IMG/VR virus record: IMGVR_UViG_3300021387_000118
Span: 77,168-141,167 of that record
Length of the DNA: 64,000 nucleotides
Reading direction: 5' to 3' (one strand)
Origin: a virus
Shown: one piece after another, positions 1 through 64,000 of the stretch
Layout: every line of letters starts with the position of its first letter
How positions within the stretch are numbered: the first letter of the stretch is position 1
Notes under the pieces: model-generated
Told to the model about the DNA's origin: nothing
What the model saw: only the letters and a program-made list of their open reading frames with translations
Databases searched by the model: none
Position numbers and translations under genes: made by a program

Positions 1-3000
1 ATTCTAAGACCGGCTGCATCACTCGCAGCACCATTCTTATCCCCATATATTTCGCCCAATGCATATTTTGATTCGGTCACTTCAATCGCTAATTTTTTTA
101 CACTATCAGTTGCATTATTAATGTAACTCGAAACTTCTTCTATATTACCGAATTTTATCATAGATATAATTTGCAACGCTTTTGCAATTTCCTGTGCCTA
201 ATCAAATGAATAACCATATTTGACCGAATTTTCTCTTTGCGATGTAACATATTGATTAATTGCATCTATCTCATTTTGTTTAAGCCCATTTTTCCATTCT
301 CCAGCAGAAGATTTCTATAAAACTGTATTAAACGAATCTTGAATAGACTACTTAGCTTTATCAACAGCATCTGGTATATTAATCCCAAAAGCTTCACAAA
401 TATTTGAAATAATATTCATTAAATGGGACGAATCAATATTTTCAGAAAATAACGCTTTAATCTTGGTTGAAGCATCTTCTATTTTTTCATCGTAATCAAA
501 ACCATCTTCTTCAAATGCTGGAATAATTTGCTAATTAACTCCCTTCCCGAGATTTATTAAGTCAGATTGCATTTTTTGCAATTTTTCCAATAAACCAACA
601 GGACTACTTGTCCCGTAAGTCTTCTATAATGCATCAGCATAATTATTAGCCTTTTCACCACTTAACGAACTGAATTCTTCCATTCTCTATTTCAGCGTAA
701 TAATCTGTTGTAAACGATTAATCACATCTTCTGATAAAATCGGACTTTCACTAGAAGCATTATCTAAATTATTAGCAGAAGAAGAAAGCCGAGTCCATCC
801 TTTTTCTGCTTCATCAAAGGTATACCCAAGCTCCTTTGCTTTAACATTTAAACGTTCAATCGCTTCTTCAAATGGCATACCCTATGTTGTTATAGCAGCT
901 TCCAAGTCTTCAACAGTTGATTTTAACTCTTCTGGGGCAGTAGCAGCACGTAAATCAAAACTAGAACTCACTTCGGCCAAAGATTCTTTTGCTTTCTGAG
1001 CAGCATTTGGGATTTCTACTCCAAATATTTTCAAAACATCCTATAATACATTTGTAGAAATTTCTTTTCCGAAAACATCTTGCCCCCATTTGCTTAGATC
1101 ATAATCATCAGGAATATATGGAATTAAATCTTGCATATAATCTCTTTGATCTCTGTCAACCCCATTGTTTTTAGCATAATTAATTACCATATTTCTCAAT
1201 AATTCATACCGTTCTTTTAATGCTGCATTTGATTTTTCGAGCTACTGCTATTCTTCTTCGTATAATTTGTTGTTATCCAATACAGATTGTGAATCCGTAA
1301 TAACCTCTTGCGCATATGCCTTAAAATCCTTTGTTAATTTTTGCACAACGACATCAAGAGTTTCTAAATACTATGGATCAAGTCCACTATCAAGAGAAAA
1401 TTGTTTTTCTCCATCATTATATTGTGTAACAAGTTCATGATAATTTTGAGCATAAGCTTTAAAATTGTCAATTAATCTTTCTTGATCTGTGCTAGTATAT
1501 TGGATACCTTTATAGTACCCATTATTATTTTTAATTGCAGATGTTATTTTCTTATAAAGATTATAGATTTCCATCATCTTTGTACGAGTATTTTCAATAT
1601 TTTCTTCTGTTGCATGTACGCTATCATATTCTGACAAATCAATTCCTTCAACACTATCACGTACTTGATCTATGTATTGACCACCATACTATTGTGAATA
1701 TTTTGCTGGCTATATCTTTCCATATATTTCTTCCAATTCTTTAACAGCCGATATTAATTCTTCTGTTGATGTAATCGCTTGCTGTGTCCCATCTGATATT
1801 TCTTGACTCATCTACACAGCAGCCTAGCTTGCCTTTTCTTCTGATTCAGCAACTTCATTTACTTTCTCAGAAATAGCTGTGTTCTCCTAAACAGAACTAT
1901 CAACATCCTATTCAAGATGATATGGTTTACTGTTTATATGCTTTTTTATATAATCAAATTCAAGATTAGGATCATACTCAAAGTAATCCTACATATTAAG
2001 ACCTCTTTGTTTCATCACTTCGTTCATTCGATTAAAAGATTCAACAACAGAGTTCGCCATCTCACTATACTTCTTCTAAATAGTATCAGCAATTTCATTG
2101 TAAACACCAACCGCATCAGAAGAATAATTAATCCCATCATCAGTAAATAAATTTTCATTTACATATTTGATTTTGTCAAACAGATCCTATGCTTCTTGTT
2201 CAGTAAGATGATACATATCTTTTAATTCGTCTTTTGTTTTATCCGCATCAAATACGTTCAACATAGATTCATGATCTGTTGCACGAAAAGCGTTCTCTAT
2301 TTTATCTAAATTACTTTCAAAATCATTTATTGATTTGTACAATTCATTATATTGTAACGAAGCTTCTTTGATTTTTTTTGGATCTATACTTTGAAGCATT
2401 TCATCAAAGTTATCAGCGTTTGCTATAATTTCACTGCCATCTCGAAGAACAATTTTTAACGATTGATATTCCTCCTTAAATTCGCTAATTTTTTCTTCAA
2501 GTTCTTCGAGTTTTAATCCTAGTCTTTGAGCCTTATCTTCATACTTGCTAGATTCGTCCTCATCATCAGAATACTGTGCGGCTTCCTCAGCTTCATCAAA
2601 CTCAGCTTCAACTTGTTTATACTATTGTACCGCCTTAACCAATTCTTTTACTTTTTGTAATTTTTCTTTTGGATCTAAAAAAGTATCGTCAATCCAATTT
2701 GCGTTTTGTACTTCTGATAATTCTTTCCATTCACTAGTTAGTTCATCAAAAACAAAACCAAGTTCTTTAGCTCTAGATATTAAATTTTCTAATAAATCCT
2801 CTCTAGGAGAAGTATCAGTAATAATCTAATCAAATATATTACTAAAGGCATTATCATTATCCATTTCTTTTGGTATCTTATCAAACATTGAAATAAATTT
2901 TTTAGTAAATTCCTCTTTGGATATTCCTGAATCGTTAACCTCATCATTGATTTCTTTTACTGCCTATTTTAATTCTTTAGCCGCTTCAGTACCCTTTTCA

Positions 3001-5126
3001 AAAGGTGTTGTATATGAATTTTCGCCAAACTCGTCCCTTAAAAAATCATCAAAATAATCAGGTGCCATATCCTAAGATTTTATTTTTGCATCAGGATTAA
3101 TTTTGCGAATACCTTCTTTTAATATACTTTCAAAATCAAAATTATTTGTTTCTATAAGATAATCTACCAATTCTGCTCCAGCTCTTTCCGTAGATGCGAC
3201 AGATTCTTTTATTGTATTAATTAATCCACTCCACACGTCTCCTGGAGAACCGTCAGCATTAAGTTGTGTACCAATCGCGTTATTCATTTCTTGAATAACA
3301 GAAGATAAATCTTCTCCACCTTTTTTTGACATTATATTAAAACCAAGCATTCGAGAAGCATCTTTATAATCATCTCCAGATTCAGATTTATAATCCGGCA
3401 AGTATTTTATTTTCTTTCCCTTCAAAAATGACCTGATCTATAATGCAACATTGCCATCTTTAGGGTTTGCTTCATTGATAATATTAGCGTCTGTCGCAAT
3501 TAAATCTCTAAGGACTCCAATATTACTAAGTTCTCCGGTTTTTTCTGCATCTTTCATTATTCCTTCAATTTCTTCTCGTAATTGTTTGATAGTATTTTTT
3601 GTTAGATTAAACTGTTCTCCGATTTCTTTGGCTATATCAGTAGCAATATTAGAAAATTTATTACTAGAAAATGTATCCTGGATTTCCTTTATCACATCAG
3701 TTACTTCAACGCCTTCTTTTTCGAGTTGATCAAAGTATTGTTGATATCCTCCTAAAAACCCATCTAAATCTTTTTTATTATTTTTTTTACCTGTAAACCC
3801 GCCATTTTCTAGCAGCCAACTTCTCAATTCGTTGCGTTTATTATTTAGCTATTCTATTTTCTATAGTTTTTCTTTTCTATCTAATAAAGATTTTTCAAAT
3901 TCTGAATATAGAGCATCAATATCTGTTGTATCGTCTTTCAGCTTCTCTTTATATTCATCTAACCAGTCTCTCTAGCCATACTTTTCAAAATCTTCATGAG
4001 ACATAACTCTGTTAATAAAATCATCTGTTCTTTTTTGTATTTTTGCTTGTGCATCTGACTGGGCTTTTTCCATATTAGATATCATTTCATTATACGCAGA
4101 CTAAACCTACGAATCTAACATAGAGATCATGCTATCTATATTTCCCAACAACTAATTATTACTCTAAACTTTCTCGCCAAAAGTTTTGTCAAGTTGTGAT
4201 ACTCCAAGATCAGACATTTCATCTTTAAGTTCTTGCATTTTTTGTTTCGTTGCTTCAAGACCTTTTAATTGATTATCATAATATTCTTTATCCTAACCTA
4301 CGTCTACTCCTTCTCCAAGTTTTGTACCAACATCTCTTAGTAGTTGTGCAGCTTCCGATTTTACTTTTTCTAATCTATTATATATTTCTTCGTTTCTTTT
4401 TGCCAGTTGTTCTAATTCTTTGCCAGAAGCAATATCTGCTGCCACATCTGCCTCTTTTAATTCTTGTCGCTTTTTAGAACGAACTTTTTTTTCTGCAATC
4501 CCATATCTTTTTTCTACTTCTTCATTTGCTTCTGAATATGCACTCCAGTTTGGATTATTTATTTGTTTTTTTAAATATTTTCCCGTATCAACATTTTTTA
4601 CAATGTTTTCACTATCAATATAATCAAATATATCTTTAAATGCAGATTGAATTTCAAACTAAAATTTTTCGGCATATTTACTATACTAAATATAGTTTTT
4701 AACATAATCTTCCGCCTGTTTATCAGTAAGTAAACCGCCTCCAAGCGTTTTATCAGCGGCGGTCTATAATTTAGTATATAAACGTTCAATAATTTTATTC
4801 ATTCCATCTTCAAAATGAACATCATCTGGAGTAATTGTTATCTAACGTTTTTTTGAATTCATTGCTTTCTATATTGATTTATCAACTTCCTAAACATTTG
4901 ATTTGACTGGAATATCAATACCTTTCTTAGCTTCTTTCTGAAGATTTTCAATCTTTTTTTTTGATTTATCTATCTATGAATCGTCTATATTGACAGTTCC
5001 ATTTACTTCAATATCTCCACCTAATCTTGAATTAACATCATTCATAGCATTTTGAATAGCTTTCATTAGATCCTAATCTCCAGCATATCTATTACCGCCG
5101 CTTCCACTAAACTTTTTATCTGCCAT
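1..5126 (-). CDS. tail tape measure protein (5' complete, continues past window start); single frame with many in-frame TAG codons
   Basis: ORF fragments 687..878, 1371..1637, 2187..2399, 3072..3425, 3438..3827 and the ATG at 5126 all share one frame (coordinate = 0 mod 3). Junction 3425/3438 is a single TAG. Coiled-coil-rich with a 'GFNIMS...AIGTQL' region. SD AGGAGGTG lies 7 nt upstream of the ATG. Confidence 0.6.
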
Positions 5127-5226
5127 TTATTTCACCTCCTATTCATAAATTTTTTAGCGCCACAAGAAACGCATCTTCAAAAGGTTTTCTTAACATTTTT
5201 TTTTCTTCTATATATTCCTATGTTTT

Positions 5227-5742
5227 CTAATCTATATATCCATCTGGATCAGCAGCAACTAATTCTTCAAGGGGAGATGGACCTCTTGCAGCAGGGCTTT
5301 TCCAATATGTTAATTGCGGAAATGGCGTTCTCCACCATGGAGTCCCAGGCTCTGGATGTTCTGGACCATTAATGGCACCACCATGCCATCCTTTTTCAAA
5401 AGAATTAATGTATATATACTCAGCTCCAGCTTCATAACTGCCAGTCATAAATTCCGGGCCAACCTCGATTTTCCATTCATCATCATTTGCAGTAACTTTA
5501 AATGCTGAAAGCAGTCCCTCTTGTCTGCTATAAATAAAAGGACTATATGAATCATAAAATGCGGTTACCGCATTTTCTCCCATTAATTCCAAATCAAATT
5601 TTACCCTTCTATTATATTTGGCGTTTAATTTTTTGGGTATAATGTCAATAGCCGTTAAAAGATTTGATCCAGCATTAAAAAAATTCTATAACTTTACCGG
5701 GTCAACTCTTGGAATTTTTGCTTTAAATTTTTTTGTAACCAT
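5227..5742 (-). CDS. late hypothetical protein (172 codons, one in-frame TAG)
   Basis: ORF 5227..5592 extends in frame through a TAG to the ATG at 5742, with GAGGTGG as SD. Confidence 0.45.
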
Positions 5743-5825
5743 AAAAATAACCACCTCATTATAAAATCATAATAACTTACTATCAAACAAAATCATTTAT
5801 CCATAAATGCAAAAATGAGCATTAT

Positions 5826-5874
5826 AAAAATGGTAAAAAATGGGGTTGCTATACCTCGCGATACAGTAACCCCG
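5826..5874 (-). terminator. rho-independent terminator, conserved ACCCCATTTTTTACCATTTTT motif
   Basis: On the minus strand a GGGGTT..AACCCC hairpin is followed by a T-run. A second copy of the same motif lies at 12377..12438. Confidence 0.5.
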
Positions 5875-5879
5875 TAACA

Positions 5880-6440
5880 TTATTTAATTTCATTTAGAAT
5901 ATCTTGAATTTTCCCAAAATCCAAGTGTTCTAAAACAGGTGTGAGAACCACACCTATTAATTTTCCAAATCTCTCAACTTGACTAGATATGAATGCATGA
6001 TTTTCATATTCATTTGTCATAACATCATCACAAGCCAATTGAAGAATAGTATGAAATTCACTTAGTTCTCTTTGATCTATATTCTTAACAAGCAAATCAA
6101 AAATGCCGGAAGAGTTAAGTGTATTAAAATCATCTAGCATATTGCCCTTTGCCTTGGATCTTTCAATATCAGTAAATAAATCAATTAGAGTTATACAAGT
6201 CAGCATATATTTTGCCACAGAATCGACATGCAAAACACGCTGTTCTGTATCATTTACAATTTCTTTTTTATAATAACAACTATTAACTATTCTTAAAGCA
6301 GCATCTAATTTTTTCTCATATGGAATATATTCGTCAATAATATGTTCCATCAAAAACGCCGCTTTATCTTCAATACTTTTTTTATTTTTAAACACTGTCA
6401 TAAAAGCTGTTAATTTCATTATTGGTCTCCTTTTATTCAT
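5880..6440 (-). CDS. hypothetical protein
   Basis: 186-aa intact ORF. The terminator lies directly downstream. Confidence 0.5.
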   Translation of the reverse strand: MNKRRPIMKLTAFMTVFKNKKSIEDKAAFLMEHIIDEYIPYEKKLDAALRIVNSCYYKKEIVNDTEQRVLHVDSVAKYMLTCITLIDLFTDIERSKAKGNMLDDFNTLNSSGIFDLLVKNIDQRELSEFHTILQLACDDVMTNEYENHAFISSQVERFGKLIGVVLTPVLEHLDFGKIQDILNEIK

Positions 6441-6529
6441 AAAAAATAGGGTGACCGAGAATATACAGTCACCCTAATTATATAAACAAATTGAAGACGA
6501 TTATCTTGTTTTAATAAATTAAATTATAT

Positions 6530-6961
6530 TTAGTTTTCGATTTCAGTAATAAGTCGTTGAATAGCGTCTTTATCTTTCTGATCAGATGCTTCCATCATTA
6601 AATTATGAAGTTTATTTACCATATGAGCCTTGCTGTCATCATAACTATATCCACGACTTCTCCTTGAATAATTTCCATTACTCATAGAACGGTTACTTCT
6701 ATAGCTATTCCCACCATCTCCATAGTAAACAGGCATTCTTCTCTAAGAATAGCCACCATTACGACCATAACCGTTTGCATAGGAATATTCATCTTCTTGA
6801 ACATCAATACCTTCTTCGAACATCTCAACTGAACCGATATCCTTAAGAATATCAACAAGTTCGCCAAGAACTTTTACAGTATTCATATCAAGCTTTCCCT
6901 ATCGAGAAATTTCATCAATTTCACAATAGACCATATCCTTAATATTATCAAATTCCATCAT
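6530..6961 (-). CDS. late hypothetical protein (144 codons, in-frame TAG)
   Basis: ATG ATG at 6961 with AAGGAGGTG as SD. Same frame as ORF 6530..6736 through a TAG. Confidence 0.45.
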
Positions 6962-7126
6962 ATCAATTACACCTCCTTATCAACGACTCATAACAAGATC
7001 AGGGCGAGTAATTATAATATTCGCATTCTGAACTAAAATAGGCTGATCACTAGTATTGCGAACAGCGATTGTTTCACAACAACCTCTCCATATTTGAGCA
7101 TTAGTAGCCCTAGAAACATTAAAAAA

Positions 7127-7447
7127 CTATTCTACTGCCGCAGGAGTGGCAATCATAGTGGAAGAGGGAATGGTAGAGCCGTCAATTTGAATAGCAACCG
7201 ATATTTCTCCAGGTGTTCCACCTGTCGGAACTGCAATGTTTGCTCCAAAATCAACTAAATAATTAGCAGAGTTATTTCTGCAACAACAGCAACCACCAGT
7301 ATAAGGAACATAACCGCTTAATAAAAAATTCCCCGTGTCATCACGGTGTCTTACGAATCCTCGTCTACATGGCACCGGAGTTTCAGTAAAAATAATCGTT
7401 TCTCCAGGTGCTACAGTTTGGACGGCATTAGAAGAATATTCTGCCAT
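7127..7447 (-). CDS. Cys/Gly-rich structural protein (possible fiber tip)
   Basis: ATG at 7447 with GGAGGTG as SD. Contains a CCCC motif and a 'TGGTPGE' segment. Confidence 0.45.
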   Translation of the reverse strand: MAEYSSNAVQTVAPGETIIFTETPVPCRRGFVRHRDDTGNFLLSGYVPYTGGCCCCRNNSANYLVDFGANIAVPTGGTPGEISVAIQIDGSTIPSSTMIATPAAVE

Positions 7448-7465
7448 TAGTAACACCTCCAATCA

Positions 7466-8224
7466 ATTACCACATCCACATCCATATCCATAGTTCTAAG
7501 CACAACAGTTAGGGTTCTATACCACATAGGCCGGAATTGGTGACGGATTTAAGTATTGTTCTAAAGCTGCGGTTTGTGCCGCCTAACCAGCAAGAATAGC
7601 AGCTGTCTGAGCATCCTGGGAACCACGAAGATTTGCAAGATTCAGCTGAGTTTGAAGGTTGGCGTTCTAAGTCTTAAGTGCGTCTATTTCCTGCTAACAG
7701 AGTTTGTCTTGGATCGATTGAATTCCACCATTTATTGTATTAAGCAGTGCCTGAGTATTAGCGGTGTTTGCCGCCATAATATCACGAACACCATCATTTA
7801 CCGCCTGACGATCTGCACATGCTTCTTGGGCGATAGTAGCACCAAGATTTGCTGTTGCCAATCTGTTTTCGCAACAACAACTCTATTGAGCCATCGCAAT
7901 AGTATTCATCTGATTCGTGAGATTAGCAAGGGTATTAGCTCTGCTTATTTCAGCGTTGGCAAAACCATTAGAAACAGCATTTGTAATTCCATTAATCCCA
8001 GCAATAACCGCAGCCTGATCAAAGCCAGACTATACGTCAGCCTACGTGGCATAAGCTGGAGCATAACCATTACCGCCAAAACCATTATTATTACCCCATC
8101 CATTATTTGCGAAAATCAGCAGAATGAGTAACCACCAGGCACCATTTCCTCCAAAATCGTTATTATTGTTATTACCTAATACCGCAGCAAGATCTGCCGC
8201 ACTTAAATTCTCTCCAGACATCAT
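7466..8224 (-). CDS. Gly/Asn-rich tail fiber-like protein (approximate extent, TAG read-through assumed)
   Basis: ORF 8042..8242 (GNNNNNDFGGNG, GWGNNNGFGGNG) ends at a TAG. The antisense plus-strand ORF 7574..8131 is a compositional artifact. Confidence 0.3.
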
Positions 8225-8619
8225 AGCTAGATCTCCTTTCATAAAAAAACTATACTATAAAATTTCAAAAAAAGATCCTTTTAGTCCTACCAATAAAACA
8301 AGATAATTATTCTTCAATTTATTCACTTAGTTACATTATTTGCCAAATTTCTCATTGGCTTCCTGTTGTGCCATATTAATCTCGTTAGACCTACCATTAT
8401 TAATTAAATACTAACCAATCAATACTGGATTGTTTTTATATGGCTACAACTCATTATATTGCTATTGGTTAATTTTCTAATTTTGTAATAAAATGTCCAA
8501 AATTAATCCGGGGTTTTTATTAACCATAGCAAGCTAATTAAAAATATTTGGTTTGTTAGTCTAATAATTATAAGAATTACTAGACTATCTGTTCAACATA
8601 TTAAATAAAGGGATTGGCA

Positions 8620-8976
8620 TTATTTATTCCCCCTTCTGTTATTTGAATTAGTAGAAGATTGCGGTTTGCCGAAACTTGTAATTCGATTTTCGATTTCCTC
8701 AATCTGACCACTCAACTCATTTATATGAGAACTAAGATCATCAAATTGATCTTTAGTTACAAATTTATTTGACTTACCAAGCTTATCAGTAATAGAAGAG
8801 AACTGTTTGCTTAACTCATCCATCTGCTCCTTGGTAGCATATTCTATTTGCTGAGTTTGATTTTTATTATCCTCAGCATTTCTATCAACATAATCTAGAA
8901 TAGTAAGCGATGGCTTACCTGATGCATCTACTGATTTAATATAGATACACGGGTTTTCACTATCAAAAAATGCCAT
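8620..8976 (-). CDS. coiled-coil hypothetical protein
   Basis: 118-aa intact ORF. Confidence 0.45.
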   Translation of the reverse strand: MAFFDSENPCIYIKSVDASGKPSLTILDYVDRNAEDNKNQTQQIEYATKEQMDELSKQFSSITDKLGKSNKFVTKDQFDDLSSHINELSGQIEEIENRITSFGKPQSSTNSNNRRGNK

Positions 8977-9239
8977 ATTGCAACCGTTCTAAACCTAAGC
9001 TGCTTTAGCACCTTCTAGTCCCTATACCCAATTAATATTAGTATTATTTATTGGCTATGAAACCTATTGATACTGTGGTACAGCAGAAGTTTGCTACGGT
9101 TGTTGATATGGCTAATTCCAATTCCTACTTTGATAAACAGGAAGCCCTGTTTGTTGATAATAATTTTGCTGAGGCTAATACGATGGGTAAACAAAACCGT
9201 TATAATTATCCATTATCATCCATCTCCTTTACATAATAA

Positions 9240-9607
9240 TATGTTACTATCTCATCCCGACTGTCCCATGAATCATAAACGGATCCATCACACACAGCAC
9301 AAACATGAGTCCCAGTTGCTACAATATACTATCCATTCGGATAATCATTACAAAAATTATTTAGAGTATAACAGTCAGGACATGTATCAGGAAGATTTTT
9401 TCGTACAAACCCATTCTATTTTAAATAATATCCCCATACATAATTAGAAGATGGCATATCACACAAATGAAAACCAGTAAGTGCAACTTCCGTATATATA
9501 GTTTCCCAACTCTTATTTAATGTCTTACATAATGCTCGTATGACACAATCTCCGACAAATTTCCCCGCCGGATTTGGATTATAAAATACATATCCCATTT
9601 TAATCAC
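9240..9607 (-). CDS. late hypothetical protein (approximate, TAG read-through)
   Basis: ORF 9416..9607 continues in frame past a TAG into a Cys-rich segment. Confidence 0.3.
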
Positions 9608-9846
9608 CCTTTTCCTTTGGCAATTTCATATATTTAATCTGTAGTTTAATGATTAAAGAATTAAGCTGTCTAGCCCATCCAATTCCATAATCATCAATCA
9701 ATGCAGATGATAAGTAATCCTAAAAATTATCAAGAAATTCATCTTCTTCATCTGTTGTATCAATAGAAGATGATAACATTTTTTCTTGCAATTCATTATA
9801 TCTATCCATACATCTGCGAGTATTTTCAAAAAAATCTTTCATTCTT

Positions 9847-10287
9847 TTAATCCTCAATTGTTTTAATTATTATTTCAGTTCGCGGATTATCTTTATCATA
9901 ACCACCTCTAAGCAGAAGAGAAGTCATATTTGTATAATTATCATCGACAATAAAACCAGCGTCCGTAAAAGCATCCCATAAGAATTTCTCATTACAAAAA
10001 TTATCAAGATCAAATTTTCGTCTTGTTGGCATAAATACCGATACTTCTGCCGTAAATTTGTCAATCATAAGTCCGTCATATCCCATTTTTTTACATAACC
10101 ATATACCGAATTCTTTCCACGTCTGTTTTAAAGAATTCATATGTGGCCTTTTTAATATCATCCATGTATTTAAACTTGGATGTATCGGCTTTTCGATTGG
10201 TTTTTTCTTAGCCCTTGGATGCAACTTAAAATAACAATCAGCATATTCATCTATAAGCTATTGATCTAATATTAGTTTGTATTCCAT
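9847..10287 (-). CDS. rusA: RusA-like Holliday junction resolvase (one in-frame TAG)
   Basis: FIVDDNYTNM...DKDNPR motif typical of RusA. ATG at 10287 with GGAGG as SD. Confidence 0.5.
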
Positions 10288-10503
10288 GTATTAATCCTCC
10301 GAACAAATTGCTAATATAATCTTTGAAACACTTTTCATCAAAGGCTTCCCAAAATCGTCAATCAATGCAATAGCAAAATACGTTATCCAATTATTCATAT
10401 AATTTTCCTATTCAATATTCCAATCTGGATTTTCAATGTTATAATTAAATTTTTCAATATAATTATTGATATTTGTTAAATTTGTTGGCATATATCTTCT
10501 CCT

Positions 10504-11508
10504 TTAGGTTATTCCAAACATTTCATTTATTTTATCTTCGGTTTCATCTTTTAAGTATCCAGATGTCGTGGTCAAATCAGAGTGATGGGCAAATGCTTGA
10601 ATTTGATCTAACTCAAATATTTTATTATTACCATCCTCGTCCTTTAAACGGTCATCCCAACCCTTTTTTAATGCCTGAAGCCGTGAATGGCGACAGCTAT
10701 GAGGAAAGATATTAACTTCTTCTCCACGAACTTCTGATAGTATTTTACTAATACTTACAATGCGATCATATAAAGCAGAGCAGTCCACCTCTGATGCGGT
10801 TTCTCCGTGACCTTTTATCCATAAAGAATCAACGTTATCGTCTCCGCGCCACTCAAGATATTGCCTAATAAGCTCTTTAGTATCATTCAAATATATGAGG
10901 GGAAACTGTTTACCACGTTTGCCTCTGACAATATTTGTTTTATTGCCATCAAGTAGTCCCTGTTTCTTTACCTGATATACTTCATTTCTCCGTGCGCCTG
11001 AATCATACATCAACGACCAAAGAACTGCATCTTGGAGTCTGCCACGTTCTATAAGAATATCTCTTGTTTTAATAAATTCATCATATGTAAAGAAAAAATC
11101 ATCATCATTTGTCTTGACTTTTTCATTTGGGATACCCTTTACTTTTTTGCTATAATTAACTTCATAATCATAATCATCATCTTCTTCGCAAAATGTAAGC
11201 ATGGAATTGATAGAAGAGTGAAGCCGATTGCATCTTGCCGGAGACATTCCAGAGTCATCAAACCATATATTTAAACGGCGAAAATCTTTCTTTGTCATTT
11301 CCAAAACAGACTTGTTGTCAAAATCTTCCAGGATCTTAATGAATATAAGCTTAAGATCATGCCTATACGCATTAATAGTATTAGGACTCTTTTTTTGTTG
11401 GCGAAGTTCGGTAAGAAAATCTTCCATTATGGACTTATTTTCTTTATTAACCTGTTCCCATTTTTCATCTGTATATATTTTATTATAAACACCACGGCTA
11501 CGACCCAC
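10504..11508 (-). CDS. tyrosine recombinase / integrase family
   Basis: R..HSCRHS..Y catalytic pattern (ARRNEV, HSCRHSRLQ, SGYLKDE). GTG start with AAAGGAG as SD. No TAG codons. Confidence 0.7.
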   Translation of the reverse strand: MGRSRGVYNKIYTDEKWEQVNKENKSIMEDFLTELRQQKKSPNTINAYRHDLKLIFIKILEDFDNKSVLEMTKKDFRRLNIWFDDSGMSPARCNRLHSSINSMLTFCEEDDDYDYEVNYSKKVKGIPNEKVKTNDDDFFFTYDEFIKTRDILIERGRLQDAVLWSLMYDSGARRNEVYQVKKQGLLDGNKTNIVRGKRGKQFPLIYLNDTKELIRQYLEWRGDDNVDSLWIKGHGETASEVDCSALYDRIVSISKILSEVRGEEVNIFPHSCRHSRLQALKKGWDDRLKDEDGNNKIFELDQIQAFAHHSDLTTTSGYLKDETEDKINEMFGIT

Positions 11509-11579
11509 GCTATCACTCCTTTCTATATATTTAAAATACTAATATATTATTTAATAAACAAATATATGTCAATCAATAT

Positions 11580-12089
11580 TTACTTTTTTTCAACAACATC
11601 TTCTTCTGTTTTTATTTTGATATAATTTTTAATTTTAGCTATGGTATTATTCAGAGCATTAAGAAGCATAGAATTATTAACAGAGACAGTTCCATATGTT
11701 CCGTTTATTTCACAATTCTCAACAATAGTATTTACAATGCTTTCAATGATATCAACCAAATTAACATCATCAGGACAATGTTCATTCAAATGATGTCTTT
11801 CAAGTTGAAAATGATTTCGTCTCCATTCCGTAGAAGAGAAGTCAACTCCATTTTCAATGCTATTACATAAATCAACATAATAATCGCCTTTATATTGATC
11901 CCTAATCTTTGTATAATCATGATCTCGTCCGGCAGCAATTATTTCATCTGCAATTGCTTGCATTATATAACGAACATTATCTATATGTTCTTTATTAATG
12001 CTTTCAAATTCAGTTAATTTCGGGGCTGTTTGACGTGCTGGATTTAAAAAATGATTTGGATTGGGTTTTATTACCAATTTTTCATTCAC
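11580..12089 (-). CDS. hypothetical protein
   Basis: 169-aa ORF with a GTG start. Confidence 0.4.
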   Translation of the reverse strand: MNEKLVIKPNPNHFLNPARQTAPKLTEFESINKEHIDNVRYIMQAIADEIIAAGRDHDYTKIRDQYKGDYYVDLCNSIENGVDFSSTEWRRNHFQLERHHLNEHCPDDVNLVDIIESIVNTIVENCEINGTYGTVSVNNSMLLNALNNTIAKIKNYIKIKTEEDVVEKK

Positions 12090-12091
12090 TA

Positions 12092-12355
12092 TTAATCACC
12101 TCCAATGATATTATGATCACGCTCACACCACAAATTATATGCTTCTTTACTTTCTTCTTTAGAAAAACAGAAGAGGACCATCTTTTTCCCTGGTCTCTTC
12201 CTATCATCAGTAAGCATTATATCAAGTGGCATAATACCACACTCGTTCATATAAAAATCAACCTATGATAAGTTAACAATATGTAATACGTCTTTGCTAA
12301 AATAATTATATTTTCTTCCCGTTACTGGACTTCTTTTCCAAAATTCTGTTCCCAT
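12092..12355 (-). CDS. small hypothetical protein (one TAG)
   Basis: ATG at 12355 with AAGGAGAAAACGG as SD. 88 codons, in frame. Confidence 0.4.
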
Positions 12356-12376
12356 CCGTTTTCTCCTTTTCTTCCT

Positions 12377-12438
12377 AAAAATGGTAAAAAATGGGGTCCC
12401 TTGCTTCAAATACGTATATTGAATGCGAGGCTACCCCG
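12377..12438 (-). terminator. rho-independent terminator (second copy of the ACCCCATTTTTTACCATTTTT motif)
   Basis: Same motif as at 5826..5874, a hairpin followed by a T-run. Confidence 0.45.
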
Positions 12439-12439
12439 T

Positions 12440-12987
12440 ATAGTTTTTTTATAATCACATTCACAATCTTTTATAGCTCACTGGCTTAGTAATAAGACCA
12501 CCAACTTTGACATTGATAGCCCCAATAATTATTTCTTTCTAGAAGCTTTCGTTCTAGTAGAATTCTTTTCTTTTGAAACTTTAATTTCTTCTGATCCTTC
12601 CGTAGTAGCTAATTGCTCATCGGTAAGGATAGATTCCTCTTTAACATCAACATCTTTCACTTCTTCTGCCTTTTCATCAATATCGAAAATTTCTCTAATC
12701 TCTCTAGCGGCACCAGAAGTATATTTTAATACATCATCAATATTTGGTTTTAATTCACTCATTTTTCTTTGAGCTTCTTTCTTAGAGATTTCATTTCCAC
12801 GATATGCATGCCAAAGATCACTTAACTCCAAACATTTTCTATCATGATATAAAAAACGCCACATCTCATCTGGTTTACTTTCTTTACAGTGAGGACAGAA
12901 AGAATAATGAGTTCCGCACATTAAACAAATTCGTTCGTTTCTCATGTTGACCTCCTTATAGTTTAGTTTGTCTATTTTAAATAGCAA
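12440..12987 (-). CDS. zinc-ribbon protein encoded downstream of the intron-associated HNH gene
   Basis: CLMCGTHYSFCPHCKES motif. The annotated stop at 12529 is a TAG, and the frame continues to a TGA near 12440. Confidence 0.4.
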
Positions 12988-13912
12988 TTAAGCTATAATT
13001 ATTTTCAAGTTTACATTTTCTAATTGTATCAAATATCCATGGTGGATCTATTTCGAAAGATATGTCTCCAGGATGAAGAATATTGCCAGACAAATATGAA
13101 TCTATACTAAATGGTATATCTATACCTAAAGATTTTCTTTTACTATTAATATATTCTTCTAACTGTTCTGGAGTGTTATTATGTGTTCCATAAAGATTAT
13201 GAAAAGAGCCAATACATTTTATGTGATGGCAATTAGAACATAATAGTATTCCATTTAATATATCATATTTAATATCTTCATGCTCCGCAAAGTTATTAAT
13301 ATGATGGGCGTTCTTTTCGATATTTGAATATTCTCCACAGCATTGACAAGTATACCAATCCTTAGCATAAATAGCATCTCTCCATTTATTATAATTATCA
13401 GACATACGATCCGATATTAACTTTGGAGTAATTCCACCTTTCCAGTTAGAATTATTATTCCCAGATCTATGAACTTTTCTATCTCCGCATGTGACTTGTT
13501 TCCCATCTTTTAGGGACCCAGCAAATACAGAAACTTCGTTTCCACATGAACACAAACATTTCCAATATGTTCCATTTCCGTTATGGTTGTTGGTTGCATC
13601 AAAATCTGGACCAATAACTGTTAATTCTCCATAAACATTACCAGTAATATCTTTCATAATTGGATATTCTTTCATACATTCAACACATCTAAAATTGCGT
13701 TGATCCGCATTTTTATTAGTAATAACATATACAAGTCTTTTAGAACTTTTATGAATATTATTAGGACATTTAAAATACACTGGTTTTGCTGAGGCATATG
13801 TAATATCATTTGGTCCAAATCCAGTCATATCATAATCCCATCTATCTAATAAATCATATCGATTATTATCAATGCACCATTGATAAAAAGTATATTTTTG
13901 TTTTTTAGCCAT
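12977..13912 (-). CDS. HNH homing endonuclease
   Basis: HHINNF...LLCSNCHH HNH motif with multiple Cys/His zinc knuckles. Lies just downstream of group I core R1. Confidence 0.7.
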   Translation of the reverse strand: MAKKQKYTFYQWCIDNNRYDLLDRWDYDMTGFGPNDITYASAKPVYFKCPNNIHKSSKRLVYVITNKNADQRNFRCVECMKEYPIMKDITGNVYGELTVIGPDFDATNNHNGNGTYWKCLCSCGNEVSVFAGSLKDGKQVTCGDRKVHRSGNNNSNWKGGITPKLISDRMSDNYNKWRDAIYAKDWYTCQCCGEYSNIEKNAHHINNFAEHEDIKYDILNGILLCSNCHHIKCIGSFHNLYGTHNNTPEQLEEYINSKRKSLGIDIPFSIDSYLSGNILHPGDISFEIDPPWIFDTIRKCKLENNYSLIAI

Positions 13913-14149
13913 AATTCATTTCTCCTTTAATGAAATCTCCTAAAAATTAGATAAAAGAGAGGGTAGGAGTTCCCTCTCTTATCGATCTGGATCGCGACTT
14001 CCAAATCTATTTATTCTGGATCGTGCCTAATAGAAAGTATCTATCAGGCACGACTATATTATAGTTTAATAAATGATATTTATCAAGCTATAGAAGTTCC
14101 ACTAACCACGAGATCTTCATCTGGATAGTAGATGTAATAGAGGCTAGAC

Positions 14150-14535
14150 GTACCAGCACAATACCAAATGTTCACATGAGGTCGTTAATCTCATGCGGTT
14201 CTCTAATGAACTCCTTATTATTTCTAATAAGAGCAGACTATATCTTTCTCCAAAAATGGAGTTACCCACTTCGATACACTTGTATCTACTTCCTTACGGA
14301 ATAGTCGTTGAGGTTTATCCTATTCGGATCTTACCTGCTGATTACCCATTTATATTAATGTTTAGGATTTAACCATGCATCATCTTATAATTTTTTTCTG
14401 TTTTCACAACATTCACGTTTAGACATGTTTCATTCTTCCGTTGTAGTATTATAAGCTTTAGGGGGTTCCAGCATTTCAAGTAACACGCTGTATATAAATA
14501 CAATATGCACATTACTGTACATACGGACCATTGTG
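14150..14535 (-). ncRNA. group I intron ribozyme core (R1)
   Basis: On the minus strand the R element UCAACGACUAU (plus 14291..14301) precedes the S element AAGAUAUAGUCU (plus 14235..14246), with P7 pairing GACUAU/AUAGUC. Starts at the TAA of the upstream structural ORF. Confidence 0.6.
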
Positions 14536-15126
14536 TTAATCCACGTTAAGATTTCCGCTGAAATCAATTTCCTGAGTCTCTGCATCGAGAGAGATCGTCA
14601 TGGAAGGATCAGCTGCAAATCTCGGAATTACAACATAGCAAGGACGAAGAGAATCCTCACAGGGATCGCCCATTGCACAGAACAGAGTAAGCTTAACAAG
14701 ATCAGAACTTACAGCTGTCGTATTCTGGAGCATAGCACCAGAAGTAACATTTCTTTCCCACTTTACAAGATACTGAGTGGGAGCATTTGTATCACCTTCT
14801 GCCCTGGGAGGAAGAGTGATCTTAGTATTAGAACCAGTACCAGAAATCTTATCCTCAACAACACTAACATCAAGAGCAACATCATTTGCTCCATTGCCGA
14901 ACAAACCGATTACACGAACAGAACCATGGGTGTATTCTGCAATGTTAACTTCCGAACCAGCGGGAGCAACAACAATCTTAGGCATAATGATAGACTGTCC
15001 GCTACCAGCACCAGCATACTGAATAGCATGACCGGACTGAGCATTAATAGCCGCCGGATGAAGCAGTGCGTTCGTAGCGGTAAAGGTACCAGTCTTAGAA
15101 CGATAAGTTGTACGGATAATATTCAA
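14536..15126 (-). CDS. structural protein, probable 5' exon ahead of intron R1
   Basis: 196-aa ORF. The terminal TAA sits at the intron boundary. A stop-rich 230-nt gap separates it from a small upstream ORF. Confidence 0.45.
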   Translation of the reverse strand: MNIIRTTYRSKTGTFTATNALLHPAAINAQSGHAIQYAGAGSGQSIIMPKIVVAPAGSEVNIAEYTHGSVRVIGLFGNGANDVALDVSVVEDKISGTGSNTKITLPPRAEGDTNAPTQYLVKWERNVTSGAMLQNTTAVSSDLVKLTLFCAMGDPCEDSLRPCYVVIPRFAADPSMTISLDAETQEIDFSGNLNVD

Positions 15127-15359
15127 TATGTGTTATCACATAAACTTTTTATTTTATGTTTCTTGTGATTCTTTTTCTCACAAGTTCAGCATATATTTTC
15201 TTCTTGAGGAGGATATACAAGAAGTCGGACACTCGTGGAGATATTATTTCAATCTCTATGCGTTACACTATATGAACAGTTCGGTATTCACAATCACAGT
15301 GTTTACCGATTTTGCCCGATTATCATTTATACATCACTATATAAAGGAGCAATATTAAT

Positions 15360-15510
15360 TACCCTTCTTATCCGTAATATCAGTGGAATCAGCACTGATT
15401 TCGATCTGAGCAGAACTCAGCTAATCAAGAGCGTACTCGATATTGCCGTTCTTCTCAGCTACACCATAAAGAATTTCATCAATATAATGATTACCAAGTT
15501 TAAAAGCCAT
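15360..15510 (-). CDS. small ORF (MAFKLGNHYIDE...), possibly the N-terminal part of the same structural gene
   Basis: ATG at 15510 with AGGAGG as SD. End approximate. Confidence 0.3.
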
Positions 15511-15773
15511 AGTATTTTCCTCCTTACATTATTAAAAAGAGCCAGTTTTCGCTGGCCCAATATCAATACGAATAATTTTTGTCCGTTAGCGACTATGTCA
15601 AACCATAGCCGGATATATCAGCCTTGATCCTTAAGATTCTTGGCTTTGGAGACACTGTTATTAGTATCTCTTACAATTTCTCTCATAAAATTATATTCTT
15701 CTGGTTTGATATCTTTTGCGGATATAAACCCAGAATACATACCCTTCATTAGAGCAGTAGCCTATTCATATAT

Positions 15774-16229
15774 CTATAATCTGCTTACAGAATCATAAAA
15801 TTCCATTACTCCAACTTCGTTTAATTCACTTAACTTATACTTAAATCCAGGATGATTAACACAAGCTGATATAAGAGGTTGAATGGAAAAAGATTTATGT
15901 TTTCCCTTCTCAGCCTCTTTCTTTGCCCTTTCGGCAGCTCGTCTATCTTTCGATATATACCAGCTTTTCAAATTGTTATCATGAGTTATTTTTTCTTCAG
16001 GAAACATATTAAAAACAGCGCGAAGATATTGAGAAAAATGATTATGTACATCTGCATTAATCTCAACCTGGTCCTCGTTATTCCACATGACAATTTCTCC
16101 GATTTGGTCTTCGTCATCGGACTGGGGTTGCTGTTGTTTTACCATTACTTCAAATTTCTGCAAATCTAAATCGCCAAAAATTAGTTTGCATACTTCTGGA
16201 TCTATTTGTTTGTATAACATCGTAAACAA
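15774..16229 (-). CDS. hypothetical late protein (fragment of a longer TAG-containing gene)
   Basis: ORF-track fragment only. Upstream extent not resolved. Confidence 0.3.
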   Translation of the reverse strand: MFTMLYKQIDPEVCKLIFGDLDLQKFEVMVKQQQPQSDDEDQIGEIVMWNNEDQVEINADVHNHFSQYLRAVFNMFPEEKITHDNNLKSWYISKDRRAAERAKKEAEKGKHKSFSIQPLISACVNHPGFKYKLSELNEVGVMEFYDSVSRL

Positions 16230-16286
16230 CTAAAAGTCAGAAATTTCATTCCAATCAATATTAAATTCCCATAGCATTAGCCTATA

Positions 16287-16619
16287 CTATGTAGTATTTC
16301 CAATAATAATATTTAATGACTGATAAAATTTTTCTTCACCTACATCTACAATATCTCCTATGGTAGGAGAGTAGATAGTAACACTTCCAACGGTATTTTC
16401 TAAGTCTATGACATATGGTCGCCCAAAATACATTTTGAGCATATCAAATTCAACTTTTGGATTACGTGGCATTAATTGACCTCGGAATAATCTAAGCTGT
16501 ACCATTTCGTGTTTTCGCAAGGTTATTATCAGTAAGCTATTCAAATATAATTGTTCTAGTAGCATAATCATTATCTGTAATACTAGGGATGTCAGATACG
16601 CAATGAATCTAACCGCCAA
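16287..16619 (-). CDS. hypothetical late protein (fragment)
   Basis: ORF-track fragment. Confidence 0.3.
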   Translation of the reverse strand: MAVRFIAYLTSLVLQIMIMLLEQLYLNSLLIITLRKHEMVQLRLFRGQLMPRNPKVEFDMLKMYFGRPYVIDLENTVGSVTIYSPTIGDIVDVGEEKFYQSLNIIIGNTT

Positions 16620-17046
16620 ATAAATTACTCCAATTAAACATATCCAGTATTAATGCACCAAGCAAATCATGCCTTGCGATCCCAGTATGTTTTTCAATAT
16701 TATTCTTCTCCTCACATAAAATATAAAACGTGATCTGCAATAATTTCATTTTGGAGTTGTAACGTTCAAGTTCTCTAAATCCTACTTCGTAACAAATAAA
16801 ATTCTAAACATTATGTTGTGTTGGATGAATTTGGTAAGCCGGAAGCAAGTTAATGCCAAGATAGTCGCTCGGATCTGCCTCAACATCCTATAGCTCCTTA
16901 TTATTTAATAGATATATAATTAGTTCGTTTTCTATGAGTTTTTTTTTAATAATTTCCTTGATTCGAATATCATCAGAATCAACAGTATTTTTAAGATTAA
17001 GGAGAGTTTTAAGTTGTTCATCATTCAATTCCATATTATCCCTCCT

Positions 17047-17619
17047 TATAATGGCAATAGTTCAACGTCAAGAGTTGAAGTAATATCACCAGATGTGTTT
17101 TTAATTGTCAGTATTTTACCTATGTATGTATCATCGCCAAGAAATTTAACTTTAACTCTATTTCCTGTATACGTCAAAGTTAACAAGTCAATTGGAATAT
17201 CTTCACCATCTATGAAAAATTCCCAAGTTCCGACTGGATGATCTTCGATTATTTCATTTTCATAATCGTAATAATTAATAGTAAATGTTTTTGCCGACCC
17301 GCCAATTCTAATTTGACTACGACCTGAACACGTAATCTTTGATGTGATAGAAGAGTAGGCATCATTATCTTCAATAACTTGAATAGGATCAATGTTACTA
17401 GAATAGTAGTTTGCCCATTTGCCTATTACATTTCCGTCGTCATCTCTTTCTATATAATCGTTATGTTGATCAAATACGTCCTAAGTTAAAGTAACCCTAC
17501 AAATTCCATTTGGAGAAATACGATTAACTTTTGATATGAGCCACGCACGAGGCTCTGTTTCAACATTTGCATCAATGATCATACGAATATTATAAAATAA
17601 TGTTTCGGTATCTCTAGTC
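17047..17619 (-). CDS. late structural hypothetical protein (191 codons, one TAG)
   Basis: Translated by hand. ATG at 17619, TAA at 17047, one in-frame TAG. Confidence 0.45.
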
Positions 17620-17989
17620 ATTGGCACAGCAAATTTTTGCTAGTCTTCGACCGTCTATATTTTATAATCTAACCAGATTCCAGAATTGTTCTCGATGTTA
17701 CTTTATCAGTTCGTTACTCTGACAAAGGAATAACTATATCATTATAATTTACTTTATACTTTTCATATTTTCTTTTTAAATACATATCTGCGTCCGTGTA
17801 AAGCCAATCTAAAAATTTCTTCACTTGTTTTGTTCCGCTAAAAGACAACACTTTTGTAACACCATTATGACATGAAGCATCATAAATATTTCCACACGGA
17901 ATATTTAATTCATTTCTCAAATATTCCTATAAATCTCTACAAAAAGACTCTGTAGATGTAAATGTAATTAATGGTTGAAATTTTCCGCT

Positions 17990-18655
17990 CTATGTATAAT
18001 GTGGACAAAATGAACCGTCGCCATCAAAATAGCCAAGGACAAAAAATTTTAATAACTTGTCTGGAACACAAGTTGGAAATTCCAAAATCAAACTTTTATT
18101 TTTTACCACTCCATTTTCAGACAACTTGTCACTAATATGTTTGCTAAATATGCTCAACCTATATTGATTAGAATAATTATAACCAAAATCATGTTTATTG
18201 CTATAATCTATATATTCTAACGGTCTTTCATACTTTAATTCTTCTCGCATACGTTCTAATATATATTTATCTTGTTCTTCTAAAGATATAGTAACGGTTT
18301 GCTTTGGCGTATAATTAGACCCATCAGCATAAAGAAATCCCAATATATAAGCCTTGTTTGGTGTATCAATAACGTCAAAATAATTTTCATCTAATGAATA
18401 TTTTCTTTGCCCATTGCCAACTCTCTTAACACCATATTGATCCAGTACTTTAGCAATAACTTTATGCCCAACATTATATTGTTTACCAATATAAACTGTA
18501 GACTTTCCATTTTTATACATATCCACAATATCTTGTTTTTGTTCGTCTGAAAAATCTTTATATGTAAATATTTTACTCATATTATTCCTCCTAAAAATAA
18601 TTTGATATATAAAAACAGTAATCTTTGTATTAGGAGTACAAAGAAAGGAGGCCAA
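17990..18655 (-). CDS. LAGLIDADG homing endonuclease (double motif)
   Basis: Two motifs: LGFLYADGS and LGYFDGDGS. An N-terminal HTH. Immediately downstream of intron core R2. Confidence 0.75.
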   Translation of the reverse strand: MASFLCTPNTKITVFIYQIIFRRNNMSKIFTYKDFSDEQKQDIVDMYKNGKSTVYIGKQYNVGHKVIAKVLDQYGVKRVGNGQRKYSLDENYFDVIDTPNKAYILGFLYADGSNYTPKQTVTISLEEQDKYILERMREELKYERPLEYIDYSNKHDFGYNYSNQYRLSIFSKHISDKLSENGVVKNKSLILEFPTCVPDKLLKFFVLGYFDGDGSFCPHYT

Positions 18656-18661
18656 TCCCTG

Positions 18662-19009
18662 TCCTGTTTTTTACATTTTAATAGTTATTCTTTCTTATAT
18701 TTTCATACAAGAGCAGATCATATCAATACCATATCTTACGACTTAGGTAGTTCCCGTTACCTCACTTGAGGACATGATCGTTGAACTTTACCCTATTCGG
18801 GTCTTAGCTGCGAATTATCCAATCCAATAATTTTTTGACATTCACGCATAGTTATATTTCATACTTACGTTGTAGTATATTGGCTCTAAGGAACTCCTCG
18901 CAATTAGAGAACTTTCGACATTAACTTTCATTAATGAAGCGCACAAATTTTACGAATTCTGGCTTCTTAGTACAGCTGGACACTAATATTTACGTCCGTT
19001 AAAAATCCA
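18662..19009 (-). ncRNA. group I intron ribozyme core (R2)
   Basis: R element CAACGAUCAUG (plus 18772..18786) and S element GAUAUGAUCUGCUC (plus 18715..18724). P7 is GAUCAU/AUGAUC, covarying relative to R1. Shares 5' motifs with R1 and R3. Confidence 0.55.
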
Positions 19010-19502
19010 CTACATAAGATAATCGCATCTTAATATTTCAAATGTAGGAAATTGATTACCATTATAATTTGCCTTATCAACAACAAGCCATTTGTTGTAA
19101 GTACCATCTTCATGCATTATATCCACATAACATCCAATTGGGAAAATTGTGTCATACCGATTTCCCAATACTTCTTCGTAATATTCTAGATTACATTCTT
19201 GTCCAGGCTGCATTTGCAACCAAAATGTTACCTAATCTTTATCATATGTCTGTTTGGCATGACGAATAAATTTGATATTCAACGCTGTTTTCTCCATATC
19301 ATCTTCTGGATGTAAGTTATTCAACTTAAGAGCCTCATAAGATTTTTGGTCGTGATAGTAATCATAAATATAGCATATCTATGATTGGATATCCTGATCC
19401 CAAGTACCGATCATAATTTGATCGCTTTGTTTTTTTCTAGCCCTACCAGGAGTATGAGATGACCCATGGATACTCTGAAAATTTTTAAAAGTGATTGCCA
19501 TA
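19010..19502 (-). CDS. late hypothetical protein, candidate host gene of intron R2 (two TAG)
   Basis: ATG near 19502. ORF 19010..19219 shares the frame. The terminal codon is TAG. Confidence 0.35.
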
Positions 19503-19948
19503 TCAATCACCTTCCTTTATTTTCATAATTTCAGATCCAGCATCTAATATCAGTTTTCTATAATTAGACCAGTTAAAACATTCGCTATTATACTCAATTA
19601 GTGCAGCCTATAATAAACTCATTGTTTCCACAAGTTCTGGCGGCTCAAGTAAAATACTGTTTAGACCGTTAAGCCTATTTTGTAAATCACGGAATGCTTC
19701 CGCGACATTAATATCTGGATAGTTAGATTTTGTATTTCTATCTACATATAGTAATAAGAAAAAAATAGACTTTCTTAAAGAAGCCTTAGTTTGATGGATT
19801 TGTTTAGAAGAATAAGAACCGTAGAGTGTTTTCATGAAGTTTCCACCCCGTTTATAACACTAAGAGAGTACGCACGATCTCTAATAAGTTTTCGAAGATC
19901 AGTTTGGGACTTAGTATATAAATCTTTCATTTCAGCTAAGTGTTGAGC

Positions 19949-20299
19949 CTAGCTAAAAAACTTTTGTTCGCTATTTGACAATAGTTGACTTGTCAAAAGC
20001 GTAGAGTGGTAACGTGGAGATGCCCATTCACTTACCATTCCCAATCCCAAAACTTCCTCTACAAAATCCTTATCAGAATCTTCATCTAAAGCGTCTCTTA
20101 ATTCATATTCAACTTCTTCCATATCATCATCCATCACTACAGATAAAAACAGTCTACGTACCATTGGTTTAGATAACGTAGACCGCAGATATCCATTCAG
20201 CACTTCTTTTACCAATTTTTCACTTAATCCAGACATTTCATAATCTTTAACTCGTAAATAAAACCGAGAATAGATTTCATCGTATTCCGAGGCTGCCAT
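19949..20299 (-). CDS. hypothetical protein
   Basis: 116-aa ORF. Confidence 0.35.
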   Translation of the reverse strand: MAASEYDEIYSRFYLRVKDYEMSGLSEKLVKEVLNGYLRSTLSKPMVRRLFLSVVMDDDMEEVEYELRDALDEDSDKDFVEEVLGLGMVSEWASPRYHSTLLTSQLLSNSEQKFFS

Positions 20300-20465
20300 A
20301 ATTCAACCCCCTTTAATCAGCGATAACACTTCTAAAATCTGTCCCATAAACATCATCGATGATTTTAATTTTCTTCAGAGAATCAAATGTGCCATCTTCA
20401 ATCTTTTCTGCAACATGAACCTGTAAAGACTTAGCAAGTCCTTTTGGGAGTTGTTCAAGAGCAGA

Positions 20466-20885
20466 CTAGAAAACATTAACCGGAAGATTAAGAATTTCAT
20501 CCAAATCTTTTACAGAGTAAACCTCTTCCTCATAGAACTTAGCCACATCAGCCCAGCGAGGATTTTCCAGCAGTTCCTCATCTTCAATGATAAAATGAGG
20601 GGCATAAATATAATTGGATCTTCTACTCTTTAAAGCAAATAGGTCTTGATATTCAATTTCACATTCATCTCCGAAATTTTCAAAAACATAATACTGCCCA
20701 GATTTACCAGCACAACCAAGCCATCCAGTAGTTACAGAACGACAAAGAATAAGATCATTTTGATTAAACTGTCTAGGCTCTTTCTTTTTCGGTTCCTTAA
20801 CAGTTGGTTCTTCGGCAACATTTGTAACCTTCTCAGTTGTTTCTGGCACAGTTTTAGCTATTTTTCTTTTTGCAGTTGTAGCCAT
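20466..20885 (-). CDS. head-module hypothetical protein (ends in TAG, probably longer)
   Basis: 139-aa ORF directly downstream of the MCP gene. Confidence 0.35.
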   Translation of the reverse strand: MATTAKRKIAKTVPETTEKVTNVAEEPTVKEPKKKEPRQFNQNDLILCRSVTTGWLGCAGKSGQYYVFENFGDECEIEYQDLFALKSRRSNYIYAPHFIIEDEELLENPRWADVAKFYEEEVYSVKDLDEILNLPVNVF

Positions 20886-20911
20886 ATCCTTTTAGTCCTT
20901 TCAAATAATTA

Positions 20912-22030
20912 TTACTGAGTGATAACCCAGGTACCAAAATATCTGCCAATAAGCGTAGAAACACCAAGCTTAGTAAGATACTTAACCTCATAGGTCATAT
21001 CCTGGTTAACGGTATTATCAGTAACTTCTTTGATCATAGCATCTCCCTCATAAACGAGTTTGACAAATCTGTTATCAGCAACAGGCATGATCAGAAGGAA
21101 GTCAAGATTATTCTGACCATACTTAACAAGCTTCGTAGTAGTATCATTCTTTGCAAATACTTGCGGAATCTCTACAACACGAGTTCCTTCAAATACGCCA
21201 ACATGACCAAGGTTTCTATGGTCGGTTCTGTCTTCCTTAGCAATCCAATTTACATCAGCCAGATTCTTCAGCTTGGAAAGAGCAGACTTCGTTCCCATAA
21301 TAACAACTTCAGTGCCACGGTTTGCAGCCTGAACATCCTCTACCATAGTTACAAAAGTATCATGAGCAGCAGCATCAAGAGCAGCAGTCTTATAGAACTG
21401 ATTAGAGCCAGGAAGAACCTTCTGACCAGCTTCCATAACGGCCTTGAATACAACCTCATCAACATACTTATCCATTGCTTCATAGATCGCATTTACAAGA
21501 CGAGTCCAGTCAGCACGACCAGTCATAACACGCTCAAATTCCTCGTACACTCCAAGACCAACCCAATATGTCGGAACACGGAAAGTCTCGCCAATTCCAA
21601 GGCGCTGTCTGTCAATATCCCAGTGATCGCCACTGAGCTTACCGACCGTCAGAACTGTTTCGTCTGCCGTCTCAAATTCGTTGGTATCACCAAGAGCAAG
21701 ATTCTTAACTTCTACAAAGTCGCGGAAGAACTCATTATCAGTCCAACCAGAAGTAAGCATATTATCAACTGTATCCTCGATAACCTCGAAGATCTCATTT
21801 TTATGACGATTGATTGCTCTACGAATTTCCTTCTTAGAAGCAGTCTCATCAATACCCATAATCAGGCGGAATTTCTCCTTGATCATAGCGTCAGCATCAG
21901 CCTTGGTAATACCAGACTGGAAAACTCCTCTGTTGTAATCAGCAAGAAGCTGAGAGAAGTTCATATAGGTAGACTCATCATTATCAAATGCGGCCTAAGT
22001 AGTAGCAGCAAAATTCATAAATTTACTCAT
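20912..22030 (-). CDS. major capsid protein (HK97-like), one in-frame TAG
   Basis: 373 codons in frame. ATG at 22030 with AAAGGAGGG as SD. TAG at codon 12. Capsid-like composition. Confidence 0.7.
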
Positions 22031-22048
22031 ATCATTTCCCTCCTTTCA

Positions 22049-22579
22049 TTAACCATTCTTGCGTACAAAAATCTTATAGAATTTTCCATTAGTACGAGTA
22101 ATTACATCAACAATTTCACCATAGAAAGCAACGGAAGCAGCTGGCTTTGCAGCCTATGCTTTCAGATCATAACCATCAGCAACAATATACTGACCCTTTG
22201 CAAGAGGAGTACTTGTGCCAATAGCGGTAATACCATTTTCAGATACAGTGAACTTGTCACCAACAAGAAGATCATAAACTCTCATGATCTCATCTTTGCC
22301 ATTGTAGAAATTGTGTTCATATGTAGCCGCCTTGGGTCTTTCATCAGGACCAATCGGTACACTTAAAATAAGACCAACTCTAGAAGTAGAAGTTGGCTGA
22401 ACCATCGTGAAATATTCGTTGTCAACCCAAGCCATATCATCAAGGTTAACAAGTTTGCCGTTGTCGATATCAGCGCCAGCACGCACGTTAAATATATGCT
22501 TTGCATCATATGTAGCCTAGAGATTGGTACTCTCAGCCACAACATGCTTATTAACAGCCTGTAAAAATGCATTAATCAT
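22049..22579 (-). CDS. head auxiliary/decoration-like protein (177 codons, two TAG)
   Basis: ATG at 22579 and TAA at 22049 in one frame through two TAGs. Confidence 0.45.
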
Positions 22580-22627
22580 AGCTATTCATTTCTCCTTTCC
22601 TTAATAAATAAATATTATTGTTTAATA

Positions 22628-24478
22628 TTATTTCTTTTTAAAATTTTTAAAAAGTCCACCATAAGGAGACTTTTCTTCTTCATTATTATTGCCAGTTGTC
22701 ATAAACACCATACCGCGTTTCTTCTCGTGTTTACCAGAGAAAGTACTGTAGTTGGATTTCATAAACTTGGCATAAACAAGATCAGCTTTATTAGTGAGAT
22801 CCTCAACGGAATACTCATCCATATGATCTTTGAGTTCCTTGAACTCTTCAAAATCTGCCATTACGGAATAATCCTCCGCAGTAAGAACTGCTTCACGAGC
22901 GGAATGGAGTTCTTTGGCTTTATAAGAATTAAGTTCGGTTTCGATAGAAGAGTAGTCTGACTTCATCTTATCAAGTTTTGCAATCTCGTCCGCCGTTAAA
23001 TACTGAGCATATACTTGAACTCTGTCGCCTTTAAGAGAGTACACATCTTTCTTCACAGAGTATTCTTGGCGATAATGTCTATCACCCCAGAAATCATGCA
23101 TCACGCAATAGCGACCATCATCCTCAAAAACATCGCAATAATACCAAGTATTATCAGACTCCGAATATGTATCATTAACGAGAGTTGTTACGGCATTAAT
23201 CTTATCTGCAAGAGATACTGCAAAATCTTTCTTGACTCCGTCAATAGTAACAGAATAATTAAGACTATTCTCAACTCTTGTACCAGTAGAATCTTCATCC
23301 TCAATAGCAGAAACAGTCTGATGTTCTTCTTCGTCTTCAGACTCATCATCAGCAATATCACCAGCGGTAGAACCGTTGTTAGCAGAACTATCACCTGTGT
23401 TATCATCAGCCGGATCTTCATCAGCAAAATCATCAACCACTTCAGGAGTTTCTGCGGTTTCTTCAGTCACTTCCTTTTCAGAAGCTTCCGTTTCAACTAC
23501 GGGATTTTCCTCTTCTGCAGAACTTTCATTTTCCTTGGAAGAAGAATCTTCGGAGTCATTGGCAGTTTCAAACGCATTAGCAAAAGCAGTTTCAAGTTCC
23601 TCATCACTCATGTTAGAATAATCAAAAGTAACATCATCAACTGTTTTATTATACTTCGCCAGAAGTTCATTAAACTTGTCCATTTCTTTCGGTTTACCTC
23701 CTTCCTTAGAATTTTCGGCAAAAGCCTCTATATAATCAAGCTTCGACATTATCTCAGCAATGATTTCTTCTTTTAACTGTGCTTTATTAATAATAGAATT
23801 ATTATCAGCACTAAAATCTTCAATTTGCAAATATGCGCCTTGCATCCCTTCTTGGACTTCTTCGCCAGTATCTGGATCGGTTCCAAGTAAAGTCACGCCC
23901 ATTACATCAACATCTTCTAAAAGAAGACCATCTTCAACTGAGTAACTCATCTCATTGATGCATAATTCGGCGGAAACTTTTGTTCCACCTTTTCTTTCAA
24001 TAATTTCAGCAGCATCAGTATATTCTCTGGGAATTGCAATCTTTGCATAAATATACTAACGATCTTCATGATCTGGATCTTGTTTCATATATGGTTTGTC
24101 AGAGGTGAAACATCCAACTTGTTTCTCAATATATGTCCTAGATCCATCTTCATTAAATTCTATGGCATGATAAGTAAAATCTCTTTCGCCATTCACCTCA
24201 GTAAAATCAGCGAGAACAGGCTTGTAAGCAATCTTAGAAAGACAACTCTTTGCGCCCTTCTCAGTGAGATTAGATTTGTTACGATTACGACCCGTATGCA
24301 TCAGTTTAATATTTCCATAAAATGTTAATGGATCTTCGTCATCAGTGGCTTCAAAATTTTCGCAAGGTATTTGCACATGAATACTATACCCAGAAGTCTT
24401 AGAATTAAACTATGTAAAATTCTAATCTTGACAGAATCTAACAAGATCGTCAATAGTTAATATTTTTGACCTACGCAT
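22628..24478 (-). CDS. scaffold-like acidic protein (617 codons, at least 4 in-frame TAG)
   Basis: ATG at 24478 with AGGAGGTG as SD. ORFs 24056..24376 and 22628..23950 share its frame. Long D/E-rich segment. Confidence 0.5.
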
Positions 24479-24505
24479 ATTTCACCTCCTTATTAATTAC
24501 ATATT

Positions 24506-24688
24506 TTAAAACGTCAAGACATCAGTATAATTCATCTTCATATCTTGAGATGAAAACTGAATTTTATTTGGTTCATTTATAAAAACATATTTGTTGCCAG
24601 ATTTTGGCAGTTCTTGAAAACCAGCATGGCGCAAAATTTCTGCGGTAACTGGATCAGTTGTATTAATAAATTGATTTTTTTGTTTCAT
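24506..24688 (-). CDS. small hypothetical protein
   Basis: 60-aa ORF. Confidence 0.3.
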   Translation of the reverse strand: MKQKNQFINTTDPVTAEILRHAGFQELPKSGNKYVFINEPNKIQFSSQDMKMNYTDVLTF

Positions 24689-24706
24689 ATATATATCACC
24701 TACTTG

Positions 24707-25162
24707 TTAATTCTTTCTTTTGCTAAATGTATCTGTCTGTGAATGACAATTTGGACAAAGAAACCTCAAATTTTCAATCCTGTTATCATTATGAACACCA
24801 TTTATATGATCTAACTATAATGATAGCGGACGATCATTCCACATACCAACATTGCCACAAATGGCACATTTATATTCCAATAAATCATTATTGATAATTC
24901 TAATCTTTAATCTTGATAAATTTTGATATGTAGAATTTTCAACTAATATCTCATCTAATGAATATTTTGTATTGTTTGGATTAAAGCTACCAGAGAAGTG
25001 ACTTGTCGAAATGTTTAATTCCTAACACCTTTTTTTGATTAAGTCGTAAGGATATCTGCCATTCTTCGTATAACCCAATTTTAAGACACATTGCAAATAC
25101 GAAGTAGAATTACTGATTAATTCTTTAAATTCATCATCTGATAATTTATATACTTTATTCAT
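24707..25162 (-). CDS. HNH homing endonuclease (two in-frame TAG)
   Basis: LDHINGVHNDNRIENLRFLCPNCH motif. GGAGGTAAAAGC SD ahead of the ATG. TAA at 24707, in frame. Confidence 0.7.
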
Positions 25163-25268
25163 GCTTTTACCTCCTATAGTAAAATATCCTAGAATTTAAA
25201 TGTGAGAGGAGAGGTCTAGGATCACCTCTCATACATGGTTAATTACTCCATGTATTTCTCACATTTGA

Positions 25269-25555
25269 CAGCCCATCTCCGATTCGAACGGAGGTTACCT
25301 CCTTCAGAGGGATATCACGGTTTTCTTACTACATTATGTTTCCATAACAGCATCTGCTTTGTAGTCTGGATCATCTCTTCAACTCAGAGAGTTGGGAACT
25401 ATATGATCTCTGCGCATTTAAATTAGCTCAGGATTGCCATATGAATAAAATCACTTAGGGTTTTCCTGAATTAGGTTCCTTTACATTTATGTTTCACAAC
25501 ATAACGCTCCACAAATAATGAGAGACCGGTGCACTAGCCGCTGTGCTAATGGGCT
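25269..25555 (-). tRNA. intron-split amber suppressor tRNA (anticodon CUA after splicing); exons 25555..25521 and 25324..25269
   Basis: 5' exon reads AGCCCAT-UA-GCAC/AGCGGCUA/GUGC-A-CCGGU-CUCU. 3' exon reads AAA-ACCGU, a 23-nt variable arm, CUCCG-UUCGAAU-CGGAG and AUGGGCU-G. Acceptor is 7/7 complementary, with a canonical D-arm and T-arm. Splicing gives the anticodon loop CUCUAAA. Confidence 0.6.
25325..25520 (-). ncRNA. group I intron (R3, 196 nt) inside the tRNA anticodon loop
   Basis: P1 pairs exon CUCU with IGS GGAG (25510..25507), giving the U.G pair at the splice site. R element CAGAGAUCAUAU (plus 25401..25412). S element AGAUGAUCCAG (plus 25366..25376). Terminal G at 25325. Confidence 0.6.
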
Positions 25556-25565
25556 ATAAGAAAAA

Positions 25566-25588
25566 AGAGCAGGATAATATCCTGCTCT
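25566..25588 (-). terminator. hairpin terminator after the portal gene
   Basis: 9-bp stem AGAGCAGGA/UCCUGCUCU followed by a U-run on the minus strand. Confidence 0.5.
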
Positions 25589-25594
25589 TAAAAA

Positions 25595-27226
25595 TCATTT
25601 ATCATCAACTATATTTCTAGTCCTTTCTGCACTGCCAGATATCTCATCGTCACTAACGCGATTTCTTCCGGCAGTAGAATCATCATTGCCAGTAGATTTA
25701 CGAGTAGCAGTGGTATCCCCCCATGCAGTATTATAACTAGATAATAATGGCACCATTATATCCTTAATTCCAATAGCATTTTCAAAAATAATCTAGCAAT
25801 ATGCCTCATATGGTGTATATCCTTGCGCTTCCAAATAAACCAAAGCACTAGATCCAAGCGTTGCGGCCTATCTAGTTGCCTCTATAAAAGTATCTTCATT
25901 GTACCATGTTTGTCTCAGTATACTAAATAAATAATTCTCACTGATATTCTTATCTATATAATATTGAAAATTATTCTCTAAACGCTCTACAAGAAGATAA
26001 GCATAAGCGCTGTCATTATTTAATGAATGTTTAATTCCAGCTGCGGAATTTGCATCAGCAGAAGAAACAACTGGTTCACTAACACCAATAGTCTTATATA
26101 AGTTTCTAATACTATTATTTACTATGTCAGTAGTGTCAGCTGTAGAATTCTAGTTAAATGAGACAGTCTCCAAAGACAGTCCTGGTAAAAGTCCAACTCC
26201 TACCAAATCAGGTACTATTGACTGCACCGCATCTTTATAAACAGATGCAATCTCTTCTGATACTTTAAAGTCATCTACTACATCACCATCTATAAGCGGA
26301 ATTCCAAGAAGAAGCAGCTTATAATTGTCCAATTCCGTCTTGTCCGCAAGGAGCTAGGAGTAGTCAATTATATCCAATAAATCAATAAAACTAGAACTTA
26401 AAAACGGTAAAGGATTTTCAAATTCATCGTCCAAAGAAGAGAGGAGAGTAATAGTATATTCACTCGGTATTATAAACCATCTAGTTTCTTGTTTATTCGA
26501 AGAATTCTGATATTCTCTCCATGCGTCCTAAAAACATTGATGCCAACATCCAGACGTATCTCCATTAATACCTTCCACAAATATTACATTTTGACCAATA
26601 CTAAAATATGTAAGATCAAACGCAACGATCCATTGTCCAGCTTCGTTCTTACCTCTTATCTTGCAATACTCCATTGGTAGCATATGCAAGAACATACCGT
26701 CTTCGCCATTATCATAGACAAACCCATAATAAACTCCATCTCTAATCGCAATAGCCATAGCCACTGCAAACTCTGTTTTGAAATTAAATTTATTTATATG
26801 TTTTAATACATTTTCATACTCCTTGATAATCTTATTAGTATTTGGACTCTTTGCAAATTCCATTTTCTGAACTAAATTATAGTTGTATAATGGCATTGTT
26901 GCATAATATAAAATAACCTTTTTATATAACGTTGACATACGCCATAAGAATCTCGAAACACCAACTATTTGATTTCTATAAGAGTATGGATTCGTCAAAT
27001 ATTGCTTGATTAACGATTTCGTATATTGAGTGAAACTCTGAGTACGATTTCTTGCAACATCCTGTAAAATCAATTCCTTTAATTTTTCGGTTTTTTTAAA
27101 ATCAAGGGCCGTAGGTCTACTGACAACCTCTTGCTCATCATTTTTCTTTTTTGGTAGTAAAGACTATGTCATAACTTTACTACGCTCATCAATCAGCGCC
27201 TCTTGCGCTTTAGGTTTTCTAGGCAT
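25595..27226 (-). CDS. portal protein (544 codons, several in-frame TAG), TGA stop
   Basis: ATG at 27226 with AAGGAGG as SD. ORFs 26528..27073 and 26150..26332 share its frame. TGA stop at 25595..25597. Sits between terminase and head genes. Confidence 0.6.
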
Positions 27227-27245
27227 GAAGCGCCTCCTTTCTTTA

Positions 27246-29003
27246 TCAACAATTATAAGTAGTAGAACGGCGAGGTGGAGTTATAGAAATATATTTAAAT
27301 AACTAATTTGTTGATTGCTTTGGTCTTAATTTTAATTCTAACTAACACATACACCAATAATTATAAGCAATAGAAGAATAGCGGTCTTTTCGCATACCAG
27401 ACTATTCTTTAACTTTAATATTACCGTTCTTAACTTCGTGATCTAATTTAATTAATTCATATTCTGCCATAGTGGTTTGTAAATATGGCATTTTTATATA
27501 AGCTCGATCTGTTGGAGAAAGCTTAGAATAAGGCTTATAAGATTTTGAAATCTCTTCTTCGCATTCCTAATCTGAAATAAGAAAACTGATTCTTCCATTT
27601 TGTATCCCGTTTCTTAGTAAAACACATATTTCATTATTAAAATTGGCACCCGCTTTAACGGACCAGACCACTTTATTGGCATCTTTAACCTTACAGCGAA
27701 TCGCCATATCATCATCATTAATACATGTTAATGCCTTATAGGTTTTGCCAGTTGAAGAATCGTATTGATCTTTACAAATATAGTCAAAGATTCCAATTCC
27801 CAAACCTCCTGTATCAACTACTAAATCGGTACATTTATATTCATAAAAATAGCGCATAACAATAATTCCAAGTTCATCTGTTGTCAACCCTTCAAAAGTC
27901 TCTCCATAAACAAAATTTGAATGATAACTTGTATCATCCTATTGGATTGCGCTATTAATATACAAGGCAGCAGCATCGTTTTTCTTTTTCTTTGTTGAAC
28001 CCATAAGAGCAACGTCAACAGAAAGAATTCTTTTTTCTGTTGCAGAAACATCAGGAATTCGAATTTTATCATTATAGAATTTTAATGGTAGTAAAGCATT
28101 TTTGATTTTTCTCTATTTATTTATCTCTTCCCACTTAAAGAGATTATCACCATCATCTCCGACCCACATGCATTCCATTTCCATAGTAAAAGCGAGTTCA
28201 TTAAAGTCCGCCTCTGATTTTTCATCCATTACTTGCTCCCTAGATAAGAGTCCTTCCTTAATACTCAATTGATACGGCAATCCACAACAAAAATATCTTT
28301 TAGAATCATCAAAGAAATTAGCCACATATGCTTGTAGTTTTTTCCATGCCCACGAACTTTTAAAATACGCACTAGACATATATATTTCCTTATTTCGTTC
28401 TTGAAGATGTGAATATTCTGGTTTATTTAAATAACCAGGTTGTCTGGGGCTAGTTAAAAACTTCCTAATAACAAGATTCAAAATAGTTTCATCAACCATG
28501 CGGAATTCATCAACAACAATTATATTTGCCCTAGCGCCACGAGCATTATCGGTACTAGTCCTCGTTGTAATCCAAGATCCATTTTTAAACATGATGATCG
28601 CATCGTTCTATCCTATATTACATTTCTCAATTTCGGTACATAATATAGGTGACATTTTCATTAGTTCATCCTATATTTTTAAAAGCACACCATTAGCCTG
28701 TTTAAGAGTTCCAGAACAAACAACAATCTTACTCCCAGGATATAAAATACATCTTACAACACAGAAGAGCGCAGTAAGCCATGATTTTGACATACCACGA
28801 GCAGCAATGAACATAAAATAATTATAATGCATCATTGCCCATATTAATATTTTCTAAAATAATTTTAAATGTATTCCAAGTACTTCTTCCACAAATCTTT
28901 CTGGATTTGCTCTATAATAAGCTGCTCGAAAAGCAACCGTATTCATTATTTTCTATTCCTTATCCTGAGCAATTTCGCGAATAGTTTTTTTTCTTTCTTT
29001 CAT
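27246..29003 (-). CDS. terL: terminase large subunit (586 codons, at least 6 in-frame TAG), TGA stop
   Basis: Walker-B-like IIVVDEF and nuclease-like VVDTGGLGIGIFDY. ATG at 29003 overlaps the upstream TAA. Fragments 28113..28592 and 27567..27887 are in the same frame. Confidence 0.65.
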
Positions 29004-30061
29004 TATAATTCATCGACCTCAGATCCGAATATTTGATCAAACAAAGTTTCAGAATCCGTATCTTCATCATATTGCGGTTTATCAACTGTATATTTTTTGA
29101 TAAACCTTTCATATGTATGAGAAAATGCATTTTTTAACCCCATCATTCGAGACATATGACCTTTAAAAAATACATCAAGATATAAGCCTATCTTATTAAC
29201 TGAACGAAATTCTTCGTCAGGCTCAGGAATAGGTTTCTCATTTTCCCATTTTTGTATCAGTTGCCCAAACGTTTTTGCTTCCGTAAGTGCATTTGAATTA
29301 TTTTGATTTGGTTTTAAAGACATGCTGCCCATAAGATCCTAAAGTGTTTTATCTAATTCTTTCGTATCTTTTCCGGTTCTTTGAGCCTTATCAATCTCTA
29401 ATTCTTTAAAACAAATTCGTTTAAACAATATTTCTTGCGCCTTATTCTCACAGGCATAACGTTTAATCCAGTCTTGATACTCAGATTCTAAAAATAATAA
29501 ATCTGAATTACTATATCCATCACCAAAACGTTTTTTTGCTTGTTTAAGCGTTCTGGAGTTTTCATTTATTTCTTCTTCATCCTTATCTAAATAATCAGCC
29601 GGAAGTTCTGAATCCTTCCAAGTTTTCCCACGCCAATTTGGAAGCGATTTTATAACCGTTATATAATGCTAATAAGCAGTACTTCTATGTTTATCCTATA
29701 TATCTGCACCGCAAGAAGTGAGAGCAGATTGATACATGGAATCAATGTACGGAAGATCCATCATCTTTAACACATCCATTGTTTTTTCACGATTATCCGT
29801 ATACTGATTTGTTTTCTTATCATAATCACAAGCCATCCCAATCAAACATTTTTTGCATATAGGAAATAATCCGCTTGAGTAGTTCTTATCACTATAAAAA
29901 GCATCAACATTATGGAATTCATTACATTTATGACAAAAGTATAAATTACCATCTAATATTCTATTATAATCTTTGGCGAGATTGTTATAGGCTTGCCTAA
30001 TCTATGCAACGCCAGTTTTACGAACCTCGTCTTCTGTCAAAGCTGGTTTCAGCCTAATCAT
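29003..30061 (-). CDS. late Zn-finger protein (353 codons, 4 in-frame TAG); small-terminase candidate by position
   Basis: ATG at 30061 with GGAGATGAGATA as SD. Continuous frame to the TAA at 29003 through 4 TAGs. CHKCNEFH..CKKC motif. Confidence 0.4.
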
Positions 30062-30304
30062 TATCTCATCTCCTTTTAATCATCATAAATAAAAAAAATC
30101 GCCGTCATATATCCAACGATTAGTATTGACAATCAAGAATGGCATTTTCTCCCCTCCAATAACGGGAAATCTAGGTAACGATCCTAGCTTTTGCGTTTAA
30201 CAGCCGCACGTACTTCCAATGTACTAATTTCCCGACAAAATTTAAAATAGAGAGGGCAGTAGCCCTCTCAAAAAGTATAGTGTTGATAATACTATACTGG
30301 AGAC

Positions 30305-30865
30305 TCAATCAAAGACATACTCACAAAGCAAATCATGAATCATATCATCTGTAAGTTTCTTTGTTCCTCTATAAGTAAACTTATAATGATTGCCATCGGA
30401 GTGATCACAAAAAGTAAATCCATAACCATCATCGGTCTTGCAGACACATGCATTACTATCAGCAGCAGTATCATCTGAATCATGCACGTCATCAAATCCA
30501 AATTCTGTTACCCCGTGAGAAGAATTTGTTTCAAGATACTGGTCTATAAAATCCTCCTCAACAAATGCGTAATCTGTCTCCATCATTAAATAGCAGTCAT
30601 GAAGATCGTTATATATTTTGCCAGTATATATTCCTCCGTCTTGTAATTCAAGATACCACGCATCATCATAGCCATCATAATCATACTCATCTAATTGACC
30701 ACCAACAAAACGAACATCATCAACCATTTTGATAATAGTATTCATGGCTTCTTGAATTATTTCATAATAACCAACAACTACAATTTTTTTGTCGCTATCA
30801 TTATCATATAAATCGATAATGTCACCAATTATTTCATATATATCATCTACAACAATTTTTTTCAT
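30305..30865 (-). CDS. acidic hypothetical protein
   Basis: 186-aa ORF with no TAG. TGA stop. Confidence 0.45.
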   Translation of the reverse strand: MKKIVVDDIYEIIGDIIDLYDNDSDKKIVVVGYYEIIQEAMNTIIKMVDDVRFVGGQLDEYDYDGYDDAWYLELQDGGIYTGKIYNDLHDCYLMMETDYAFVEEDFIDQYLETNSSHGVTEFGFDDVHDSDDTAADSNACVCKTDDGYGFTFCDHSDGNHYKFTYRGTKKLTDDMIHDLLCEYVFD

Positions 30866-30884
30866 TTATTTCTCCTTTTAATCC

Positions 30885-32081
30885 TTAATCAAATTTAATA
30901 TTATAGATACATTCCAGCCCATAATTCTTAGAAATAACAAAAGGAGATTGTTCTGCCTTACCAATTAATCGTCTCGATAAAGCATATTCGTCTGTTCCAA
31001 CAAAAGAACCAGATTGGATTACTTTTGTGTTTCCACTAGTTGTCATAGCATTAAAATGTCTATGTCCAAGAACAATTATATCTGGAATATATCCTAACAA
31101 CTTCGTCATGTTTTTTGTAGCATTATCCATGTTATCTAAATCACCATGTACAAAAACAATCTTTTGATTATCTACGTTTACAACAACAATCCCAGGATCA
31201 ATCTCATTATCATAGCAATGAATATTAGGGTAGTTTTGAAGTTTGGATCTCACGAACGGAACAACGAAATTTTCGATATTCTCATGTGCCAAACTGTCTT
31301 CTTTTTTCGCATTCATACGACCATGATTTCCTGGAGCAACATAGAATTTAACAGAATTAAACATTGTACTTAAAATCATTAAAAAATCACAAACGTAATC
31401 TGTTACTATCAAAAACTGATCAATTAAATCCTGGTTATTTTGTAATCTCAAATTATTATGTATTTGACCACTACACAGTTCACTACCTAAAACAATAACA
31501 TCTTCAGCACCATGTCTAATCGCAATATCATGAATTCTATCAAGATAAGCATTTAACATCTGTCGAAGGATATCTATATCATAATCATTCCAACGATTAT
31601 GAATCTCAATACCGCAGTGGATATCAGTTAAAGGTACGACAAGAGTAGTAGCACCACGAATTATTTCTTTATGACTAGCCGGATCATATTCTAATGGTCG
31701 ATTACTAGCAGCCTCTTCAATTGAACGTACAAACAATTCAAGATAAGATTCTTTCCTAGCTTCCTCACGAATTAGCTTATTGTATTGATTTCTTTCATCC
31801 CGTAGTTTCACCTTTTCTTTTTCGAGTTCTCTACGGAGTTCAATTAAATCATCCTCAGTATTATCAATCATTTCATTCTGAACGGCCTTAATACTTGCGT
31901 ATTTTTTCCTGTAAGCAGACTCTCCCCATTCCTCACCGTCACTACGACAATTCTTATTAAATACATTTGCTAATTCGTGCCATGTTTTATCTATAATCCC
32001 ATCTTCTTTCATAGTTCCAAGACGCTTTACATAATTCAATTCTGTTTCTCCAGGCTTACGACTAAGATCAATATAAGACAT
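30885..32081 (-). CDS. metallophosphoesterase, SbcD/Mre11-like nuclease
   Basis: Motifs DIHCG, GNHG and GHRH of the calcineurin-like phosphoesterases. Confidence 0.55.
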   Translation of the reverse strand: MSYIDLSRKPGETELNYVKRLGTMKEDGIIDKTWHELANVFNKNCRSDGEEWGESAYRKKYASIKAVQNEMIDNTEDDLIELRRELEKEKVKLRDERNQYNKLIREEARKESYLELFVRSIEEAASNRPLEYDPASHKEIIRGATTLVVPLTDIHCGIEIHNRWNDYDIDILRQMLNAYLDRIHDIAIRHGAEDVIVLGSELCSGQIHNNLRLQNNQDLIDQFLIVTDYVCDFLMILSTMFNSVKFYVAPGNHGRMNAKKEDSLAHENIENFVVPFVRSKLQNYPNIHCYDNEIDPGIVVVNVDNQKIVFVHGDLDNMDNATKNMTKLLGYIPDIIVLGHRHFNAMTTSGNTKVIQSGSFVGTDEYALSRRLIGKAEQSPFVISKNYGLECIYNIKFD

Positions 32082-32086
32082 CTATA

Positions 32087-32305
32087 TCAATCCTCCTCAA
32101 ATTCATCGGTAAGATCTTCATCTGTTTTAAGTGCAAGACTGAGTTCAATAGGCTGACCAGCAAACTTTTCAAAGCACTTTGATACGGGGATCTCCATTTC
32201 TTCCTTATCTCCATTAACATAAGTGATTATCTTACCATCATTAGAAAGTTCACCCTTAATACTAAACTTCTTTGTTGTTACCTTATTATACTTATAATTC
32301 TGCAT
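32087..32305 (-). CDS. hypothetical protein
   Basis: 72-aa ORF. Confidence 0.35.
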   Translation of the reverse strand: MQNYKYNKVTTKKFSIKGELSNDGKIITYVNGDKEEMEIPVSKCFEKFAGQPIELSLALKTDEDLTDEFEED

Positions 32306-32334
32306 TTTTATTTTCTCCTTTTAATCCTTAATTA

Positions 32335-32652
32335 TTATTTACTTGACATTTTTAAAGTGACTCCAGAATTTTGCTTTGACCGTTGAAAAGTATTATTTTT
32401 TTCAAATAACGTAATAGCCATAGCTTCTTCTCTGGAAAATCCTGCGTCTTCCAATGATTTGACTTTTTTCGCATATAATTTGGAATCAACCTCAAACCAC
32501 TCATCGTTATCAACTAAATCTTTATAAACGCTCAAAAGTTCTCTGCCAATTGTATAAATTAATCCCTTATATTTCTTAAAAACATCCGATATTATCAGAT
32601 TTAAACTAGTTGGATCTTCCGATAAAAGATCCAATAACGTATTTAAATTCAT
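32335..32652 (-). CDS. hypothetical protein
   Basis: 105-aa ORF. Confidence 0.35.
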   Translation of the reverse strand: MNLNTLLDLLSEDPTSLNLIISDVFKKYKGLIYTIGRELLSVYKDLVDNDEWFEVDSKLYAKKVKSLEDAGFSREEAMAITLFEKNNTFQRSKQNSGVTLKMSSK

Positions 32653-32691
32653 ATCCTTTTAATCCTTTCATATATAAAGAAAGGATGAGAA

Positions 32692-33303
32692 TTAGAGTAT
32701 CTCATCCATATCACAATCTTCACCAATTATCTTATGAACAATTCCAAAACTTTTTGCTTTGTCTGGATACATCCACATCTCTTGTTCATAAACACTATCG
32801 TAAAACTCTGATGTCATAGTAGTTTTAGAAAGTATAAACGCTTTAGCTCGTTCTTCTTGAGAATCAAAAAACTCAACGTTATTCTTTGCTTTACTACGAG
32901 AGTTTTCGATTAATATATCCCCTTCGTGCTGCAAAAAGGCGCTATCTTTGTACGAGTACCTAACGTGACATGCAAGATAGCAAAGATATGCGGCACTAGC
33001 TACAAGGTCAAGAGCAATTCCCCAGATTGGAGTTTTACTGGCTTCAATTACGTCAATCATATTGTTTGCATTAAATACATTTCCGCCAGGAGAGCTAATA
33101 AACAGCTTAATAGGCTGTCTGCTTTCAATGGGCAAGTTTTTATCTTCCTTATTCCATTTAAGAATATACATAATATAATCTTCAATTACATTCTCACTGA
33201 TTTCATCATTCATGAACAATGTTCTATCCTGAAGAAACTCTCTATATAATTCATCAAAAGCACTATCATTATTATTTCCAGCAATAGCAAGTAAATCAGC
33301 CAT
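32692..33303 (-). CDS. ClpP-like serine peptidase
   Basis: ISSPGGNV and DLVASAAY resemble ClpP (S14) motifs. Confidence 0.4.
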   Translation of the reverse strand: MADLLAIAGNNNDSAFDELYREFLQDRTLFMNDEISENVIEDYIMYILKWNKEDKNLPIESRQPIKLFISSPGGNVFNANNMIDVIEASKTPIWGIALDLVASAAYLCYLACHVRYSYKDSAFLQHEGDILIENSRSKAKNNVEFFDSQEERAKAFILSKTTMTSEFYDSVYEQEMWMYPDKAKSFGIVHKIIGEDCDMDEIL

Positions 33304-33309
33304 ATGTAA

Positions 33310-33627
33310 TCACTCCTTTACCGTTGTTAATTCCGCAATCTTCTTGTTTAATTCATCAATCTGTTTTTTAAGATCAGCTGTTTCAGATTGTTCACGAGAT
33401 TTCTTATTTTCATCAATTAATTCCGCGAATACTTTTTGAAATTCATCTGTATCCTTAAACACAAACACACTTCGTTTTCCATCTGGATCTGACCTGTCCG
33501 CCTTAACATCAATAATTTCCTGACCCTTATGCAAAAGCTGTCGTGCAATTTGTGCCTTTCTAATAACTTTACCCTTAATCTCAGGTTCCATATTTTCAAA
33601 CGAATTTTTTGTTGTAATAATATTCAT
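33310..33627 (-). CDS. coiled-coil hypothetical protein
   Basis: 105-aa ORF. Confidence 0.35.
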   Translation of the reverse strand: MNIITTKNSFENMEPEIKGKVIRKAQIARQLLHKGQEIIDVKADRSDPDGKRSVFVFKDTDEFQKVFAELIDENKKSREQSETADLKKQIDELNKKIAELTTVKE

Positions 33628-33642
33628 ATTGTTATTCTCCTT

Positions 33643-34476
33643 TTAATCCTTATTTTGAAACATGTTCGCATAAAGCTGACTTGTTTCACTTCGTACATCA
33701 GCATCTAACGCAATACATGCAAATAGTTTGTTACCTTTTAATTCATTACACATTTTAACTAACGGATTATTAGACGAAACATCTAATAATGATTGTTTAA
33801 TATCTCCATTCCAAAAAATTCTTCCCTCTTCACCAATTCGAGTTCCGATTAATCTAATTTGTTTCTCTGTCAGATCTTCAGCCTCGTCGATGCAAATTAT
33901 GCAGGAAGGATAGGTGGTCCCTTTCATATATGTTGGAATATTAAATTCAATAACACCTTGGTCTTGCAACCTATCTACTTCATATTCTTGACCCTCAAAT
34001 TGCTGTTTTATAGGTAATGACCAAACAGAATGTTTTTCTTCAAATGTACCTTTCAGATATCCCTCGGATCTACCTTCTCCCCACGGCTCGCGAACAAAGC
34101 AGATTTTGGACTGCCACCCTTTTTCTCTTACGCAGTAATCAGCCATCCTAGTAACTAAATAACTTTTTCCTCCACCAGGCACTCCAAGAATTGCACATAC
34201 AGTAATATCTTTATTATTCAACATATCTAATGCGCATCTCTGTAATGCGTTTTTACCTTTGATAATTTTCGATGGTGGAAGTTTTAAACTAACAAACTTT
34301 TCACCGTCAAACCGCATTTCCTTTTCTGAATTATCATCCGTGTTTTTGATAATTAAATATTCATTACAATACCAATCATCAAGACTCATATCATTCATAT
34401 AGTCATTTATCTCATTAGTATTTCCAGAAATTGACTTATAACCTTTATATATAGACAAATCCTCACTTCCCCTCAA
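33643..34476 (-). CDS. P-loop NTPase (PhoH-like)
   Basis: Walker A motif GVPGGGKSY. Confidence 0.5.
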   Translation of the reverse strand: MRGSEDLSIYKGYKSISGNTNEINDYMNDMSLDDWYCNEYLIIKNTDDNSEKEMRFDGEKFVSLKLPPSKIIKGKNALQRCALDMLNNKDITVCAILGVPGGGKSYLVTRMADYCVREKGWQSKICFVREPWGEGRSEGYLKGTFEEKHSVWSLPIKQQFEGQEYEVDRLQDQGVIEFNIPTYMKGTTYPSCIICIDEAEDLTEKQIRLIGTRIGEEGRIFWNGDIKQSLLDVSSNNPLVKMCNELKGNKLFACIALDADVRSETSQLYANMFQNKD

Positions 34477-34672
34477 CAGTATATGTATGGTCTTTCCTAT
34501 ATTGATTCAATAATTTTACTGCTTTAGGACTAGTTGTTAAAAAATAAGTCTTCGCATTTTTTCCATGACTCCTAGAACTCATATGAACATCATGCCCAAG
34601 TCCGGCCTCACGGATCATAAAAGCCTCTGCTTTTGTAATATCTATCATATATATTGATTCCTTTTCTTTCAT
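34463..34672 (-). CDS. small hypothetical protein
   Basis: 69-aa ORF. Confidence 0.3.
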   Translation of the reverse strand: MKEKESIYMIDITKAEAFMIREAGLGHDVHMSSRSHGKNAKTYFLTTSPKAVKLLNQYRKDHTYTVEGK

Positions 34673-34687
34673 TTTATTTACGCAACA

Positions 34688-34713
34688 AAAATAGGAGAGT
34701 GGTATACTCTCCT
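34688..34713 (-). terminator. hairpin terminator after tRNA-Pro
   Basis: 8-bp stem AGGAGAGU/ACUCUCCU followed by a U-run on the minus strand. Confidence 0.4.
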
Positions 34714-34740
34714 TAAAACTTTACGCATAATGTTTTTTAG

Positions 34741-34812
34741 TTGGGATGACTGGAGTCGGACCAGCCTGATCTAGTTCCCAAAACTAGGGCCTAACCGCTA
34801 GGCTACATCCCA
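34741..34812 (-). tRNA. tRNA-Pro (anticodon UGG)
   Basis: Hand-folded cloverleaf. Acceptor UGGGAUG/CAUCCCA, D-stem GCCU/AGGC, anticodon stem CUAGU/ACUAG, loop UUUGGGA, T-stem GCUGG/CCAGU. Confidence 0.6.
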
Positions 34813-35077
34813 AAAAATGTCGGGTGAGTGCACGTAAACTCACGCTTCTACTTCTGGATTTCACAAACTTTATTATGGAGTTATTCCTCCGGTGTTCCAT
34901 ATAATAGCTATATTTTCTTCTCGGCTTTTTAACTCTAAGAGTCGCTACCTTGCCTACCGACATAAATAACTAGACACTATGTTAATTCAATCTTTCTTTG
35001 AAACAGTTCTACGCATTAACCTATATTTGTTCATATAATATAATTTTTTGCTGTTAGTGTCTAAATAATATTTCCAA

Positions 35078-35350
35078 TTAAAGAACTGCTTCCTTAAATT
35101 TCTTTCCAAACTTTGCCTTTGGAACATTTTTTGAAGCAACCATCATCGTCTCACCTGTGCGAGGATTACGACATTCTCTAGCATTCTGTTCCCTTACTTC
35201 GATACTAAGACCATTAAAAAGCTGCACCTTGCCAGTATCCTTAAGCGAGTCTACGACAGTATCTTCCAAAATCATATAAAGTTCCTTCGCATCTTTCTTT
35301 GTAATATGAGCATTATTCGCAAACGCATCAATAAGTTCTTTTCTATTCAT
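35078..35350 (-). CDS. HU/IHF-family DNA-binding protein
   Basis: 90 aa with an RNPRTGE arm motif. Confidence 0.7.
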   Translation of the reverse strand: MNRKELIDAFANNAHITKKDAKELYMILEDTVVDSLKDTGKVQLFNGLSIEVREQNARECRNPRTGETMMVASKNVPKAKFGKKFKEAVL

Positions 35351-35600
35351 ATATATTTTTCTCCTTTTAATCCTTAATGTTTAATTTTATAACATAAGCG
35401 CTTATTAGGTGTTTATTCCCTACCACACCCAAAGACTGTTCAATTGTTATATTAAATCATGATTCCGTATTTATTAACACCGCACTCGGCAATAGCGGTG
35501 GAGAGGATATATGATAATACATCAAAATCTCCCTCATATAACGGATTTTAGCACAAGTGTAAAATTTGGTAATATATAAAGAAAATTTGCGCTTCATATT

Positions 35601-36527
35601 TTACGATGCTAAACCGTTTTTAAAGCAATTTAAGAACTTTTCTTTATTTGTCTTATATAAAACATTCAACATTTTTCTTGTATACTTTGTTGCGCTTTTA
35701 TATAAATACTTAGTATTTGTTTTGCCGTCTATTCCCAAAGATGTTTCGATTAATCGATAAATAGTTGCATTGCTGATCTTCATATGAGAAACACGTTGAA
35801 TAATTTCTTCAGTCTTTTCTAGCAGAGGATATATTTCCATATCATCATCGTCATGCCATAATTGAAGAAAATGTTTTACATAATTATCATATTCTTCTAC
35901 GGCCTTTCTAATTTTTCCCATCTGAGTTGCTTTAGGTGTTCCAGGTGGTTTATCTGATAAAAACGAATATGTATCAACAATGTTATCACGATCCGCACCC
36001 TGTATTTTATCTAATGCATCTTGTAACCAATTCATTGGACATATCAATTTATCATCAATCCTTCTTTGAACTTTATCTTTATCCTTTTTTATTTCAGACT
36101 GTGGACGTTCCTTCCCATTCTTTGTATAAGCAATTTTATGGGTCCATTTCATAAATTTAGGATAATCCTTTTTCCTATTCATGCATGGTTGTTGCCTTAT
36201 GCGTTGAATGTCATTGTTGACATCCACGGAATATTCGCGTTTACACCCATCGATCGCGAGCTGGGCACATACTGCCAATATCACGGTGTTTTCATAAAGT
36301 TGTTTACAGTCATTATCAATTTCACCGTTTGCAATTTTAGTCCAATAATAACTCTGACTTAATTGGGCGCTATCAGAAGATCCACCAATCGCTTTTTGAG
36401 CACCTTGCATTGCAGAGTCCATTTTCGCATAGTCAGTCATCGTATTATTATAAATGACTCCACTTTCCGGTACCTCATTGACAACAGTAGGATATTCTTT
36501 ATATGCTATTTTCGCAGACTTAACCAT
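35601..36527 (-). CDS. hypothetical protein, possible 3' exon of a split replication gene
   Basis: 308-aa ORF. Its frame is open from about 36588, immediately after intron core R4. Confidence 0.4.
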   Translation of the reverse strand: MVKSAKIAYKEYPTVVNEVPESGVIYNNTMTDYAKMDSAMQGAQKAIGGSSDSAQLSQSYYWTKIANGEIDNDCKQLYENTVILAVCAQLAIDGCKREYSVDVNNDIQRIRQQPCMNRKKDYPKFMKWTHKIAYTKNGKERPQSEIKKDKDKVQRRIDDKLICPMNWLQDALDKIQGADRDNIVDTYSFLSDKPPGTPKATQMGKIRKAVEEYDNYVKHFLQLWHDDDDMEIYPLLEKTEEIIQRVSHMKISNATIYRLIETSLGIDGKTNTKYLYKSATKYTRKMLNVLYKTNKEKFLNCFKNGLAS

Positions 36528-36539
36528 CTCTGGTTGATT

Positions 36540-36820
36540 AGTAACAAAATTAAAATCTGAATCAACATTTTCTTATATCCTGGCTCTTTATCCAGGAACT
36601 CTTCTTTTTCGAAGAGGATGAGACTATATCATGACCCTCGTTTAACGTTAGGCGAATGCTATCCTATATATAGCAGTCTTGGGATTTCGTGTCTGGATTA
36701 TTGTTTGTCTACTCACCAGTTAGTCGTTTGACCTTCTTGCTACCTCAGTGACTTTCACAAGCTTGGTTCCGAGTTTATTCATTCTCGGAATTAACCCAAT
36801 ATTTTTTGAACTGAGTTTCC
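36540..36820 (-). ncRNA. group I intron ribozyme core (R4)
   Basis: R element GUCAAACGACUAACUGG (plus 36717..36734) and S element GAUAUAGUCUC (plus 36622..36632). Begins at the UGA of the upstream 596-aa ORF. CUGAG-GAAA-CUCAG hairpin at the 5' end. Confidence 0.5.
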
Positions 36821-38611
36821 TCAGAACCGACCCTGATTATTTGAGTCCATACCATTCATACGTGCCTGAACATCTGTATGAATGCAATTTACAGCCATAA
36901 TATTGTTACTAAATTCAAAATATTTCTCCATTAGAGGATGTTTAACATTTTTAAAATATCCTAGATTATTACTACTATTGTGAGGATTACGTATACCACA
37001 CAAATATTCTCCATCACAAAATCTAGGAGTATATACTTGAATAACTCCATCATCCTGCAAAAGAGTTGGATCTTCTTCCCATGATTTCCCAACAGTATAT
37101 AATAATAAAGCATATGGATTTCCGCACACCGTCAAGTTATCACCGTGAACCGTAATTTTACCTTTACGAAGTTTTGCCACATAATCATTAATAATTTTTG
37201 ATTTATCTACTTTCCACATTTTGCTATTTTCGAAATCATTATTCCAGGCATATAAATCTGCAAGCATTTCATAGTGATTAACAGCAGTAGCATTTTTTCG
37301 TAAAAATTTTTCAAATTCATGATTGTTAGATTTTAATAAATTTACATAGTCAATACTTGTCTGAGCAATCTTATGTATATCATCAGATGTACAAGGTAGC
37401 GTGTTAATCATTTGATATGACATCTGTTGAACATCATTTAATTTTGACGGATGATCCGTTTTGACAATGCCCCATGTGCAATTATCTGCTCTGACATGAT
37501 TGCACCAATAGTCATAAGCAAGCGGCAGAGTACCACCTATAAGATCAACAAACTTTTTAAATTTGGTTGCATTATCAGTAGTAATCATTTTTATGTTCTT
37601 TGCCAAATGCCTATTGCCGTACATATCAGTAATTTCATAAGTATCATAATCTATATTATTATCTTGACAATAATCTTTGATAAACTGTTGAATACGAGTT
37701 CTAAACGCACAGGCTTTAAAAAAGTGATTTCTTAACAACGCCATACCATTGCACCAATCTGGCATAACAGTTGTTTCAATTAATGCCATTCCGTCCCATA
37801 AGGTATTCTTTACATTTGTTTCTTCTCTATGAACAGTACACCTTTTTCTTATTTCTTTTTCGCCATTTTTTAATGTTACCTCATAATCTTCGGCCCTTAC
37901 TATGTCAGCTATAGTATTGAAAAAACTATCTTTATCTTCCAGGATCAAAACATCTTCAACAGGAATGTTAATCGTTCCCTCTATCGCAGAAGTTGATAAT
38001 GGGGCATAGGCGGAAATTTCCACGATCTTTGCCCCATGATCTGGGAGAAGCTTTCCAATCCCCATAGTTAACCAGTTATATGCTTTATCATATAATTCAT
38101 CTCTAATAAACATGACACTACCTTGTTTCGCCTTAGATGGATTACGATAAAGCATCTTATAATAGATTGTTTCTTCCGTTACTTCGCCAGTTTTATTATC
38201 AACTTTATTATATGTAATATGGGTCCCTTGTTCATAAAAAATCCGGCGTATATCATCCTTTGATAGTTTCTTATATAAGTTCTTTTTAGATTTTACTTTT
38301 TCTTCCAAAGTATCAATTAATGCAAGCTGCTCCTGATTATCTTCAGCCTCTTTCCTCATTGAAGCAATATGACTTAGTTCTTCTTTGTAACTTCTCAAAC
38401 CAAATTGAAAGTCTATGCAGATAATATCTCTAGTAGACTCATCTTTTTTATCTGTTTGCATGCCATTATTTTTTAGCCAATGAGTAAATAAAGAATGGTG
38501 CAACATAGCTTCAGTATAGTCATACCTATCTCTGATGCCAGTATTTTTGCCGTAAACAGTAGCAGCTTTATAGTTTCTTATTTTCCATCCATATTGTCCT
38601 ATAGAGATCAT
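36821..38611 (-). CDS. large replication-associated protein (possible TOPRIM/primase-like), candidate 5' exon
   Basis: 596 aa with an IEG...LEDKD pattern. The UGA stop sits at the intron R4 boundary. Confidence 0.35.
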   Translation of the reverse strand: MISIGQYGWKIRNYKAATVYGKNTGIRDRYDYTEAMLHHSLFTHWLKNNGMQTDKKDESTRDIICIDFQFGLRSYKEELSHIASMRKEAEDNQEQLALIDTLEEKVKSKKNLYKKLSKDDIRRIFYEQGTHITYNKVDNKTGEVTEETIYYKMLYRNPSKAKQGSVMFIRDELYDKAYNWLTMGIGKLLPDHGAKIVEISAYAPLSTSAIEGTINIPVEDVLILEDKDSFFNTIADIVRAEDYEVTLKNGEKEIRKRCTVHREETNVKNTLWDGMALIETTVMPDWCNGMALLRNHFFKACAFRTRIQQFIKDYCQDNNIDYDTYEITDMYGNRHLAKNIKMITTDNATKFKKFVDLIGGTLPLAYDYWCNHVRADNCTWGIVKTDHPSKLNDVQQMSYQMINTLPCTSDDIHKIAQTSIDYVNLLKSNNHEFEKFLRKNATAVNHYEMLADLYAWNNDFENSKMWKVDKSKIINDYVAKLRKGKITVHGDNLTVCGNPYALLLYTVGKSWEEDPTLLQDDGVIQVYTPRFCDGEYLCGIRNPHNSSNNLGYFKNVKHPLMEKYFEFSNNIMAVNCIHTDVQARMNGMDSNNQGRF

Positions 38612-38628
38612 CTCCCATCATTATATAT

Positions 38629-39378
38629 TCATTGTTTAACATCAACAATGTTATTGCTATTGTATTTTGCCAAAGTTCCACGAACAAGACTGCGGATTAT
38701 CATATTGCTTTCTTCCGAGTTGGGAGAGTTGTAAATATTATTACAGACAATATCTGTAACGCATGAGTTAAACTCAGATGGCAACATGTTACCTTTCATC
38801 CTGTTACATGTTTTATGAGCCGGATATAAGTTGTCCATATGATTTGTTCCGCCACGACTCAACGGAATCAAGTGTTCCAATGTCCAATCTTCATCAGCAA
38901 TAGGTTTGCCGCAATAGATACACACATTGGATTTTTTTGCCACAGCACATTTTGTGACTGGACTAATTTTAATCCTTTTACTAGAATCAATATCTTCCTG
39001 AAGCTGTTTCTTAAACACTTCGGGATGTTTAAATCTTCTGAAGTTGCTATCAATCACAACTGGGTTGTCAATATTCTGAAATGAACCCCCATGTTCTTCA
39101 ATGTAATCATATGCGGCGTTAACCGTGGCGAATGTCATCGCACCTTTATAGCTAGAAGTTATTTCTCCATCTTTGCCGACAAAATACTGTTTTGTTGAAA
39201 CAACGTAACCTTTGTTCTTTGAATTACCATGTTTAAAAACCATATGGTCGGGATGGACGCTAACGTACCTTTGCGCCTCTGACTGTTTCATATGAGTAGC
39301 AGCAGAAGGACTAGTATAAAGGTTGCCGAGTCCCTGGATAAACATGATTTCATTTGATATACGATAATTGACAGCCAT
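38629..39378 (-). CDS. HNH endonuclease
   Basis: CIYCG...EHLIPLSRGGTNHMDNLYPAHKTCN motif. Confidence 0.7.
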   Translation of the reverse strand: MAVNYRISNEIMFIQGLGNLYTSPSAATHMKQSEAQRYVSVHPDHMVFKHGNSKNKGYVVSTKQYFVGKDGEITSSYKGAMTFATVNAAYDYIEEHGGSFQNIDNPVVIDSNFRRFKHPEVFKKQLQEDIDSSKRIKISPVTKCAVAKKSNVCIYCGKPIADEDWTLEHLIPLSRGGTNHMDNLYPAHKTCNRMKGNMLPSEFNSCVTDIVCNNIYNSPNSEESNMIIRSLVRGTLAKYNSNNIVDVKQ

Positions 39379-39412
39379 TATAATACCTCCTTTAATAAAA
39401 AATAATGTTACG

Positions 39413-40330
39413 TCAATTATTATTGCTTAATTCATCATCGATCATTTTTACCAAATTTTCATAACCATTTGTGGAATAAAGGATTGCAAAACCTTTATTG
39501 ATGTTTTTGTAGTTGGTTGATTTTTTTGTTGTTTCAACTAAGTACTTAAGATTCTGGTGGGAATTAAACAGTTTATACAGCTGAGTAATGTCATAATTAT
39601 TTGCCACCTTTTTCCTGGCAAGACGAGCGGCGAGTTCTCTAATCAATTCAGGACATCTCATAGCATCTACAGAATTGAAGTCACGTTCAGGACTGTCAAT
39701 GGCGAATGATGCCATCAGATGCTGAATAGCCTGTTTGAAATAACCCATCAAAACATCACTATTGGAAACCATATTAATAGCTGAAGTCTTGATTTTGCGG
39801 GTTCTCCTCAATTCATATACATCAATGCCGGAGATCTTCTTCATGGTATCATATACTTTATTATATGTATCCTGATGCGCAAGTCCTGATAAAACCGCAA
39901 GACTCCGTACCTTTTTATTATATTCTTCCCGCCACTCATATTTCTCCTTGTCACTAAGCTTGCTTACAAACTGGAACTTTCCGGCAGATTCTGCTTCAAC
40001 ATCTGATCTGGCATTAGCAATATTAGATAAGGAATCTTTTAATTCCTTAACGGAGAAAACGATATTGTCAATCTGGGCAACATTTGGAACACTCGTCTTA
40101 ATACCACAAATATCTACTCCCATGTTAGAGATATTCGAGGAAATTTTTTCGAGGATTTTATTCTGTTCATCAAAACTTTTTTTCAATTTGTCTGTAATTG
40201 CTGTTGCTAAATTGTCAACATTAAGAGAAAGATCCTTATTGAATTTAACAAGATTATCTTTAAGATCACTAGTAACAGCAGTAAAATACATTGCAATTTC
40301 TTCATTGGTCAGAGGTGTTTTATTATCCAT
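39413..40330 (-). CDS. hypothetical protein
   Basis: 305-aa ORF. Confidence 0.4.
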   Translation of the reverse strand: MDNKTPLTNEEIAMYFTAVTSDLKDNLVKFNKDLSLNVDNLATAITDKLKKSFDEQNKILEKISSNISNMGVDICGIKTSVPNVAQIDNIVFSVKELKDSLSNIANARSDVEAESAGKFQFVSKLSDKEKYEWREEYNKKVRSLAVLSGLAHQDTYNKVYDTMKKISGIDVYELRRTRKIKTSAINMVSNSDVLMGYFKQAIQHLMASFAIDSPERDFNSVDAMRCPELIRELAARLARKKVANNYDITQLYKLFNSHQNLKYLVETTKKSTNYKNINKGFAILYSTNGYENLVKMIDDELSNNN

Positions 40331-40362
40331 AGTATTATTCCTTTCTAATTAATAAATGATAA

Positions 40363-41592
40363 TTAATAGTCAATGACTACTTCATCATCAATGATGGCAA
40401 CATCCGTTATGCTTGCTTTTTTAATTACGCGATCTAGCGAATCGATCATAGATTTGCAAGTGTTGTAGAGACGCTGGTATAGTATATTGTTGTTCACACA
40501 TTGTGTGAGAGAATCGCCGTTTTCAATTGGAGCAATAACCGTATTTTGAAACTCAACGCATTTCTTACAAAAATCAAATACAATATCTGAAGTGACGCAA
40601 TTGTCATATGTTGGCTGCACTTCCTTGCGGTATGTTTCCATCTGAAGTTTGATACTATCTCGTTCATTCTTAAGAGCTGTAATTTCATTAGAACGAGAGA
40701 GAAGATCATCTTGTAAAACATCTACCTGTCTTGTAAGATCGGCAATTGTCTCATATGCTGAATTAAGCGTTCCGGTTAATTTATTTTCGGTTTTATCATC
40801 ATCCTCTTTAATAGCAGCCTTAATAGCATTCAGATCATCATCGGAAAGTTTTTCAATAGTTACTGGAGACTGTAGCTGCGCTTTGAGAGATTCTTTTTCT
40901 TTAACAAGTTGTTCTTTCTCATCAGAAAGAATTTTGACCTTATTAATATAGAAATCAATTTCTTTGTTGCTAACTTTCCCATCTTTCTCAGAAAGTTGAT
41001 CTGCAAGTTCTCGTTGCTCATCTTCGGATAATCTCTTCACAATCGCTCTTGCCGTAGTTGCTGTAACATTGCCCGTGTTAATCAAATCCTGAATTTCTGG
41101 GATCATGGTGGCAAGTTGCTTGTAGTTCTGAAGAGACTGCCTGGTAAGTCCAAGCTGGGCGGCGAGGTCTGATTCGGTAGTAGGAGCTTCTTCAATCAAA
41201 GTAAAATTATTTGACTTTGATTTTCTATCACCACCATGTTGAATTCCATAAATCCGTTCTAGTGTTTGGATGCATCGCCCGAACTTTACCGGATTTGGGT
41301 TGCCGATGCCACGCTGGCGAATGTTCGTTTCTATTAAATCTTTTAGCATCTGCTCATCAGAATTATACTGCTTGGTTTCGGTCATTACCTCCTTAATCCC
41401 AAGTTCTTTACATGCTCGAATTCTTTGATGCCCAGATATTATCATTTTATTCTGATTAATAATAATTGGTTCAATAACGCCGGAAGTTTGAACGGAGCGA
41501 AGAAATTCATCCCAGGCTTCTCCGGTAATATCATCAAAATAATAATCATTCTGCGGATGCGGTACAAGATCTGCTACTGGCAATAATTGCAT
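40363..41592 (-). CDS. ParB/Srx-like N-terminal domain protein with coiled-coil C-terminus
   Basis: IINQNKMIISGHQRIRAC motif. No ParA partner nearby. Confidence 0.55.
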   Translation of the reverse strand: MQLLPVADLVPHPQNDYYFDDITGEAWDEFLRSVQTSGVIEPIIINQNKMIISGHQRIRACKELGIKEVMTETKQYNSDEQMLKDLIETNIRQRGIGNPNPVKFGRCIQTLERIYGIQHGGDRKSKSNNFTLIEEAPTTESDLAAQLGLTRQSLQNYKQLATMIPEIQDLINTGNVTATTARAIVKRLSEDEQRELADQLSEKDGKVSNKEIDFYINKVKILSDEKEQLVKEKESLKAQLQSPVTIEKLSDDDLNAIKAAIKEDDDKTENKLTGTLNSAYETIADLTRQVDVLQDDLLSRSNEITALKNERDSIKLQMETYRKEVQPTYDNCVTSDIVFDFCKKCVEFQNTVIAPIENGDSLTQCVNNNILYQRLYNTCKSMIDSLDRVIKKASITDVAIIDDEVVIDY

Positions 41593-41757
41593 GTAAACCT
41601 CCTTACTGAATACAGTATTTAATAAATGATATTTAGTTATTTAGAATAATAATTGATCTGACGAATCTTGTCAAGCACAATTTATTTGTTAAGAAAATCT
41701 TAATAATTAGGTGAAGTGCAAAATCTGTTAATATGGCGAAGAAATATTCCCTTGAGG

Positions 41758-41862
41758 GATTGTGAGTGCACCGCACTTTAGCGCACTGAAGTGACTGTGA
41801 GTGCACCTTTTTTGCCATTTAGGGGACTGTGAGTGCACCTCACGAAACTACAAGTTTCGTAA
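41758..41862. repeat. iteron array (3x GAYTGTGAGTGCACC) plus hairpin
   Basis: Copies at 41758..41772, 41793..41807 and 41825..41839, spaced 32-35 bp. Half-site AGTGCA at about 41714. Hairpin ACGAAACU/AGUUUCGU at 41840..41862. Confidence 0.55.
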
Positions 41863-41937
41863 GTATATTAACAAAAATTGACCATTTTTTTGGTTGGGAT
41901 CCTTCTATGTCTTACCGAGTAGTGTCTTAATAAAGTC

Positions 41938-42504
41938 TTAAGAATTATTCTGTCTCATTAATAGTTCTTTCCAGCCACTTGAATTATAAAAAGAATGAAT
42001 TGTTTTATTGATATCATTACCTCTAAAATAAATATATGGATTAACTGTAAATACTGTTTGGTTAGGAACATCTTCATATAAAATATTTCCAGATTCATGT
42101 TTGCCGATAACACCCTTATGCTGAAGAGCAGCCATTAATTTTTTAGCATAATCATATTTGTATCCATGAATCTCGGCAAGTTCTTTTATGGATAATATTT
42201 TACTTCTTCTATCCATTGTTTTTCTTATTATACAATCTTCAAATGATACATGAGGAGTTAAACATATTGCAAATTTAAATTCTGGAAGAGTCAGATATTT
42301 TTCTAATAATGGTACTACTTCATCATATATTTTTACAAACGATTTATCTCTATTAAAGTCTATTATTCTTGAGTCTATATAATCTTGTTGTTCTTTACGG
42401 CGAACAGATAACTGATCTCCCTGATAGTATTGATCGATGATTTCTCCGGTAGATGTACTTATTAATACTCTTTCTGGGGTTTTTTCTATTTGATTTTCGT
42501 TCAT
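41938..42504 (-). CDS. Rep-like/regulatory DNA-binding protein next to the iterons
   Basis: 188-aa ORF immediately upstream of the iteron array. Confidence 0.35.
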   Translation of the reverse strand: MNENQIEKTPERVLISTSTGEIIDQYYQGDQLSVRRKEQQDYIDSRIIDFNRDKSFVKIYDEVVPLLEKYLTLPEFKFAICLTPHVSFEDCIIRKTMDRRSKILSIKELAEIHGYKYDYAKKLMAALQHKGVIGKHESGNILYEDVPNQTVFTVNPYIYFRGNDINKTIHSFYNSSGWKELLMRQNNS

Positions 42505-42707
42505 TATTATATTCCTTTCTTTGGTTATTTATACCTATAACTGACGTTTGTCTTTTACTACATCCAAAGTAGTAAAAATATTTTTTTGATAGATGACGAT
42601 GTAAAACAGTTGAAAATATATTATATCATGTTAACTAGTGCCAATGGTTTAATAATTCATATCCGCATTTATGTTATGATTGTAACGGCGGAAATAGCTG
42701 TATCATA

Positions 42708-42738
42708 CGCATTAATATATTGGCCGCCTTTGTAAATT
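42708..42738. repeat. direct repeat flanking the GIY-YIG gene (copy 1)
   Basis: ACGCA..TGGCCGCCTTTGT. Second copy at 43645..43675. Confidence 0.45.
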
Positions 42739-42766
42739 CAATACTGTCGTATATGAATTTACTAAC

Positions 42767-43519
42767 TTATAATAATATTTTTTCTATGTCGTTTTTAATA
42801 TTATTATTAATAGCAGTAATATATGATTGAAAATTATTCTTTGTCAACCATTCTGTATAGATTTCTATGTCATTAATTATATATGTTGTTTTAGTTATCA
42901 GATCATTATTTTTAATATAAGATATGTTTCTTTTTGTCAAGTAGCTATCAGGGCTTTTTTCGATCAATTGTTTTATTTTTGAAGATGTTTTTCTGCTACC
43001 TTTATTCTTTTTCTCAGTAATGTCGTTTAATGTTGGAACTCTTATTATCATAAATTTATCATCAACCAACTCTATATTATGGTTTGACATTATTGATATT
43101 ATGTATTTTTTAATTGCTTCAGCAGAATATGATTTGTCATAATATACTAATTTCTTGTTGTATAGGATATTATGTAATGTATCTTCTATGTTGTATAATT
43201 TATAATTTTTAGAATAATGATTAATATATTCGTATTCTAATATGATTAATTCTGCTTTTGTTCTCATAGAATTATAGGATAAATGCGGCTGTATAATTTT
43301 AAATTCAAAAGAATCAATTCCATAATTTATACAATCATTCTGTATCTGTTTATTGTAATGGTTTCCATTTATTAATAAATCATAATGTTCTTTTCTACGA
43401 CGTTGTATGTTCATACTTTCACCTATATAAAAGACATTTGTTTTTCTATTAATTATTGTATAAATTCCTGATAGATTTGCTACTTCAAACAAATTATTGT
43501 TTATAAATGAGATCGGCAT
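42767..43519 (-). CDS. GIY-YIG homing endonuclease
   Basis: GIYTIINRKTNVFYIGESMNIQRRRKEH motif. Confidence 0.7.
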   Translation of the reverse strand: MPISFINNNLFEVANLSGIYTIINRKTNVFYIGESMNIQRRRKEHYDLLINGNHYNKQIQNDCINYGIDSFEFKIIQPHLSYNSMRTKAELIILEYEYINHYSKNYKLYNIEDTLHNILYNKKLVYYDKSYSAEAIKKYIISIMSNHNIELVDDKFMIIRVPTLNDITEKKNKGSRKTSSKIKQLIEKSPDSYLTKRNISYIKNNDLITKTTYIINDIEIYTEWLTKNNFQSYITAINNNIKNDIEKILL

Positions 43520-43644
43520 AATGAATACTCCTTAATAATTAATAATTATGAAATACTATCATATTAATTAGTATCTGTCAATTTCAAACTTATAATATGT
43601 ACGCACAAAGATTTCTTATGCGGCGGCAAATGACTTTATTTTAC

Positions 43645-43675
43645 GCAATAAGGTTATGGGCCGCCTTTGTGTTGA
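43645..43675. repeat. direct repeat flanking the GIY-YIG gene (copy 2)
   Basis: ACGCA..GGGCCGCCTTTGT. Confidence 0.45.
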
Positions 43676-43681
43676 TTTGCT

Positions 43682-43710
43682 GCCACCTTAATAGGGTGGC
43701 TTTTATTTTT
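43682..43710 (+). terminator. hairpin plus T-run (plus-strand terminator-like)
   Basis: GCCACC-UUAAUA-GGGUGGC followed by UUUUAUUUUU. Confidence 0.35.
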
Positions 43711-44064
43711 GCTGAAATAGTGGGCGTATGTACTGGCGATTTCGGATGGTGACATGGGAATTATCATGTGGAAATATTTGGCTTATATGTATTGAAATAT
43801 TAAAAATGTTAATAGGATTATCACTATAGACATTGCAATTCAATGCGGGAAATCTTTAGCGTTTCTCATTGATTACGATGTAGGTTTCGATGATTGGAGT
43901 TCGTTGTAAGTTGTGCATTATATGAGGGAGTAATTGGTGAAATTTTAAGAATGAGATTTTTGAAGTAGTGTGTGGATGGAGCGGCTACGTGGCCCCAGGC
44001 GCACATGGGGTCATGATATGCTGAAAATATGCCTTTTAACTAAATTAAACTAAAATTTTACCTA

Positions 44065-44093
44065 TTTACACAGAAAATGCATAAAATGATATT
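44065..44093 (+). promoter_or_regulatory. possible sigma70-like promoter TTTACA-N17-GATATT
   Basis: Spacing is correct. The -10 hexamer is weak. Confidence 0.25.
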
Positions 44094-44793
44094 GTCACCC
44101 GTCAACCACTACGAAGTAGTCACCCCGGCAACGCCGATGCCCGATAGGGTATCGAAGGGAAGAGCGAAGCCATTCGGGAGCAAACCCGGAACACCAAACA
44201 AAAACCCGGTACACCGCTAGACCGTTACAGTAACGCAAGTGCCCATTTGCAGGAGCGTGACAAGAGCAGACGCAAGCGAGTTTTCCCCCTAGTACGTGGA
44301 AAAGGGGCGCGAAGAAGGAGCGATGCGAGAAGAACACAGCCCCGACCGGATGAGTCCCATTTGACAAGGCCGAACCCCACCCGAAACAATAGACCGGCTT
44401 ATGTAAGACCATAGCAGTGATTCACTGCGAGGTTGAGTGCTTCACTTGACCGTTAGCATGGCAGTAAGACGAGAAGAGGAACGGATCGCACTATTGCGAA
44501 ACCTGAAAAGCGCATTGAATGAGATATCACCCCCTGCAGGGGAATGATCAAATTCACGTTGTGGCATGATACGAGCGAAAAACGCCGTCACCCATGACAA
44601 CGAAAAAATAAACCCTTTTCCAGTTTGGCTGGGTTTGCCCGGATTGCGTGAGTTCCGCAATGGTCAGAAACTGGAGCCGTGGAACGTCCCGGAATTGTCA
44701 CCCGGTGAACGCCTGATCAATTCAGACGCTGACCGGGGAACAGTTCCCCTGAACCATTATTCAGAGCGCATAAATGCGCAGAAAGGACGAGAC
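44094..44793 (+). ncRNA. GC-rich hairpin-dense non-coding element (candidate large structured RNA / regulatory leader)
   Basis: About 55% GC in an AT-rich genome. No plausible ORF (the antisense ORFs look spurious). Many short hairpins (CUACGAAGUAG, CCCCUGCAGGGG, AUUGCG-N7-CGCAAU). 17-bp direct repeats at 44119 and 44697. Confidence 0.35.
44766..44779. promoter_or_regulatory. perfect palindrome GCGCATAAATGCGC (operator candidate)
   Basis: Lies 15 nt upstream of the SD of the first early gene. Confidence 0.4.
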
Positions 44794-45663
44794 ATGAAGA
44801 AAGAGTTTAAGAGTACAGAGATCACCTGCAGATTTAATAACCTGCTTAACCCGGAACAGATCGAAAAGGCTACAAATCTTGTAGCATTCAAGATCAGGAC
44901 ATCCGAACTTGAGACACTGACAGGGGATAAAGATTACAGGAGTTATCTTGAATTGCTTTCAAGTAGCTATCCCGGTGTTGAAAGTTACACGGATGCACAG
45001 ATCAAAGCCGTCACAACTACAGATTTTGACCTGTTCAAGGCACACGAAAAGCTGATTTCTGATCTCAAAGAACAGCTTGAAAAGATCCCGGTTAGCCTTG
45101 AAGACTTCAATAGTCTGACTGGTACAGACAAGAGTATCATACTTCTTGAGTGCCATAAGAACTATAAAGGCATCGGGATAGAAGTCGATGGAGACTGGAA
45201 CAAAGCAATCACAGCGTTTTTTAACTCCGGCAGTCTTTCAAAAGTCAAAGACTTGTTCAGGTCTGCTTTCAATGTCGCAGTCGGGAAGCCCGGGGAACTG
45301 TTCGCCGGGTACAAAATCCGCAAATCGGATTTTTCCGATGCTGACATAAGAAAAGCTGTCTCTCTCGCTTGTGGTGGGGCAGGTCGAACAAAGAAGAAGG
45401 TTACAGACCCGAAGACCAAGGAAAAAATCGAGAAGTTGGGCAACTATGATTGGCGGATCAAGACGGACGCCAAGACGGTTTCCCGGATCGCTTCCGAGCT
45501 TTTCGCTGTTGTGATCGAGTCAAGAGCGGACAGCCTGGAACAGATCAGACCCGAAGCAAAGCAGGAAGCCCCGAAGGAAGTCAAGCAGGACACCAAGCCC
45601 GAAACCCCGAAGCAGGAGCAGAAGAAGCAGGAAGCACCCAAGAAGGACAAAACCACGAAGTAA
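44794..45663 (+). CDS. early hypothetical protein with KE-rich C-terminal tail
   Basis: AAAGGA SD ahead of the internal ATG. The annotated upstream extension lies over the GC-rich element and lacks an RBS. Confidence 0.5.
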   Translation: MKKEFKSTEITCRFNNLLNPEQIEKATNLVAFKIRTSELETLTGDKDYRSYLELLSSSYPGVESYTDAQIKAVTTTDFDLFKAHEKLISDLKEQLEKIPVSLEDFNSLTGTDKSIILLECHKNYKGIGIEVDGDWNKAITAFFNSGSLSKVKDLFRSAFNVAVGKPGELFAGYKIRKSDFSDADIRKAVSLACGGAGRTKKKVTDPKTKEKIEKLGNYDWRIKTDAKTVSRIASELFAVVIESRADSLEQIRPEAKQEAPKEVKQDTKPETPKQEQKKQEAPKKDKTTK

Positions 45664-45742
45664 AACCCACACACCCCCGGCGGGATATCCTGCCGGGGAT
45701 GCATCCCGGAAGCCGTAACCGGGTAAACAACAGCTTGAGAAC

Positions 45743-45913
45743 ATGAAAAAATGGGAGTGCTTTAATATTACTGTTGTCGAAGGTAACAGCGTGTATCCCA
45801 ACGCTTGCGTGTGGGATACAGTCCACCAGTCCGAGCAGATTGAAACCATTCGCCGGGACGGCGTGTGGATTGACGAGGACGGTGTGGAATACGTCTTCGG
45901 AGATAACGACTAA
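45743..45913 (+). CDS. small hypothetical protein (56 aa)
   Basis: Hand-translated. Conserved leader AACAACAGCTTGAGAACATGA. Confidence 0.4.
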   Translation: MKKWECFNITVVEGNSVYPNACVWDTVHQSEQIETIRRDGVWIDEDGVEYVFGDND

Positions 45914-45938
45914 AAGAGCGCTGATGCGCTCTTTTTTT
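45914..45938 (+). terminator. rho-independent terminator
   Basis: AGAGCGC-UGAU-GCGCUCU followed by U7. Confidence 0.6.
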
Positions 45939-46079
45939 ATTGCCTTTTTTTTATGATTGAGTTTTTTATATAAATCATCGCATTTATATAAAAACCTGAA
46001 CCATAAAAATATTTTTCCGGGGAGTATTTGCACGTCATTTTTAATGCGTCATTAAATAACCCCCGGCAGGAGGTATGTT

Positions 46080-46280
46080 ATGAAAAGATTTAACATCCAA
46101 GTGATGATTGGCAAAGAAATCATGCGTCAGGATCATGATTTCGCCATGAAATCAGACGAGGCAGTATTTAGCAGAGTTATTGACCATGTTGAAAACAAGT
46201 ATAATGGCGACGTTATCAGTTTTACGGTAGAACTTCCGATTTATGTTACTGAAGCGCTCGCATGGATTAAGACGAAGTAA
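46080..46280 (+). CDS. hypothetical protein
   Basis: GGAGGT as SD. Confidence 0.5.
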   Translation: MKRFNIQVMIGKEIMRQDHDFAMKSDEAVFSRVIDHVENKYNGDVISFTVELPIYVTEALAWIKTK

Positions 46281-46294
46281 TCGGGAGGCATACT

Positions 46295-46855
46295 ATGAAA
46301 GAATATTGCAAAATTGCAACCGCTTACGGGCAGACTATGCCCGGTTTCCCGGTTCGCCGGGGAGCGGTTTATGGTAAAAATTCCGGGAGGCTTTTCGTTT
46401 GCGAGAATTTCGCGGGCTTCCCGGAGGCGTTGCATGTTTACATTAGTCGCGATAATGGCAAACGCTGGGACAGGGAAAAAATCAACCCGGACAACAAGAT
46501 TTTCCGGGCAATCGCTGACACAATCGGCGGTAAAGTTCCGACACTCGGAACATTCACTGACCCGGAAGCAGGACGTAACAAGGTTGTTGGGCAGCCCCGG
46601 TTGCGCTCACCGCAGAGAGATTATATGCGGTACCGGGATACTAACTATCAGATCCGCAAGACTCAGCTTGATAATGCTGACGCAGGATCTGGAGTAGTAC
46701 GCAATCATGAAGCGTATTACTCGGTTGTACACAAAGACATGATGCGTCCGGGCGTAAACAATCCGTTGTTTGCGGATCGCCCGGAGCCGTTCACAAGCAA
46801 CCCGGTAGAAGTCAACAGGAAATACCGGGAAAAACTGGACAACAGGAAAAAATGA
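46295..46855 (+). CDS. hypothetical protein
   Basis: 186 aa with GGGAGG as SD. Confidence 0.5.
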   Translation: MKEYCKIATAYGQTMPGFPVRRGAVYGKNSGRLFVCENFAGFPEALHVYISRDNGKRWDREKINPDNKIFRAIADTIGGKVPTLGTFTDPEAGRNKVVGQPRLRSPQRDYMRYRDTNYQIRKTQLDNADAGSGVVRNHEAYYSVVHKDMMRPGVNNPLFADRPEPFTSNPVEVNRKYREKLDNRKK

Positions 46856-46877
46856 CCGGTTCGCCGGTCTTTTTTTA
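46854..46877 (+). terminator. rho-independent terminator
   Basis: GACCGG-UUCG-CCGGUC followed by U7. Confidence 0.6.
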
Positions 46878-46879
46878 TG

Positions 46880-47367
46880 CTCGAAAGTAGGTGATACAAA
46901 TAATGTATATGCGCCACATTTTTAACCAAAGCGCATAACCGTCTGATGTGCGCTATGACACAAATAACCGTCGGCGGTGCTAGGTTACTGCATAGTGTAA
47001 CACGCACTATACCATGTTGCGTAAGGGCACGGAGTGTTTCTCCTTATAAGTCCCGACATGGTTACGTGAGAAAACACGGCATAAAAATCCGCGATGTCTG
47101 GTAAACATCGTGTTAAATTCCCTGAGTGTGCAATTACCAGTTGCACATATTATTTAAGGCGTTGGGTTGCGTTGCTGCAGGATTTACCACGATCCTAGCG
47201 GTGTAAAATCTGCGTGAGGTGGTACTCACAATGATCACGGATTATCTTTTAGCCATGCATACGGGGATAAGTTTATACCATGATTGAGCGCATAACTTCG
47301 GTTGTGCGCTTTATTGATGTTATAAATTCATCGCAGAAGCTGACTGCGTTAACAACAGCTTAAAAAC
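46880..47367. promoter_or_regulatory. 488-bp non-coding control region with inverted repeats
   Basis: AGCGCAUAAC..UGUGCGCU hairpins at 46930..46954 and 47287..47310. TGTGCAA-N7-TTGCACA at 47127..47147. Confidence 0.4.
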
Positions 47368-47691
47368 ATGACAATTAAAAACTTAACCCCTCACGCTATC
47401 AACTTCGTCAATGCGGACGGGACTCAGCTACTCGCTGTCGAACCGTCCGGCACAATCGCCAGAGTAACCGCAACCACAGTTACCGTCGGAGAGATCGACG
47501 GCATCCCGGTCACAAGGTCGGAGTATTCCGACGTGACGGGGCTTCCGGCTCCGGAGGACGGTGTTGTTTACGTTGTCTCTTCTCTTGTTGCACAGAGATG
47601 TGCTGACAGGGACGACGTATTCATCCCGAACGAGTCAGTTAGGGATGATCAGGGACGCATCATTGGATGCAAGTCCCTAGGAAGGGTGTAA
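47368..47691 (+). CDS. hypothetical protein
   Basis: 107 aa. Conserved leader AACAACAGCTTAAAAACATGA. Confidence 0.5.
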   Translation: MTIKNLTPHAINFVNADGTQLLAVEPSGTIARVTATTVTVGEIDGIPVTRSEYSDVTGLPAPEDGVVYVVSSLVAQRCADRDDVFIPNESVRDDQGRIIGCKSLGRV

Positions 47692-47796
47692 TAGATTGCA
47701 TGTAACCCATTAACCGCCCACAACTACGACGGGGACTGACAAAGTGGGTCATAACCGTTGGATAGGGTCAAAACGTGCCGGAAGGAGAGTGATCAA

Positions 47797-48045
47797 ATGG
47801 CACGAAAGATAGTTACCAGAGGCGAGGGTATCCGTATCCTCGCCGAGGCTAAACACGAGATGAAGTTTAGCCGAACGGCGGATGAAGCAAGTTATGCATT
47901 CCGCAGAGCGTGTAAGTATCAGGGACTCGTTAATCCGCATTACTGCGGGTCCCGTAGTTGCGAGAGTTGCTCGATACATCGGATGTATAACGAGCAGTTG
48001 AGCAAGATAGCATTTATTAATAACATATTAAAAGAGGAGGAATAA
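47797..48045 (+). CDS. hypothetical protein (Cys-rich C-terminus)
   Basis: GGAAGGAG SD ahead of the internal ATG. Confidence 0.45.
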   Translation: MARKIVTRGEGIRILAEAKHEMKFSRTADEASYAFRRACKYQGLVNPHYCGSRSCESCSIHRMYNEQLSKIAFINNILKEEE

Positions 48046-48049
48046 AATC

Positions 48050-48400
48050 ATGACCGAGAATACAAAAAATATTATCTGCGCCATTGGCGCAACAATTTGT
48101 GGAGTTATTGCCCTGAGTGTTCCATCATGGGCAGATGTCCAGATCCCTGATGGGATCTACCCGACGACAGTCAAGATCATCGACATTTCCGATGTCGAAG
48201 TGATTGACGGAGTCGCAGTTACTGAAGTAACCGGATCAGACGTTTGCGGTCGTACCTATTCATGGTACGACGATGCTGACGATCTATTTATAGGTGACTT
48301 GATGGCGCTAATCATGCTTGATGAGTATGAAACGCCTGATAATGTTCTCGACGATCTGGTGATTGATGCCAGATACGTCGGAACCGCTGACATGTTCTAA
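48050..48400 (+). CDS. secreted/membrane-anchored small protein
   Basis: N-terminal hydrophobic signal-like segment followed by an acidic domain. GAGGAGG as SD. Confidence 0.5.
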   Translation: MTENTKNIICAIGATICGVIALSVPSWADVQIPDGIYPTTVKIIDISDVEVIDGVAVTEVTGSDVCGRTYSWYDDADDLFIGDLMALIMLDEYETPDNVLDDLVIDARYVGTADMF

Positions 48401-48419
48401 AATATTAAGGAGGCAGGAA

Positions 48420-48629
48420 TTGTTTACAATTTGGAATTTAAATACTCATGCTGTAGTCTTTAGGACTAATAATCTTGAAGATGCAATAACAAAATTTAAT
48501 CTGTATCGAGTATTTCAGTCATACGCTCTTGAAGCGTATGATCAGTTCTTCGGTACCGATTACTTGTACGAAATGGAGTATTTTAGAACGGCTCTCGCCA
48601 GAGCTGAGAGGAGGTGTAACCATGCATGA
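48420..48629 (+). CDS. hypothetical protein (TTG start)
   Basis: AAGGAGG sits 7 nt upstream of the TTG. Confidence 0.35.
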   Translation: MFTIWNLNTHAVVFRTNNLEDAITKFNLYRVFQSYALEAYDQFFGTDYLYEMEYFRTALARAERRCNHA

Positions 48630-48873
48630 TGCATCATGGAGCCAAATCCTGAGCGCCATTCAGGAGCGCTACGGAAATAAGTGACCCAACAACGCAAACC
48701 TGTATCATGAGCAACTGAGGCGTGAGGTTTGGTAATTAACCAACGGCGTTTTTTGATTAAGGCAAATTGATACGTGGATTGCATTATACAACTTAATATC
48801 AGATTAAGCCCATAACCGGAAATCGGGTTGTGGGTTTTATTGTGCTATTAAATTGTATTCATGGAGGTGAAGT

Positions 48874-49245
48874 ATGAGAAAAGTAGAAAACAAAATTGTC
48901 TATACGTCCACATGGACAAAGGGAACTAAACTCTGCCGTGTCCACAGCGAGCGGGAATCCGGTGATCGAGTCGCCAAGTTCTGGTTTACAGGCTGGAACC
49001 CGTTCCCGTGTATGTATATGACATCAACCGCCAAATGTGTTACCAAATGGCTGATTGATAACGGCTGGACAAGAGAAGTCTGCGCCAGAATTTCCTGGAC
49101 ACATAATGTGATTGATGATTGCACCGGAGAGGTGCTCGATCATTCTGTTTCTGTATACAGCTACATTCCCGTAAGGGAAACCGCACCGGAGGAGGAACTG
49201 GAGTTCGTCGAAGTACTTGAAGATGACGAGGATGATTTTATGTAA
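48874..49245 (+). CDS. hypothetical protein
   Basis: GGAGGTG as SD. Confidence 0.5.
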   Translation: MRKVENKIVYTSTWTKGTKLCRVHSERESGDRVAKFWFTGWNPFPCMYMTSTAKCVTKWLIDNGWTREVCARISWTHNVIDDCTGEVLDHSVSVYSYIPVRETAPEEELEFVEVLEDDEDDFM

Positions 49246-49329
49246 TTTATAGTTAGATCATTGCCCACAAGGGAAATCCTTTGTGGGTTTTTATGTAACT
49301 ATAAAATTAATACACGGAGGGAAAATAAT

Positions 49330-50142
49330 ATGAATCGTGCAATGGAAATCTATTTTGCTCTTGAAGGTATCAACCACGGAAACCGCCAGTGCGAAGAGAA
49401 ATATGCACTGGATGAGGTGCTTGACACAAGCGAAACCAGTAAGGGAACTCGCCGTCCTGGAGATCGTGCATCTCGACGTAAGGCAACTGCACACAAGAAA
49501 AACGCACTCGGACGCAAGTTCCGCTATGCGAACGAATATATTAACGCCTATTTCGTAAAGGGAAACGGGCAGACTCGCTGGATTGACGACATCATCAAGG
49601 AAAACGCCTGGGATGAGTTCGACTCCATTGATTGGAACAAGGTAAAAGGAATTAACCCGAAGAATTGTGGGTATAAGCAGTATAACAAGCGTCCCGAACT
49701 GATCAAGTCCCGTTATAACGCAAGGGAAATCTGCCGAAAGTATTCCGATGCAGATGATCGCGCTATTAACAAGGCGTGGGCGGAATATTATCGCGACATG
49801 GAAGACAGATGGATTGATGAAGACGATTACGATCCGGTCTGCAATCCCTGGGGGTACACCGAGGAAGAGAAACGGAAAATTGATACTAATCATCTCCACG
49901 GAGATTTTGATCATGTCGCAACGGAAATGATATACGAGGATTATCACAATCCGGGATATCTTGATGATGATGATTACGAGTATTATGGTTACGATCCCTA
50001 TCAGTCTGCGATTGATGACAGGGAAGAGGCATGGGCTGCCATCGCCGATCTCGAAAAGGAAATCGCCCGTTACAAAGATTTCCTCGGCGAGTTCAACTTG
50101 ACCACGCTCTATGAGCGTTGGTTAGCCGACAACAATTCATAA
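49330..50142 (+). CDS. hypothetical protein, acidic Tyr-rich C-terminus
   Basis: GGAGGG SD ahead of the internal ATG. Confidence 0.5.
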   Translation: MNRAMEIYFALEGINHGNRQCEEKYALDEVLDTSETSKGTRRPGDRASRRKATAHKKNALGRKFRYANEYINAYFVKGNGQTRWIDDIIKENAWDEFDSIDWNKVKGINPKNCGYKQYNKRPELIKSRYNAREICRKYSDADDRAINKAWAEYYRDMEDRWIDEDDYDPVCNPWGYTEEEKRKIDTNHLHGDFDHVATEMIYEDYHNPGYLDDDDYEYYGYDPYQSAIDDREEAWAAIADLEKEIARYKDFLGEFNLTTLYERWLADNNS

Positions 50143-50216
50143 TCAGACTATGCCGTTAAGGGAAACCTTGGCGGTATAGATGTGACTATGAGTTAGCAAA
50201 TATTAAGGAGGCAAAC

Positions 50217-50927
50217 ATGGGAAAAACATTATATTTTGAAGGTGCCGGATGTGAAGGTACCAACGTAAATGATGTCGAGAATTGCCGGATCAGAACGGCG
50301 TTCCGCACCGATGATGGAAGGGAATTTTATCTGGAACTCATGAGCGGATGTGAAAACTACCGTCCGAATGATATTCCGTGGAATTTATATGGAATTCCTC
50401 GCCAGAAAAAGAAAAGCGGATGGAGTGATTACATCCAGTTCTCCAACATGATAATCGTTGACTTCTGCTTCGAGATCCATGACGGAAACGGAGATTGCAA
50501 TAGTTTTCGGCACGAGATCGAGCGCAAGAGGACTGCGTTGCCTTACACAAAGGCAAATATTCTCCGGCTAGTCAATGAAAACCTCAATTGTAGTTTTGCA
50601 GATGTTGTGATTCTTCCGTGGCTTTCCGGCTACAGAGTTCATTCGGGAGATCCGAAACGGAAATACAATCTGATGGATGACTATGTGGATATACCCGCAA
50701 GAACTGCGGAACGAAACCGGATTTACCACGAAGAAGCGAAACGGTATTTCGAAAAGATTTACCGTCAGCACATCAAGGCAAACCCGCGAGCTGCAAGACT
50801 TATGAGTAACTATGAAACGTGGAGTCTGGTGAAGTACACAGACAAAACGATCACAATCAGATCTCACACATATAGTGAACTGATTGATGATGATCAGAGA
50901 GTTCATACATTTAGAGTTAAATATTAA
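50217..50927 (+). CDS. hypothetical protein
   Basis: 236 aa with AAGGAGG as SD. Confidence 0.5.
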   Translation: MGKTLYFEGAGCEGTNVNDVENCRIRTAFRTDDGREFYLELMSGCENYRPNDIPWNLYGIPRQKKKSGWSDYIQFSNMIIVDFCFEIHDGNGDCNSFRHEIERKRTALPYTKANILRLVNENLNCSFADVVILPWLSGYRVHSGDPKRKYNLMDDYVDIPARTAERNRIYHEEAKRYFEKIYRQHIKANPRAARLMSNYETWSLVKYTDKTITIRSHTYSELIDDDQRVHTFRVKY

Positions 50928-50940
50928 AGGAGGTACGACT

Positions 50941-51183
50941 ATGACAGGAAAACAAAAGGAAATTATCGCGGACAATCTGCGAGCGTTTACCCATAACTTC
51001 GGGGATGTTCGCATTGAAAAGGAAGATTACGGAAAGGGATTTTATGTATTTTATCCAGCCGACTCCACAAGTTGGATTCAGTTCTGCTATGACATTAACT
51101 ACCTGAACGGATGGCTTTATGGAGTAGTTCAGGGAGTAGTCCGAGGTGAGTTCAAAGAGAAAAGAAAGGAGGTGGACTCATGA
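50941..51183 (+). CDS. hypothetical protein
   Basis: AAAGGAGG as SD. Confidence 0.45.
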   Translation: MTGKQKEIIADNLRAFTHNFGDVRIEKEDYGKGFYVFYPADSTSWIQFCYDINYLNGWLYGVVQGVVRGEFKEKRKEVDS

Positions 51184-51359
51184 AGGTAACAATCAAATAC
51201 AACGTTCCCATTGGCGATTTCCGCGCCATTGAACGGAAAGAGACTTTCCATGCTATCAGTTCGTGGGAAGTGCCTGGAACATCACTTGTCTATTTCAAAA
51301 CAGATCGTTTCAATGTACGATCTGTGGCGAAGGACGAGATCGTAAGTATCGAAAATTAA
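51180..51359 (+). CDS. hypothetical protein (59 aa)
   Basis: Overlapping ATGA junction. AAGGAGG as SD. Confidence 0.4.
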   Translation: MKVTIKYNVPIGDFRAIERKETFHAISSWEVPGTSLVYFKTDRFNVRSVAKDEIVSIEN

Positions 51360-51431
51360 CAACTGAATATTGAATTATTAACAAAGCGAAAACAATTTTA
51401 TTATTTATTAAAGAAAGGTTGGTGTTACATT

Positions 51432-52049
51432 ATGATGAACAGCAAAGATATGATGAAGAAGATGGTTAAGGAGTTCGGTTTTGATGCAGTAAAGGAACTG
51501 GCTGCGCGTATGCAGGAAGAGATCAAAAGGGAAGAGCAGCAGTACAAAAGCATCATACCCACTTCCCGTTATGGAGCCAACGGAAAGACAGTAGAGTTTC
51601 CCGATTGGGTCAAAGAAACTGTTGACCGGGTTGTCTCTGAGCTGGGCATAACCATTACCAAGAAGGGAGATGGAAATTCTCAAAATCTTGCCGTTACAAA
51701 CGAGCAGTTTGCTCTGTACATTGCATATACTTGCAATGATGACGGGAGAACCCTCAGAACGGTACTGGAAATCCTGATGTCTGCTCCGGCATGGTGCAAG
51801 GGATATGGCATGACCAGATCTCGTATGGAACTGGTATTCCATATCCTGGTACTGCATAAGGATGCTAGGGTTGCAAGCGAACTGAAATCGTTCCTTGCAA
51901 AGTACGATCCTACTTCGCTCAAGGTGTTTGCCAACGCAGATGAAGCATTCAGGCACACCCTGAACCATGAGTGCCAGATGATTGCTTTCACCGAAAGGGA
52001 AATCTGCAAGGCAATCGGCGATAGTATGCGGTTTGAGTACGCTGCATAA
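51432..52049 (+). CDS. hypothetical protein
   Basis: 205 aa. Confidence 0.5.
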   Translation: MMNSKDMMKKMVKEFGFDAVKELAARMQEEIKREEQQYKSIIPTSRYGANGKTVEFPDWVKETVDRVVSELGITITKKGDGNSQNLAVTNEQFALYIAYTCNDDGRTLRTVLEILMSAPAWCKGYGMTRSRMELVFHILVLHKDARVASELKSFLAKYDPTSLKVFANADEAFRHTLNHECQMIAFTEREICKAIGDSMRFEYAA

Positions 52050-52178
52050 TATCATTCATGCCCATATACACAGCCCACAACTCAACCGCAGTTGTGGGTT
52101 GCAATATGGTTATGAATAATAAAATATTAACCATTGACAAATAAGAAAAAGTATGTGCATAATACAGAAAGGAAAATT

Positions 52179-52544
52179 ATGATGACGATTCGTAATGCTT
52201 TAGATCGTGGCGCAAGAACAATCTATCTTAATAACGGAACTCAAATTATCCATCTTGATCACGGACAGACGTGGGATGCGGTTTGCCCGCCGAAAAAGAT
52301 AAATGGAACTTACCGTTACAGATGGATCTTTTGCCAGATAACCAGAAATCGCGGGCTTGAATACGAAGACATTCTTTACGGAATGGATAAATATCAAGGC
52401 AAAGATAGGCTCTGTTTTACGACAGACGATGCTATTTTTGGTTTTGATTTTATTCTTTCCGAAAGGGATATGAACCGCTACATTAGCTTGTGCGGTGGTA
52501 TTGATGAATACCGTACAGGTTACTGGTGCAATGGTTGGAATTAA
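52179..52544 (+). CDS. hypothetical protein
   Basis: AAAGGAAA as SD. Confidence 0.45.
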   Translation: MMTIRNALDRGARTIYLNNGTQIIHLDHGQTWDAVCPPKKINGTYRYRWIFCQITRNRGLEYEDILYGMDKYQGKDRLCFTTDDAIFGFDFILSERDMNRYISLCGGIDEYRTGYWCNGWN

Positions 52545-52561
52545 AGCGAAAGGAGAACGCT

Positions 52562-52816
52562 ATGGATTGTATGTTTATTGAAAAATGGATGCTTGATGTC
52601 CACGCAGAACATCATGATACGGAGATAATTGGTCAGATGGTTGTAGACGCTCTTGGTATTAAAAGCAGATGTGAAGTGTTTTGCAAATGTAAATCATTTC
52701 CAGATTGTTACAACGTAGGTTGGACTACATCATTTGGAGAAACATATATGGAAACAATTCCTTATGAGCGAATTATTAACGCCATAAGGAAATTAAAATA
52801 TGAGAAAGTGATGTAA
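52562..52816 (+). CDS. hypothetical protein
   Basis: AAAGGAGA as SD. Confidence 0.45.
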   Translation: MDCMFIEKWMLDVHAEHHDTEIIGQMVVDALGIKSRCEVFCKCKSFPDCYNVGWTTSFGETYMETIPYERIINAIRKLKYEKVM

Positions 52817-52832
52817 GCGAAAGGAGATCAAG

Positions 52833-53006
52833 ATGAAAAATAAAAAAGGTTGGCGAAGAGAACTTCTGAGAAACACAAACGGGTTTTGCTTACGGAAACA
52901 AACGATCATTGATATCATGGATGAAGTAGAGGCGAAAGCACAGCCTGGAACAGATGGCGAGATTCTTTATAGAAAAGCATGGCGAAAGATATTTGATATG
53001 ATTTAA
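52833..53006 (+). CDS. hypothetical protein (57 aa)
   Basis: AAAGGAGA as SD. Confidence 0.4.
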   Translation: MKNKKGWRRELLRNTNGFCLRKQTIIDIMDEVEAKAQPGTDGEILYRKAWRKIFDMI

Positions 53007-53015
53007 GGAGATATT

Positions 53016-53177
53016 ATGCAAGGAGCACACGTTGTTGAAGTTAGATTTCAGGATTTATCTAAAGAGAAACAAGAAGAAATTATGAAGATCACTAGCGGAG
53101 AACCGCTCAAAAATCCAGATAAAATTCTGGCAATAATTACAATAGTTGAAGGATTTGATTATCACAGGAGGTATTAA
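53016..53177 (+). CDS. hypothetical protein (53 aa)
   Basis: TAAGGAGA as SD. Confidence 0.4.
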   Translation: MQGAHVVEVRFQDLSKEKQEEIMKITSGEPLKNPDKILAIITIVEGFDYHRRY

Positions 53178-53178
53178 G

Positions 53179-53514
53179 ATGACGCAGAAGGAATTTGCCG
53201 AGAAATATTCTCAGGCTCAGTTAAAGGAAATCGCCCGTGATATTGCCGGATCAATTGTGATCCGCGACTATGTGAACGGAAATTCCCGTGATACCCGCAG
53301 AGAAACGACCGCAACGGAAAAAGAAATCATTAGCAAGATTGCCTATGGTGCAATGATTGCTTACAGTTTTAGAAGCAACGGTGGGTCGATTGATTCGATC
53401 CTTGATGTTGCTGAGTTTACACTTTTACAGTTTATTCCTGAAGCAAATGTTTATGACACTATCTATCTTCCGCTCCGCAAGGTAACGGAAACTAGCAATT
53501 GGAAAGGGTGGTAA
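53179..53514 (+). CDS. hypothetical protein
   Basis: GGAGGT as SD. Confidence 0.45.
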   Translation: MTQKEFAEKYSQAQLKEIARDIAGSIVIRDYVNGNSRDTRRETTATEKEIISKIAYGAMIAYSFRSNGGSIDSILDVAEFTLLQFIPEANVYDTIYLPLRKVTETSNWKGW

Positions 53515-53516
53515 TT

Positions 53517-53783
53517 ATGAAAACATATTCATTAATCAATTACTTTGATGTCTGGGGCAACAAAAAAGATGGTTATGAAATAAATAACCAGTGTGTTGAG
53601 TTTGATGATTTGGTGATTGCAGATGATGCAACACCAAAGGAAATCTGCGCATACCTCAAGTCTATTAAGATGCTTGCAACTGATGATATGCGTAAGCTTG
53701 ATGTTATTGATTGGGGTAGCTTGATTGAGATTTATGAACGGAAATCTGGTAAGCCCCTGTTTGGTCTATATGTGAATTGTTAA
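53517..53783 (+). CDS. hypothetical protein
   Basis: AAAGGGTGG as SD. Confidence 0.45.
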   Translation: MKTYSLINYFDVWGNKKDGYEINNQCVEFDDLVIADDATPKEICAYLKSIKMLATDDMRKLDVIDWGSLIEIYERKSGKPLFGLYVNC

Positions 53784-53802
53784 AGAAAGGAAATTGATAA
53801 CT

Positions 53803-54102
53803 ATGACAAGAGAATATATCATATATATGGCACCTGTAAGCATTGATTACACATTCATGCCGTTCGACTTTGCCATGAAACATAACTGGAGCATGGCAGA
53901 TTATGTTCCTGTATGGAGAGGAACAATCGAAAGCGAAACCGTTAATGGTGCGCTTGAAGAGTTATTCCGTATATTTAACGTAGATCGTCCCGCTGAGTAT
54001 TGCGGAAGATCTCTGAGTATGAGCGATGTGGTACTTCTTGACAAGAAACCATATTACTGTGATCGTTTTGGTTGGAGTGAATGTCCTAGTGAGAGGAGGT
54101 AA
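53803..54102 (+). CDS. hypothetical protein
   Basis: AAAGGAAA as SD. Confidence 0.45.
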   Translation: MTREYIIYMAPVSIDYTFMPFDFAMKHNWSMADYVPVWRGTIESETVNGALEELFRIFNVDRPAEYCGRSLSMSDVVLLDKKPYYCDRFGWSECPSERR

Positions 54103-54107
54103 CCGTA

Positions 54108-54250
54108 TGAGTTACGAAAGACTACTAGAAATCGCCACAACGGCGATGTCATATCTTGCAGACAATGATATGCTCGATGATTTCCTTGAAGATCGTTATA
54201 TTGATTTGGACGATTCAGAAAGGGAATTCTTTTTCCCGGAGGAGGAATAA
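54108..54250 (+). CDS. highly acidic 47-aa protein (DNA-mimic candidate)
   Basis: GAGGAGG as SD. About 40% D/E. Confidence 0.35.
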
Positions 54251-54541
54251 ATGGAAAGAGAAACAGAAAACAAAAAAATTGTAGATGCAATACAATTCTT
54301 TACACACGGAAAGTTCCGTGAAAGGAAACCGTATCTTGCAGAACTACGGACTCCACAAGGAACGTCATATGATGGATTCGTATTTCAAAAAGAATTGTAC
54401 TGTTGGGTTGTTTGGAAACCAACAGATATGGATGCATGTCCACAATTTAAGGGAGAGCCGTTATATAAGGCGATCCCATGTAATGTTCCGGTTAAGAATA
54501 TTCCAAAAATTCTGGATGCACAACCGTGGACATATGTATGA
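54251..54541 (+). CDS. hypothetical protein
   Basis: GGAGGAGG as SD. Confidence 0.45.
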   Translation: MERETENKKIVDAIQFFTHGKFRERKPYLAELRTPQGTSYDGFVFQKELYCWVVWKPTDMDACPQFKGEPLYKAIPCNVPVKNIPKILDAQPWTYV

Positions 54542-54558
54542 CGAAAGTGAGGTAAACT

Positions 54559-55113
54559 ATGTGGGAACTCCGCTCTAAAGACCAGTTTGGTAGGCTGGCG
54601 CAAGTCCAAAAGGAAAGCTGTTTCACCAAACAGCCCGTGTACGATAACATTGATCCTAACGAGATCACATGTGGCTGCAACACGGCAAATCTTAAAGTGG
54701 AATACACCGTGGAATGGCTTCCCGAACGGAACTTCGATGCTTTTGAAAAGGCACAGCTTGCCGGATCGGAGATCAATCCGTGGGAATTGAATAATGAATA
54801 TCTCACGGATTCCCTGGGTCTGGCAATCCGAATGATGATGCTCCGCGAGTTAGACGATAAATCTGGCAAACCTCAGTTATACACATATATTAAAGCCCCG
54901 AACGGAAAGTGTGCTGAGGCTTGCACAGAAATCCCGTCCGACACTGTGCCGATGCTCCGCAACATGGTACAGGACGGTATCAATCGCAAACTGGATAATC
55001 TCCAGAGAACGATTGATGAGATGGGAAAAGAACTGGAACTGTATAAATCATTTATTAATAAGGCAAACGCAAATAAGTTGTTTGATGAATTTAGAAAGGA
55101 GAACATGGAATGA
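54559..55113 (+). CDS. hypothetical protein
   Basis: 184 aa. Confidence 0.5.
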   Translation: MWELRSKDQFGRLAQVQKESCFTKQPVYDNIDPNEITCGCNTANLKVEYTVEWLPERNFDAFEKAQLAGSEINPWELNNEYLTDSLGLAIRMMMLRELDDKSGKPQLYTYIKAPNGKCAEACTEIPSDTVPMLRNMVQDGINRKLDNLQRTIDEMGKELELYKSFINKANANKLFDEFRKENME

Positions 55114-55499
55114 GCCTTAATTGGGATTTTAACAAGAAAGTTGGAGAAGTTGTTTTCACGCAGAATTTCGATGGCAAGGAGCGTAGTTATACAAGCAACC
55201 TTTATAACGGAAACGCTTGTCTGATCATGATATATGAATATCACGATAATAATGACGGCAAAGACAAGTATCAGCTGACTGGATTTTTCGCCGACAAAGT
55301 TCACATGAAGCGTTGTCTCGGAATTGACAAACGCTATAAGTCAACACTCGGCAAGAACATGTATGCAGATCCTGATAGTTATGAACGCCTTACAAAGATC
55401 CGGCTCAATAAGGCAAAATGCCGTGACTGTAAGGATATTGTGATGGCGTTCTATGAAGCATTTGATGATGTAACTATTGAATTGTATACGGAGGAGTAA
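55110..55499 (+). CDS. hypothetical protein
   Basis: AAAGGAGA as SD. Confidence 0.45.
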   Translation: MSLNWDFNKKVGEVVFTQNFDGKERSYTSNLYNGNACLIMIYEYHDNNDGKDKYQLTGFFADKVHMKRCLGIDKRYKSTLGKNMYADPDSYERLTKIRLNKAKCRDCKDIVMAFYEAFDDVTIELYTEE

Positions 55500-55501
55500 T
55501 C

Positions 55502-55873
55502 ATGGATAAATACTACAATGTTGACACTGGAGAGATTTGGACAGAGGAAGAAATCCGTGAAGAGTTCAATGCTCTGAAGAGAAACGGAGAACTTGAGGAT
55601 TTCTATGAGGATGATTTTGAGTATTACCTCAAGAATTGCCAGTTAGAAAACAACGGAAGTCTTGAAAAAATCGCGCCAGACTGGATGATCAATCGGCTAC
55701 AAAGGCAAGTAGCCGAAGATATAGCAACCGCCGATATGCCATATGGTGACGTTCTGGAAGTAATTCAGAAGTACAACTGGTTTGGCAACTGGTCAACTTG
55801 GGAGATTAATAATCGTCCCGTGGATGTTGATGAACTAACGGAAATGGTTGAGGAGGAACTGGGGAGGCGATAA
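55502..55873 (+). CDS. hypothetical protein
   Basis: GGAGGAG as SD. Confidence 0.45.
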   Translation: MDKYYNVDTGEIWTEEEIREEFNALKRNGELEDFYEDDFEYYLKNCQLENNGSLEKIAPDWMINRLQRQVAEDIATADMPYGDVLEVIQKYNWFGNWSTWEINNRPVDVDELTEMVEEELGRR

Positions 55874-55943
55874 TTATGATGGCCCTGTTAATGATTGCAG
55901 TAATACTTGTATCAGTAGTAGAGATTGCATAAGGAGGCAAAAG

Positions 55944-56315
55944 ATGAAGGTATATTACGAAGAGAAATACGGTGGTGTATACGATGTTTCTGATGAGATC
56001 GCAGATAATGATGAAAAATTAACTGATGATCTTATTGAACAGTTTAGTATTCACAATGATTGTCAGGGTAGTACAACAGTGCGACTGATTAGCAACGGAG
56101 ATCCGCAGTACCAGATCATGGGCGGGTTGATTGATGCTCTTGATGATAAAGAAAAAGAATTTTATCTCTGGCATCTTCTGAGATTTTATTACAAACGGAA
56201 ACTCCTGGAAGATAAAAAGAAATATGAAAATGATCGTAGCACGAGACTACAGATTGATCGGATTCTCCGTAACGTAGAGGAACTGGACACACTTCTCTGC
56301 TACGAAATCTTCTGA
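55944..56315 (+). CDS. hypothetical protein
   Basis: AAGGAGG as SD. Confidence 0.45.
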   Translation: MKVYYEEKYGGVYDVSDEIADNDEKLTDDLIEQFSIHNDCQGSTTVRLISNGDPQYQIMGGLIDALDDKEKEFYLWHLLRFYYKRKLLEDKKKYENDRSTRLQIDRILRNVEELDTLLCYEIF

Positions 56316-56399
56316 GATCATGATTAGATTATGCCATCAAGGGAACTTGGTGGCATAGATGTAACCATGAGGAAAAATGATAACGAAAGGAGATTACAC

Positions 56400-56594
56400 A
56401 TGGAATGTAAAGGTTGTGGGTACTTTTGGTACGACGAAGCGGAGGGCTTTGAAATGTGCCACTATCCCGAAGATGAACCGCATGAATGGTCACCTTGCGA
56501 GGCACAGGAAGAGGCAGATCGCATAGCAAGGGAAAAAGCCGAGTGGGAAGACGAAATAAGACAGATTATGGAGGAATACGCAGATGAAGATTAA
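56400..56594 (+). CDS. small zinc-ribbon-like protein
   Basis: CKGCGYF..CHYPEDEPHEWSPC motif. AAAGGAGA as SD. Confidence 0.4.
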   Translation: MECKGCGYFWYDEAEGFEMCHYPEDEPHEWSPCEAQEEADRIAREKAEWEDEIRQIMEEYADED

Positions 56595-56826
56595 GGCAAC
56601 GATCAAATATAAGGTAGACGGAAACCATCCTGACATTCAGTATATTGATAGTAGTCTTTGGTATGATAAGACATTTACTTACGGGGATACATATAGTTTT
56701 GACAACAATGAATGGACATATGAAAAAGCTATCCTTTATATGGAAAAGGATTTGAAACTGGTTGCTGGCGGTGGTTATAATTACGCTCATATATATGATG
56801 TGAGTTTTGATTTTAAGGAGGTTTAA
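56584..56826 (+). CDS. hypothetical protein
   Basis: 80 aa. Confidence 0.45.
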   Translation: MKIKATIKYKVDGNHPDIQYIDSSLWYDKTFTYGDTYSFDNNEWTYEKAILYMEKDLKLVAGGGYNYAHIYDVSFDFKEV

Positions 56827-56828
56827 TC

Positions 56829-56978
56829 GTGTGGAGAATTGTATTTGACTACGGAAATCGCCGTGAATATATAACGGTAAAATCATCAAAATGGGCTGCT
56901 GATTTAATCGCTAATGAATATAGGTTTAAAGCGAATTTGATTGGTAGCAAAATAAATATTTATGTTGAAGAGATTTAA
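56829..56978 (+). CDS. hypothetical protein (GTG start, 49 aa)
   Basis: AGGAGG as SD. Confidence 0.3.
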   Translation: MWRIVFDYGNRREYITVKSSKWAADLIANEYRFKANLIGSKINIYVEEI

Positions 56979-56988
56979 GGAGGTGTGT

Positions 56989-57249
56989 ATGGCAAATTAC
57001 AAATTGAGGAACAGAGATCTGTATGTAGGAAAGGAAATCAGGGCGAAATTTGCGACTAACCCTGATGAATCAATCTTTGGCGGTGTATATCTTCCGCTGA
57101 AGATAGTCGCTGAGTATCCGAAGTGGTGGCTGACAGAAGTTCTTCCGCACCGCAATGAAAAGAGTTGTTATGGTCTTAGTAAACCATACCGCATGACAAT
57201 TCGCAAATGGGACGTTGAATGCGGTGATGTAACAGTAAAGGAAATGTAA
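56989..57249 (+). CDS. hypothetical protein
   Basis: AAGGAGGTG as SD. Confidence 0.45.
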   Translation: MANYKLRNRDLYVGKEIRAKFATNPDESIFGGVYLPLKIVAEYPKWWLTEVLPHRNEKSCYGLSKPYRMTIRKWDVECGDVTVKEM

Positions 57250-57377
57250 TGGCAGATATTGATATTATTAAAGAACTTCGAAAGGAGTTCGGTGAAAAGT
57301 TGGCAAACAAAATTATAATATTAATGACTCTCGGTTATTCTGTTGATGACGCAATTCAAACTGCGCTAGAAAGGTAG
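57249..57377 (+). CDS. hypothetical protein (42 aa), TAG stop
   Basis: Ends in TAG, consistent with standard code in the early arm. Confidence 0.3.
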   Translation: MADIDIIKELRKEFGEKLANKIIILMTLGYSVDDAIQTALER

Positions 57378-57385
57378 GCGAAAAA

Positions 57386-57754
57386 ATGAGCATTATAACA
57401 CAGTATTTCCACATTAAAGGCAAACCCGATAACACAATTCGTGATCAGAATGTTACCGACAACTACATTATGGCAGATCTTGATTATGTGAAAGGTCGTG
57501 GCTACGCATGGTCAATTCGCCCCATCGGTCAGTATACTGCGGGAGATGATAAATACGGTTATTATCTTATGAACAGATTGACCGTGTACATCCTCAAAGA
57601 TAACGAGGAAATCTACAAAGAAATCCTCGTTCCTTGTTCCCGCCGTGGCAAAGCAAAGGAACGTGAAGCAATAGAATTTTTTGATAGCAACGTTGTAAGC
57701 GCGATTATTCACCGTCTTGGATATGACGTGGATCTGGAAGGAGTTGATATTTAA
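57386..57754 (+). CDS. hypothetical protein
   Basis: 122 aa. Confidence 0.45.
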   Translation: MSIITQYFHIKGKPDNTIRDQNVTDNYIMADLDYVKGRGYAWSIRPIGQYTAGDDKYGYYLMNRLTVYILKDNEEIYKEILVPCSRRGKAKEREAIEFFDSNVVSAIIHRLGYDVDLEGVDI

Positions 57755-58173
57755 TGAAATACGGCAGACCTAATCCTTACGTCCCCCTCGAAATTGATTA
57801 TTACATCAGGAGTTGTCTGGTAAAAGAAGGTAAATATAAAGGCGAGCTAAAGCGCAAGCTAGACGAAAGGATCGTCGAGAATAAACGCAAATACCGAGCG
57901 GAACTTCGCCGACGCAATGGAAAGAAATATCTGTATAACAACTACGGCGAAATCGTCAATGGTGGCGGTGATTATGACGGTTGTTGGCAGAAGATCTTCT
58001 TCCCCGGAGAATGTTGGACGGAAGAAGAGAAAAAGGAATTTATAGAGGAGAACTGGACTCATTACAAATGGAGTCCGTATGATTGCACAGGACAGATATT
58101 TACCTGGGCAATAGATGTGTTTAACGTTCCATCTGGTGTGGTTGCTTACATCAGAGAAGCAATGGACGTGTAA
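57754..58173 (+). CDS. hypothetical protein (basic N-terminus)
   Basis: 139 aa. Confidence 0.45.
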   Translation: MKYGRPNPYVPLEIDYYIRSCLVKEGKYKGELKRKLDERIVENKRKYRAELRRRNGKKYLYNNYGEIVNGGGDYDGCWQKIFFPGECWTEEEKKEFIEENWTHYKWSPYDCTGQIFTWAIDVFNVPSGVVAYIREAMDV

Positions 58174-58226
58174 GAAAATGGTATTAGTACATTGAAAATT
58201 TAATAACAGAAAGGAAGTAGTTCATT

Positions 58227-59027
58227 ATGAGCAGATTTATTCAGGGTGTAACTAATTATGAGGATTGGCGTGATCACGCCAAAGATAGTAAGAAATATCT
58301 GGAACGCATGGCACTGATAAGCGAACTGCTTCCAAGAAAAGACAACCTTACTGTAATTGACCAGTATAGATTGGCTAATGCACTTGCAGTGTCGGAGCTT
58401 ACAGGTAAGCTGGAAGATTTCTGGGCAATCAGCACTTCTGTTCTTATGAATCCGATCTGTCAAGCGAGAGCAAAGTGCGAGGGTTGCATCTGCAAAGACT
58501 GTTATGCGGCAGAGGGTGCGTCAAGATTTTCCGGTCTTTCACAGGCACTGGAAACAAATTATCTCATTCTCAACAATTTCCTGTTGGAAGAAGAAGTTCT
58601 GGCAACCGTAGCAATTCCATCAACAAACGGAAAAGCAAGAATCGAATCGCATGGAGATGCTGCGACAGAGATTTGCGCAATCAATCATAAACGAATTATT
58701 AATAGTCATCGGCATTTATTCTTTGCTTTATTCTCTAAGAATTTGAATCTATACAAACCTGTTTTTGAAACAGAGGGAAAACCAGACAATATGAATTTCG
58801 TTGCTTCTTCTCCGATTGTGAATGAGGTAATGGAAATTCCCGACGATTACAAGTGGTTCGTTGATAAGGTATTTACTGTTTACGAGACTGAGTTCGCGAA
58901 AGCAAACAACATCCAGATTAATTGCGGAACATGGAACGCAAAGGATCTGGATCATAGGTGTAAGCTGTGCATGAGGTGCTATGACAAGCACAACACAGAC
59001 TTCTACATTAACGAACTTAAAAAGTAA
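58227..59027 (+). CDS. hypothetical protein (Cys-rich, 266 aa)
   Basis: AGGAAG as SD. Confidence 0.5.
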   Translation: MSRFIQGVTNYEDWRDHAKDSKKYLERMALISELLPRKDNLTVIDQYRLANALAVSELTGKLEDFWAISTSVLMNPICQARAKCEGCICKDCYAAEGASRFSGLSQALETNYLILNNFLLEEEVLATVAIPSTNGKARIESHGDAATEICAINHKRIINSHRHLFFALFSKNLNLYKPVFETEGKPDNMNFVASSPIVNEVMEIPDDYKWFVDKVFTVYETEFAKANNIQINCGTWNAKDLDHRCKLCMRCYDKHNTDFYINELKK

Positions 59028-59051
59028 AATATTAAAGAAAGGAGAATAAAC

Positions 59052-59231
59052 ATGTCACCCGTGGAAATGTTCAATGCGGTAACTGAGAAAGGCAGTTACA
59101 TCGTTGGATACTTATTTGATGGCTGGACGAGGGAAATGAGTATCATTGCTCGTTCCCCGTCTGAGGCAATGATGACCGTGCAGAACATACTAGGCAGTAT
59201 TTGTAATGTAACCTTTGTGGAAAGGAGATGA
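59052..59231 (+). CDS. hypothetical protein (59 aa)
   Basis: AAAGGAGA as SD. Confidence 0.35.
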   Translation: MSPVEMFNAVTEKGSYIVGYLFDGWTREMSIIARSPSEAMMTVQNILGSICNVTFVERR

Positions 59232-59235
59232 TGCT

Positions 59236-59421
59236 ATGAAATTGACAACACCAAGCAAAAAGGAAGATATCCTTAACGCGATCTACACGCTTTATAAGGA
59301 TGTTGATAAGGACTTCGCGTCAAACCCAAACGACAGATATAATTATGGCAGATACACAGCCATGTTGGATCTGCTCCAGATGGTGAAGATATATGATAAG
59401 GAGGATAACAATGCAGATTAA
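59236..59421 (+). CDS. hypothetical protein
   Basis: AAAGGAGA as SD. Confidence 0.4.
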   Translation: MKLTTPSKKEDILNAIYTLYKDVDKDFASNPNDRYNYGRYTAMLDLLQMVKIYDKEDNNAD

Positions 59422-59800
59422 TAAAATTCGTTATAAAGGCATGATTGATTTTGATTACTTCGAGATCTGGCTGAGAACGGAAAGAGAAGGTGATTTCGTC
59501 AGCATTTTTGATCACGAGAATTTTGAGCTTGAAGGTAAACTTGAAGACCGGGCATCATGCGTTAGCACACAGATTTGCCCATGGTGCGTAAAGAAATATG
59601 GCCTATACTCCGAAGTGGAACGTACACCCGAAAGCATTGATGAAGAAATTGAGTTTTATAAGGACGAAAATCCTGAGTCGCTTGATTTCAAATGTGGGGT
59701 TGATGGTTGCAACAATGGAGCCGCAGATTATGTAGATATTAACTGGAAAGATAATTCAGGTAAAGATAACTTTGAGATTATTAAAAAGAAAGGAGATTAA
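59411..59800 (+). CDS. hypothetical protein (Cys-containing)
   Basis: AAGGAGG as SD. Confidence 0.45.
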   Translation: MQINKIRYKGMIDFDYFEIWLRTEREGDFVSIFDHENFELEGKLEDRASCVSTQICPWCVKKYGLYSEVERTPESIDEEIEFYKDENPESLDFKCGVDGCNNGAADYVDINWKDNSGKDNFEIIKKKGD

Positions 59801-59801
59801 T

Positions 59802-59966
59802 ATGACAAAAGATCAGCTTATTAAAAAATATATGAATATTGAATGGTGTTTTCAGGATTTCTTTTATGCATATTGTGAAGCGAGAGGGATTGATGATCCT
59901 GAAGCGATTGAAAGTGATGAAGTATATGAACGTCTTAAAAAGAATGTGAGGAAAAGATTACAATAG
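59802..59966 (+). CDS. hypothetical protein (54 aa)
   Basis: AAAGGAGA as SD. Confidence 0.35.
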   Translation: MTKDQLIKKYMNIEWCFQDFFYAYCEARGIDDPEAIESDEVYERLKKNVRKRLQ

Positions 59967-60052
59967 AACTTTTGAGAGGATTAAGGGATGTGATTACTCA
60001 GGATATTAATGAGAGAATATCATATTTGATGGACTAAAAAAGGAGGTTAACA

Positions 60053-60301
60053 ATGAAAAAATGCGGTAACTGCAAATACAGAGCATACTCCAGTTGGGGT
60101 TGTATTGATTATTGCCTTGACTATGAAATGTCAACAACGGAAGCCGAGGAAATTGCAGCGGCAAAAGATTGTCTCAGGTACGAAGAAGGGGAACCCGATT
60201 GTTTCGAGGATGATTATTATTGTCCGTCATCAACTGGAGGTGATTATTCACCAAGTAACCCGTGGGATGCACCAGGAATGAGCATACGAGATTTTATATA
60301 A
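60053..60301 (+). CDS. Cys-rich small protein
   Basis: CGNCKY...C..YC motif. AAAGGAGG as SD. Confidence 0.45.
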   Translation: MKKCGNCKYRAYSSWGCIDYCLDYEMSTTEAEEIAAAKDCLRYEEGEPDCFEDDYYCPSSTGGDYSPSNPWDAPGMSIRDFI

Positions 60302-60315
60302 GGATGGTGATGCAA

Positions 60316-60696
60316 ATGACATTATACGATTTTCTTATGGAAAATGATAATTGGTATGATTCTTATGATGATGTATATGATGTATCAGTAACCGTAGGTC
60401 CTTGTTCAAATCCTAAAGATGATTACGACGAGTTCTGCGTGGATCTCGCAAAGAAAATCGAAGTAAAAGAAATTAATTCTAACGGAGATCCAATCTGTGG
60501 ATGGTCAGATTATATCAAACGGAATTTGAAAACATTCCGAAAATTCGCCAATGAAAATTGGATTAAGAATAACTACGAAGACGAAGATGATTTTATATGT
60601 GAATGGATAGAAGAACTTCATAGATTCCTCGCTGGGTATGGAGCAGATGATCAGTATTGGTTCTATAAACAGGAACTTGTTGATAATTGCAAATAA
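60316..60696 (+). CDS. acidic hypothetical protein
   Basis: AAGGATGG as SD. Confidence 0.45.
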   Translation: MTLYDFLMENDNWYDSYDDVYDVSVTVGPCSNPKDDYDEFCVDLAKKIEVKEINSNGDPICGWSDYIKRNLKTFRKFANENWIKNNYEDEDDFICEWIEELHRFLAGYGADDQYWFYKQELVDNCK

Positions 60697-60715
60697 TGAA
60701 AGGAATTTGGCAATC

Positions 60716-60907
60716 ATGGTTATTGTTGGTAGACATGTAAACGGAATTACTATTAACCCGCTTGAATATGTTCTTGACGAAGACGGTGATGTAATGGAAT
60801 TCAACACAAAAAAAGAAGCTGTTGAATTTCTTATGGATAATGGGATAACAGACGAAGAAATCCAATATCTTGTATTTAAGGAAGTGCAGAAATGTGATAG
60901 ATTATGA
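60716..60907 (+). CDS. hypothetical protein (63 aa)
   Basis: AAAGGAAT as SD. Confidence 0.35.
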   Translation: MVIVGRHVNGITINPLEYVLDEDGDVMEFNTKKEAVEFLMDNGITDEEIQYLVFKEVQKCDRL

Positions 60908-60929
60908 TGTTTATGTGAGCGGATTTTAA

Positions 60930-61217
60930 ATGGGAGAACGGATAACGAAAAAAATAAATTATTATGTGATTGGCGGTCAATATGACGATTTGAACTATGG
61001 TGGAACGGAAACCATTCTTGGAGCAAAACGTCTCGCTACTAAATGTACGGAGCATTGGGATAATTTCCAGGGATGGCACAAGCCGAGAGTTTTCAAAGCA
61101 GAAGATTGCGTATTAGGTAGAAGCTACTTTGGGACAAATTTGTATCCAAAAGCAAATGCGGTTCCGGTAGCGAGTTGGAATGAGTATACAAAGAAGTGGG
61201 AACATGATTGTTATTAA
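60930..61217 (+). CDS. hypothetical protein
   Basis: 95 aa. Confidence 0.45.
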   Translation: MGERITKKINYYVIGGQYDDLNYGGTETILGAKRLATKCTEHWDNFQGWHKPRVFKAEDCVLGRSYFGTNLYPKANAVPVASWNEYTKKWEHDCY

Positions 61218-61286
61218 TGAAACAACGATTTCATAGGGAAATATAATACAAGATATTGTGGTTTATAATGAAAGGAGATACAAAAT

Positions 61287-61826
61287 ATGGTAAACAAAAT
61301 CATGAACATTACAGAGAAAGATCCCATGTACAATGAACTGGTAAACGAAGTGAGTAACGCAACTGATGACGCGCTTGTTATTGTTGCCAGAAGCTATAAG
61401 AACCGCAAGGATAGTAGAGTAAAACCGATTGCCGTCAAGAACGGAATTTATTTCTATGTTGCCTACGATCTGAATGGAAAGACTGCTTTCCTTGGGAACG
61501 TAACTCCAGAACAGATTTATAAGGCAAAAGCGAATATGGTGAAGAGAGTGAAACTCGGCAACATGGATATGATGACGATTGCAGCATTGGATTGTAACAT
61601 GTACGGAGCTGGTCTTCTGTACTGCGGAGAATTCCTGAAAGCAATGGAACAGAAAATTGGAACATATTACATTCTGCCGTCTTCGATCCATGAGTTGATT
61701 TTTGTTCCGACATATATAGGAACAAAGGATGATCTTGAGATGATGGTAAGAGAAATCAATGCTTCTGAAGTTTCGGGAAATGACTATCTCGCAGATAACG
61801 TTTTTGAAATTGATGAATGGATTTAA
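61287..61826 (+). CDS. hypothetical protein
   Basis: 179 aa with AAAGGAGA as SD. Confidence 0.5.
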   Translation: MVNKIMNITEKDPMYNELVNEVSNATDDALVIVARSYKNRKDSRVKPIAVKNGIYFYVAYDLNGKTAFLGNVTPEQIYKAKANMVKRVKLGNMDMMTIAALDCNMYGAGLLYCGEFLKAMEQKIGTYYILPSSIHELIFVPTYIGTKDDLEMMVREINASEVSGNDYLADNVFEIDEWI

Positions 61827-61897
61827 TATGAAACGGTTATTTCATGAGTAGTATAGACACAATATATAGTGTTCAAATAGAAAAGGAGATACAAGAT

Positions 61898-62170
61898 ATG
61901 GGTAAAGAGTTATTTGTAGTAGTGGTTTTCCAGAGTTTCGATGCAGATACACCAACTTATCTTTTTGATGATGAAGACAAAGCAAATGAATTTGCAAAAG
62001 AGTTGTGGCTTGATGCTTACAAAACCGAAGAAAAGGAAAGTGCGCATGGCGTAGATCCTGAAAGAAGTTATTGGGACGATGAAGAAAACGAAGGCGAAAT
62101 TTATTGGAACTGGGACGATCAGGATTACATTAGATTTTTTGTAACTCAGGTAACTGATAAGCGAATCTGA
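61898..62170 (+). CDS. acidic hypothetical protein
   Basis: AAAAGGAGA as SD. Confidence 0.45.
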   Translation: MGKELFVVVVFQSFDADTPTYLFDDEDKANEFAKELWLDAYKTEEKESAHGVDPERSYWDDEENEGEIYWNWDDQDYIRFFVTQVTDKRI

Positions 62171-62200
62171 TAAAAGATAGGTTTGAAGGGAGATGATTAT

Positions 62201-62437
62201 GTGTTGGGGAATATCGTAACAATCATTATTGACAATCCTTATGGGGTTGAAGAAAAATGGAGTATTAAAAACGAAACCGGCGTGATTGTTGATTTCGACG
62301 AAAGAACCAAACAGTATCAGATTGCAACTGGTAATTATAAGTCTGACGGTTATTGGTTTACAGAAAATGAATTTAGACCAGCCACGGACGATGAATGCAG
62401 AACGACATTACATTCTTTAATAATGAAAGGGAGATAA
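62201..62437 (+). CDS. hypothetical protein (GTG start)
   Basis: GAAGGGAGA as SD. Confidence 0.35.
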   Translation: MLGNIVTIIIDNPYGVEEKWSIKNETGVIVDFDERTKQYQIATGNYKSDGYWFTENEFRPATDDECRTTLHSLIMKGR

Positions 62438-62439
62438 AA

Positions 62440-62568
62440 CATGGTAATTGAACCCAACAAAGACGGAACATATACACTTAGATGCGCTAATGGATACACA
62501 TTCACTGGAACATATCAGGAATGCCAGCGTAAGGTAACTGAAATTCTTGATGGAGCAAGGAGGTGATT
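62440..62568 (+). CDS. hypothetical protein (42 aa)
   Basis: AAAGGGAGA as SD. Confidence 0.3.
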
Positions 62569-62571
62569 GAA

Positions 62572-62733
62572 GTGAAGCCGATTAGAGAGTACCAAGAAGT
62601 AATGCAGAAATTATATAAAGCTGCTATGAAATATCCCGATGAAAAACTTGCAAAAGCCATTGGGGATGTAAGGGATCTGGTTGTGGAATATAAAAACATC
62701 ATTGATTCTTATAGGGGGAAGAATAATGGATAA
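62572..62733 (+). CDS. hypothetical protein (GTG start, 53 aa)
   Basis: AGGAGGTG as SD. Confidence 0.3.
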   Translation: MKPIREYQEVMQKLYKAAMKYPDEKLAKAIGDVRDLVVEYKNIIDSYRGKNNG

Positions 62734-62905
62734 AAACATTACGCTTACTGACGATGAAAGAAAAATCGTTACTAAAGCTTTGATGGATCTCGTAAATAAA
62801 ATTGCGGATAGTAAACGAAACATGAATTGTTTCCCATCGGCAGAGAAAGAGTTGTCAGAAGCGTTTAGAATGGTTGATAATCTTATAGATAAATTTAATA
62901 TGTGA
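62726..62905 (+). CDS. hypothetical protein (59 aa)
   Basis: GGGGGAAG as SD. Confidence 0.35.
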   Translation: MDKNITLTDDERKIVTKALMDLVNKIADSKRNMNCFPSAEKELSEAFRMVDNLIDKFNM

Positions 62906-62925
62906 AATATAAAGGAAATGATGAT

Positions 62926-63147
62926 ATGGAAGAAATTATTCAGCAATGGGAAAAGGAAGCACTTGGGCTTAGAAATGTTTATAAAGACACAACAGTATTT
63001 CATATAGATGGGAATAAATTATATCTGATTACTAAGTATCCTGGTTTGTTTATTGGTTATCACGGAAGATTGGTTTATAAATACGAAGAGAAACTTGGTA
63101 TGGATGTGGAGATGATTGAGTTACGTGATGGTATAACACGGTTTTGA
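62926..63147 (+). CDS. hypothetical protein
   Basis: AAAGGAAA as SD. Confidence 0.4.
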   Translation: MEEIIQQWEKEALGLRNVYKDTTVFHIDGNKLYLITKYPGLFIGYHGRLVYKYEEKLGMDVEMIELRDGITRF

Positions 63148-63164
63148 TGAAGGGAGGAAACACT

Positions 63165-63440
63165 ATGGCAGTAACTCGTACATGGAAGGTATATGGTGTC
63201 GATGGTCATAGACAGCGCGAAAGTTTTTGTCGATCAGCCAAATGGGATTGGTCAAATAAGGCAGATGGCGTTAGAATTTTTGAAATAGAAAATTTCGACA
63301 AGACTGGCACTCATGATTACTCACTTGTTCGCATCACCCGTAATACTTGGGAAGAGTGTGACGAGGAAATGGAAGGTCAGATAACTGATGGGTGTTTTGA
63401 GAACTCAAGAGTTGGTAAAGTAGTTGAGATTTTTGAATAG
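63165..63440 (+). CDS. hypothetical protein
   Basis: AAGGGAGG as SD. Confidence 0.45.
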   Translation: MAVTRTWKVYGVDGHRQRESFCRSAKWDWSNKADGVRIFEIENFDKTGTHDYSLVRITRNTWEECDEEMEGQITDGCFENSRVGKVVEIFE

Positions 63441-63462
63441 GATTAAGAAAGGAGACGGTAAT

Positions 63463-63675
63463 ATGAAGAACAACACCGTATGGAATTTCGCAAAGCATTG
63501 TATGTCTGATCCTGAATTCCTGAGAGGTGGCATCCCCACAAAGGAAAAAATGTACTTCAAGAAACTCGGATGGAAGGAGGGTGATGAGAACTCTTGTAAG
63601 TTTTACGAAGCAATGTTTACTTTGTTAAATCTTGATGCAACCGTAAATGGATTTGAAATTAATCCTATGTTATAA
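63463..63675 (+). CDS. hypothetical protein
   Basis: AAAGGAGA as SD. Confidence 0.45.
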   Translation: MKNNTVWNFAKHCMSDPEFLRGGIPTKEKMYFKKLGWKEGDENSCKFYEAMFTLLNLDATVNGFEINPML

Positions 63676-63690
63676 GAAAGGAATTTAATT

Positions 63691-63909
63691 ATGGTATATG
63701 CATGGAGAAAACCTACTCTTACTGTTAATGGAAAAGATTATGAAGAGGGTGATACTGTTTATCTCTTATTAAAATCTGGTGAAGTGATTACTGGAAAAAT
63801 TAAACGCATTAAATTTCCAATTGGACCAGGAGCAACAATAGAATTTTTTACTCCTTCAGATAATAGAATAGTTGAGATTACTGTAGATATGATTGATGAT
63901 ACAATTTAA
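63691..63909 (+). CDS. hypothetical protein
   Basis: AAAGGAAT as SD. Confidence 0.45.
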   Translation: MVYAWRKPTLTVNGKDYEEGDTVYLLLKSGEVITGKIKRIKFPIGPGATIEFFTPSDNRIVEITVDMIDDTI

Positions 63910-63920
63910 AAGAGGTTTAT

Positions 63921-64000
63921 ATGGAAAATATTGAAGAATATTTCGGAACTTGTGTAGCATATTGGATGTCAACTGGAGTAAGCGAAGGGGTTGCAACATG
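63921..64000 (+). CDS. hypothetical protein (5' partial, runs off window)
   Basis: ATG preceded by AAGAGG. Confidence 0.3.
   Translation, partial: MENIEEYFGTCVAYWMSTGVSEGVAT

Follow-up and report, generated by a model that had tools for sequence, protein, structure and literature searches.

A probable mobile group I intron in the anticodon loop of the amber-suppressor tRNA gene of a TAG-recoded SPbeta-like phage

We analyzed a 64-kb stretch of phage DNA (hereafter the window), part of a genome of probably 110–160 kb, in which a group I intron interrupts the anticodon loop of a minus-strand tRNA(CUA) gene between U35 and A36. The explanation that we consider likely is that this is the Gln-inserting tRNA(CUA) gene of an SPbeta-like, TAG-recoded phage, split by a mobile, homing group I intron that is a selfish passenger. 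The exon sequence CUCU would pair with the guide sequence GGAG, with the U·G wobble marking the 5' splice site and the omega-G ending the intron, and the intron would almost certainly excise itself by two-step, guanosine-initiated transesterification. The anticodon loop would thereby be rejoined as CUCUAAA, and we infer that the spliced tRNA is aminoacylated and acts as a suppressor that inserts Gln wherever UAG stands in frame in the structural genes. The intron would spread by homing with an HNH endonuclease that is encoded just downstream of the tRNA here and within the intron in another phage. Splicing would render the selfish intron harmless, and an evolved translational switch is improbable. 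An earlier interpretation of the same DNA made from the letters alone (the sequence-only reading) had listed the features of the split gene and of the intron; all of them were found at the minus-strand coordinates it gave (Table 1), far beyond what is expected by chance.

The split tRNA gene and its surroundings

The 5' exon reads AGCCCAU-UA-GCAC-AGCGGCUA-GUGC-A-CCGGU-CUCU and comprises the 5' strand of the acceptor stem, U8 and A9, the D arm, the 5' strand of the anticodon stem, and the loop nucleotides C32, U33, C34, and U35. The 3' exon supplies A36, A37, and A38 and the 3' strand of the anticodon stem (AAA-ACCGU), followed by the long variable arm, the T arm (CUCCG-UUCGAAU-CGGAG), the 3' strand of the acceptor stem (AUGGGCU), and G73; CCA is absent. 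When the 2 exons were joined in silico, ARAGORN returned a cloverleaf with anticodon CTA, and the 91 nt of a syntenic, uninterrupted tRNA gene in a related phage (L043) correspond exactly to exon 1 plus exon 2. This confirms the proposal that an amber-suppressor tRNA(CUA) gene lies here in two halves. The tRNA model RF00005 scored the L043 gene, which equals the spliced product of the window, at 49.9 bits (gathering score 29). Across the family of related tRNA genes described below, 93% of the cells of the cloverleaf are paired in the covariation analysis, with compensatory changes at all 7 acceptor pairs, 3 of the 4 D-stem pairs, and 4 of the 5 T-stem pairs. Because the intron splits the anticodon loop, the tRNA can become functional only after intron removal, as had been proposed.

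The split gene in the window was missed both by ARAGORN with default settings and by an Rfam scan at gathering threshold. In its intron mode, ARAGORN set the splice site 2 bases off and named the gene tRNA-Leu(aag), a call that we rejected because the resulting junction is not consistent with a U·G wobble and an omega-G and is contradicted by the intron-less alleles. The tRNA(CUA) is the sole amber-suppressor candidate within the 64 kb; since the window is part of a genome, a second suppressor tRNA could exist elsewhere.

Table 1. Features of the split tRNA gene, its intron, and the adjoining DNA (positions in the window)
Feature	Position	Strand	Remarks
Intrinsic-terminator-like hairpin closing the portal gene	25565..25589	minus	11-bp stem, 3-nt loop, then TTTTCTTATA
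tRNA(CUA) 5' exon, nt 1–35	25521..25555	minus	sequence identical in L043, where the gene is uninterrupted
Group I intron, 196 nt, no ORF, IC3-like	25325..25520	minus	RF00028, family model, L043 empty site
Internal guide sequence GGAG, P1 3' strand	25507..25510	minus	pairs with exon C32–U35 (CUCU)
P2 hairpin UUAUGUU-GUGA-AACAUAA, GNRA loop	25487..25504	minus	5 pairs with two-sided changes across the family
P3 5' strand GGAAC	25475..25479	minus	pairs with 25399..25395
P4–P5 domain	25427..25470	minus	P4 UUCAGG (25470..25465)/CCUGAG (25432..25427) encloses P5
P7 5' strand GAUCAU (R element)	25403..25408	minus	pairs with AUGAUC, 25374..25369
P3 3' strand GUUCC	25395..25399	minus	covariation
P8 hairpin CAACUC-UCU-GAGUUG	25380..25394	minus	94% paired, 3 of 5 pairs covary
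P7 3' strand AUGAUC (S element)	25369..25374	minus	covariation
P9 domain	25328..25365	minus	outer stem ACUACA/UGUAGU around two hairpins, one with a GAAA loop
tRNA(CUA) 3' exon, nt 36–73	25269..25324	minus	identical to L043
Long variable arm, 23 nt	25294..25316	minus	columns 50 and 60 covary
Three-way-junction RNA between tRNA and HNH gene, then U-run	25195..25268	minus	covariation
Free-standing HNH endonuclease gene, 151 aa	24707..25162	minus	Pfam PF01844

The phage is SPbeta-like, with genes of the YonG, YonJ, YonD, YonB, and YomW families, and its relatives come from rumen metagenomes. The tRNA begins 5 nt after the T-run of the hairpin that closes the portal gene, and the same order of hairpin and tRNA was found in L009, L043, L008, L011, and L106. 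The three-way-junction RNA on the other side of the tRNA has 21 pairs, 10 of them with compensatory changes among the window, L008, L009, and L011, and is present in L106 as well. No Rfam match to it was obtained even at E <= 10, and we rejected its assignment as a theta/HDV-like or other known ribozyme, given the lack of an Rfam family and the plain three-way junction fold. Elsewhere in the window, 14214..14548 holds a second group I intron and 17714..18670 a LAGLIDADG ORF; Pfam gave nothing conclusive for the ORFs near this second intron (12977..13915, 14536..15132, and 15618..16649).

Structure, family, and probable mobility of the intron

The intron begins after U35, which forms the U·G wobble of P1, and its terminal omega-G is at 25325. 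In the alignment of the intron family, P1 retains its U·G, C-G, and U-A pairs in all 10 distinct introns. All 5 pairs of P3 covary and 100% of its cells are paired; P7, though outside the model, is likewise 100% paired, with covariation at 3 of its 6 pairs (variants GAUCAU/AUGAUC, GACUAU/AUAGUC, and GACUUU/AAAGUC), and J8/7 (AAGAG, 25379..25375) directly precedes its 3' strand. The outer stem of P9 covaries as well (ACUAC/GUAGU versus ACCAC/GUGGU), P4 is 88% paired, and P6 is weak (53% paired). In the copy of the window, P5 and P6 are poorly defined, P5 being short, and P10 is weak, consisting of an A·U pair, an A·G mismatch, and 2 further A·U pairs. Over the whole alignment, 85% of the cells are paired as compared with 29% to 45% when the partners are slid, and 23 pairs change on both sides. 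The intron hallmarks that had been recognized from the letters, namely P1 with its wobble, the R and S elements of P7, and the terminal G, are present in an RNA whose helices P3, P7, and P8 covary.

The group I intron model RF00028 matched 25532..25353 with 43.3 bits and E = 1.3e-9 in a scan of 801 nt. The check proposed in the sequence-only reading gave a score under the gathering score of 50; the intron of L022 passes this threshold with 56 bits. We also used a covariance model (R1) made from the introns of other phages only, leaving the window out. On the 64-kb window, this model returned a full-length match at 25531..25316 with 110.4 bits and E = 2.4e-30. Together with the intron-less alleles, this confirms that a group I intron splits the anticodon loop between U35 and A36. 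Model R1 also matched introns in tRNA-Leu(UAA) genes of phages of the same kind, L016 (73 bits) and L017, at the classical CUU/AAAA site. Judging from these sequence matches, the intron is compact and IC3-like, with the introns of tRNA-Leu(UAA) as its relatives; its location in the anticodon loop and the lack of a P5abc extension agree with this.

The family surfaced only when a consensus of the 3' exons of the window and L009 served as the query. The window's own exon and intron-core sequences, used as exact patterns, had no match in IMG/VR or GTDB genomes, and BLAST searches of the GenBank phage collection with the locus and with its surrounding 12 kb were likewise negative. In the terminase (TerL) relatives L001–L007, the locus is absent between portal and YonD, so synteny alone gave no homologs. 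The tRNA family comprises 58 loci, 39 of which are uninterrupted and 18 of which are split at exactly the same phosphodiester bond as the window. The 10 aligned introns all follow a U and end in G, the L053 and L106 introns also end in G, and the boundary is fixed independently by the intron-less alleles: in L043 the intron is missing to the nucleotide, and the HNH gene is missing there too. Elsewhere in the family, L019 and L040 have near-identical exons, the former with an intron and the latter without one. A closer relative, L106, carries the same intron subtype at the same site of a different tRNA(CUA). The smallest introns of the family are only 173–176 nt long.

The gene downstream of the tRNA matches the HNH family PF01844 with E = 1.4e-5 (25.6 bits, cutoff 21.4). 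It directly follows the split tRNA as a free-standing gene in the window, L009, and L106, whereas in L053 an HNH ORF that is 55% identical to it lies inside the tRNA intron. L008 and L011 are an exception, as their HNH gene adjoins a different, uninterrupted tRNA(CUA)-like gene. In the window's HNH gene, codons 47 and 116 are in-frame TAGs, and codon 116 belongs to the conserved LQLDH motif, so that the endonuclease should be makeable only once the spliced suppressor tRNA is available. This would be an unusual dependency loop, in which a homing endonuclease needs the spliced tRNA from the very gene that its selfish element interrupts. Homing by an intron together with an endonuclease, free-standing ones included, is established (PMC3984707, PMC2790892), and the presence or absence of the intron along with the linked HNH gene is the signature of a mobile, probably near-neutral element. 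A caveat to the putative homing role of this enzyme is that some HNH genes located close to those for terminase and portal function in DNA packaging.

Amino acid inserted at TAG and consequences of splicing

When TAG is read through, the minus-strand fragments at 1..30079 join into long ORFs, one of which has 1,708 aa and 41 in-frame TAG codons, while the minus-strand ORFs at 30305–43531 have almost no in-frame TAG. The structural and late genes around the tRNA are rich in such codons and are merged by read-through, which confirms the earlier proposal of a TAG-recoded phage. Because the structural genes contain well over 100 in-frame TAG codons, suppression is indispensable. It had also been suggested that TAG may not encode Gln, the tRNA being a type II suppressor (Ser-, Leu-, or Tyr-like) that would insert another residue. 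Its 23-nt variable arm fits this reading, and G73 is the discriminator of bacterial tRNA-Ser too. When the TAG positions were aligned to homologs, as had been proposed, Gln dominated: of 29 positions aligned with a standard-code relative, 12 are CAA or CAG in that relative, no other residue occurs more than 4 times, and Ser occurs 3 times. Three TerL columns are Q in 118–119 of 120 homologs, and in the HNH gene the second TAG takes the place of the Q in LQLDH, for which L053 uses CAA. The acceptor end of the tRNA (G73, a weak 1:72 pair, G2, and G10) also resembles that of genuine tRNA-Gln genes carried by these phage contigs. Within the tRNA family, G73 is found in 22 of 27 distinct alleles, position 1:72 is A-U, U-A, or a mismatch, and G2 and G10-C25 are present; U35 is present too, but position 36 is A. 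The identity elements of tRNA-Gln are G73, a weak or U1-A72 pair, G2, the 10-25 pair, and U35 plus G36 of the anticodon (PMC9976931); as the same review notes, acceptor-stem changes alone can switch a type II amber suppressor to Gln identity. A non-Gln, type II suppressor is extremely improbable, and the codon comparisons indicate that TAG is Gln in this phage.

The sequence-only reading had gone on to propose that the intron is a ribozyme-gated switch for late-gene translation. Spelled out, the idea is that splicing, perhaps slow or reliant on GTP, Mg2+, or a protein cofactor, sets the timing or amount of functional suppressor and with it the moment at which the standard code gives way to TAG = Gln. 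The unspliced tRNA cannot function, the gene sits in the recoded late module, immediately behind a terminator, and is the only such candidate in the window, and control of the timing of the code switch by the supply of suppressor tRNA has been proposed (Borges et al., bioRxiv 10.1101/2021.08.26.457843; Kienbeck et al., PMC10879173). However, about two-thirds of the alleles lack the intron, including the syntenic, identical-exon L043 and one member of the L019/L040 pair; selfish homing elements typically show such presence and absence with a co-occurring, linked HNH gene; related introns reside in ordinary tRNA-Leu genes of similar phages; and the sequence has no sign of regulated splicing. An effect on timing is thus unsupported, and we regard the switch as unlikely. 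Alternatively, the insertion, or later decay of the ribozyme, could have inactivated the tRNA, with another suppressor outside the window or a host factor used in its place. The genome is visible only in part, the RF00028 score is under the gathering score, and P5, P6, and P10 are weak in this copy, all of which would fit a dead gene. Against it, P1, P3, P4, P7, P8, and P9 are intact and the family model fits over the full length, U-1 and the omega-G are kept, L106 retains the same intron subtype in its different tRNA(CUA), and the many TAG codons of the structural genes need suppression. The exons are also intact and identical to the uninterrupted allele, although this identity could reflect very recent insertion rather than continued function. 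Taken together, loss of function appears very unlikely, and a functional suppressor carrying a selfish, self-splicing intron is the explanation that we favor.

The variable arm has a peculiarity that may bear on charging with Gln. Its apex (25309..25303) reads CUCUGAA and resembles a Gln anticodon loop. Every family member has Y-U-G-A at the apex, including when the search put no constraint on the arm, and the apex triplet is always CUG or UUG, the 2 Gln anticodons; the apex loop CU-YUG-AA compares with the CU-YUG-AC anticodon loop of genuine phage tRNA-Gln. Our first reading of the arm, a CCUC/GAGG stem with a short loop, conflicts with the covariation of columns 50 and 60. However, minimum-free-energy folds of the arm prefer shorter loops in many members, so the register given here is provisional. 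We tentatively suggest, while thinking it rather doubtful, that the variable arm is a decoy anticodon whose apex is read by the Gln-charging enzyme, whereas the spliced CUA reads UAG. If true, this would be a ribozyme-assembled tRNA with separate charging and decoding anticodons, and the anticodon-like arm would suggest a way in which phage amber suppressors are charged with Gln by synthetases of the host. In our (incomplete) coverage of the literature, no anticodon-like variable arm was described.

Relation to known introns and recoded phages

The IC3 introns of tRNA-Leu(UAA) ("Leu.3Ug"), tRNA-Arg(CCU), tRNA-fMet, and tRNA-Ile (CAU, Azoarcus) share with the intron described here the location in the anticodon loop, the U·G wobble, the omega-G, a compact core, and GNRA loops on P2 and P9, with related copies in phage tRNA-Leu(UAA) at CUU/AAAA (L016 and L017); the Rfam family is the same, matched by the copy of the window below the gathering score. 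Unlike the bacterial and plastid IC3 introns, the present family resides in phage rather than cellular genomes, its host gene is an amber-suppressor tRNA(CUA), the intron separates nt 35 from nt 36 (position "4Ug" as Williams numbers it), and some members have only 173–176 nt. Williams reported 17 further classes (bioRxiv 10.1101/2020.01.27.920355), and a suppressor class may be among them. This family offers a natural test set for splicing and homing work, with matched intron-containing and intron-less alleles and very small group I introns (approximately 173–196 nt).

With the suppressors of code 15 phages, the gene shares a phage-encoded tRNA(CUA) and the use of TAG as Gln mainly in late and structural genes. 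Code 15 suppressors with a theta (HDV-like) ribozyme carry a small ribozyme at their 3' end, whereas here a large ribozyme lies inside the tRNA; several uninterrupted alleles of the family are followed by sequences that, judged by eye, resemble theta ribozymes. The recoding papers (bioRxiv 10.1101/2021.08.26.457843, PMC7886860, and PMC10879173) do not name the SPbeta-like phage among their clades and make no mention of an intron in a suppressor tRNA, and we found no description of such an intron in a phage suppressor tRNA in our (incomplete) coverage of the literature. As the intron hides the suppressor from standard tRNA finders, it may help to explain recoded phages that seemingly lack a suppressor tRNA; with about one-third of the family loci split, this is a concrete and searchable cause of "missing" tRNAs. 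It also means that an alternative code for structural genes would rest on a single RNA-catalysed reaction.

An ORF-less intron with an adjoining endonuclease gene is likewise seen in collaborative (trans) homing, as in T4 mobE with I-TevIII and cyanophage S-PM2 F-CphI with the psbA intron. In keeping with this, the endonuclease lies within the intron in one relative (L053), and L043 lacks both elements where the window has both. The target also differs from that of the T4 and S-PM2 pairs in being a tRNA gene, and the endonuclease mRNA, with its 2 in-frame TAG codons, would need the product of the interrupted gene. The window phage shares its backbone with Bacillus phage SPbeta, known for its bnrdE and bnrdF group I introns, and likewise carries several group I introns and endonuclease genes, among them the second intron and the LAGLIDADG ORF noted above. 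The introns of SPbeta and of other phages of Bacillota interrupt protein-coding genes, and SPbeta itself, unlike the window phage, is not recoded.

An intron-split amber-suppressor tRNA gene

The sequence-only reading had placed in this TAG-recoded phage an amber-suppressor tRNA(CUA) gene split in its anticodon loop by a group I intron, and the sequence features were found on the minus strand exactly as it had described them (see the table). Its view of the surroundings also holds, since in 1..30079 TAG readthrough joins the broken ORFs of the minus strand into long genes, such as a tape-measure-like ORF of 1,708 aa with 41 in-frame TAGs. On the same strand, ORFs lying between 30305 and 43531 have almost no in-frame TAG. 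Pfam families of the Yon/Yom type, present on relatives, mark the phage as SPbeta-like. These relatives are metagenome contigs whose record names point to studies of ruminants, and Rfam 'cow-rumen' RNAs are present on some related contigs. A strong terminator hairpin ends the portal gene and the tRNA starts 5 nt beyond it; no sigma-70-like promoter for the tRNA was found on its strand.

Coordinates of features in the window and in related phage contigs (L numbers)
Feature	Coordinates	Strand	Remarks
TerL	29009..27246	minus	
Portal	27280..25595	minus	
tRNA(CUA) 5' exon	25555..25521	minus	AGCCCAU UA GCAC AGCGGCUA GUGC A CCGGU CUCU
Intervening segment	25520..25325	minus	196 nt; preceded by U, last nt G
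tRNA(CUA) 3' exon	25324..25269	minus	AAA ACCGU, 23-nt variable arm, CUCCG UUCGAAU CGGAG, AUGGGCU, G
Variable arm	25294..25316	minus	Apex 25303..25309; family loci L012-L106
Three-way-junction RNA	25195..25268	minus	Between tRNA(CUA) and HNH start codon; U-run after
Same junction RNA in relatives	L008 ~9905..9985, L009 ~4800..4880, L011 ~9885..9965, L106 ~13745..13820		
HNH endonuclease	25162..24707	minus	Pfam HNH
YonD-like gene	near tRNA locus	minus	
Major capsid protein	near tRNA locus	minus	YonB family
ROOL, cow-rumen and skipping-rope RNAs, collectively	L018 2084..2675, L034 1488..2060, L034 21..160, L013 7110..7174, L019 6612..6679		

Scanning the whole window with default ARAGORN and with Rfam at gathering threshold did not recover the split tRNA and called only tRNA-Asn and tRNA-Pro, and there are no other amber-suppressor candidates in the 64 kb. 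When the exons were joined in silico, ARAGORN folded them into a cloverleaf with anticodon CTA. The proposed match of the intron to the group I family RF00028 was obtained at 25532..25353 (43.3 bits, E = 1.3e-9 for the scanned region), but it stays under the gathering score of 50. A covariance model of the family's introns (R1) was trained on eight introns from other phages with the window left out, and with P7 omitted because it is a pseudoknot. R1 matched the full-length intron of the window with 110.4 bits (E = 2.4e-30) and that of L016, also outside the training set, with 112.8 bits. In an alignment of ten distinct introns, standard pairs filled 85.3% of the cells versus 29-45% when partners were slid by 1-3 columns, 23 pairs had changed on both sides, and the observed values were reached by 0/500 shuffles. 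Covariation was detected at 5/5 pairs of P3 and 3/5 of P8, and in P7, to which the alignment had not been fitted, 100% of cells were paired and three pairs covaried (the window has GAUCAU/AUGAUC, with GACUAU/AUAGUC and GACUUU/AAAGUC as variants). The U.G wobble at the 5' splice site did not vary in this alignment, every intron has the terminal G, and the L022 intron exceeds the RF00028 gathering score. The peripheral helices P2, P5, P6 and P9 differ in build among subtypes, and it is there that the alignment is weak, P6 being doubtful in the window's copy.

L009 was reached through homologs of the HNH protein; it carries a second tRNA(CUA) with the same split site, followed by the same HNH gene. 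The consensus of the window and L009 3' exons, used as query, gave 13 contigs from IMG/VR and 43 from metagenomes, and no match in GTDB genomes. Among the resulting 58 loci, a count that takes in the window and L009 and in which some contigs are counted in both collections, 39 run uninterrupted from CCGGTCTCT into AAAACCGT, 18 are split at exactly this bond, and 1 has a loop variant. Reduction to distinct introns left ten without an ORF and that of L053; L106 was added later. The main control is an empty site in L043, which shares with the window the order portal, terminator, tRNA and YonD-like gene, with flanking genes 69-85% identical. Its uninterrupted tRNA gene equals the two window exons at 91/91 positions, scores 49.9 bits with RF00005, and lacks 25520..25325 to the nucleotide. 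Altogether, the R1 score, the P7 covariation, the wobble, the terminal G and the empty site uphold the proposed split, and as judged from sequence the intervening 196 nt is a real group I intron.

Three elements of this locus are already known, each separately: group I introns in tRNA anticodon loops, suppressor tRNAs of code-15 phages (TAG read as Gln), and homing of introns with HNH endonucleases in phages. The literature covered, an incomplete set that does not extend to the table of 17 new classes of Williams (bioRxiv 10.1101/2020.01.27.920355), describes neither a group I intron within a suppressor tRNA nor recoded phages whose tRNA genes bear introns. Intron-split suppressor genes evade tRNA finders run at default settings, a point relevant to the scarcity of suppressor tRNAs reported for genomes of recoded phages.

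Amino acid identity and variable arm

Among 27 distinct alleles the cloverleaf was 93.2% paired versus 36-55% in slid controls, with compensatory changes at 7/7 acceptor, 3/4 D-stem and 4/5 T-stem pairs. The suggestion that TAG may not encode Gln here finds no support at homologous positions. Three of the ten TAG positions in TerL are invariant columns with Q in 118-119 of 120 homologs. Because these Qs may partly be code-15 translations, codons were checked at 29 aligned TAG positions drawn from TerL, portal and five other structural-module ORFs: L004-L006, which use the standard code, have CAA or CAG at 12 and no other single amino acid at more than 4, and recoded relatives carry TAG (32), CAA (25) or CAG (13). 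G73 occurs in most alleles of the family, alongside G2, G10-C25 and a 1:72 pair that is weak or mismatched; these are the acceptor-side features listed for Gln identity and the amidotransferase route (PMC9976931), and the subfamily UGGGGCG...CGCCCUA-G-CCA looks like genuine tRNA-Gln genes on the same contigs. The long variable arm is no obstacle, since acceptor-stem changes switched an amber suppressor tRNA-Ser to Gln identity (PMC9976931). The tRNA is real, and Gln is most likely its amino acid.

In the first family alignment, in which the search pattern left some arm positions free, the pattern-free columns 50 and 60 covaried (C-G 23 times, G-C three times and U-A once in 27 distinct alleles), indicating a stem that closes a loop of 7 nt (CUCUGAA or CUUUGAA). 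A second scan with the arm wholly free, to which L106 adds one case, gave stems that vary yet pair, and an apex in which Y-U-G-A is always present; the L082 loop reads UUUUGAU. With a 7-nt loop, one or the other Gln anticodon, CUG or UUG, forms the middle triplet, and the loop resembles that of genuine tRNA-Gln genes on the same contigs (CUYUGAC). This register rests on limited covariation, and it is uncertain because minimum-free-energy folds prefer 3-5-nt loops in many arms. That the arm would be a decoy anticodon arm, supplying for Gln charging the U35 and G36 identity elements wanting in CUA, is an attractive idea but seems rather unlikely.

Intron mobility and the HNH endonuclease

The sequence-only reading saw in the intron a possible ribozyme-gated switch for late-gene translation. 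Alleles with the intron and alleles without it are intermixed where exons are nearly identical (window/L043, L019/L040, L018/L023), and L043 is without both the intron and a segment of ~590 nt bearing the HNH gene. Homologs of this gene lie at the same place downstream in L009 and in L106, a closer relative (TerL 87% identical) with a different tRNA(CUA) at the same site, the window's intron subtype, and then the junction RNA and HNH gene as in the window. A 673-nt intron version in L053 has an HNH ORF inside, 55% identical to the window's. This pattern agrees with homing of an intron whose endonuclease gene lies next to it or within it (PMC3984707, PMC2790892). The intermixed alleles and the HNH linkage favour an intron that would behave as a selfish insertion neutralised by splicing, rather than a switch evolved to control translation; an influence of splicing kinetics on the code switch is conceivable but finds no support in the present analysis. 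In-frame TAGs occupy codons 47 and 116 of the HNH gene, codon 116 coinciding with the Q of the conserved LQLDH motif, so that translation of this gene needs the spliced suppressor.

Neighbouring RNAs and related introns

The junction RNA consists of an outer stem and two hairpins, one with an anti-Shine-Dalgarno-like CUCCU/UCCUA loop; 10/21 pairs covary and no Rfam family matched it. It could act as a terminator or attenuator, or else control translation of the endonuclease. At this place L013, L015, L020, L024 and others have trailers directly 3' of uninterrupted tRNA(CUA) genes (...GGCGC..CAGCAA...GCGCCGAG), which by eye look like the theta (HDV-like) ribozymes reported beside phage suppressor tRNAs (PMC10879173). 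Upstream of the HNH homologs in L008 (~9830..9900) and L011 (~9810..9880) lies a different, non-canonical tRNA-like gene, uninterrupted and not called by ARAGORN, with loop CUCUAAA, a single nt between acceptor and D stems, and T-loop GGCAGCA instead of UUCGAAU; hidden amber suppressors may thus include this gene as a further class.

Two large phage contigs of 170-180 kb, L016 (7275..7619) and L017 (581..732), have tRNA-Leu(UAA) genes split at the classical CUU/AAAA site by group I introns akin to that of the suppressor, with R1 scores of 73 and 33 bits, respectively. According to Williams (bioRxiv 10.1101/2020.01.27.920355), all four classical bacterial tRNA introns belong to subgroup IC3, to which these R1 matches tie the suppressor intron family. 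Both sites read ...YU/AAAA..., which suggests a possible route for intron transfer between tRNA genes. Insertions in two other phage tRNA genes, L016 3575..3763 (~115 nt, in or near the anticodon loop) and L018 1167..1295 (~45 nt), are unexplained and gave no match to the group I model. In one intron subtype, only 173-176 nt long (tRNA(CUA) of L013, L018, L019, L034 and L037), P5 is very short and P9 does not branch. This subtype is smaller than the Azoarcus intron, a minimal natural group I intron of ~205 nt.

Within the otherwise recoded structural module, a TAG-free ORF run (11580..15600) adjoins a tyrosine-recombinase-like ORF recognised by eye (10504..11550, minus strand), in line with earlier reports of recoded temperate phages whose integrase stays free of in-frame stops (bioRxiv 10.1101/2021.08.26.457843). 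This TAG-free block (11.5-15.6 kb) holds a second group I intron (14214..14548, minus strand; RF00028 53.4 bits, over the gathering score with the region scanned alone). Weak intron-like R1 matches occur at 15167..15371 (25.9 bits), 14194..14379 and 18680..18962, the last adjoining a LAGLIDADG ORF (17714..18670). Large phage contigs bearing the family also encode ROOL (~320 bits), cow-rumen-3, cow-rumen-4 and skipping-rope RNAs, together with large tRNA arrays.

Follow-up and report, generated by a model that had tools for sequence, protein, structure and literature searches.

Introduction

Recoding confined to late genes, together with a model that explains it by timing, has been described for crAss-like gut phages (Yutin 2021, PMC7886860) and for the Lak, Garnet, Topaz, Agate and other clades (Borges 2021, 10.1101/2021.08.26.457843). 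In these recoded gut phages TAG encodes glutamine, the phage supplies a suppressor tRNA, and in-frame TAG codons cluster in structural genes. The standard code suffices to read the early genes and the integrase, and close lineages differ in the code they use. Another described case is phAss-1 (OQ749652), a 136-kb code-15 siphophage of the human gut with the proposed name Phassvirus, which carries in-frame TAG in its terminase, portal and tape measure genes and has three intact suppressor tRNA(CUA) genes, typed as Gln by tRNAscan-SE (Babkin 2023, PMC10607447).

Here we analysed a 64-kb stretch of viral DNA, referred to as the window; the genome it comes from is probably much larger, as related contigs measure about 100–200 kb. 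The genes and gene order of the window place it in an SPbeta-like siphophage of gut Bacillota. SPbeta-like phages are temperate, and to our knowledge codon reassignment has not been described for SPbeta. SPbeta (SPBc2, NC_001884) and the window share the gene order yonO-yonN-yonJ-yonG-yonF-yonE, a divergent early arm and, putatively, a phage single-chain RNA polymerase. YonO is the polymerase that transcribes the SPbeta late operon, whose start upstream of yonK places yonJ within it (PMC5467207). The partial code switch in the window is clear and of the kind already described, and the window has the features of recoded gut phages listed above, with Gln as the most likely reading of TAG. Unlike them, it has an SPbeta-like backbone (a siphophage of Bacillota with a putative YonO-type RNA polymerase), and its suppressor gene sits within the recoded arm and is interrupted by a predicted group I intron. 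The reading we consider likely is that TAG encodes Gln only in the packaging, head and tail genes, that the remaining modules fit both codes, and that suppression sets in late. The window thereby offers a well-resolved partial TAG-to-Gln case in a phage group with a laboratory model (SPbeta and its YonO polymerase), which could make the timing hypothesis testable.

Results and discussion

Kinship with SPbeta

The kinship follows from the large terminase, 42% identical to the SPbeta yonF product, from the Pfam families YonJ, YonG, YonB and YomW matched in relatives, from the retained gene order and from the similarity of a putative RNA polymerase to YonO. The last is weak (21% identity to YonO residues 77–495, E = 1e-7); the polymerase gene also matches phrog_8308, its HU neighbour marks a syntenic position, and an Asp-rich motif lies at the YonO-aligned site. 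The SPbeta-like genes and order rule out a crAss-like identity. phAss-1 has YonG-like, terminase, portal and capsid genes in the same order as the window but is distant, its terminase being 24% identical. Unlike SPbeta, the window adds PhoH, a ClpP-like protein, several homing endonucleases and three predicted group I introns, and tRNA(CUA) was not found in the SPbeta syntenic region examined. A DNA-level search of the phage records collection with the 30–44 kb segment gave no match, and a search with the YonJ protein alone returned only one near-identical contig; relatives were then collected by terminase alignment.

TAG is a sense codon in the late arm

Across 1–30 kb, standard-code ORFs are broken up, and ORFs that read TAG as sense tile the arm. 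This late arm (3–30061, minus strand) holds 123 in-frame TAG in 8963 codons and uses TAA (25) and TGA (8) as stops. Reassignment of TGA or TAA was rejected, as only the TAG-sense reading gives long minus-strand ORFs in 1–30 kb. When TAG is read as Q, full-length terminase, portal, YonG-like and YonB-like proteins emerge with strong family matches; the read-through terminase has homologues of 583–589 aa at 70–91% identity. The main recoded genes are:

29003–30061, minus strand: YonG homologue, first recoded gene, 4 TAG (30004, 29698, 29671, 29341)
27246–29003, minus strand: large terminase, 10 in-frame TAG in 585 codons
25595–27226, minus strand: portal, 6 in-frame TAG
20912–22030, minus strand: YonB-like probable capsid protein, 1 in-frame TAG in 372 codons
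3–5126, minus strand: giant ORF, probably tape measure protein, 41 in-frame TAG in 1708 codons

We compared residues at 43 TAG sites that could be aligned to standard-code DNA loci. Q was the majority residue at 13 of them and was invariant at terminase position 50 (75/75) and YonG position 241 (73/73); in the terminase, 7 of 10 TAG sites are mostly Q in standard-code homologues. Because these homologues have Gln at conserved TAG sites, TAG most likely encodes Gln. Tyrosine was the majority residue at none of the 43 sites, and Leu and Ser each led at few; on these residues we rejected the Tyr, Leu or Ser reading suggested by the class II shape of the suppressor tRNA described below.

A TAG-free block with a sharp edge

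Upstream of the recoded genes, the preliminary description had reported sixteen consecutive ORFs lacking TAG between 30305 and 43519. This is borne out for 17 minus-strand ORFs (threshold at least 60 aa, 88% of the block covered): none of their 3845 codons is an in-frame TAG, so that no gene of the 30–43 kb block contradicts the claim. At recoded-arm density, 52.8 would be expected (Poisson P0 = 1.2e-23). Off-frame TAG is equally common in the two modules (15.9 and 19.5 per 1000 codons in the block vs 14.8 and 16.5 in the recoded arm), and the absence is therefore frame-specific. Recognisable features of the block are:

42767–43519, minus strand: GIY-YIG endonuclease
40363–41592, minus strand: ParB-like protein
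38629–39378, minus strand: HNH endonuclease
35601–38611, minus strand: YonO-like RNA polymerase, intron-split
36599–36853, minus strand: predicted group I intron in the YonO-like RNA polymerase gene, interrupting the NG|EDFDSD motif
35078–35350, minus strand: HU
34740–34812, minus strand: tRNA-Pro
33643–34398, minus strand: PhoH
32692–33303, minus strand: ClpP-like protease
30885–32081, minus strand: YonJ-like exonuclease

Other details had to be revised. The block's genes had been called replication/middle genes, and we recognised no replication gene among these. Nor are the ORFs strictly back-to-back, since gaps lie at 34672–35078 (with tRNA-Pro), 35350–35601, 41592–41938 and 42504–42767. 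The list of stops is correct at all ten codons (30305 TGA, 30885 TAA, 32692 TAA, 33643 TAA, 36821 TGA, 38629 TGA, 39413 TGA, 40363 TAA, 41938 TAA and 42767 TAA), although its text spoke of seven, and the TGA at 36821 is not a gene end but lies within the predicted group I intron that splits the polymerase gene. This intron scores 40.4 bits with Rfam Intron_gpI, under the gathering score of 50. The gene of the polymerase presumed to drive late transcription would be split at its catalytic motif. The ORF at 41633–41818 is doubtful as a gene.

The divergent arm (44566–63909, plus strand) comprises 49 small genes with Shine-Dalgarno sites and has no in-frame TAG in 5429 codons. Ten of its proteins gave no matches in PHROG and Pfam scans, and a repeat search of 43.4–53 kb yielded nothing informative. 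The count by module that had been proposed as a check hence gives 13.7, 0 and 0 in-frame TAG per 1000 codons for the late arm, the 30–43 kb block and the plus-strand arm.

Such a distribution might arise if suppression were leaky and slow, with TAG tolerated only in proteins required in low amounts and the block products needing efficient synthesis at any time. The presumably most abundant late proteins do carry the fewest TAG (1/372 in the YonB-like protein, 0/149 in ORF 14536–14985), and terminase (10/585) and the giant ORF (41/1708) carry more. However, enzymes required in trace amounts (HNH, GIY-YIG, RNA polymerase) are equally TAG-free within the 0/3845 and 0/5429 codons, and the transition is a step without gradient. 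We regard this explanation as quite unlikely.

The edge itself, placed by the preliminary description at about 30.1–30.3 kb with recoded genes starting at 30061, stands at 30.06–30.3 kb: the first sense TAG is at 30004, 19 codons into the YonG homologue, and with the block ending at 30305 the boundary is about 300 nt wide. It falls at the same gene in the recoded relatives L001, L054 and L055. Two features occupy the gap:

30250–30269, minus strand: terminator-like hairpin (8 bp, 6 G-C, T-rich tail), just after the block's last stop
30162–30234, minus strand: tRNA-Asn(GUU)

Hairpins occur at the equivalent position in L001, L055 and L005, and the tRNA slot is filled in relatives by a different tRNA (Pro, Met, or Asn with anticodon AUU). 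No convincing sigma-70 promoter site was found at the boundary or for the suppressor tRNA.

TAG-free genes also form an island within the recoded arm (10504–13912, minus strand; 883 codons, P0 = 5e-6):

12977–13912, minus strand: HNH endonuclease
11580–11963 and 12529–12945, minus strand: two ORFs
10504–11427, minus strand: tyrosine integrase

The TAG-free integrase and its neighbours match a published pattern (10.1101/2021.08.26.457843) and are what would be expected if recoding served as a safeguard of lysogeny, as in the lytic/lysogenic switch of Borges et al.: a prophage could not translate the recoded structural genes, while lysogeny genes would stay in the standard code. Most block genes, however, belong to the lytic cycle (RNA polymerase, exonuclease, PhoH, protease), such that lysogeny alone leaves their lack of TAG unexplained, and neither an attachment site nor a host junction was seen within the window. 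The safeguard is possible, if clearly less probable than late suppression, with which it is compatible.

Stop codons of the block resemble those of recoded relatives

The claim that the block avoids TAG even as a stop holds as a count (TAA 10, TGA 7, TAG 0 in 17 ORFs) but is only weakly significant from the window alone. Standard-code relatives use 68% TAA, 23.5% TAG and 8.6% TGA, and 39 of them have 20.1% TAG stops on the same side as the block; against this value 0/17 gives p = 0.022 (binomial) or p = 0.05 (Fisher). Pooling recoded relatives makes the effect clear: of 81 genes, at most two plausibly end in TAG (p = 3e-6); on the same side, recoded relatives end in TAA 30 times, TGA 32 times and TAG at most twice (at most 3% TAG). 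TGA stops are enriched in the block (7/17 vs 35/353 in standard-code relatives, p = 0.001). Given that TAG stops are nearly absent and TGA is used instead, the block is readable under both codes. That a block without sense TAG has lost TAG stops and gained TGA implies that its translation continues during suppression.

The plus-strand arm had been set against the block because it does use TAG as a stop. Its stops are TAA 37, TGA 9 and TAG 3; the TAG stop cited for it, at 57375–57377, is real, and others lie at 59964–59966 and 63438–63440, each of the three followed by a second stop 1–3 codons on. The contrast with the block (0/17 vs 3/49) is, however, not significant (Fisher p = 0.56).

Stop usage also bears on a mosaic history, in which recent recombination with standard-code relatives brought in the block and the plus-strand arm, leaving no time for sense TAG to accumulate and requiring no selection. 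Phages of this kind are mosaic. Gene content upstream of the YonG homologue does vary among L001, L006, L054 and L055, GC ranges from 0.28 to 0.48 across the arms, and CAG makes up 29%, 51% and 80% of CAA+CAG in the three modules. Yet block stops with 0% TAG and 41% TGA carry the signature of recoded relatives rather than of standard-code ones (20% TAG, 10% TGA), and relatives with terminases just 64–87% identical to that of the window have the boundary in the same place. Recent recombination is thus highly unlikely to account for the pattern.

A class II-shaped suppressor tRNA split by an intron

The suppressor gene sits within the recoded arm, directly after the portal gene:

25565–25589, minus strand: 11-bp hairpin with T run between portal stop and tRNA, its end about 8 nt short of the tRNA
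25267–25556, minus strand: predicted amber suppressor tRNA(CUA) with long variable arm, A1-U72 pair and G73
25325–25520, minus strand: 196-nt predicted group I intron in tRNA(CUA), between anticodon U35 and A36

It is the only suppressor seen, and directly behind a terminator hairpin it would belong to the very operon that needs it for translation. The 64-kb window shows no gene for a release factor or a synthetase; such genes, and further suppressor copies, could lie outside it.

The intron-interrupted tRNA(CUA) invoked in the preliminary description is present. Joining GGTCTCT and AAAACCG yields CUCUAAA as the anticodon loop, and ARAGORN then reports tRNA(cta). Because of the intron, default tRNA finders missed the gene: it goes unrecognised by default ARAGORN and by Rfam at gathering score until the intron is removed, and 'missing' suppressors of other recoded phages may likewise be hidden by introns. 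An ARAGORN call of tRNA-Leu(AAG) for the split gene was dismissed, as intron-less alleles give the junction CTCT|AAAA. These alleles confirm the splice junction: the tRNA of L038 has identical anticodon and variable arms without the intron, and L009 has the tRNA of L006 without an intron, the L006 copy carrying a homologous intron with conserved core. The intron of the window scores 43.3 bits with Rfam Intron_gpI, under the gathering score of 50 (local E = 1e-9).

Like the introns of cyanobacterial tRNA-Leu(UAA) and Azoarcus tRNA-Ile, it is, by prediction, a compact, ORF-less group I intron in the anticodon loop; in these bacterial introns and in that of the window, the 5' exon ends in U opposite a guide-sequence G, and the intron ends in G. 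Patescibacteria tRNA introns offer a further bacterial comparison (PMC13011429). Unlike the bacterial introns, that of the window resides in a phage amber suppressor, between anticodon positions 35 and 36, and our literature search turned up no earlier phage suppressor tRNA with an intron. The phAss-1 suppressors are three, intact and Gln-typed, whereas the window has one that is class II-shaped and intron-bearing.

Besides the window, 4 of 10 recoded related loci carry tRNA(CUA) genes; none turned up in 71 genome loci or in 72 viral loci with the standard code. Those of L005, L038 and L009 are intron-less, and the window and L006 have the same intron although their tRNA(CUA) genes are unrelated. 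Gating of suppression by the intron, as originally suggested, is accordingly unlikely: an essential regulator would not be dispensable, and the pattern fits a mobile intron. The intron is probably a mobile passenger, not a gate. It is likewise doubtful that the code switch is wired into RNA processing, with slow or conditional splicing of the tRNA and polymerase introns setting the delay before TAG is read.

A class II shape is not expected for a Gln acceptor, and charging with Gln is putative; the reading in terms of RNA processing would add that a tRNA of class II shape has apparently been turned into a Gln acceptor. Descent from the relatives' phage tRNA-Tyr, Ser or Leu genes was rejected, as there was no convincing similarity, and an exact-match search of viral contigs with the 3' exon gave no matches.

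A likely order of events

Since the block and the plus-strand arm contain no sense TAG, a naive host would translate both properly, and since they contain almost no TAG stops, nothing would be extended once suppression begins. In the late-suppression reading, the host would first produce the proteins of the early and middle genes, among them the putative YonO-like single-chain RNA polymerase, which would then transcribe the late arm. Co-transcribed downstream of the portal gene, the precursor of tRNA(CUA) would be supplied by this arm and self-splice, a host synthetase would charge the tRNA with Gln, and TAG-bearing late mRNAs would turn translatable. Temporal control of suppression, as proposed in the preliminary description, is putative and equals the published model (Yutin 2021, PMC7886860; Borges 2021, 10.1101/2021.08.26.457843).

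The recoding itself is module-specific, as had been claimed, but its edge would, by synteny with the SPbeta operon that includes yonJ, fall inside the late transcription unit and not at the early/late switch. Part of the TAG-free block may thus be transcribed late, and the boundaries of code and transcription need not coincide.

Distribution of TAG codons

On the minus strand, from position 1 to about 30 kb, the standard code (TAG as stop) yielded short ORFs, whereas reading TAG as sense produced long, tiled genes. TGA or TAA as sense was rejected, as neither restored these genes. Once TAG was translated as Q, family searches matched proteins of this arm to phage families, comprising a LAGLIDADG-type endonuclease, an HNH endonuclease, a tyrosine integrase and the following proteins:

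Late-arm proteins with family matches (TAG as Q)
27246-29003, minus strand: large terminase
25595-27226, minus strand: portal
29003-30061, minus strand: YonG-like protein
20912-22030, minus strand: YonB-like protein, probable capsid

Opposite the capsid and scaffold-like genes lie long plus-strand ORFs, at 20909-22366 (486 codons) and 23000-23776 (259 codons), which are probably non-coding shadows of these GC-richer minus-strand genes. Homologues of the terminase number in the thousands; the top 120 are 583-589 aa long and 70-91% identical. The nearest annotated phages are Bacillus SPbeta (SPBc2, NC_001884) and related phages (42% identity to the yonF terminase). The Pfam families YonJ, YonG, YonB, YonD and YomW are found on contigs that encode close homologues, and relatives in genome collections are gut Bacillota assemblies, for example Faecalimonas, Lachnospiraceae and Clostridia. 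The layout of the window is also that of the SPbeta map, on which yonO, yonN (HU), yonK, yonJ, yonH, yonG, yonF and yonE occupy one strand and a divergent arm starts from yonR. The code-15 gut phage phAss-1 (OQ749652) shares the core gene order, but is a distant relative with a terminase only 24% identical (PMC10607447). Related contigs are about 100-200 kb long, one example being IMGVR_UViG_3300031867_000003 with 202 kb.

We counted TAG codons separately in three modules.

In-frame TAG and stop codons by module
Module A, minus-strand arm, 3-30061: 8963 codons; 123 in-frame TAG (13.7 per 1000; 31% of Gln codons); stops TAA 25, TGA 8, TAG 0
Module B, minus-strand block, 30305-43519: 3845 codons; 0 in-frame TAG; stops TAA 10, TGA 7, TAG 0
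Module C, plus-strand arm, 44566-63909: 5429 codons; 0 in-frame TAG; stops TAA 37, TGA 9, TAG 3

The preliminary description had claimed that module B, whose ORFs span 88% of the block, contains no in-frame TAG, and the count bears this out: at the density of module A, 52.8 sense TAG codons would be expected (P0 = 1.2e-23). The ten stop codons listed for the block were all correct, and ORFs with TAG occur in the block only as alternative-frame shadows or in overlap with tRNA-Pro. The B sequence itself is not TAG-poor, since its off-frame TAG frequencies (15.9 and 19.5 per 1000 codons) are on a par with those of A (14.8 and 16.5). Module B had also been described as replication genes; family searches of its proteins recognised none. 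For module C, ten proteins were tested, none of which had a PHROG match, and three of these ten also lacked a Pfam match. GC content rises from 0.28 at 42-44 kb to 0.48 at 44-48 kb and falls to 0.36 by 64 kb, and the CAG share of Gln codons is 80% in the plus-strand region 44000-64000, 51% in the middle block and 29% in the late arm.

A pure efficiency explanation, by which genes are TAG-free owing to the need for efficient production, finds some support in the low TAG density of the probable capsid gene (1/372), but it leaves unexplained the step to zero TAG in enzymes made at trace levels. The recoded arm itself is not uniform, as it contains a TAG-free minus-strand island of 883 codons (10504-13912, P0 = 5e-6) encoding a tyrosine integrase, an HNH endonuclease and two unknown ORFs. 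This island echoes the avoidance of in-frame stops by integrases of recoded prophages (10.1101/2021.08.26.457843), and is consistent with a role of the code partition as a lysogeny safeguard, which may coexist with one in timing.

A conserved code boundary

The edge between the two codes proved as sharp as initially described: module B is TAG-free down to 30305, and sense TAG begins at 30004, 19 codons into the YonG homologue.

Features across the boundary
30305, minus strand: stop of the last B gene
30269-30250, minus strand: terminator-like hairpin
30234-30162, minus strand: tRNA-Asn(GUU), local-search score of 47.8 bits with the Rfam tRNA model
Minus strand: spacer of about 100 nt, ending in ATGATTAAAAGGAG
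30061, minus strand: YonG start

The hairpin, the tRNA slot and a conserved ribosome-binding region are common to the related loci L001, L055 and L005, and the latter two elements are present in the standard-code locus L002 as well. In L001, L054 and L055, the first gene with in-frame TAG is that for YonG or for the terminase; L006 has additional TAG-bearing ORFs slightly further upstream. A single tRNA gene invariably occupies the gap directly before the YonG homologue, but which one differs between loci; the near-identical L005 has AUU instead of GUU as anticodon.

tRNA genes in the gap upstream of YonG
Window, 30162-30234, minus strand: Asn (GUU)
L005, 1501-1573: Asn, anticodon AUU
L001, 8818-8893: Pro
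L002, 8826-8897: Met

Stop-codon usage in recoded and standard-code relatives

As reference we used 39 standard-code relatives with 10-kb flanks, which are not independent samples, many stemming from one metagenome; their gene ends are TAA in 68%, TAG in 23.5% and TGA in 8.6% of cases, with a TAG share of 20.1% on the B-equivalent side. Against the latter value, the absence of TAG among the 17 stops of module B alone gave p = 0.022. In eight recoded relatives, B-side ORFs end in TAA (30), TGA (32) or TAG (6), but four of the six TAG ends are followed by another 76-212 in-frame codons and are thus probably sense codons, leaving at most two real TAG stops. Pooling window and recoded relatives, at most 2/81 stops are TAG (p = 3e-6). 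TGA stops are enriched in both B (7/17 vs 35/353, p = 0.001) and A (8/33 vs 32/429, p = 0.004). Together, TAG scarcity and TGA enrichment indicate that recoded lineages have purged TAG as a stop, with TGA in its place. That B carries the stop-codon signature of recoded relatives, along with the conservation of the boundary, contradicts a recent acquisition of this block from standard-code phages.

The proposed contrast in TAG stops between B and the plus-strand arm, by comparison, found no support (0/17 vs 3/49, Fisher p = 0.56). The only TAG stops of the window all lie in module C:

57375-57377, plus strand: TAG stop
59964-59966, plus strand: TAG stop
63438-63440, plus strand: TAG stop

Each is backed by a TGA or TAA one to three codons on, compared to 24% of other C genes (p about 0.014), such that read-through would add only a few residues. 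All of the window outside the structural arm can thus be read in either code.

The amino acid read at TAG

For 43 TAG sites in 13 late proteins, we examined the residues aligned to them in DNA loci lacking an in-frame stop in the terminase gene. Q was the majority residue at 13 of the 43 sites and made up 27% of the site-weighted composition; no other residue occurred at terminase position 50 (75/75) or YonG position 241 (73/73). Tyr was the majority residue at no site, Leu at two and Ser at four. From these alignments, we infer that TAG is read as Gln. Module A is poorer in CAG than B (9.0 vs 18.2 per 1000 codons), which fits CAG-to-TAG transitions.

A suppressor tRNA split by a probable group I intron

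On the window, default ARAGORN and Rfam at gathering score found tRNA-Asn and tRNA-Pro alone and no suppressor. With introns allowed, ARAGORN reported a split tRNA at 25267-25556 (minus strand), and the Rfam group I intron model matched 25353-25532 with 43.3 bits, below the gathering score of 50. Taking out 196 nt (25325-25520) joins ...GGTCTCT to AAAACCG... and creates the anticodon loop CUCUAAA; ARAGORN called the joined sequence tRNA(cta) with a long variable arm. Judged from sequence, the last base of the 5' exon is U and that of the intron is G; the exon can pair with a GGAG in the intron, the pair at the splice site being a U-G wobble. Besides the window, 4 of 10 recoded related loci carry a tRNA(CUA) gene, against 0/72 standard-code viral loci and 0/71 genome loci.

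tRNA(CUA) copies
Window, 25267-25556, minus strand
L005, 6805-6896
L006, 13881-14198
L009, 5674-5762
L038, 3878-3969

The intron had been proposed to gate the suppressor. However, L038 encodes an intron-less tRNA(CUA) with anticodon and variable arms identical to those of the window, and L006 carries a homologous 231-nt intron at the matching position of a different tRNA(CUA), the intron-less form of which is found in L009. Because suppressors of close relatives do without the intron, and because it has inserted into two unrelated suppressor genes, we regard it as a mobile passenger rather than a required gate. In L038, the suppressor itself adjoins tRNA-Pro, and the YonG and terminase genes lie downstream of it.

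Among the side features of this DNA, the suppressor with its intron and class II shape stands out most. The tRNA(CUA) genes of this phage group fall into four sequence types, each with a long variable arm (87-94 nt, class II shape), yet the residue matching TAG sites is Gln. The two folds inspected, from the window and L005, have an A1-U72 pair and G73. G73 and a weak first pair are reminiscent of the classical Gln-inserting mutants of E. coli tRNA-Tyr su+3.

A proposed model for staged decoding

Late-gene-only recoding, a standard-code early phase and TAG-free integrases have been described before (PMC7886860; 10.1101/2021.08.26.457843), and the preliminary interpretation, apart from the intron gate and the B-C contrast, is broadly this established one, built on a real and sharp observation. 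The codon partition, the match of TAG sites to Gln, the suppressor gene with its junction and the conserved boundary are shown by the sequences; the following order of events is proposed. Modules B and C would be translated in the standard code by host ribosomes, yielding the YonO-like polymerase, with weak similarity to the single-chain RNA polymerase of SPbeta, which would then transcribe the late arm. The suppressor gene lies about 8 nt past the hairpin of 25565-25589 at the portal 3' end, and no obvious promoter was seen for it. Its transcripts therefore probably arise by read-through, along with the mRNAs whose translation depends on it. The purging of TAG stops from B speaks for continued translation of its mRNAs once suppression is under way. 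By synteny with SPbeta, the late promoter would be expected at about 34.4-35.1 kb, between HU and the genes preceding YonJ, and PhoH, the ClpP-like protease, YonJ and ORF 30305-30865 might then be transcribed late despite being TAG-free. The edge of the code may accordingly not coincide with that of transcription.

Further introns and endonuclease genes

Homing-type endonuclease genes are dense in the window, and the terminase gene itself apparently carries insertions in L051 and L045.

Endonuclease-like genes
17714-18580, minus strand: LAGLIDADG-like endonuclease, 2 TAG
24707-25162, minus strand: ORF with an HNH-like Cys/His pattern (assigned by eye), 2 TAG
38629-39378, minus strand: HNH endonuclease, 0 TAG
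42767-43519, minus strand: GIY-YIG endonuclease, 0 TAG, GC 0.23

The YonO-like polymerase gene (35601-38611, minus strand) is split by a probable group I intron at 36599-36853 (40.4 bits, local search) within the motif NG|EDFDSD. The polymerase gene of L001 appears to be split likewise, and L055 encodes an uninterrupted 871-aa homologue (1305-3920). A third group I intron (14214-14548, minus strand) scored 53.4 bits, above the gathering score; it begins at the end of ORF 14536-14985 (GC 0.43, no TAG), with the HNH ORF 12977-13912 downstream.

Follow-up and report, generated by a model that had tools for sequence, protein, structure and literature searches.

Group I introns that interrupt catalytic-site codons of phage enzymes, including subunits of RNA polymerases, are well known, and the case described here is therefore not surprising in kind. 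The comparators in conserved enzyme genes are the IA-like introns of T4 td, nrdB and nrdD, of the SPO1 and Bastille DNA polymerase genes, and of Twort orf142. Among RNA polymerase genes, a group I intron has been described in gp210 of PhiPA3, which encodes a beta subunit of a multisubunit enzyme (PMC11620839), and an intron is likewise present in the multisubunit RNA polymerase gene gp273/274 of the jumbo phage 201phi2-1 (PMC2919709). YonO of Bacillus phage SPbeta is a single-chain two-barrel DNA-dependent RNA polymerase with an essential Asp triad, and its triad mutant is inactive (PMC5467207). In two-barrel RNA polymerases of the YonO/QDE-1 class the metal-binding DxDxD triad is invariant and has R-x-P ahead of it, and the beta-type barrel carries one Asp and two Lys that do not vary (D837, K979 and K987 in Rpb2; PMC2919709).

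We analysed a stretch of viral DNA of 64,000 nucleotides (hereafter, the window; positions 77,168 to 141,167 of IMG/VR record IMGVR_UViG_3300021387_000118), in which a 278-nt group I intron very likely interrupts the gene of a 910-aa YonO-like single-chain two-barrel RNA polymerase (Table 1). Judged from the sequence, the 596-aa and 308-aa ORFs on the minus strand are the exons of a single gene with a predicted spliced product of 910 aa. We infer splicing at 36566..36843 from the intron boundaries, the fold of the intron, the homology and the colinearity of the exons. A first-pass annotation had proposed that a group I intron splits one gene of about 900 aa, and this was borne out by the full-length match to a covariance model, by homologs that read through the junction and by the size of the product; its reading of the last codons of the 596-aa ORF was also correct.

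Table 1 Features of the intron-containing gene and insertion sites of the intron family (window coordinates; the caret marks the boundary between the two parts of the guide)
Feature	Position	Strand	Description
596-aa ORF	36821..38611	-	from the ORF list; ends ...GGU CGG UUC UGA
308-aa ORF	35601..36527	-	from the ORF list
Exon 1	36844..38611	-	codons 1-589 plus U36844, first base of codon F590; ends ...AAU GGU AUG GAC U
Group I intron	36566..36843	-	278 nt, no ORF; starts CAAAUAAUCAGGGUC, ends ...AAGAAAAUG, terminal G36566
Exon 2	35601..36565	-	last two bases of codon F590, DSDFNFVTNQPE, the 308 residues of the separately annotated ORF, stop
DxDxD codons, intron-split	36555..36847	-	D589 GAC 36847..36845; F590 U36844 + UU 36565..36564; D591 36563..36561; S592 36560..36558; D593 36557..36555
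Internal guide sequence 5'-AAUCAG^GGUC-3'	36829..36838	-	P1 and P10 pairing
P2 hairpin CUGAG-GAAA-CUCAG	36811..36824	-	holds UGA stop (36823..36821) of the 596-aa ORF
P3	36799..36795 with 36683..36679	-	UUGGG/CCCAA; domain 36679..36799 encloses P4, P6, P6a, P7 5' strand and P7.1
P4	36789..36784/36773..36768	-	6 bp, capped by a 10-nt A-rich loop; no P5
P6	36767..36765/36733..36731	-	
P6a	36761..36757/36740..36736	-	
P7 5' strand	36725..36721	-	inside R-like element GGUCAAACGACUAAC, within 36717..36734
P7.1	36719..36716/36696..36693	-	
P8	36678..36676 and 36652..36650 with 36638..36633	-	part of 36579..36678
Extra hairpin inserted in P8	36675..36670/36662..36657	-	
P7 3' strand UAGUC	36626..36622	-	inside S-like element GAUAUAGUC, within 36622..36632
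P9	36616..36611/36604..36599	-	
P9.1	36596..36592/36583..36579	-	
Insertion site 1	after NG + 1 nt		MT837385
Insertion site 2	after first Asp + 1 nt		window's copy
Insertion site 3	after second Asp + 1 nt		L007, L021, L067

The boundaries were located with a covariance model (R1) trained on eight related introns from other contigs, with the window's copy left out. The model matched 36843->36566 on the minus strand over its full length (model positions 1-274; 208.6 bits, E 1e-65), with the 5' splice site after U36844 and the 3' splice site after G36566. In P1, the guide bases GGUC (36832..36829) pair with GACU at the end of exon 1 (36847..36844), including the wobble pair U36844.G36832; in the 6-bp P10, AAUCAG (36838..36833) pairs with UUGAUU of exon 2 (36565..36560). 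The P1 U.G wobble was kept in all ten members of the intron family. Compensatory changes accompanied exon codon changes in P1 of two related loci (L014, GAUU/GAUC; L002, GGGU/GCCC) and in P10 of another (L010, UUGACU/AGUCAG), and P10 was weak in L014 and L007.

The predicted spliced mRNA, ...AUG GAC U^UU GAU UCA GAU... (junction ...AUGGACU^UUGAUUCAG..., 30-mer GAATGGTATGGACTTTGATTCAGATTTTAA), would be translated as ...NGMDFDSD... in the context ...RMNGMD-F-DSDFNFV..., with the junction-spanning peptide MNGMDFDSDFNFVTNQPEMVK. A DxDxD motif is thus restored, and it is present only after the proposed splicing. The frame of exon 2 is open only from 36572, as a UAA lies at 36575..36573, and not from about 36588 as had been suggested. 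Other junctions (a 5' site after GGU 36851, or a 3' site at G36563 or other G's) were rejected by reasoning from the sequence and the homologs: they need an intron that does not end in G, or they break or shorten NGxDFDSD.

In the proposed mechanism, the guide in the pre-mRNA would pair with the last four bases of exon 1, and the wobble would set the 5' site, where an external guanosine bound by P7 would attack after U36844. Exon 2 would then be held by the guide via P10, and the free 3'-OH of exon 1 would attack just past G36566, the last base of the intron. Ligation would give an mRNA in which a three-aspartate metal-binding loop is rebuilt. Without splicing, translation would end at the UGA in P2 and leave a 596-aa fragment with the first aspartate only, so that an active polymerase would depend on splicing. 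The first-pass annotation was thus right that the UGA would be absent from the mature mRNA, as it lies within P2 of the intron.

Exon 1 is colinear with homologs up to ...RMNG(E/M)D, and more than 95 uninterrupted homologs of ~905 aa (identity up to 76%) read through the splice point. Those with 70-76% identity span 99-100% of the fused product, with the junction ...RMNG(E/M)DFDSDFNFVTNQP... and no indel. The family phrog_8308 matched residues 106-907 of the fused product in a single stretch, and three phage records (annotated or unannotated) were uninterrupted across the junction. Shortened proteins of ~590-615 aa that stop right after NG(E/M)D made up 18 of the best 120 homolog matches; these are intron-bearing alleles. 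The stop position is not conserved in relatives, where the ORF continues into the intron for between 0 and 28 codons. In an alignment of 26 sequences, D589, D591, D593, R541 and P543 were invariant. Among 50,697 phage records, megablast found no match to the region.

The window's copy has 13 helices, each consisting of standard pairs. The R and S elements were found where they had been predicted, and they hold the two strands of P7, which is invariant (GACUA/UAGUC). The CUGAG-GAAA-CUCAG hairpin noted earlier is also present; it is P2, not P1 or the start of the core, and it covaries as an independent hairpin, with compensatory changes at four of its five pairs in relatives. Paired changes relative to the other introns were seen in P3 and P4 (AUCGG/CCGAU to UUGGG/CCCAA and UGCGG/CCGCA to CCGAG/CUCGG). 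Across the alignment of relatives, 97.3% of cells were paired and 31 of 56 pairs changed on both sides; none of 500 shuffles equalled this, and slid controls reached 30-46%. With the window's copy included, the values were 98.7% and 32 compensatory pairs of 51. A near-identical copy in another contig (154 kb) differs at five positions, all of them in loops or C-G to U.G changes. The MFE folding z-score (-1.94) is uninformative by itself.

The Infernal group I scan that had been suggested gave a split outcome. The family-specific model identified the window's copy as above, and Rfam Intron_gpI (RF00028; gathering threshold 50 bits) did not match it even at E<=10, in the region or in the whole window; the same Rfam model scored same-site introns of five relatives (L005, L006, L009, L011 and L013) at 65.7-101.9 bits. 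Neither a P5 helix nor a J4/5 internal loop was found in the window's copy, and its relatives have a 3-bp P5. Given the absence of P5, the loop-capped P4 and the extra hairpin in P8, catalytic competence of the window's copy is not guaranteed. Searches with the intron by blastn gave only ~85-nt matches (73-76% identity) to unannotated stretches of phages of Flavobacterium and C. perfringens, which are probably other group I cores.

The intron shares with those of T4, SPO1, Bastille and Twort a length of ~260-280 nt when no ORF is present, a core with the P3/P7 pseudoknot and the same P7 strands, an additional helix lying between P7 and P3', the 5' U.G wobble, the terminal G, an in-frame stop soon after the 5' site, and insertion in codons of a catalytic motif; HNH genes in a peripheral loop occur here in relatives of the window's copy. 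Unlike them, it has a YonO-like RNA polymerase gene as host, lacks P5, carries the extra P8 hairpin and is not matched by RF00028. Between P7 and P3', where introns of subgroup IA2 have the extra helices P7.1 and P7.2, a single helix was identified (4 bp, covarying, with a conserved loop of ~19 nt) and no second one.

The function of the product was read from an AF2 model of an uninterrupted homolog with 75% identity (P0002; pLDDT 86.7). By this modelled fold, the spliced product is predicted to be a single-chain two-barrel RNA polymerase like YonO, with the fold of QDE-1, RDR2 and crAss gp66. All of the top 20 Foldseek matches in the PDB were QDE-1 or RDR2 (E 2e-13 to 5e-8), and the fold also matched the two-barrel RNA polymerases crAss gp66 and P23-45 gp96. 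Sequence identity to QDE-1 and RDR2 (cellular RNA-dependent RNA polymerases), phi14:2 gp66 and P23-45 gp96 was 9-13%. An hhalign comparison with YonO linked the two proteins weakly at the sequence level (probability 83%, E 9e-6, 385 columns), aligning RNPH with RSPH and DFDSD with DNDGD. Pfam searches of both halves, the fused product and 26 homologs gave nothing meaningful, and a sequence-profile search of the PDB gave 0 matches.

The earlier assignment to a replication protein of a primase or helicase family did not hold: no primase, helicase or other replication domain was found by Pfam in the halves or the fused product, or among the fold matches. The recommended search for homologs of the fused protein did succeed, outside those families. 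The gene has in common with yonO the R-x-P-H motif, the Asp triad, a similar product size (839 vs 910 aa) and a downstream HU-like gene, which corresponds to yonN (36% identity, E 1e-16). It differs in that the similarity to YonO is only marginal, with no BLAST match, and in that SPbeta yonO is annotated as one uninterrupted gene. By analogy with YonO and crAss gp66, the spliced product may carry out DNA-dependent RNA synthesis, and its template specificity (DNA vs RNA) rests on the same analogy. In related phages the polymerase is annotated as 'RNA-dependent RNA polymerase', probably a naming carry-over. The family comprises more than 2,700 homologs on phage contigs of ~100-200 kb, with the closest public records from human faeces; no Pfam family covers it, and the PHROG that matches it is of unknown function.

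Three other readings of the locus were considered. In the first-pass annotation the intron began after U36823 of the UGA, with CUGAG/CUCAG as the first core element, so that ...QGRF would be joined to exon 2 (with ...GGUCGGUUCU or ...GGTCGGTTCT as the sequence before the junction). This start, 21 nt downstream of the one preferred here, would indeed remove the UGA, and in L014 a stop codon does span the splice site (GAU U^GA). However, U36823 lies in a U-A pair of P2 and not in the U.G wobble of P1, the independent covariance model starts the intron at 36843, the GGUC guide would become exon sequence, and the relatives show no in-frame conservation of the codons from 36843 to 36821. It would also place seven extra residues (SNNQGRF) within DxDxD, after its first Asp, an insertion absent from all of the more than 95 uninterrupted homologs, and we give this start almost no chance of being correct.

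It is very improbable that the two ORFs encode separate subunits of a split polymerase, comparable to beta/beta' of jumbo phages, around a dead intron relic. Gene callers do annotate two ORFs, and phiKZ-like phages have split RNA polymerase subunits (PMC2919709), yet the break here falls inside the metal-binding loop. D591, D593 and the next 12 conserved residues lie right after the UAA and upstream of the first ATG of the 308-aa ORF, and would thus never be translated without splicing; moreover, YonO with a mutated triad is inactive (PMC5467207), and a complete ribozyme fold, with covariation, has been retained in the spacer. That the intron is real by descent and no longer splices, leaving a pseudogene in the source phage, is quite unlikely, although the lack of P5, the insertion in P8 and the failure of Rfam to recognise it would fit. 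Against it, the two exons together give 910 codons free of disruption, the product is 75% identical to uninterrupted homologs, and every invariant residue is in place; P1, P3, P4, P6, P7, P8, P9 and P10 are preserved, several of them via copy-specific paired changes; and other large contigs have kept this copy, differing from it only in loops or wobble pairs.

The spliced intron that we favour carries no endonuclease gene, as had been noted, and its 278 nt are free of ORFs. In relatives, the intron ORFs include HNH_3 with NUMOD4 (L010) and HNH_3 (L014), both in the P5 loop, and L002 and L007 also carry ORFs. The simplest reading of the window's copy is that it derives from such an intron by loss of the endonuclease gene along with P5. 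Another HNH gene lies upstream, at 38629..39378, and we asked whether its product could act in trans as the homing endonuclease of this intron. We rejected such an association: of six close relatives without the intron, five (L016-L020) have a homolog of this gene upstream and L015 does not, and L014 is an intron-bearing locus that lacks one. As in PhiPA3 gp210 and 201phi2-1 gp273/274, a mobile group I intron adjoins the codons of catalytic aspartates in an RNA polymerase gene; the genes of those two phages encode beta-like subunits of multisubunit enzymes and carry an active HNH endonuclease, whereas the window's gene encodes a single-chain enzyme split in the beta'-type DxDxD loop and lacks an endonuclease.

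In the stretch that codes for DxDxD, introns of this one family occupy three sites, each exactly 6 nt from the next (Table 1). The 4-base exon word before each insertion (GACU, GAUU or GGGU) matches the guide of its own copy, and within the motif GAY-UUY-GAY-UCN-GAY-UU the word GAYU recurs every 6 nt, which makes movement between sites by reverse splicing possible. That guide-directed reverse splicing, and not homing by an endonuclease, has moved the intron between sites, and that its splicing gates the timing of the phage polymerase, is a speculative and rather doubtful proposal.

For these phages, two 'hypothetical proteins' of the public annotation would become a single RNA polymerase of 910 aa, with an active site that would exist only after splicing, and a large unnamed protein family would gain a function as RNA polymerases. 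The intron is a reduced, P5-less variant that the Rfam group I model misses and a family-specific model finds easily, and the three staggered insertion sites with matching guides may offer a compact natural system for the study of site change by group I introns.

The 596-aa and 308-aa ORFs, separated by a 293-nt gap, are read here as exons of one RNA polymerase gene interrupted by a 278-nt group I intron. Splicing in silico yields the junction ...AAU GGU AUG GAC U|UU GAU UCA GAU..., translated as ...RMNGMD-F-DSDFNFVTNQPEMVK..., and a 910-aa fused product. The last four bases of exon 1, GACU (ending at U36844), pair with GGUC 11 nt downstream in the intron (P1), including the U.G wobble that is obligatory in this helix, and the six bases preceding GGUC (AAUCAG) are complementary to UUGAUU just after the intron's terminal base, G36566 (P10). 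The first-pass annotation had placed the splice site at the U of UGA; with that junction, SNNQGRF would follow the first Asp and precede the remaining motif, a sequence found in none of the homologs. The exon-2 frame opens at 36572 only, not from about 36588. The hairpin it named (CUGAG-GAAA-CUCAG, 36824..36811) is present in the spacer, as are the R-like element GGUCAAACGACUAAC and the S-like element GAUAUAGUC. This hairpin is P2, and the stop (36823..36821) lies inside its 5' strand, away from the splice site; as had been proposed, the UGA is thus absent after splicing.

A search of 5.8 billion proteins returned 2,704 matches, and, as the suggested search with a fused protein anticipated, dozens of these (about 905 aa, 70–76% identity) were colinear across the junction and covered 99–100% of the product. 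No indel occurs there in ten full-length homologs read or in a 26-sequence alignment (...RMNG(E/M/C)D(F/E)DSDF..VTNQ...), in which N586, G587, D589, D591 and D593 are invariant. Three genes in phage records run uninterrupted across the junction by tblastn (RLSGADFDSD, RLNGCDYDSD and AMNGCDFDGD), and phrog_8308 aligns to residues 106–907 as one stretch (E = 3e-93). A 50%-identical homolog (L075, 5001..8042) has ~336 additional in-frame bases unmatched by the intron model, which probably encode extra protein sequence and are not an intron. A two-subunit polymerase, with the spacer as a dead intron relic, would take the two ORFs as they stand, and is unlikely; without splicing, translation would end in a 596-aa fragment carrying only the first of the motif's three aspartates. 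Since the rest of the DxDxD motif lies downstream of a UAA and upstream of any start codon, an active RNA polymerase would, from the sequence, require splicing.

Features of the locus, other intron-like regions and related introns
Feature	Coordinates	Strand	Details
596-aa ORF	36821..38611	minus	ends ...GGU CGG UUC UGA
308-aa ORF	35601..36527	minus	
Intron	36566..36843	minus	R1 match
Group I-like region	14183..14548	minus	R1 match; Rfam Intron_gpI 53.4 bits at 14214..14548
Group I-like region	15124..15361	minus	R1 match
Group I-like region	18674..18882	minus	R1 match
Group I-like region	25332..25521	minus	R1 match
ORF	17990..18655	minus	weak LAGLIDADG_3 match
tRNA gene	34741..34812	minus	Rfam 51.1 bits; between HU-like and PhoH-like genes
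HU-like gene	35078..35350	minus	directly downstream of polymerase; SPbeta (L098) counterpart YonN, 15835..16113, 36% identity
HNH protein gene, 249 aa	38629..39378	minus	17 nt upstream of polymerase gene
ORF-less introns, five loci			262–281 nt; same site as window copy
L010 intron			880 nt; HNH_3 (±NUMOD4) class gene in P5 loop
L014 intron			913 nt; HNH_3 (±NUMOD4) class gene in P5 loop
L007/L008 intron	L007 4266..5448		1,183 nt; 6 nt downstream, after DFD+1 nt; also L021, L022, L067
L002 (MT837385.1) intron	4164..4887		724 nt; 6 nt upstream, after NG+1 nt

Neither the fused product nor its halves matched a Pfam family, and a PDB sequence search gave no match to the protein. For the AF2 model of a 75%-identical, uninterrupted homolog (P0002; pLDDT 86.7, pTM 0.80), the best 20 Foldseek matches in PDB were all QDE-1/RDR2 (E = 2e-13 to 5e-8; TM about 0.45–0.5 across about 1,000 columns), and BFVD returned 'RNA dependent RNA polymerase [Podoviridae sp.]' (E = 1e-49, TM 0.78). 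The family profile aligned with SPbeta YonO in hhalign (probability 83%, E = 9e-6, 385 columns), pairing GIRNPHNS with ILRSPHLF and DFDSD with DNDGD, and the HU-like gene follows the polymerase gene as yonN follows yonO in SPbeta. Given the fold matches, the YonO alignment and this neighbor, the fused product reads as a YonO-like two-barrel RNA polymerase, not the primase/helicase first suggested, and we infer that it is DNA-dependent. The phages share an SPbeta-like module. One relative has a YonV_C domain gene near the polymerase, and L009 and L011 have tRNAs at the corresponding place. Close relatives have the upstream HNH gene in synteny whether or not they carry the intron, and its sequence is very divergent (27–79% identity); comparison of these relatives revealed no link between it and the intron.

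The group I scan that had been proposed reported nothing with Rfam Intron_gpI at the locus, either at the gathering score or when the 3.4-kb region was scanned with E ≤ 10, so independent support for the intron was needed. From an alignment of eight relatives, with the window copy left out, RNAalifold recovered P2, P3, P4, P5, P6, P7.1, P8, P9 and P9.1. With P7 as an added pseudoknot, 97.3% of cells were standard pairs and both sides changed in 31 of 56 pairs; none of 500 shuffles matched on any measure, and sliding the 3' partners by 1–3 columns lowered pairing to 30–46%. The covariance model from this alignment (R1) matched the window (208.6 bits, E = 1e-65, model positions 1–274) with exactly the boundaries inferred from the protein. 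The relatives' same-site introns score 65.7–101.9 bits against the Rfam gathering score of 50, which by this curated criterion places the family in group I, with the window copy a divergent member. Four further regions match R1 (hits of 48.1, 22.9, 19.9 and 17.2 bits), and the introns in the window may number four or five.

The window copy is without P5, a 10-nt loop capping P4, and its P8 bears an extra hairpin, two features that are probably the reason why Rfam missed it; the MFE z-score is a modest -1.94. That such a P5-less copy does not splice, leaving the gene a pseudogene, is unlikely; standard pairs run throughout every helix, with paired changes in P3 (UUGGG/CCCAA vs AUCGG/CCGAU in relatives) and P4 (CCGAG/CUCGG vs UGCGG/CCGCA), and a near-identical copy in a second, 154-kb contig has five differences, all in loops or C-G to U.G. 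P10 covaries in L010 (UUGACU/AGUCAG).

A total of 18 of the 120 best matches were 570–615-aa truncations ending right past NG(E/M)D. Ten truncated-type loci were retrieved for intron comparison, and all gave NGxDFDSD on splicing in silico. Among 80 IMG/VR loci encoding relatives, 77 were uninterrupted and three had the downstream-site intron with an ORF; R1 found no further matches in their ~1 Mb of flanks (E ≤ 0.001). In L014, a stop codon spans the splice site itself (GAU U|GA). In L002, the closest homolog among the annotated collection, the polymerase gene contains two group I introns, the second of which (5121..5447; Rfam 77.2 bits at 5163..5412) lies between the counterparts of residues 665 and 691. 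By eye, the L007 intron ORF seems to start GIY-YIG-like (about 4400..4520) and is broken by an in-frame stop; this may be an endonuclease gene in decay.

Phage enzyme genes are a classical setting for group I introns in catalytic-site codons. For RNA polymerase subunit genes, introns are documented in the jumbo phages PhiPA3 (PMC11620839) and 201phi2-1 (gp273/274; PMC2919709), and our search of the searchable literature found no report of one in a YonO-like gene. Here, members of one intron family are inserted at three sites in the DxDxD codons, at successive intervals of exactly 6 nt, and at each the 4-base exon word is complementary to the intron's own guide, with covariation in P1: GGGU/GCCC upstream (L002), GACU/GGUC in the window copy, GAUU/GAUC as a variant at this middle site (L014) and GACU/GGUC downstream (L007). 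These three insertion sites with matching guides are the most interesting remaining feature of the family.

Follow-up and report, generated by a model that had tools for sequence, protein, structure and literature searches.

The 700-nt segment at positions 44094-44793 (+ strand) of the window is most likely a large, newly described, structured 5' leader RNA that lies outside the known RNA families. The window is the whole 64-kb stretch of viral DNA that was analysed, and the phage is SPbeta-like, i.e. it encodes a YonO-type RNA polymerase, whose YonO-like gene is located approximately 5 kb to the left. The element occupies a divergence point, where the last minus-strand gene ends at 43519 and the first plus-strand gene begins with the ATG at 44794, and it borders on a conserved promoter-like block to the left and on the Shine-Dalgarno and start codon of a conserved gene to the right (Table 1). 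Its composition is A-rich (A 212, C 184, G 187, T 117), with 30% A versus 17% T on the + strand. An earlier note had described a G+C content of about 55% against about 33% in the flanking arm. The element is indeed GC-rich (53.0% G+C, compared with 27.8% in 42000-44000 and 36% across the whole window), but the contrast exists with the left arm only, the right-hand gene having 46.8% G+C. The cumulative GC skew turns at the element.

Table 1. Coordinates of the element's features and their surroundings (window positions)
Feature	Position	Strand	Description
GIY-YIG endonuclease gene	42767-43519	-	Free-standing; end of the minus-strand genes
Conserved DNA block GTGTGTGGATGGAGCGGCTA	43968-43987	+	Identical in L001 and L003
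Promoter-like region	44020-44086	+	A/T-rich block GCTGAAAAT...TTAAACTAAAATTT and -10-like TAAAAT (44081-44086)
5' domain	44135-44372	+	Helices 4, 7, 8 and 10-13 of the consensus fold
5'-domain hairpins	44135-44154, 44207-44224, 44235-44250, 44287-44307, 44308-44327, 44347-44372	+	A-rich linkers between them
Twin triloop hairpins GCAGUG-AUU-CACUGC and AGUG-CUU-CACU	44412-44446	+	Starts 20 nt apart
Core helix CGUUGUGGCAUG / CAUGACAACG	44557-44602	+	Strands 44557-44568 and 44593-44602; most conserved; encloses hairpin 44571-44588
Three-way junction	44618-44676	+	9-bp closing stem 44618-26/44668-76 with hairpins 44629-44642 and 44643-44661
22-bp imperfect hairpin (helix 26)	44691-44747	+	Holds GTCACCC box 4 and the second 17-mer
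Terminal hairpin GCGC-AUAAAU-GCGC	44766-44779	+	Invariant in the three phages
Polypurine Shine-Dalgarno AGAAAGGA	44780-44787	+	Directly after the terminal hairpin; ATG at 44794
Downstream gene, 289 aa	44794-45663	+	pI 8.9; helical, one beta-hairpin; Lys/Glu/Pro-rich tail
Intrinsic terminator AAAAGAGCGC-UGAU-GCGCUCUUUU with U run	45912-45935	+	10 pairs, then a T run, in the scan

The element is non-coding, as the earlier note had proposed for this divergence point. Stop codons interrupt all six frames (6-14 per frame in the window copy and 3-12 in its two homologues), and the majority of the alignment gaps are not multiples of three. Mismatches are spread over the codon positions as 55/63/59, compared with 60/50/137 in the adjacent gene, which indicates the absence of codon periodicity. 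Recoding of stop codons as the reason for the ORF-poor stretches is unsupported.

The same element is present in two related metagenomic phages, L001 and L003. Approximately 43% of the alignment columns are invariant in the element versus 50% in the adjacent gene, while the flanking proteins are 59-67% identical among the three phages. Judged from these alignments, purifying selection on the element is about as strong as on the neighbouring gene. The RNAalifold consensus contains 149 pairs with 93% of cells paired, and 39 of the pairs are double-substituted, compared with a shuffle mean of 14.9 (0 of 500 shuffles reach 39) and with 1-9 in slid controls. As RNAalifold also reported 12-17% "double-substituted" pairs in coding controls, the raw counts of covarying pairs were down-weighted. 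A stricter definition of a compensated helix (at least 4 bp, at least two double substitutions and at most one broken pair) gave seven helices in the element versus none in either of two alignments of coding sequence from these three phages. The comparison of relatives thus provided the covariation that the earlier note had called for, and the sequences indicate that many helices of the element are maintained by compensatory substitutions, although the statistics are weak with this version of the element known from three sequences. The hairpin density noted earlier is also real, but folding energy does not discriminate: the minimum-free-energy z-scores were -5.9 for the window and -3.8 and -4.6 for the relatives, and they were dropped as evidence because a 700-nt coding control scored -3.7.

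Approximately 25 conserved helices make up the element. In its 5' domain, helices 10, 11 and 13 carry 2-3 double-substituted pairs each, and the relatives have additional hairpins inserted. The twin triloop hairpins that follow recur with identical 20-nt spacing in L001 (1531/1551) and in L008 (292/312), whose leader is otherwise unalignable with the window element, and L017 holds one copy of the triloop hairpin. Hairpins of the GUG-NNN-CAC type with stems of at least 5 bp occur six times in 7.3 kb of leaders versus three times in the remaining 124.5 kb of sequence. The twin hairpins are a candidate protein-binding site. The core helix comprises 16 pairs and shows two double substitutions in L001 (U-A to C-G and C-G to U-A). 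Among the helices of the three-way junction, helices 22, 23 and 24 have two, two and four double-substituted pairs, respectively, and hairpin 44643-44661 has a 7-nt loop. Both the core helix and the junction are also given by the single-sequence fold, which agrees with the consensus over 44550-44800. In helix 26, 17 of the 22 pairs are invariant and two are double-substituted, with 95.5% of cells paired; as an alternative, the 3' half can form a hairpin of its own, GGGGAAC-A-GUUCCCC (44735-44749). Next to the start codon, a hairpin lies immediately 5' of AGAAAGG/AGGAG in all other clades as well. The sequence AGCGCATAA recurs at 46930 and 47287. Pairing that would sequester the Shine-Dalgarno region, as in a translational-control leader (CGUCC 44684-88 with GGACG 44785-89), appears in the window fold and is possible in L003 but impossible in L001, and a 5'-3' closing helix (44086-96/44786-95) would lie mostly upstream of the putative start site. 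Four GTCACCC boxes are located on the + strand of the element, as reported earlier, at 44094, 44119, 44587 (not 44585, as first given) and 44697, and the whole window holds seven versus 2.1 expected. Box 3, which lies in the internal loop of the core helix, is alone invariant across the three phages. GGA motifs show no excess (16 in 700 nt versus about 15 expected from composition), which gives no support to a sponge RNA of the CsrA/RsmA type.

Upstream of the element, beyond the limits that the earlier note had drawn, the conserved DNA block at 43968-43987 ends about 105 nt before the putative RNA start (43987 to about 44093). In a degenerate form, GTGTRTGGATGRANCNGCTA, it is present in 65 IMG/VR phage contigs, with a single copy in each. 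In L017 the block lies about 450 nt from the leader start, so block and leader are separable, and the block is probably a DNA-level site (a packaging site/terminus or a promoter element) rather than a part of the RNA. All three phages conserve the A/T-rich promoter-like block, which occurs once in the window. The promoter scan gave 9/12 matches in the region 44020-44086, with no good -35 element in the window clade, and an alternative consensus match is TTTACA (44065)-17 nt-GATATT (44093). The sister clades L009 and L017 have near-consensus sigma-70 promoters (TTGCAA-17-TATACT and TTGAAT-17-TATTAT), which align with the TAAAAT of the window and lead into the same ATTGTC(A)CC start. Taken together, the alignments suggest a transcription start at about 44093-44094. 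The terminator scan found no terminator-like site on the + strand between 44094 and 44793, and the terminator at 45912-45935 probably closes a transcription unit composed of the leader, the 289-aa gene and a 56-aa ORF (45743-45913).

The downstream gene belongs to a family with a shared genomic context. Gene-free DNA of 680 to about 3000 nt lies upstream of all eight placed clusters of the family (P0001-P0005, P0056, P0081 and the L017 protein). Upstream of the ATG, L007 and L008 carry an analogous junction in the 3' part of their leaders, where L009 and L017 carry a tRNA-like cloverleaf. The tRNA-like module, situated about 60 nt ahead of the ATG, consists of a 7-bp acceptor stem and a canonical T arm (GG-UUCRAWU-CC), and its 13 pairs are paired in 108 of 108 cells (100%), with eight covarying pairs. 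This feature is present in L009, L017 and IMG/VR loci, and sister versions that contain it are found in dozens of gut phage genomes of 75-216 kb. Within the L009 clade, close relatives differ by block-wise exchange of the leader's middle part. At the position of the module, the window clade has the three-way junction and the conserved 22-bp hairpin. Neither ARAGORN nor Rfam detected a T loop in 44094-44793, and the two tRNAs predicted by ARAGORN in the window, tRNA-Asn and tRNA-Pro, are both outside the element. As the module is present in sister clades and not in the window, it is treated as a functional analogy only. No significant match was obtained in any other clade or in 94 IMG/VR loci, either with a covariance model of the core (R1; 44553-44684) or with an nhmmer profile built on the entire element, so sequence homology across clades is not claimable; homology of the leaders may be argued from position, end motifs and twin hairpins.

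Searches of databases place the element outside described families. A cmscan against the 4227 families of Rfam 15 at the gathering score gave no relevant match in the window or its relatives, and over the whole window it detected a tRNA only. A permissive cmscan of 43400-45000 (E up to 10) found no ROOL, GOLLD, HEARO, OLE or group II intron, and scans of L001, L003, L007 and L008 found no ROOL or GOLLD. Across the window and eight loci, searched at gathering and permissive thresholds, the membership of ROOL or GOLLD suggested in the earlier note therefore fails. Against HEARO, OLE and group II introns, the locus also shows no adjacent reverse transcriptase or IS605-type gene. A group I intron with homing endonuclease likewise has no Rfam match; the element is flanked by a promoter region and a gene start rather than exons, and the GIY-YIG gene is free-standing on the opposite strand. 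An attenuation leader or riboswitch was rejected in view of the missing + strand terminator in 44094-44793 and the absence of an Rfam riboswitch aptamer. BLAST of the region, the downstream protein and the sister-clade leaders against 50,697 GenBank phage records gave no match; on this comparison, cultured phages are without the element. Exact-pattern scans for the window-type element found none in IMG/VR and none in GTDB genomes, and in JGI metagenomes they returned the known L002 fragment and one chance match (L005, an aminotransferase gene). Protein-guided scans gave none in GTDB genomes and one in IMG/VR. Synteny around yonV with phi3T/SPbeta and with Clostridioides phage ES-S-0107-01 showed no equivalent long non-coding region.

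A structured RNA encoded on the + strand of the element is probable. The + strand is favoured because A exceeds T, a promoter-like block precedes, Shine-Dalgarno and ATG come next, and a terminator follows at 45912-45935. That this RNA works as the leader of the 289-aa gene is suggested by the sequence context and seems somewhat more credible than the contrary. To the same degree, we incline to the complete reading, in which the element is an approximately 700-nt, multi-domain 5' leader of the first rightward unit in an SPbeta-like gut phage. The earlier note had listed a structured early leader among its options, and this is the option favoured here, given the promoter-like block, the Shine-Dalgarno and ATG, and the conserved, non-coding, compensated helices; "early" is suggested by position. 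According to this model, the host RNA polymerase would start near 44093 and produce a 5' body of hairpins and A-rich linkers (44135-44520), followed by the core helix, the three-way junction and the 22-bp hairpin, with the small last hairpin abutting the polypurine ribosome-binding site. The 3' module may serve as a cassette for processing and translation start, since sister clades hold in the same 3' part a tRNA-like module of the kind that RNase P and RNase Z use as substrate. An endonuclease, possibly RNase III at the 22-bp hairpin by analogy with early mRNAs of SP82 and T7, would separate the large 5' RNA from the mRNA, leaving a short mRNA 5' end shielded by the last hairpin and a bound ribosome. 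Such a processing step, argued from analogy, is tentative and somewhat less likely than not. The released body or the uncut leader could influence stability and translation of the gene in cis, or it could bind the gene's product, for which the twin triloop hairpins would be the best candidate site. A bolder idea, which we consider improbable, is that the element represents one clade of a novel class of ornate phage RNAs of giant size (0.7-1 kb). Such RNAs would head the rightward arm in a large group of uncultivated SPbeta-like gut phages, be released by tRNA-like (RNase P/Z) or RNase III processing, and join the always-linked protein, whose fold is new to databases or not, in a ribonucleoprotein that serves host takeover or counter-defence.

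Among the alternatives, a stand-alone, trans-acting large ncRNA in the sense of ROOL and GOLLD is unlikely but has the most in its favour. Such an RNA would be made first after infection and act apart from the downstream gene, for instance as a scaffold, cage or decoy, and its location before the gene would serve just to supply a promoter. Its size, ornate multi-helix architecture and conserved junctions would fit this role, a processing-type module (tRNA-like in sister clades) would release the RNA, and the block-wise swapping of the leader middle in the L009 clade resembles the outcome of diversifying pressure. However, no terminator separates element and gene, Rfam families show no similarity, and the strict linkage to one gene family, even where leaders no longer align, points to functional coupling. 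A DNA-level site, whether as a pac region or terminus, as an origin of replication or as an array of GTCACCC boxes bound by protein, is distinctly less probable. By analogy, the genome opening point of SPbeta-like phages beside the yonO/yonP cluster speaks for it, the YonO-like gene being close by, as do the four same-strand boxes, the widely conserved block about 105 nt upstream and the turn of the GC skew. Nevertheless, double-stranded DNA that binds proteins would not be expected to show compensatory changes in many hairpins, box 3 alone is unchanged across the three phages, and the bias of A over T without coding implies selection on one transcribed strand; the widely conserved block itself is outside the element and is separable from it in L017.

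The remaining alternatives have little to recommend them. A functional RNA on the minus strand would be an antisense transcript ending at a terminator-like hairpin (44602-44583), in which CGUUGUCAUGGGUGACGGCG is followed by UUUUU. Watson-Crick covariation does not separate the strands, and the minus-strand consensus fold has more pairs and a lower energy (-144 versus -126 kcal/mol for the + strand). This reading is nonetheless very improbable: no convincing promoter lies downstream, the sole candidate being a 9/12 match inside the gene; the U runs simply reflect the A-rich linkers of the other strand; the helix 44557-68/44593-602 covaries with bases beyond that hairpin; and the single-sequence z-score is -2.75 versus -5.9 on the + strand. 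Still further down in probability, near the negligible, is the excisable or mobile element that the earlier note had envisaged between near-identical 17-bp direct repeats. The two 17-mers are 578 bp apart, as stated, but they agree at 14 of 17 positions, and the pair is not conserved: the first is degenerate in L001 (GTCATCCCGACTGCATA), and the second is one strand of a conserved hairpin. Terminal inverted repeats and a recombinase gene are absent, all three phages are occupied with no empty site or deletion between the repeats among them, and the sequences outside the repeats (44094-44118 and 44714-44793) are conserved as much as those inside. Equally remote is an overlooked protein-coding gene on one strand or the other. 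Its appeal lies in mechanical minus-strand ORFs of 54-105 aa and in a gene-finder ORF (44566-45663, 365 aa) that reaches 228 nt into the element and gives the downstream ORF a 76-aa N-terminal extension. The antisense ORFs had already been dismissed in the earlier note, and none is conserved, with stops in every frame of the homologues; indels break the frame, third positions show no bias, and the extension is spurious, as homologous proteins begin at the MKKE of 44794.

Complex RNAs with conserved structure above about 500 nt are rare in bacteria and phages, and each class so far has been biochemically unusual. The genomic address of this candidate is clear, comprising a putative promoter, a 700-nt structured RNA, a conserved gene of unknown fold and a terminator. 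Moreover, the sister versions with a tRNA-like module in dozens of genomes make concrete experiments possible without a cultured carrier phage. Even as only a cis-acting leader, the RNA would rank with the longest conserved mRNA leaders of bacteria, and it would open a way into the early gene control of an abundant but unstudied group of phages.

The element can be compared with several known systems. The genes for ROOL and GOLLD stand alone, frequently close to tRNA genes, whereas the element is placed directly before one protein gene with no terminator between. Like them, it exceeds 500 nt, has many conserved helices and junctions and is found in Firmicutes-type phages or prophages; with no covariance-model match at any threshold, the likeness is one of resemblance only. 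Cryo-EM structures of ROOL and GOLLD have been described (PMC12286853). RNase III cleaves the early mRNA of SP82 (Panganiban & Whiteley 1983, as cited in PMC4838370 and PMC3997798), and polypurine 5' stabilizers protect the downstream product in B. subtilis (Hue et al. 1995, as cited in the same two articles). The leaders of SP82, T7 and lambda N share with the element a long, imperfect hairpin spanning roughly two turns of helix, here helix 26, which supplies the conserved double-stranded segment of at least about 20 bp expected of an RNase III-processed leader. The short hairpin and polypurine site that follow it recall such a 5' stabilizer. RNase III-processed leaders measure tens to about 200 nt, whereas the element adds about 600 nt of conserved structure before the hairpin, and cleavage here is suggested by analogy. 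Processing modules resembling tRNA are known from MALAT1/mascRNA, and the phi80 M3 RNA is an RNase P substrate; the smallest substrate for RNase P/Z consists of an acceptor stem and a T arm. The sister-clade leaders carry such a stem and arm, while the window clade is without the T loop. The opening point of SPbeta-like genomes is an intergenic region beside the yonO/yonP cluster (bioRxiv 10.1101/2021.11.22.469490). Like the present locus, it lies between divergent genes close to the cluster with the YonO polymerase gene, but it has no described 700-nt structured segment, and by this analogy the block at 43968-43987 is a better candidate than the element for a pac or opening role. Finally, HK022 put and lambda nut, like the element, lie just after an early promoter and are structured RNAs, and by analogy the element may act on its own transcript. 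Compared with HK022 put, which has about 70 nt and two stem-loops, the element belongs to a short transcription unit, with the terminator at 45935.

The 700-nt element at 44094-44793 (+ strand) is most aptly regarded as a new structured leader RNA of unusual length, predicted to be linked to a conserved phage gene whose ATG immediately follows it. The window derives from a large SPbeta-type phage of gut Firmicutes, and metagenomic contigs as long as 105.8 kb also carry the same sequence. The element had been placed at a divergence point, which holds: transcription to its left is leftward, with the end of a GIY-YIG endonuclease gene at 43519, and rightward genes run from 44794 onwards. The leftward arm additionally encodes a YonO-like RNA polymerase, whose relatives by tblastn are found in Enterocloster phages, Clostridium phage c-st and human faecal phage contigs, together with an exonuclease, an integrase-like protein, several HNH endonucleases and a ParB-like protein. 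Its G+C content is about 32%, compared with 43-48% over the 8 kb with which the rightward arm opens (44000-52000). These 8 kb comprise small genes of unknown function, and the G+C shift recurs in L001 and L003, two related metagenomic phages.

The element was originally noted as GC-rich, and its G+C content of 53%, against 28% in the DNA to its left, agrees with this. Moreover, its + strand is strongly A-rich (A 212, T 117). Four GTCACCC boxes are indeed present on the + strand, where only 2.1 copies are expected for the whole window; they start at 44094, 44119, 44587 and 44697, the third being 2 nt off the 44585 of the earlier note. The two 17-mers are spaced 578 bp apart as described, though "near-identical" amounts to 14 of 17 matching positions. 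Inside the 5' domain, near-identical 14-mers AAACCCGGAACACC and AAACCCGGTACACC lie 20 nt apart (44182-44215). The reported lack of a credible ORF extends to both homologues, with stops in every frame. Indels in the three-phage alignment are mostly not multiples of three, and mismatches are spread evenly over the three codon positions (55/63/59); the adjacent gene displays the usual third-position excess (60/50/137). A gene-finder ORF at 44566-45663 overshoots the true extent of this gene, since homologous proteins begin at MKKE, encoded from 44794.

No sequence similar to the element was found in 50,697 GenBank phage records, IMG/VR or GTDB genomes. L001 and L003 were found through the downstream protein (67% and 59% identity, respectively), and both carry the same non-coding element in the same place, with the same G+C peak of 56-58%. 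Their alignment with the window consists of long invariant blocks interspersed with variable hairpins and inserted hairpins. About 43% of its columns are invariant versus 50% in the neighbouring gene, and thus selection acts on the non-coding stretch about as strongly as on the neighbouring protein.

The element is very probably an RNA structure. Its RNAalifold consensus comprises 149 pairs in 27 helices with 93% of cells paired, and 39 pairs are substituted on both sides with pairing kept. Partner shuffling gave 14.9 double-changed pairs, with 0 of 500 shuffles reaching 39, and partner sliding gave 1-9; because only three sequences are compared and the structure itself comes from their alignment, this test is lenient, and two coding alignments from the same phages were put through the same procedure. 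Double-changed pairs reached 26% in the element compared with 12-17% in these controls. The helix-level contrast is clear: seven helices of the element, and none in either control, span 4 bp or more, carry two or more double changes and have no more than one broken pair (the core helix and two other examples are in the table). The consensus is reproduced by the single-sequence fold of 44550-44800. Fold-energy z-scores (-3.8 to -5.9) are useless as evidence because a coding control reaches -3.7.

Coordinates of features in the window and in related loci
Feature	Position	Strand or arm	Remark
YonO-like single-subunit RNA polymerase	36821-38611	leftward arm	
Conserved 20-nt DNA block GTGTRTGGATGRANCNGCTA	window 43968-43987; L001 1070-1089; L003 9101-9120; L017 2687-2706		
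Promoter-like block	44020-44086	+	conserved; unique in window
Helix	44516-20 / 44552-56	+	4/5 pairs changed
Core helix	44557-68 / 44593-602	+	two clean compensations in L001
Three-way junction	44618-44676	+	3' part of leader
Helix	44643-48 / 44656-61	+	4/6 pairs changed
22-bp hairpin	44691-44747	+	highly conserved; 3' part of leader
Twin triloop hairpins (starts)	window 44417/44437; L001 1531/1551; L008 292/312		
Gene-free upstream stretch	L007		at least 836 nt
Gene-free upstream stretch	L008		at least 680 nt
Gene-free upstream stretch	L009-L014		about 3 kb
Gene-free upstream stretch	L017		1.6 kb
tRNA-like module	L009 3848-3936; L017 3776-3863		
tRNA-like module	L018, L021, L027, L028, L037, L040, L042		IMG/VR loci

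Watson-Crick covariation is blind to strand, and the minus-strand consensus fold is even lower in energy. The + strand is indicated by context, namely loops and linkers that are A-rich on this strand, the promoter-like block, a -10-like TAAAAT, a Shine-Dalgarno sequence and ATG immediately 3' of the element, and the terminator position. TAAAAT coincides in alignment with the -10 of sigma-70 promoters close to consensus in two sister clades (those of L009 and L017, more distant loci with the same gene family), and an ATTGTC(A)CC start 3' of the aligned -10 is common to the window and these clades. No + strand terminator occurs before 45912-45935, past the gene and a 56-aa ORF (45743-45913). Promoter, 700-nt leader, gene and this terminator would form one predicted transcription unit. 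A structured RNA on the + strand is regarded as probable, and a functional RNA on the minus strand as very improbable; the only pointer to the latter is a terminator-like hairpin with a U run (44602-44583) inside the most conserved core, probably a mere mirror image of the A-rich linker.

Further along the rightward arm, a common start context without an obvious Shine-Dalgarno sequence, AACAACAGCTT(G/A)A(G/A)AACATGA, precedes the 56-aa ORF and the gene at 47368 (45725-45749 and 47350-47374). A second long non-coding stretch (46856-47367, 512 nt), after a terminator-like hairpin (46856-46878), contains two AGCGCATAA hairpins (46930, 47287), whose 9-mer is also present at 44765, as well as an inverted repeat of 14 nt with a span of 357 nt (46928-41 / 47299-312). 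Counterpart gaps exist in L001 (3683-4186) and L003 (11664-12387), and R1, a covariance model of the element core (44553-44684), weakly matches L001 at 3634-3750.

Two readings offered in the earlier note are not sustained. Rfam 15, whose library includes ROOL, GOLLD, HEARO, OLE, group I and II introns, riboswitches and T-boxes, yielded no family match to the element at gathering score and nothing relevant at E up to 10; hence ROOL/GOLLD-like membership falls, and the element stands outside every curated RNA family. Excision between the 17-mers fails because the first is degenerate in L001, the second is one strand of the conserved 22-bp hairpin, conservation extends beyond the repeats, and no relative without the element was found among the related phages; the element is not excisable. 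A role as DNA rather than RNA deserves respect because SPbeta-like phages have their genome opening point in the equivalent intergenic region (bioRxiv 10.1101/2021.11.22.469490). It is rated improbable, as double-stranded binding sites leave the compensatory hairpin changes unexplained and the GTGTRTGGATGRANCNGCTA block, outside the element, is a better candidate. In each of 65 IMG/VR phage contigs (28-216 kb) this block is present as a single copy, preceded by a G/T-rich stretch (window 43700-43990, GC skew +0.3 to +0.44) and followed after about 35 nt by (G)TTTTAACTA; it could serve in packaging, mark a terminus, or be a promoter for a phage polymerase. A free-standing trans-acting RNA, which overlaps the processing model described below, is considered unlikely. 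The constant association of the leader with a single protein family in different clades makes functional coupling with the downstream gene the preferred idea, ahead of an unrelated function in trans.

This family has 78 representatives in a full HMMER search. It has neither a Pfam nor a PHROG assignment and no relative in PDB, and its structure model, of moderate confidence, gave no fold match. Every member whose context was fetched has a long gene-free stretch upstream; those of L007 and L008, two further distant loci, are rich in hairpins, and the L009 clade leader has compensatory changes of its own. Leaders of other clades gave no alignment with the window element by nhmmer or the core covariance model. 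Three features link them across clades: the start motif 3' of the -10, a hairpin adjoining an AGAAAGG-type ribosome-binding site, and twin GUG-NNN-CAC triloop hairpins whose starts are exactly 20 nt from each other, such triloop hairpins being about 35-fold enriched in leaders. Additionally, a tRNA-like module lies about 60 nt 5' of the ATG in the leaders of L009, of L017 and of no fewer than seven other distinct IMG/VR loci, with a 7-bp acceptor stem, a canonical T arm, an aberrant 4-5 nt 'anticodon' loop and a long variable arm. ARAGORN reports the L017 module as an odd tRNA, and that of L009 is a sub-threshold tRNA-Sec match in Rfam. Across nine sequences, pairing holds in 108/108 cells, and covariation is seen at 8 of 13 pairs.

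A hairpin motif, TTGCAC-NN-ATGCGTTAAAT-NN-GAG, in L009 (3962-3985) and 32 IMG/VR contigs (L018-L049) directly adjoins the ribosome-binding sites of several different genes, within and outside this family, and is doubled in tandem in L020 and L038; as a common signal it may serve translation control or stability. Just 5' of the sigma-70 promoter of L009, a TATTACAA / GTTACAA repeat array (2790-3040; columns 160-400 of A7, the alignment of L009-clade leaders) looks like a cluster of repressor operators. Between L009 and L011, L013 and L014, whole mid-leader blocks are replaced (A7 columns 640-900 and 1035-1200) in phages with identical downstream protein and identical leader flanks. The mid-leader of this clade is modular, and its internal hairpins turn over fast.

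Between the promoter-like block and the gene start lies a segment that is conserved, non-coding and structured, with compensated helices, in keeping with the structured leader suggested at the outset. The leader would be transcribed by the host polymerase and its RNA would fold into the tabulated domains. That it acts on the downstream gene is judged slightly better than an even bet; the coupling may consist in control of gene expression or in binding of the product at the twin hairpins, a candidate site. The body of about 600 nt might function in cis while still uncleaved or survive as a separate RNA, and the 3' module could be a processing and translation-start cassette. A processing step is put forward tentatively, with the 22-bp hairpin as the proposed site of cutting. 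After such a cut, the mRNA would keep a short 5' end shielded by the last hairpin together with a ribosome bound at the polypurine site; a 5' end protected in this manner is a 5' stabilizer in B. subtilis, according to references in PMC4838370 and PMC3997798. The proposed cut draws on two analogies. In the sister clades, the acceptor stem and T arm of the tRNA-like module constitute a minimal RNase P and RNase Z substrate, whereas the window clade, with no T loop, has the three-way junction and 22-bp hairpin in the same 3' part of the leader. The other is RNase III cleavage, a feature of SP82 and T7 early mRNAs, which may by analogy apply to the window leader.
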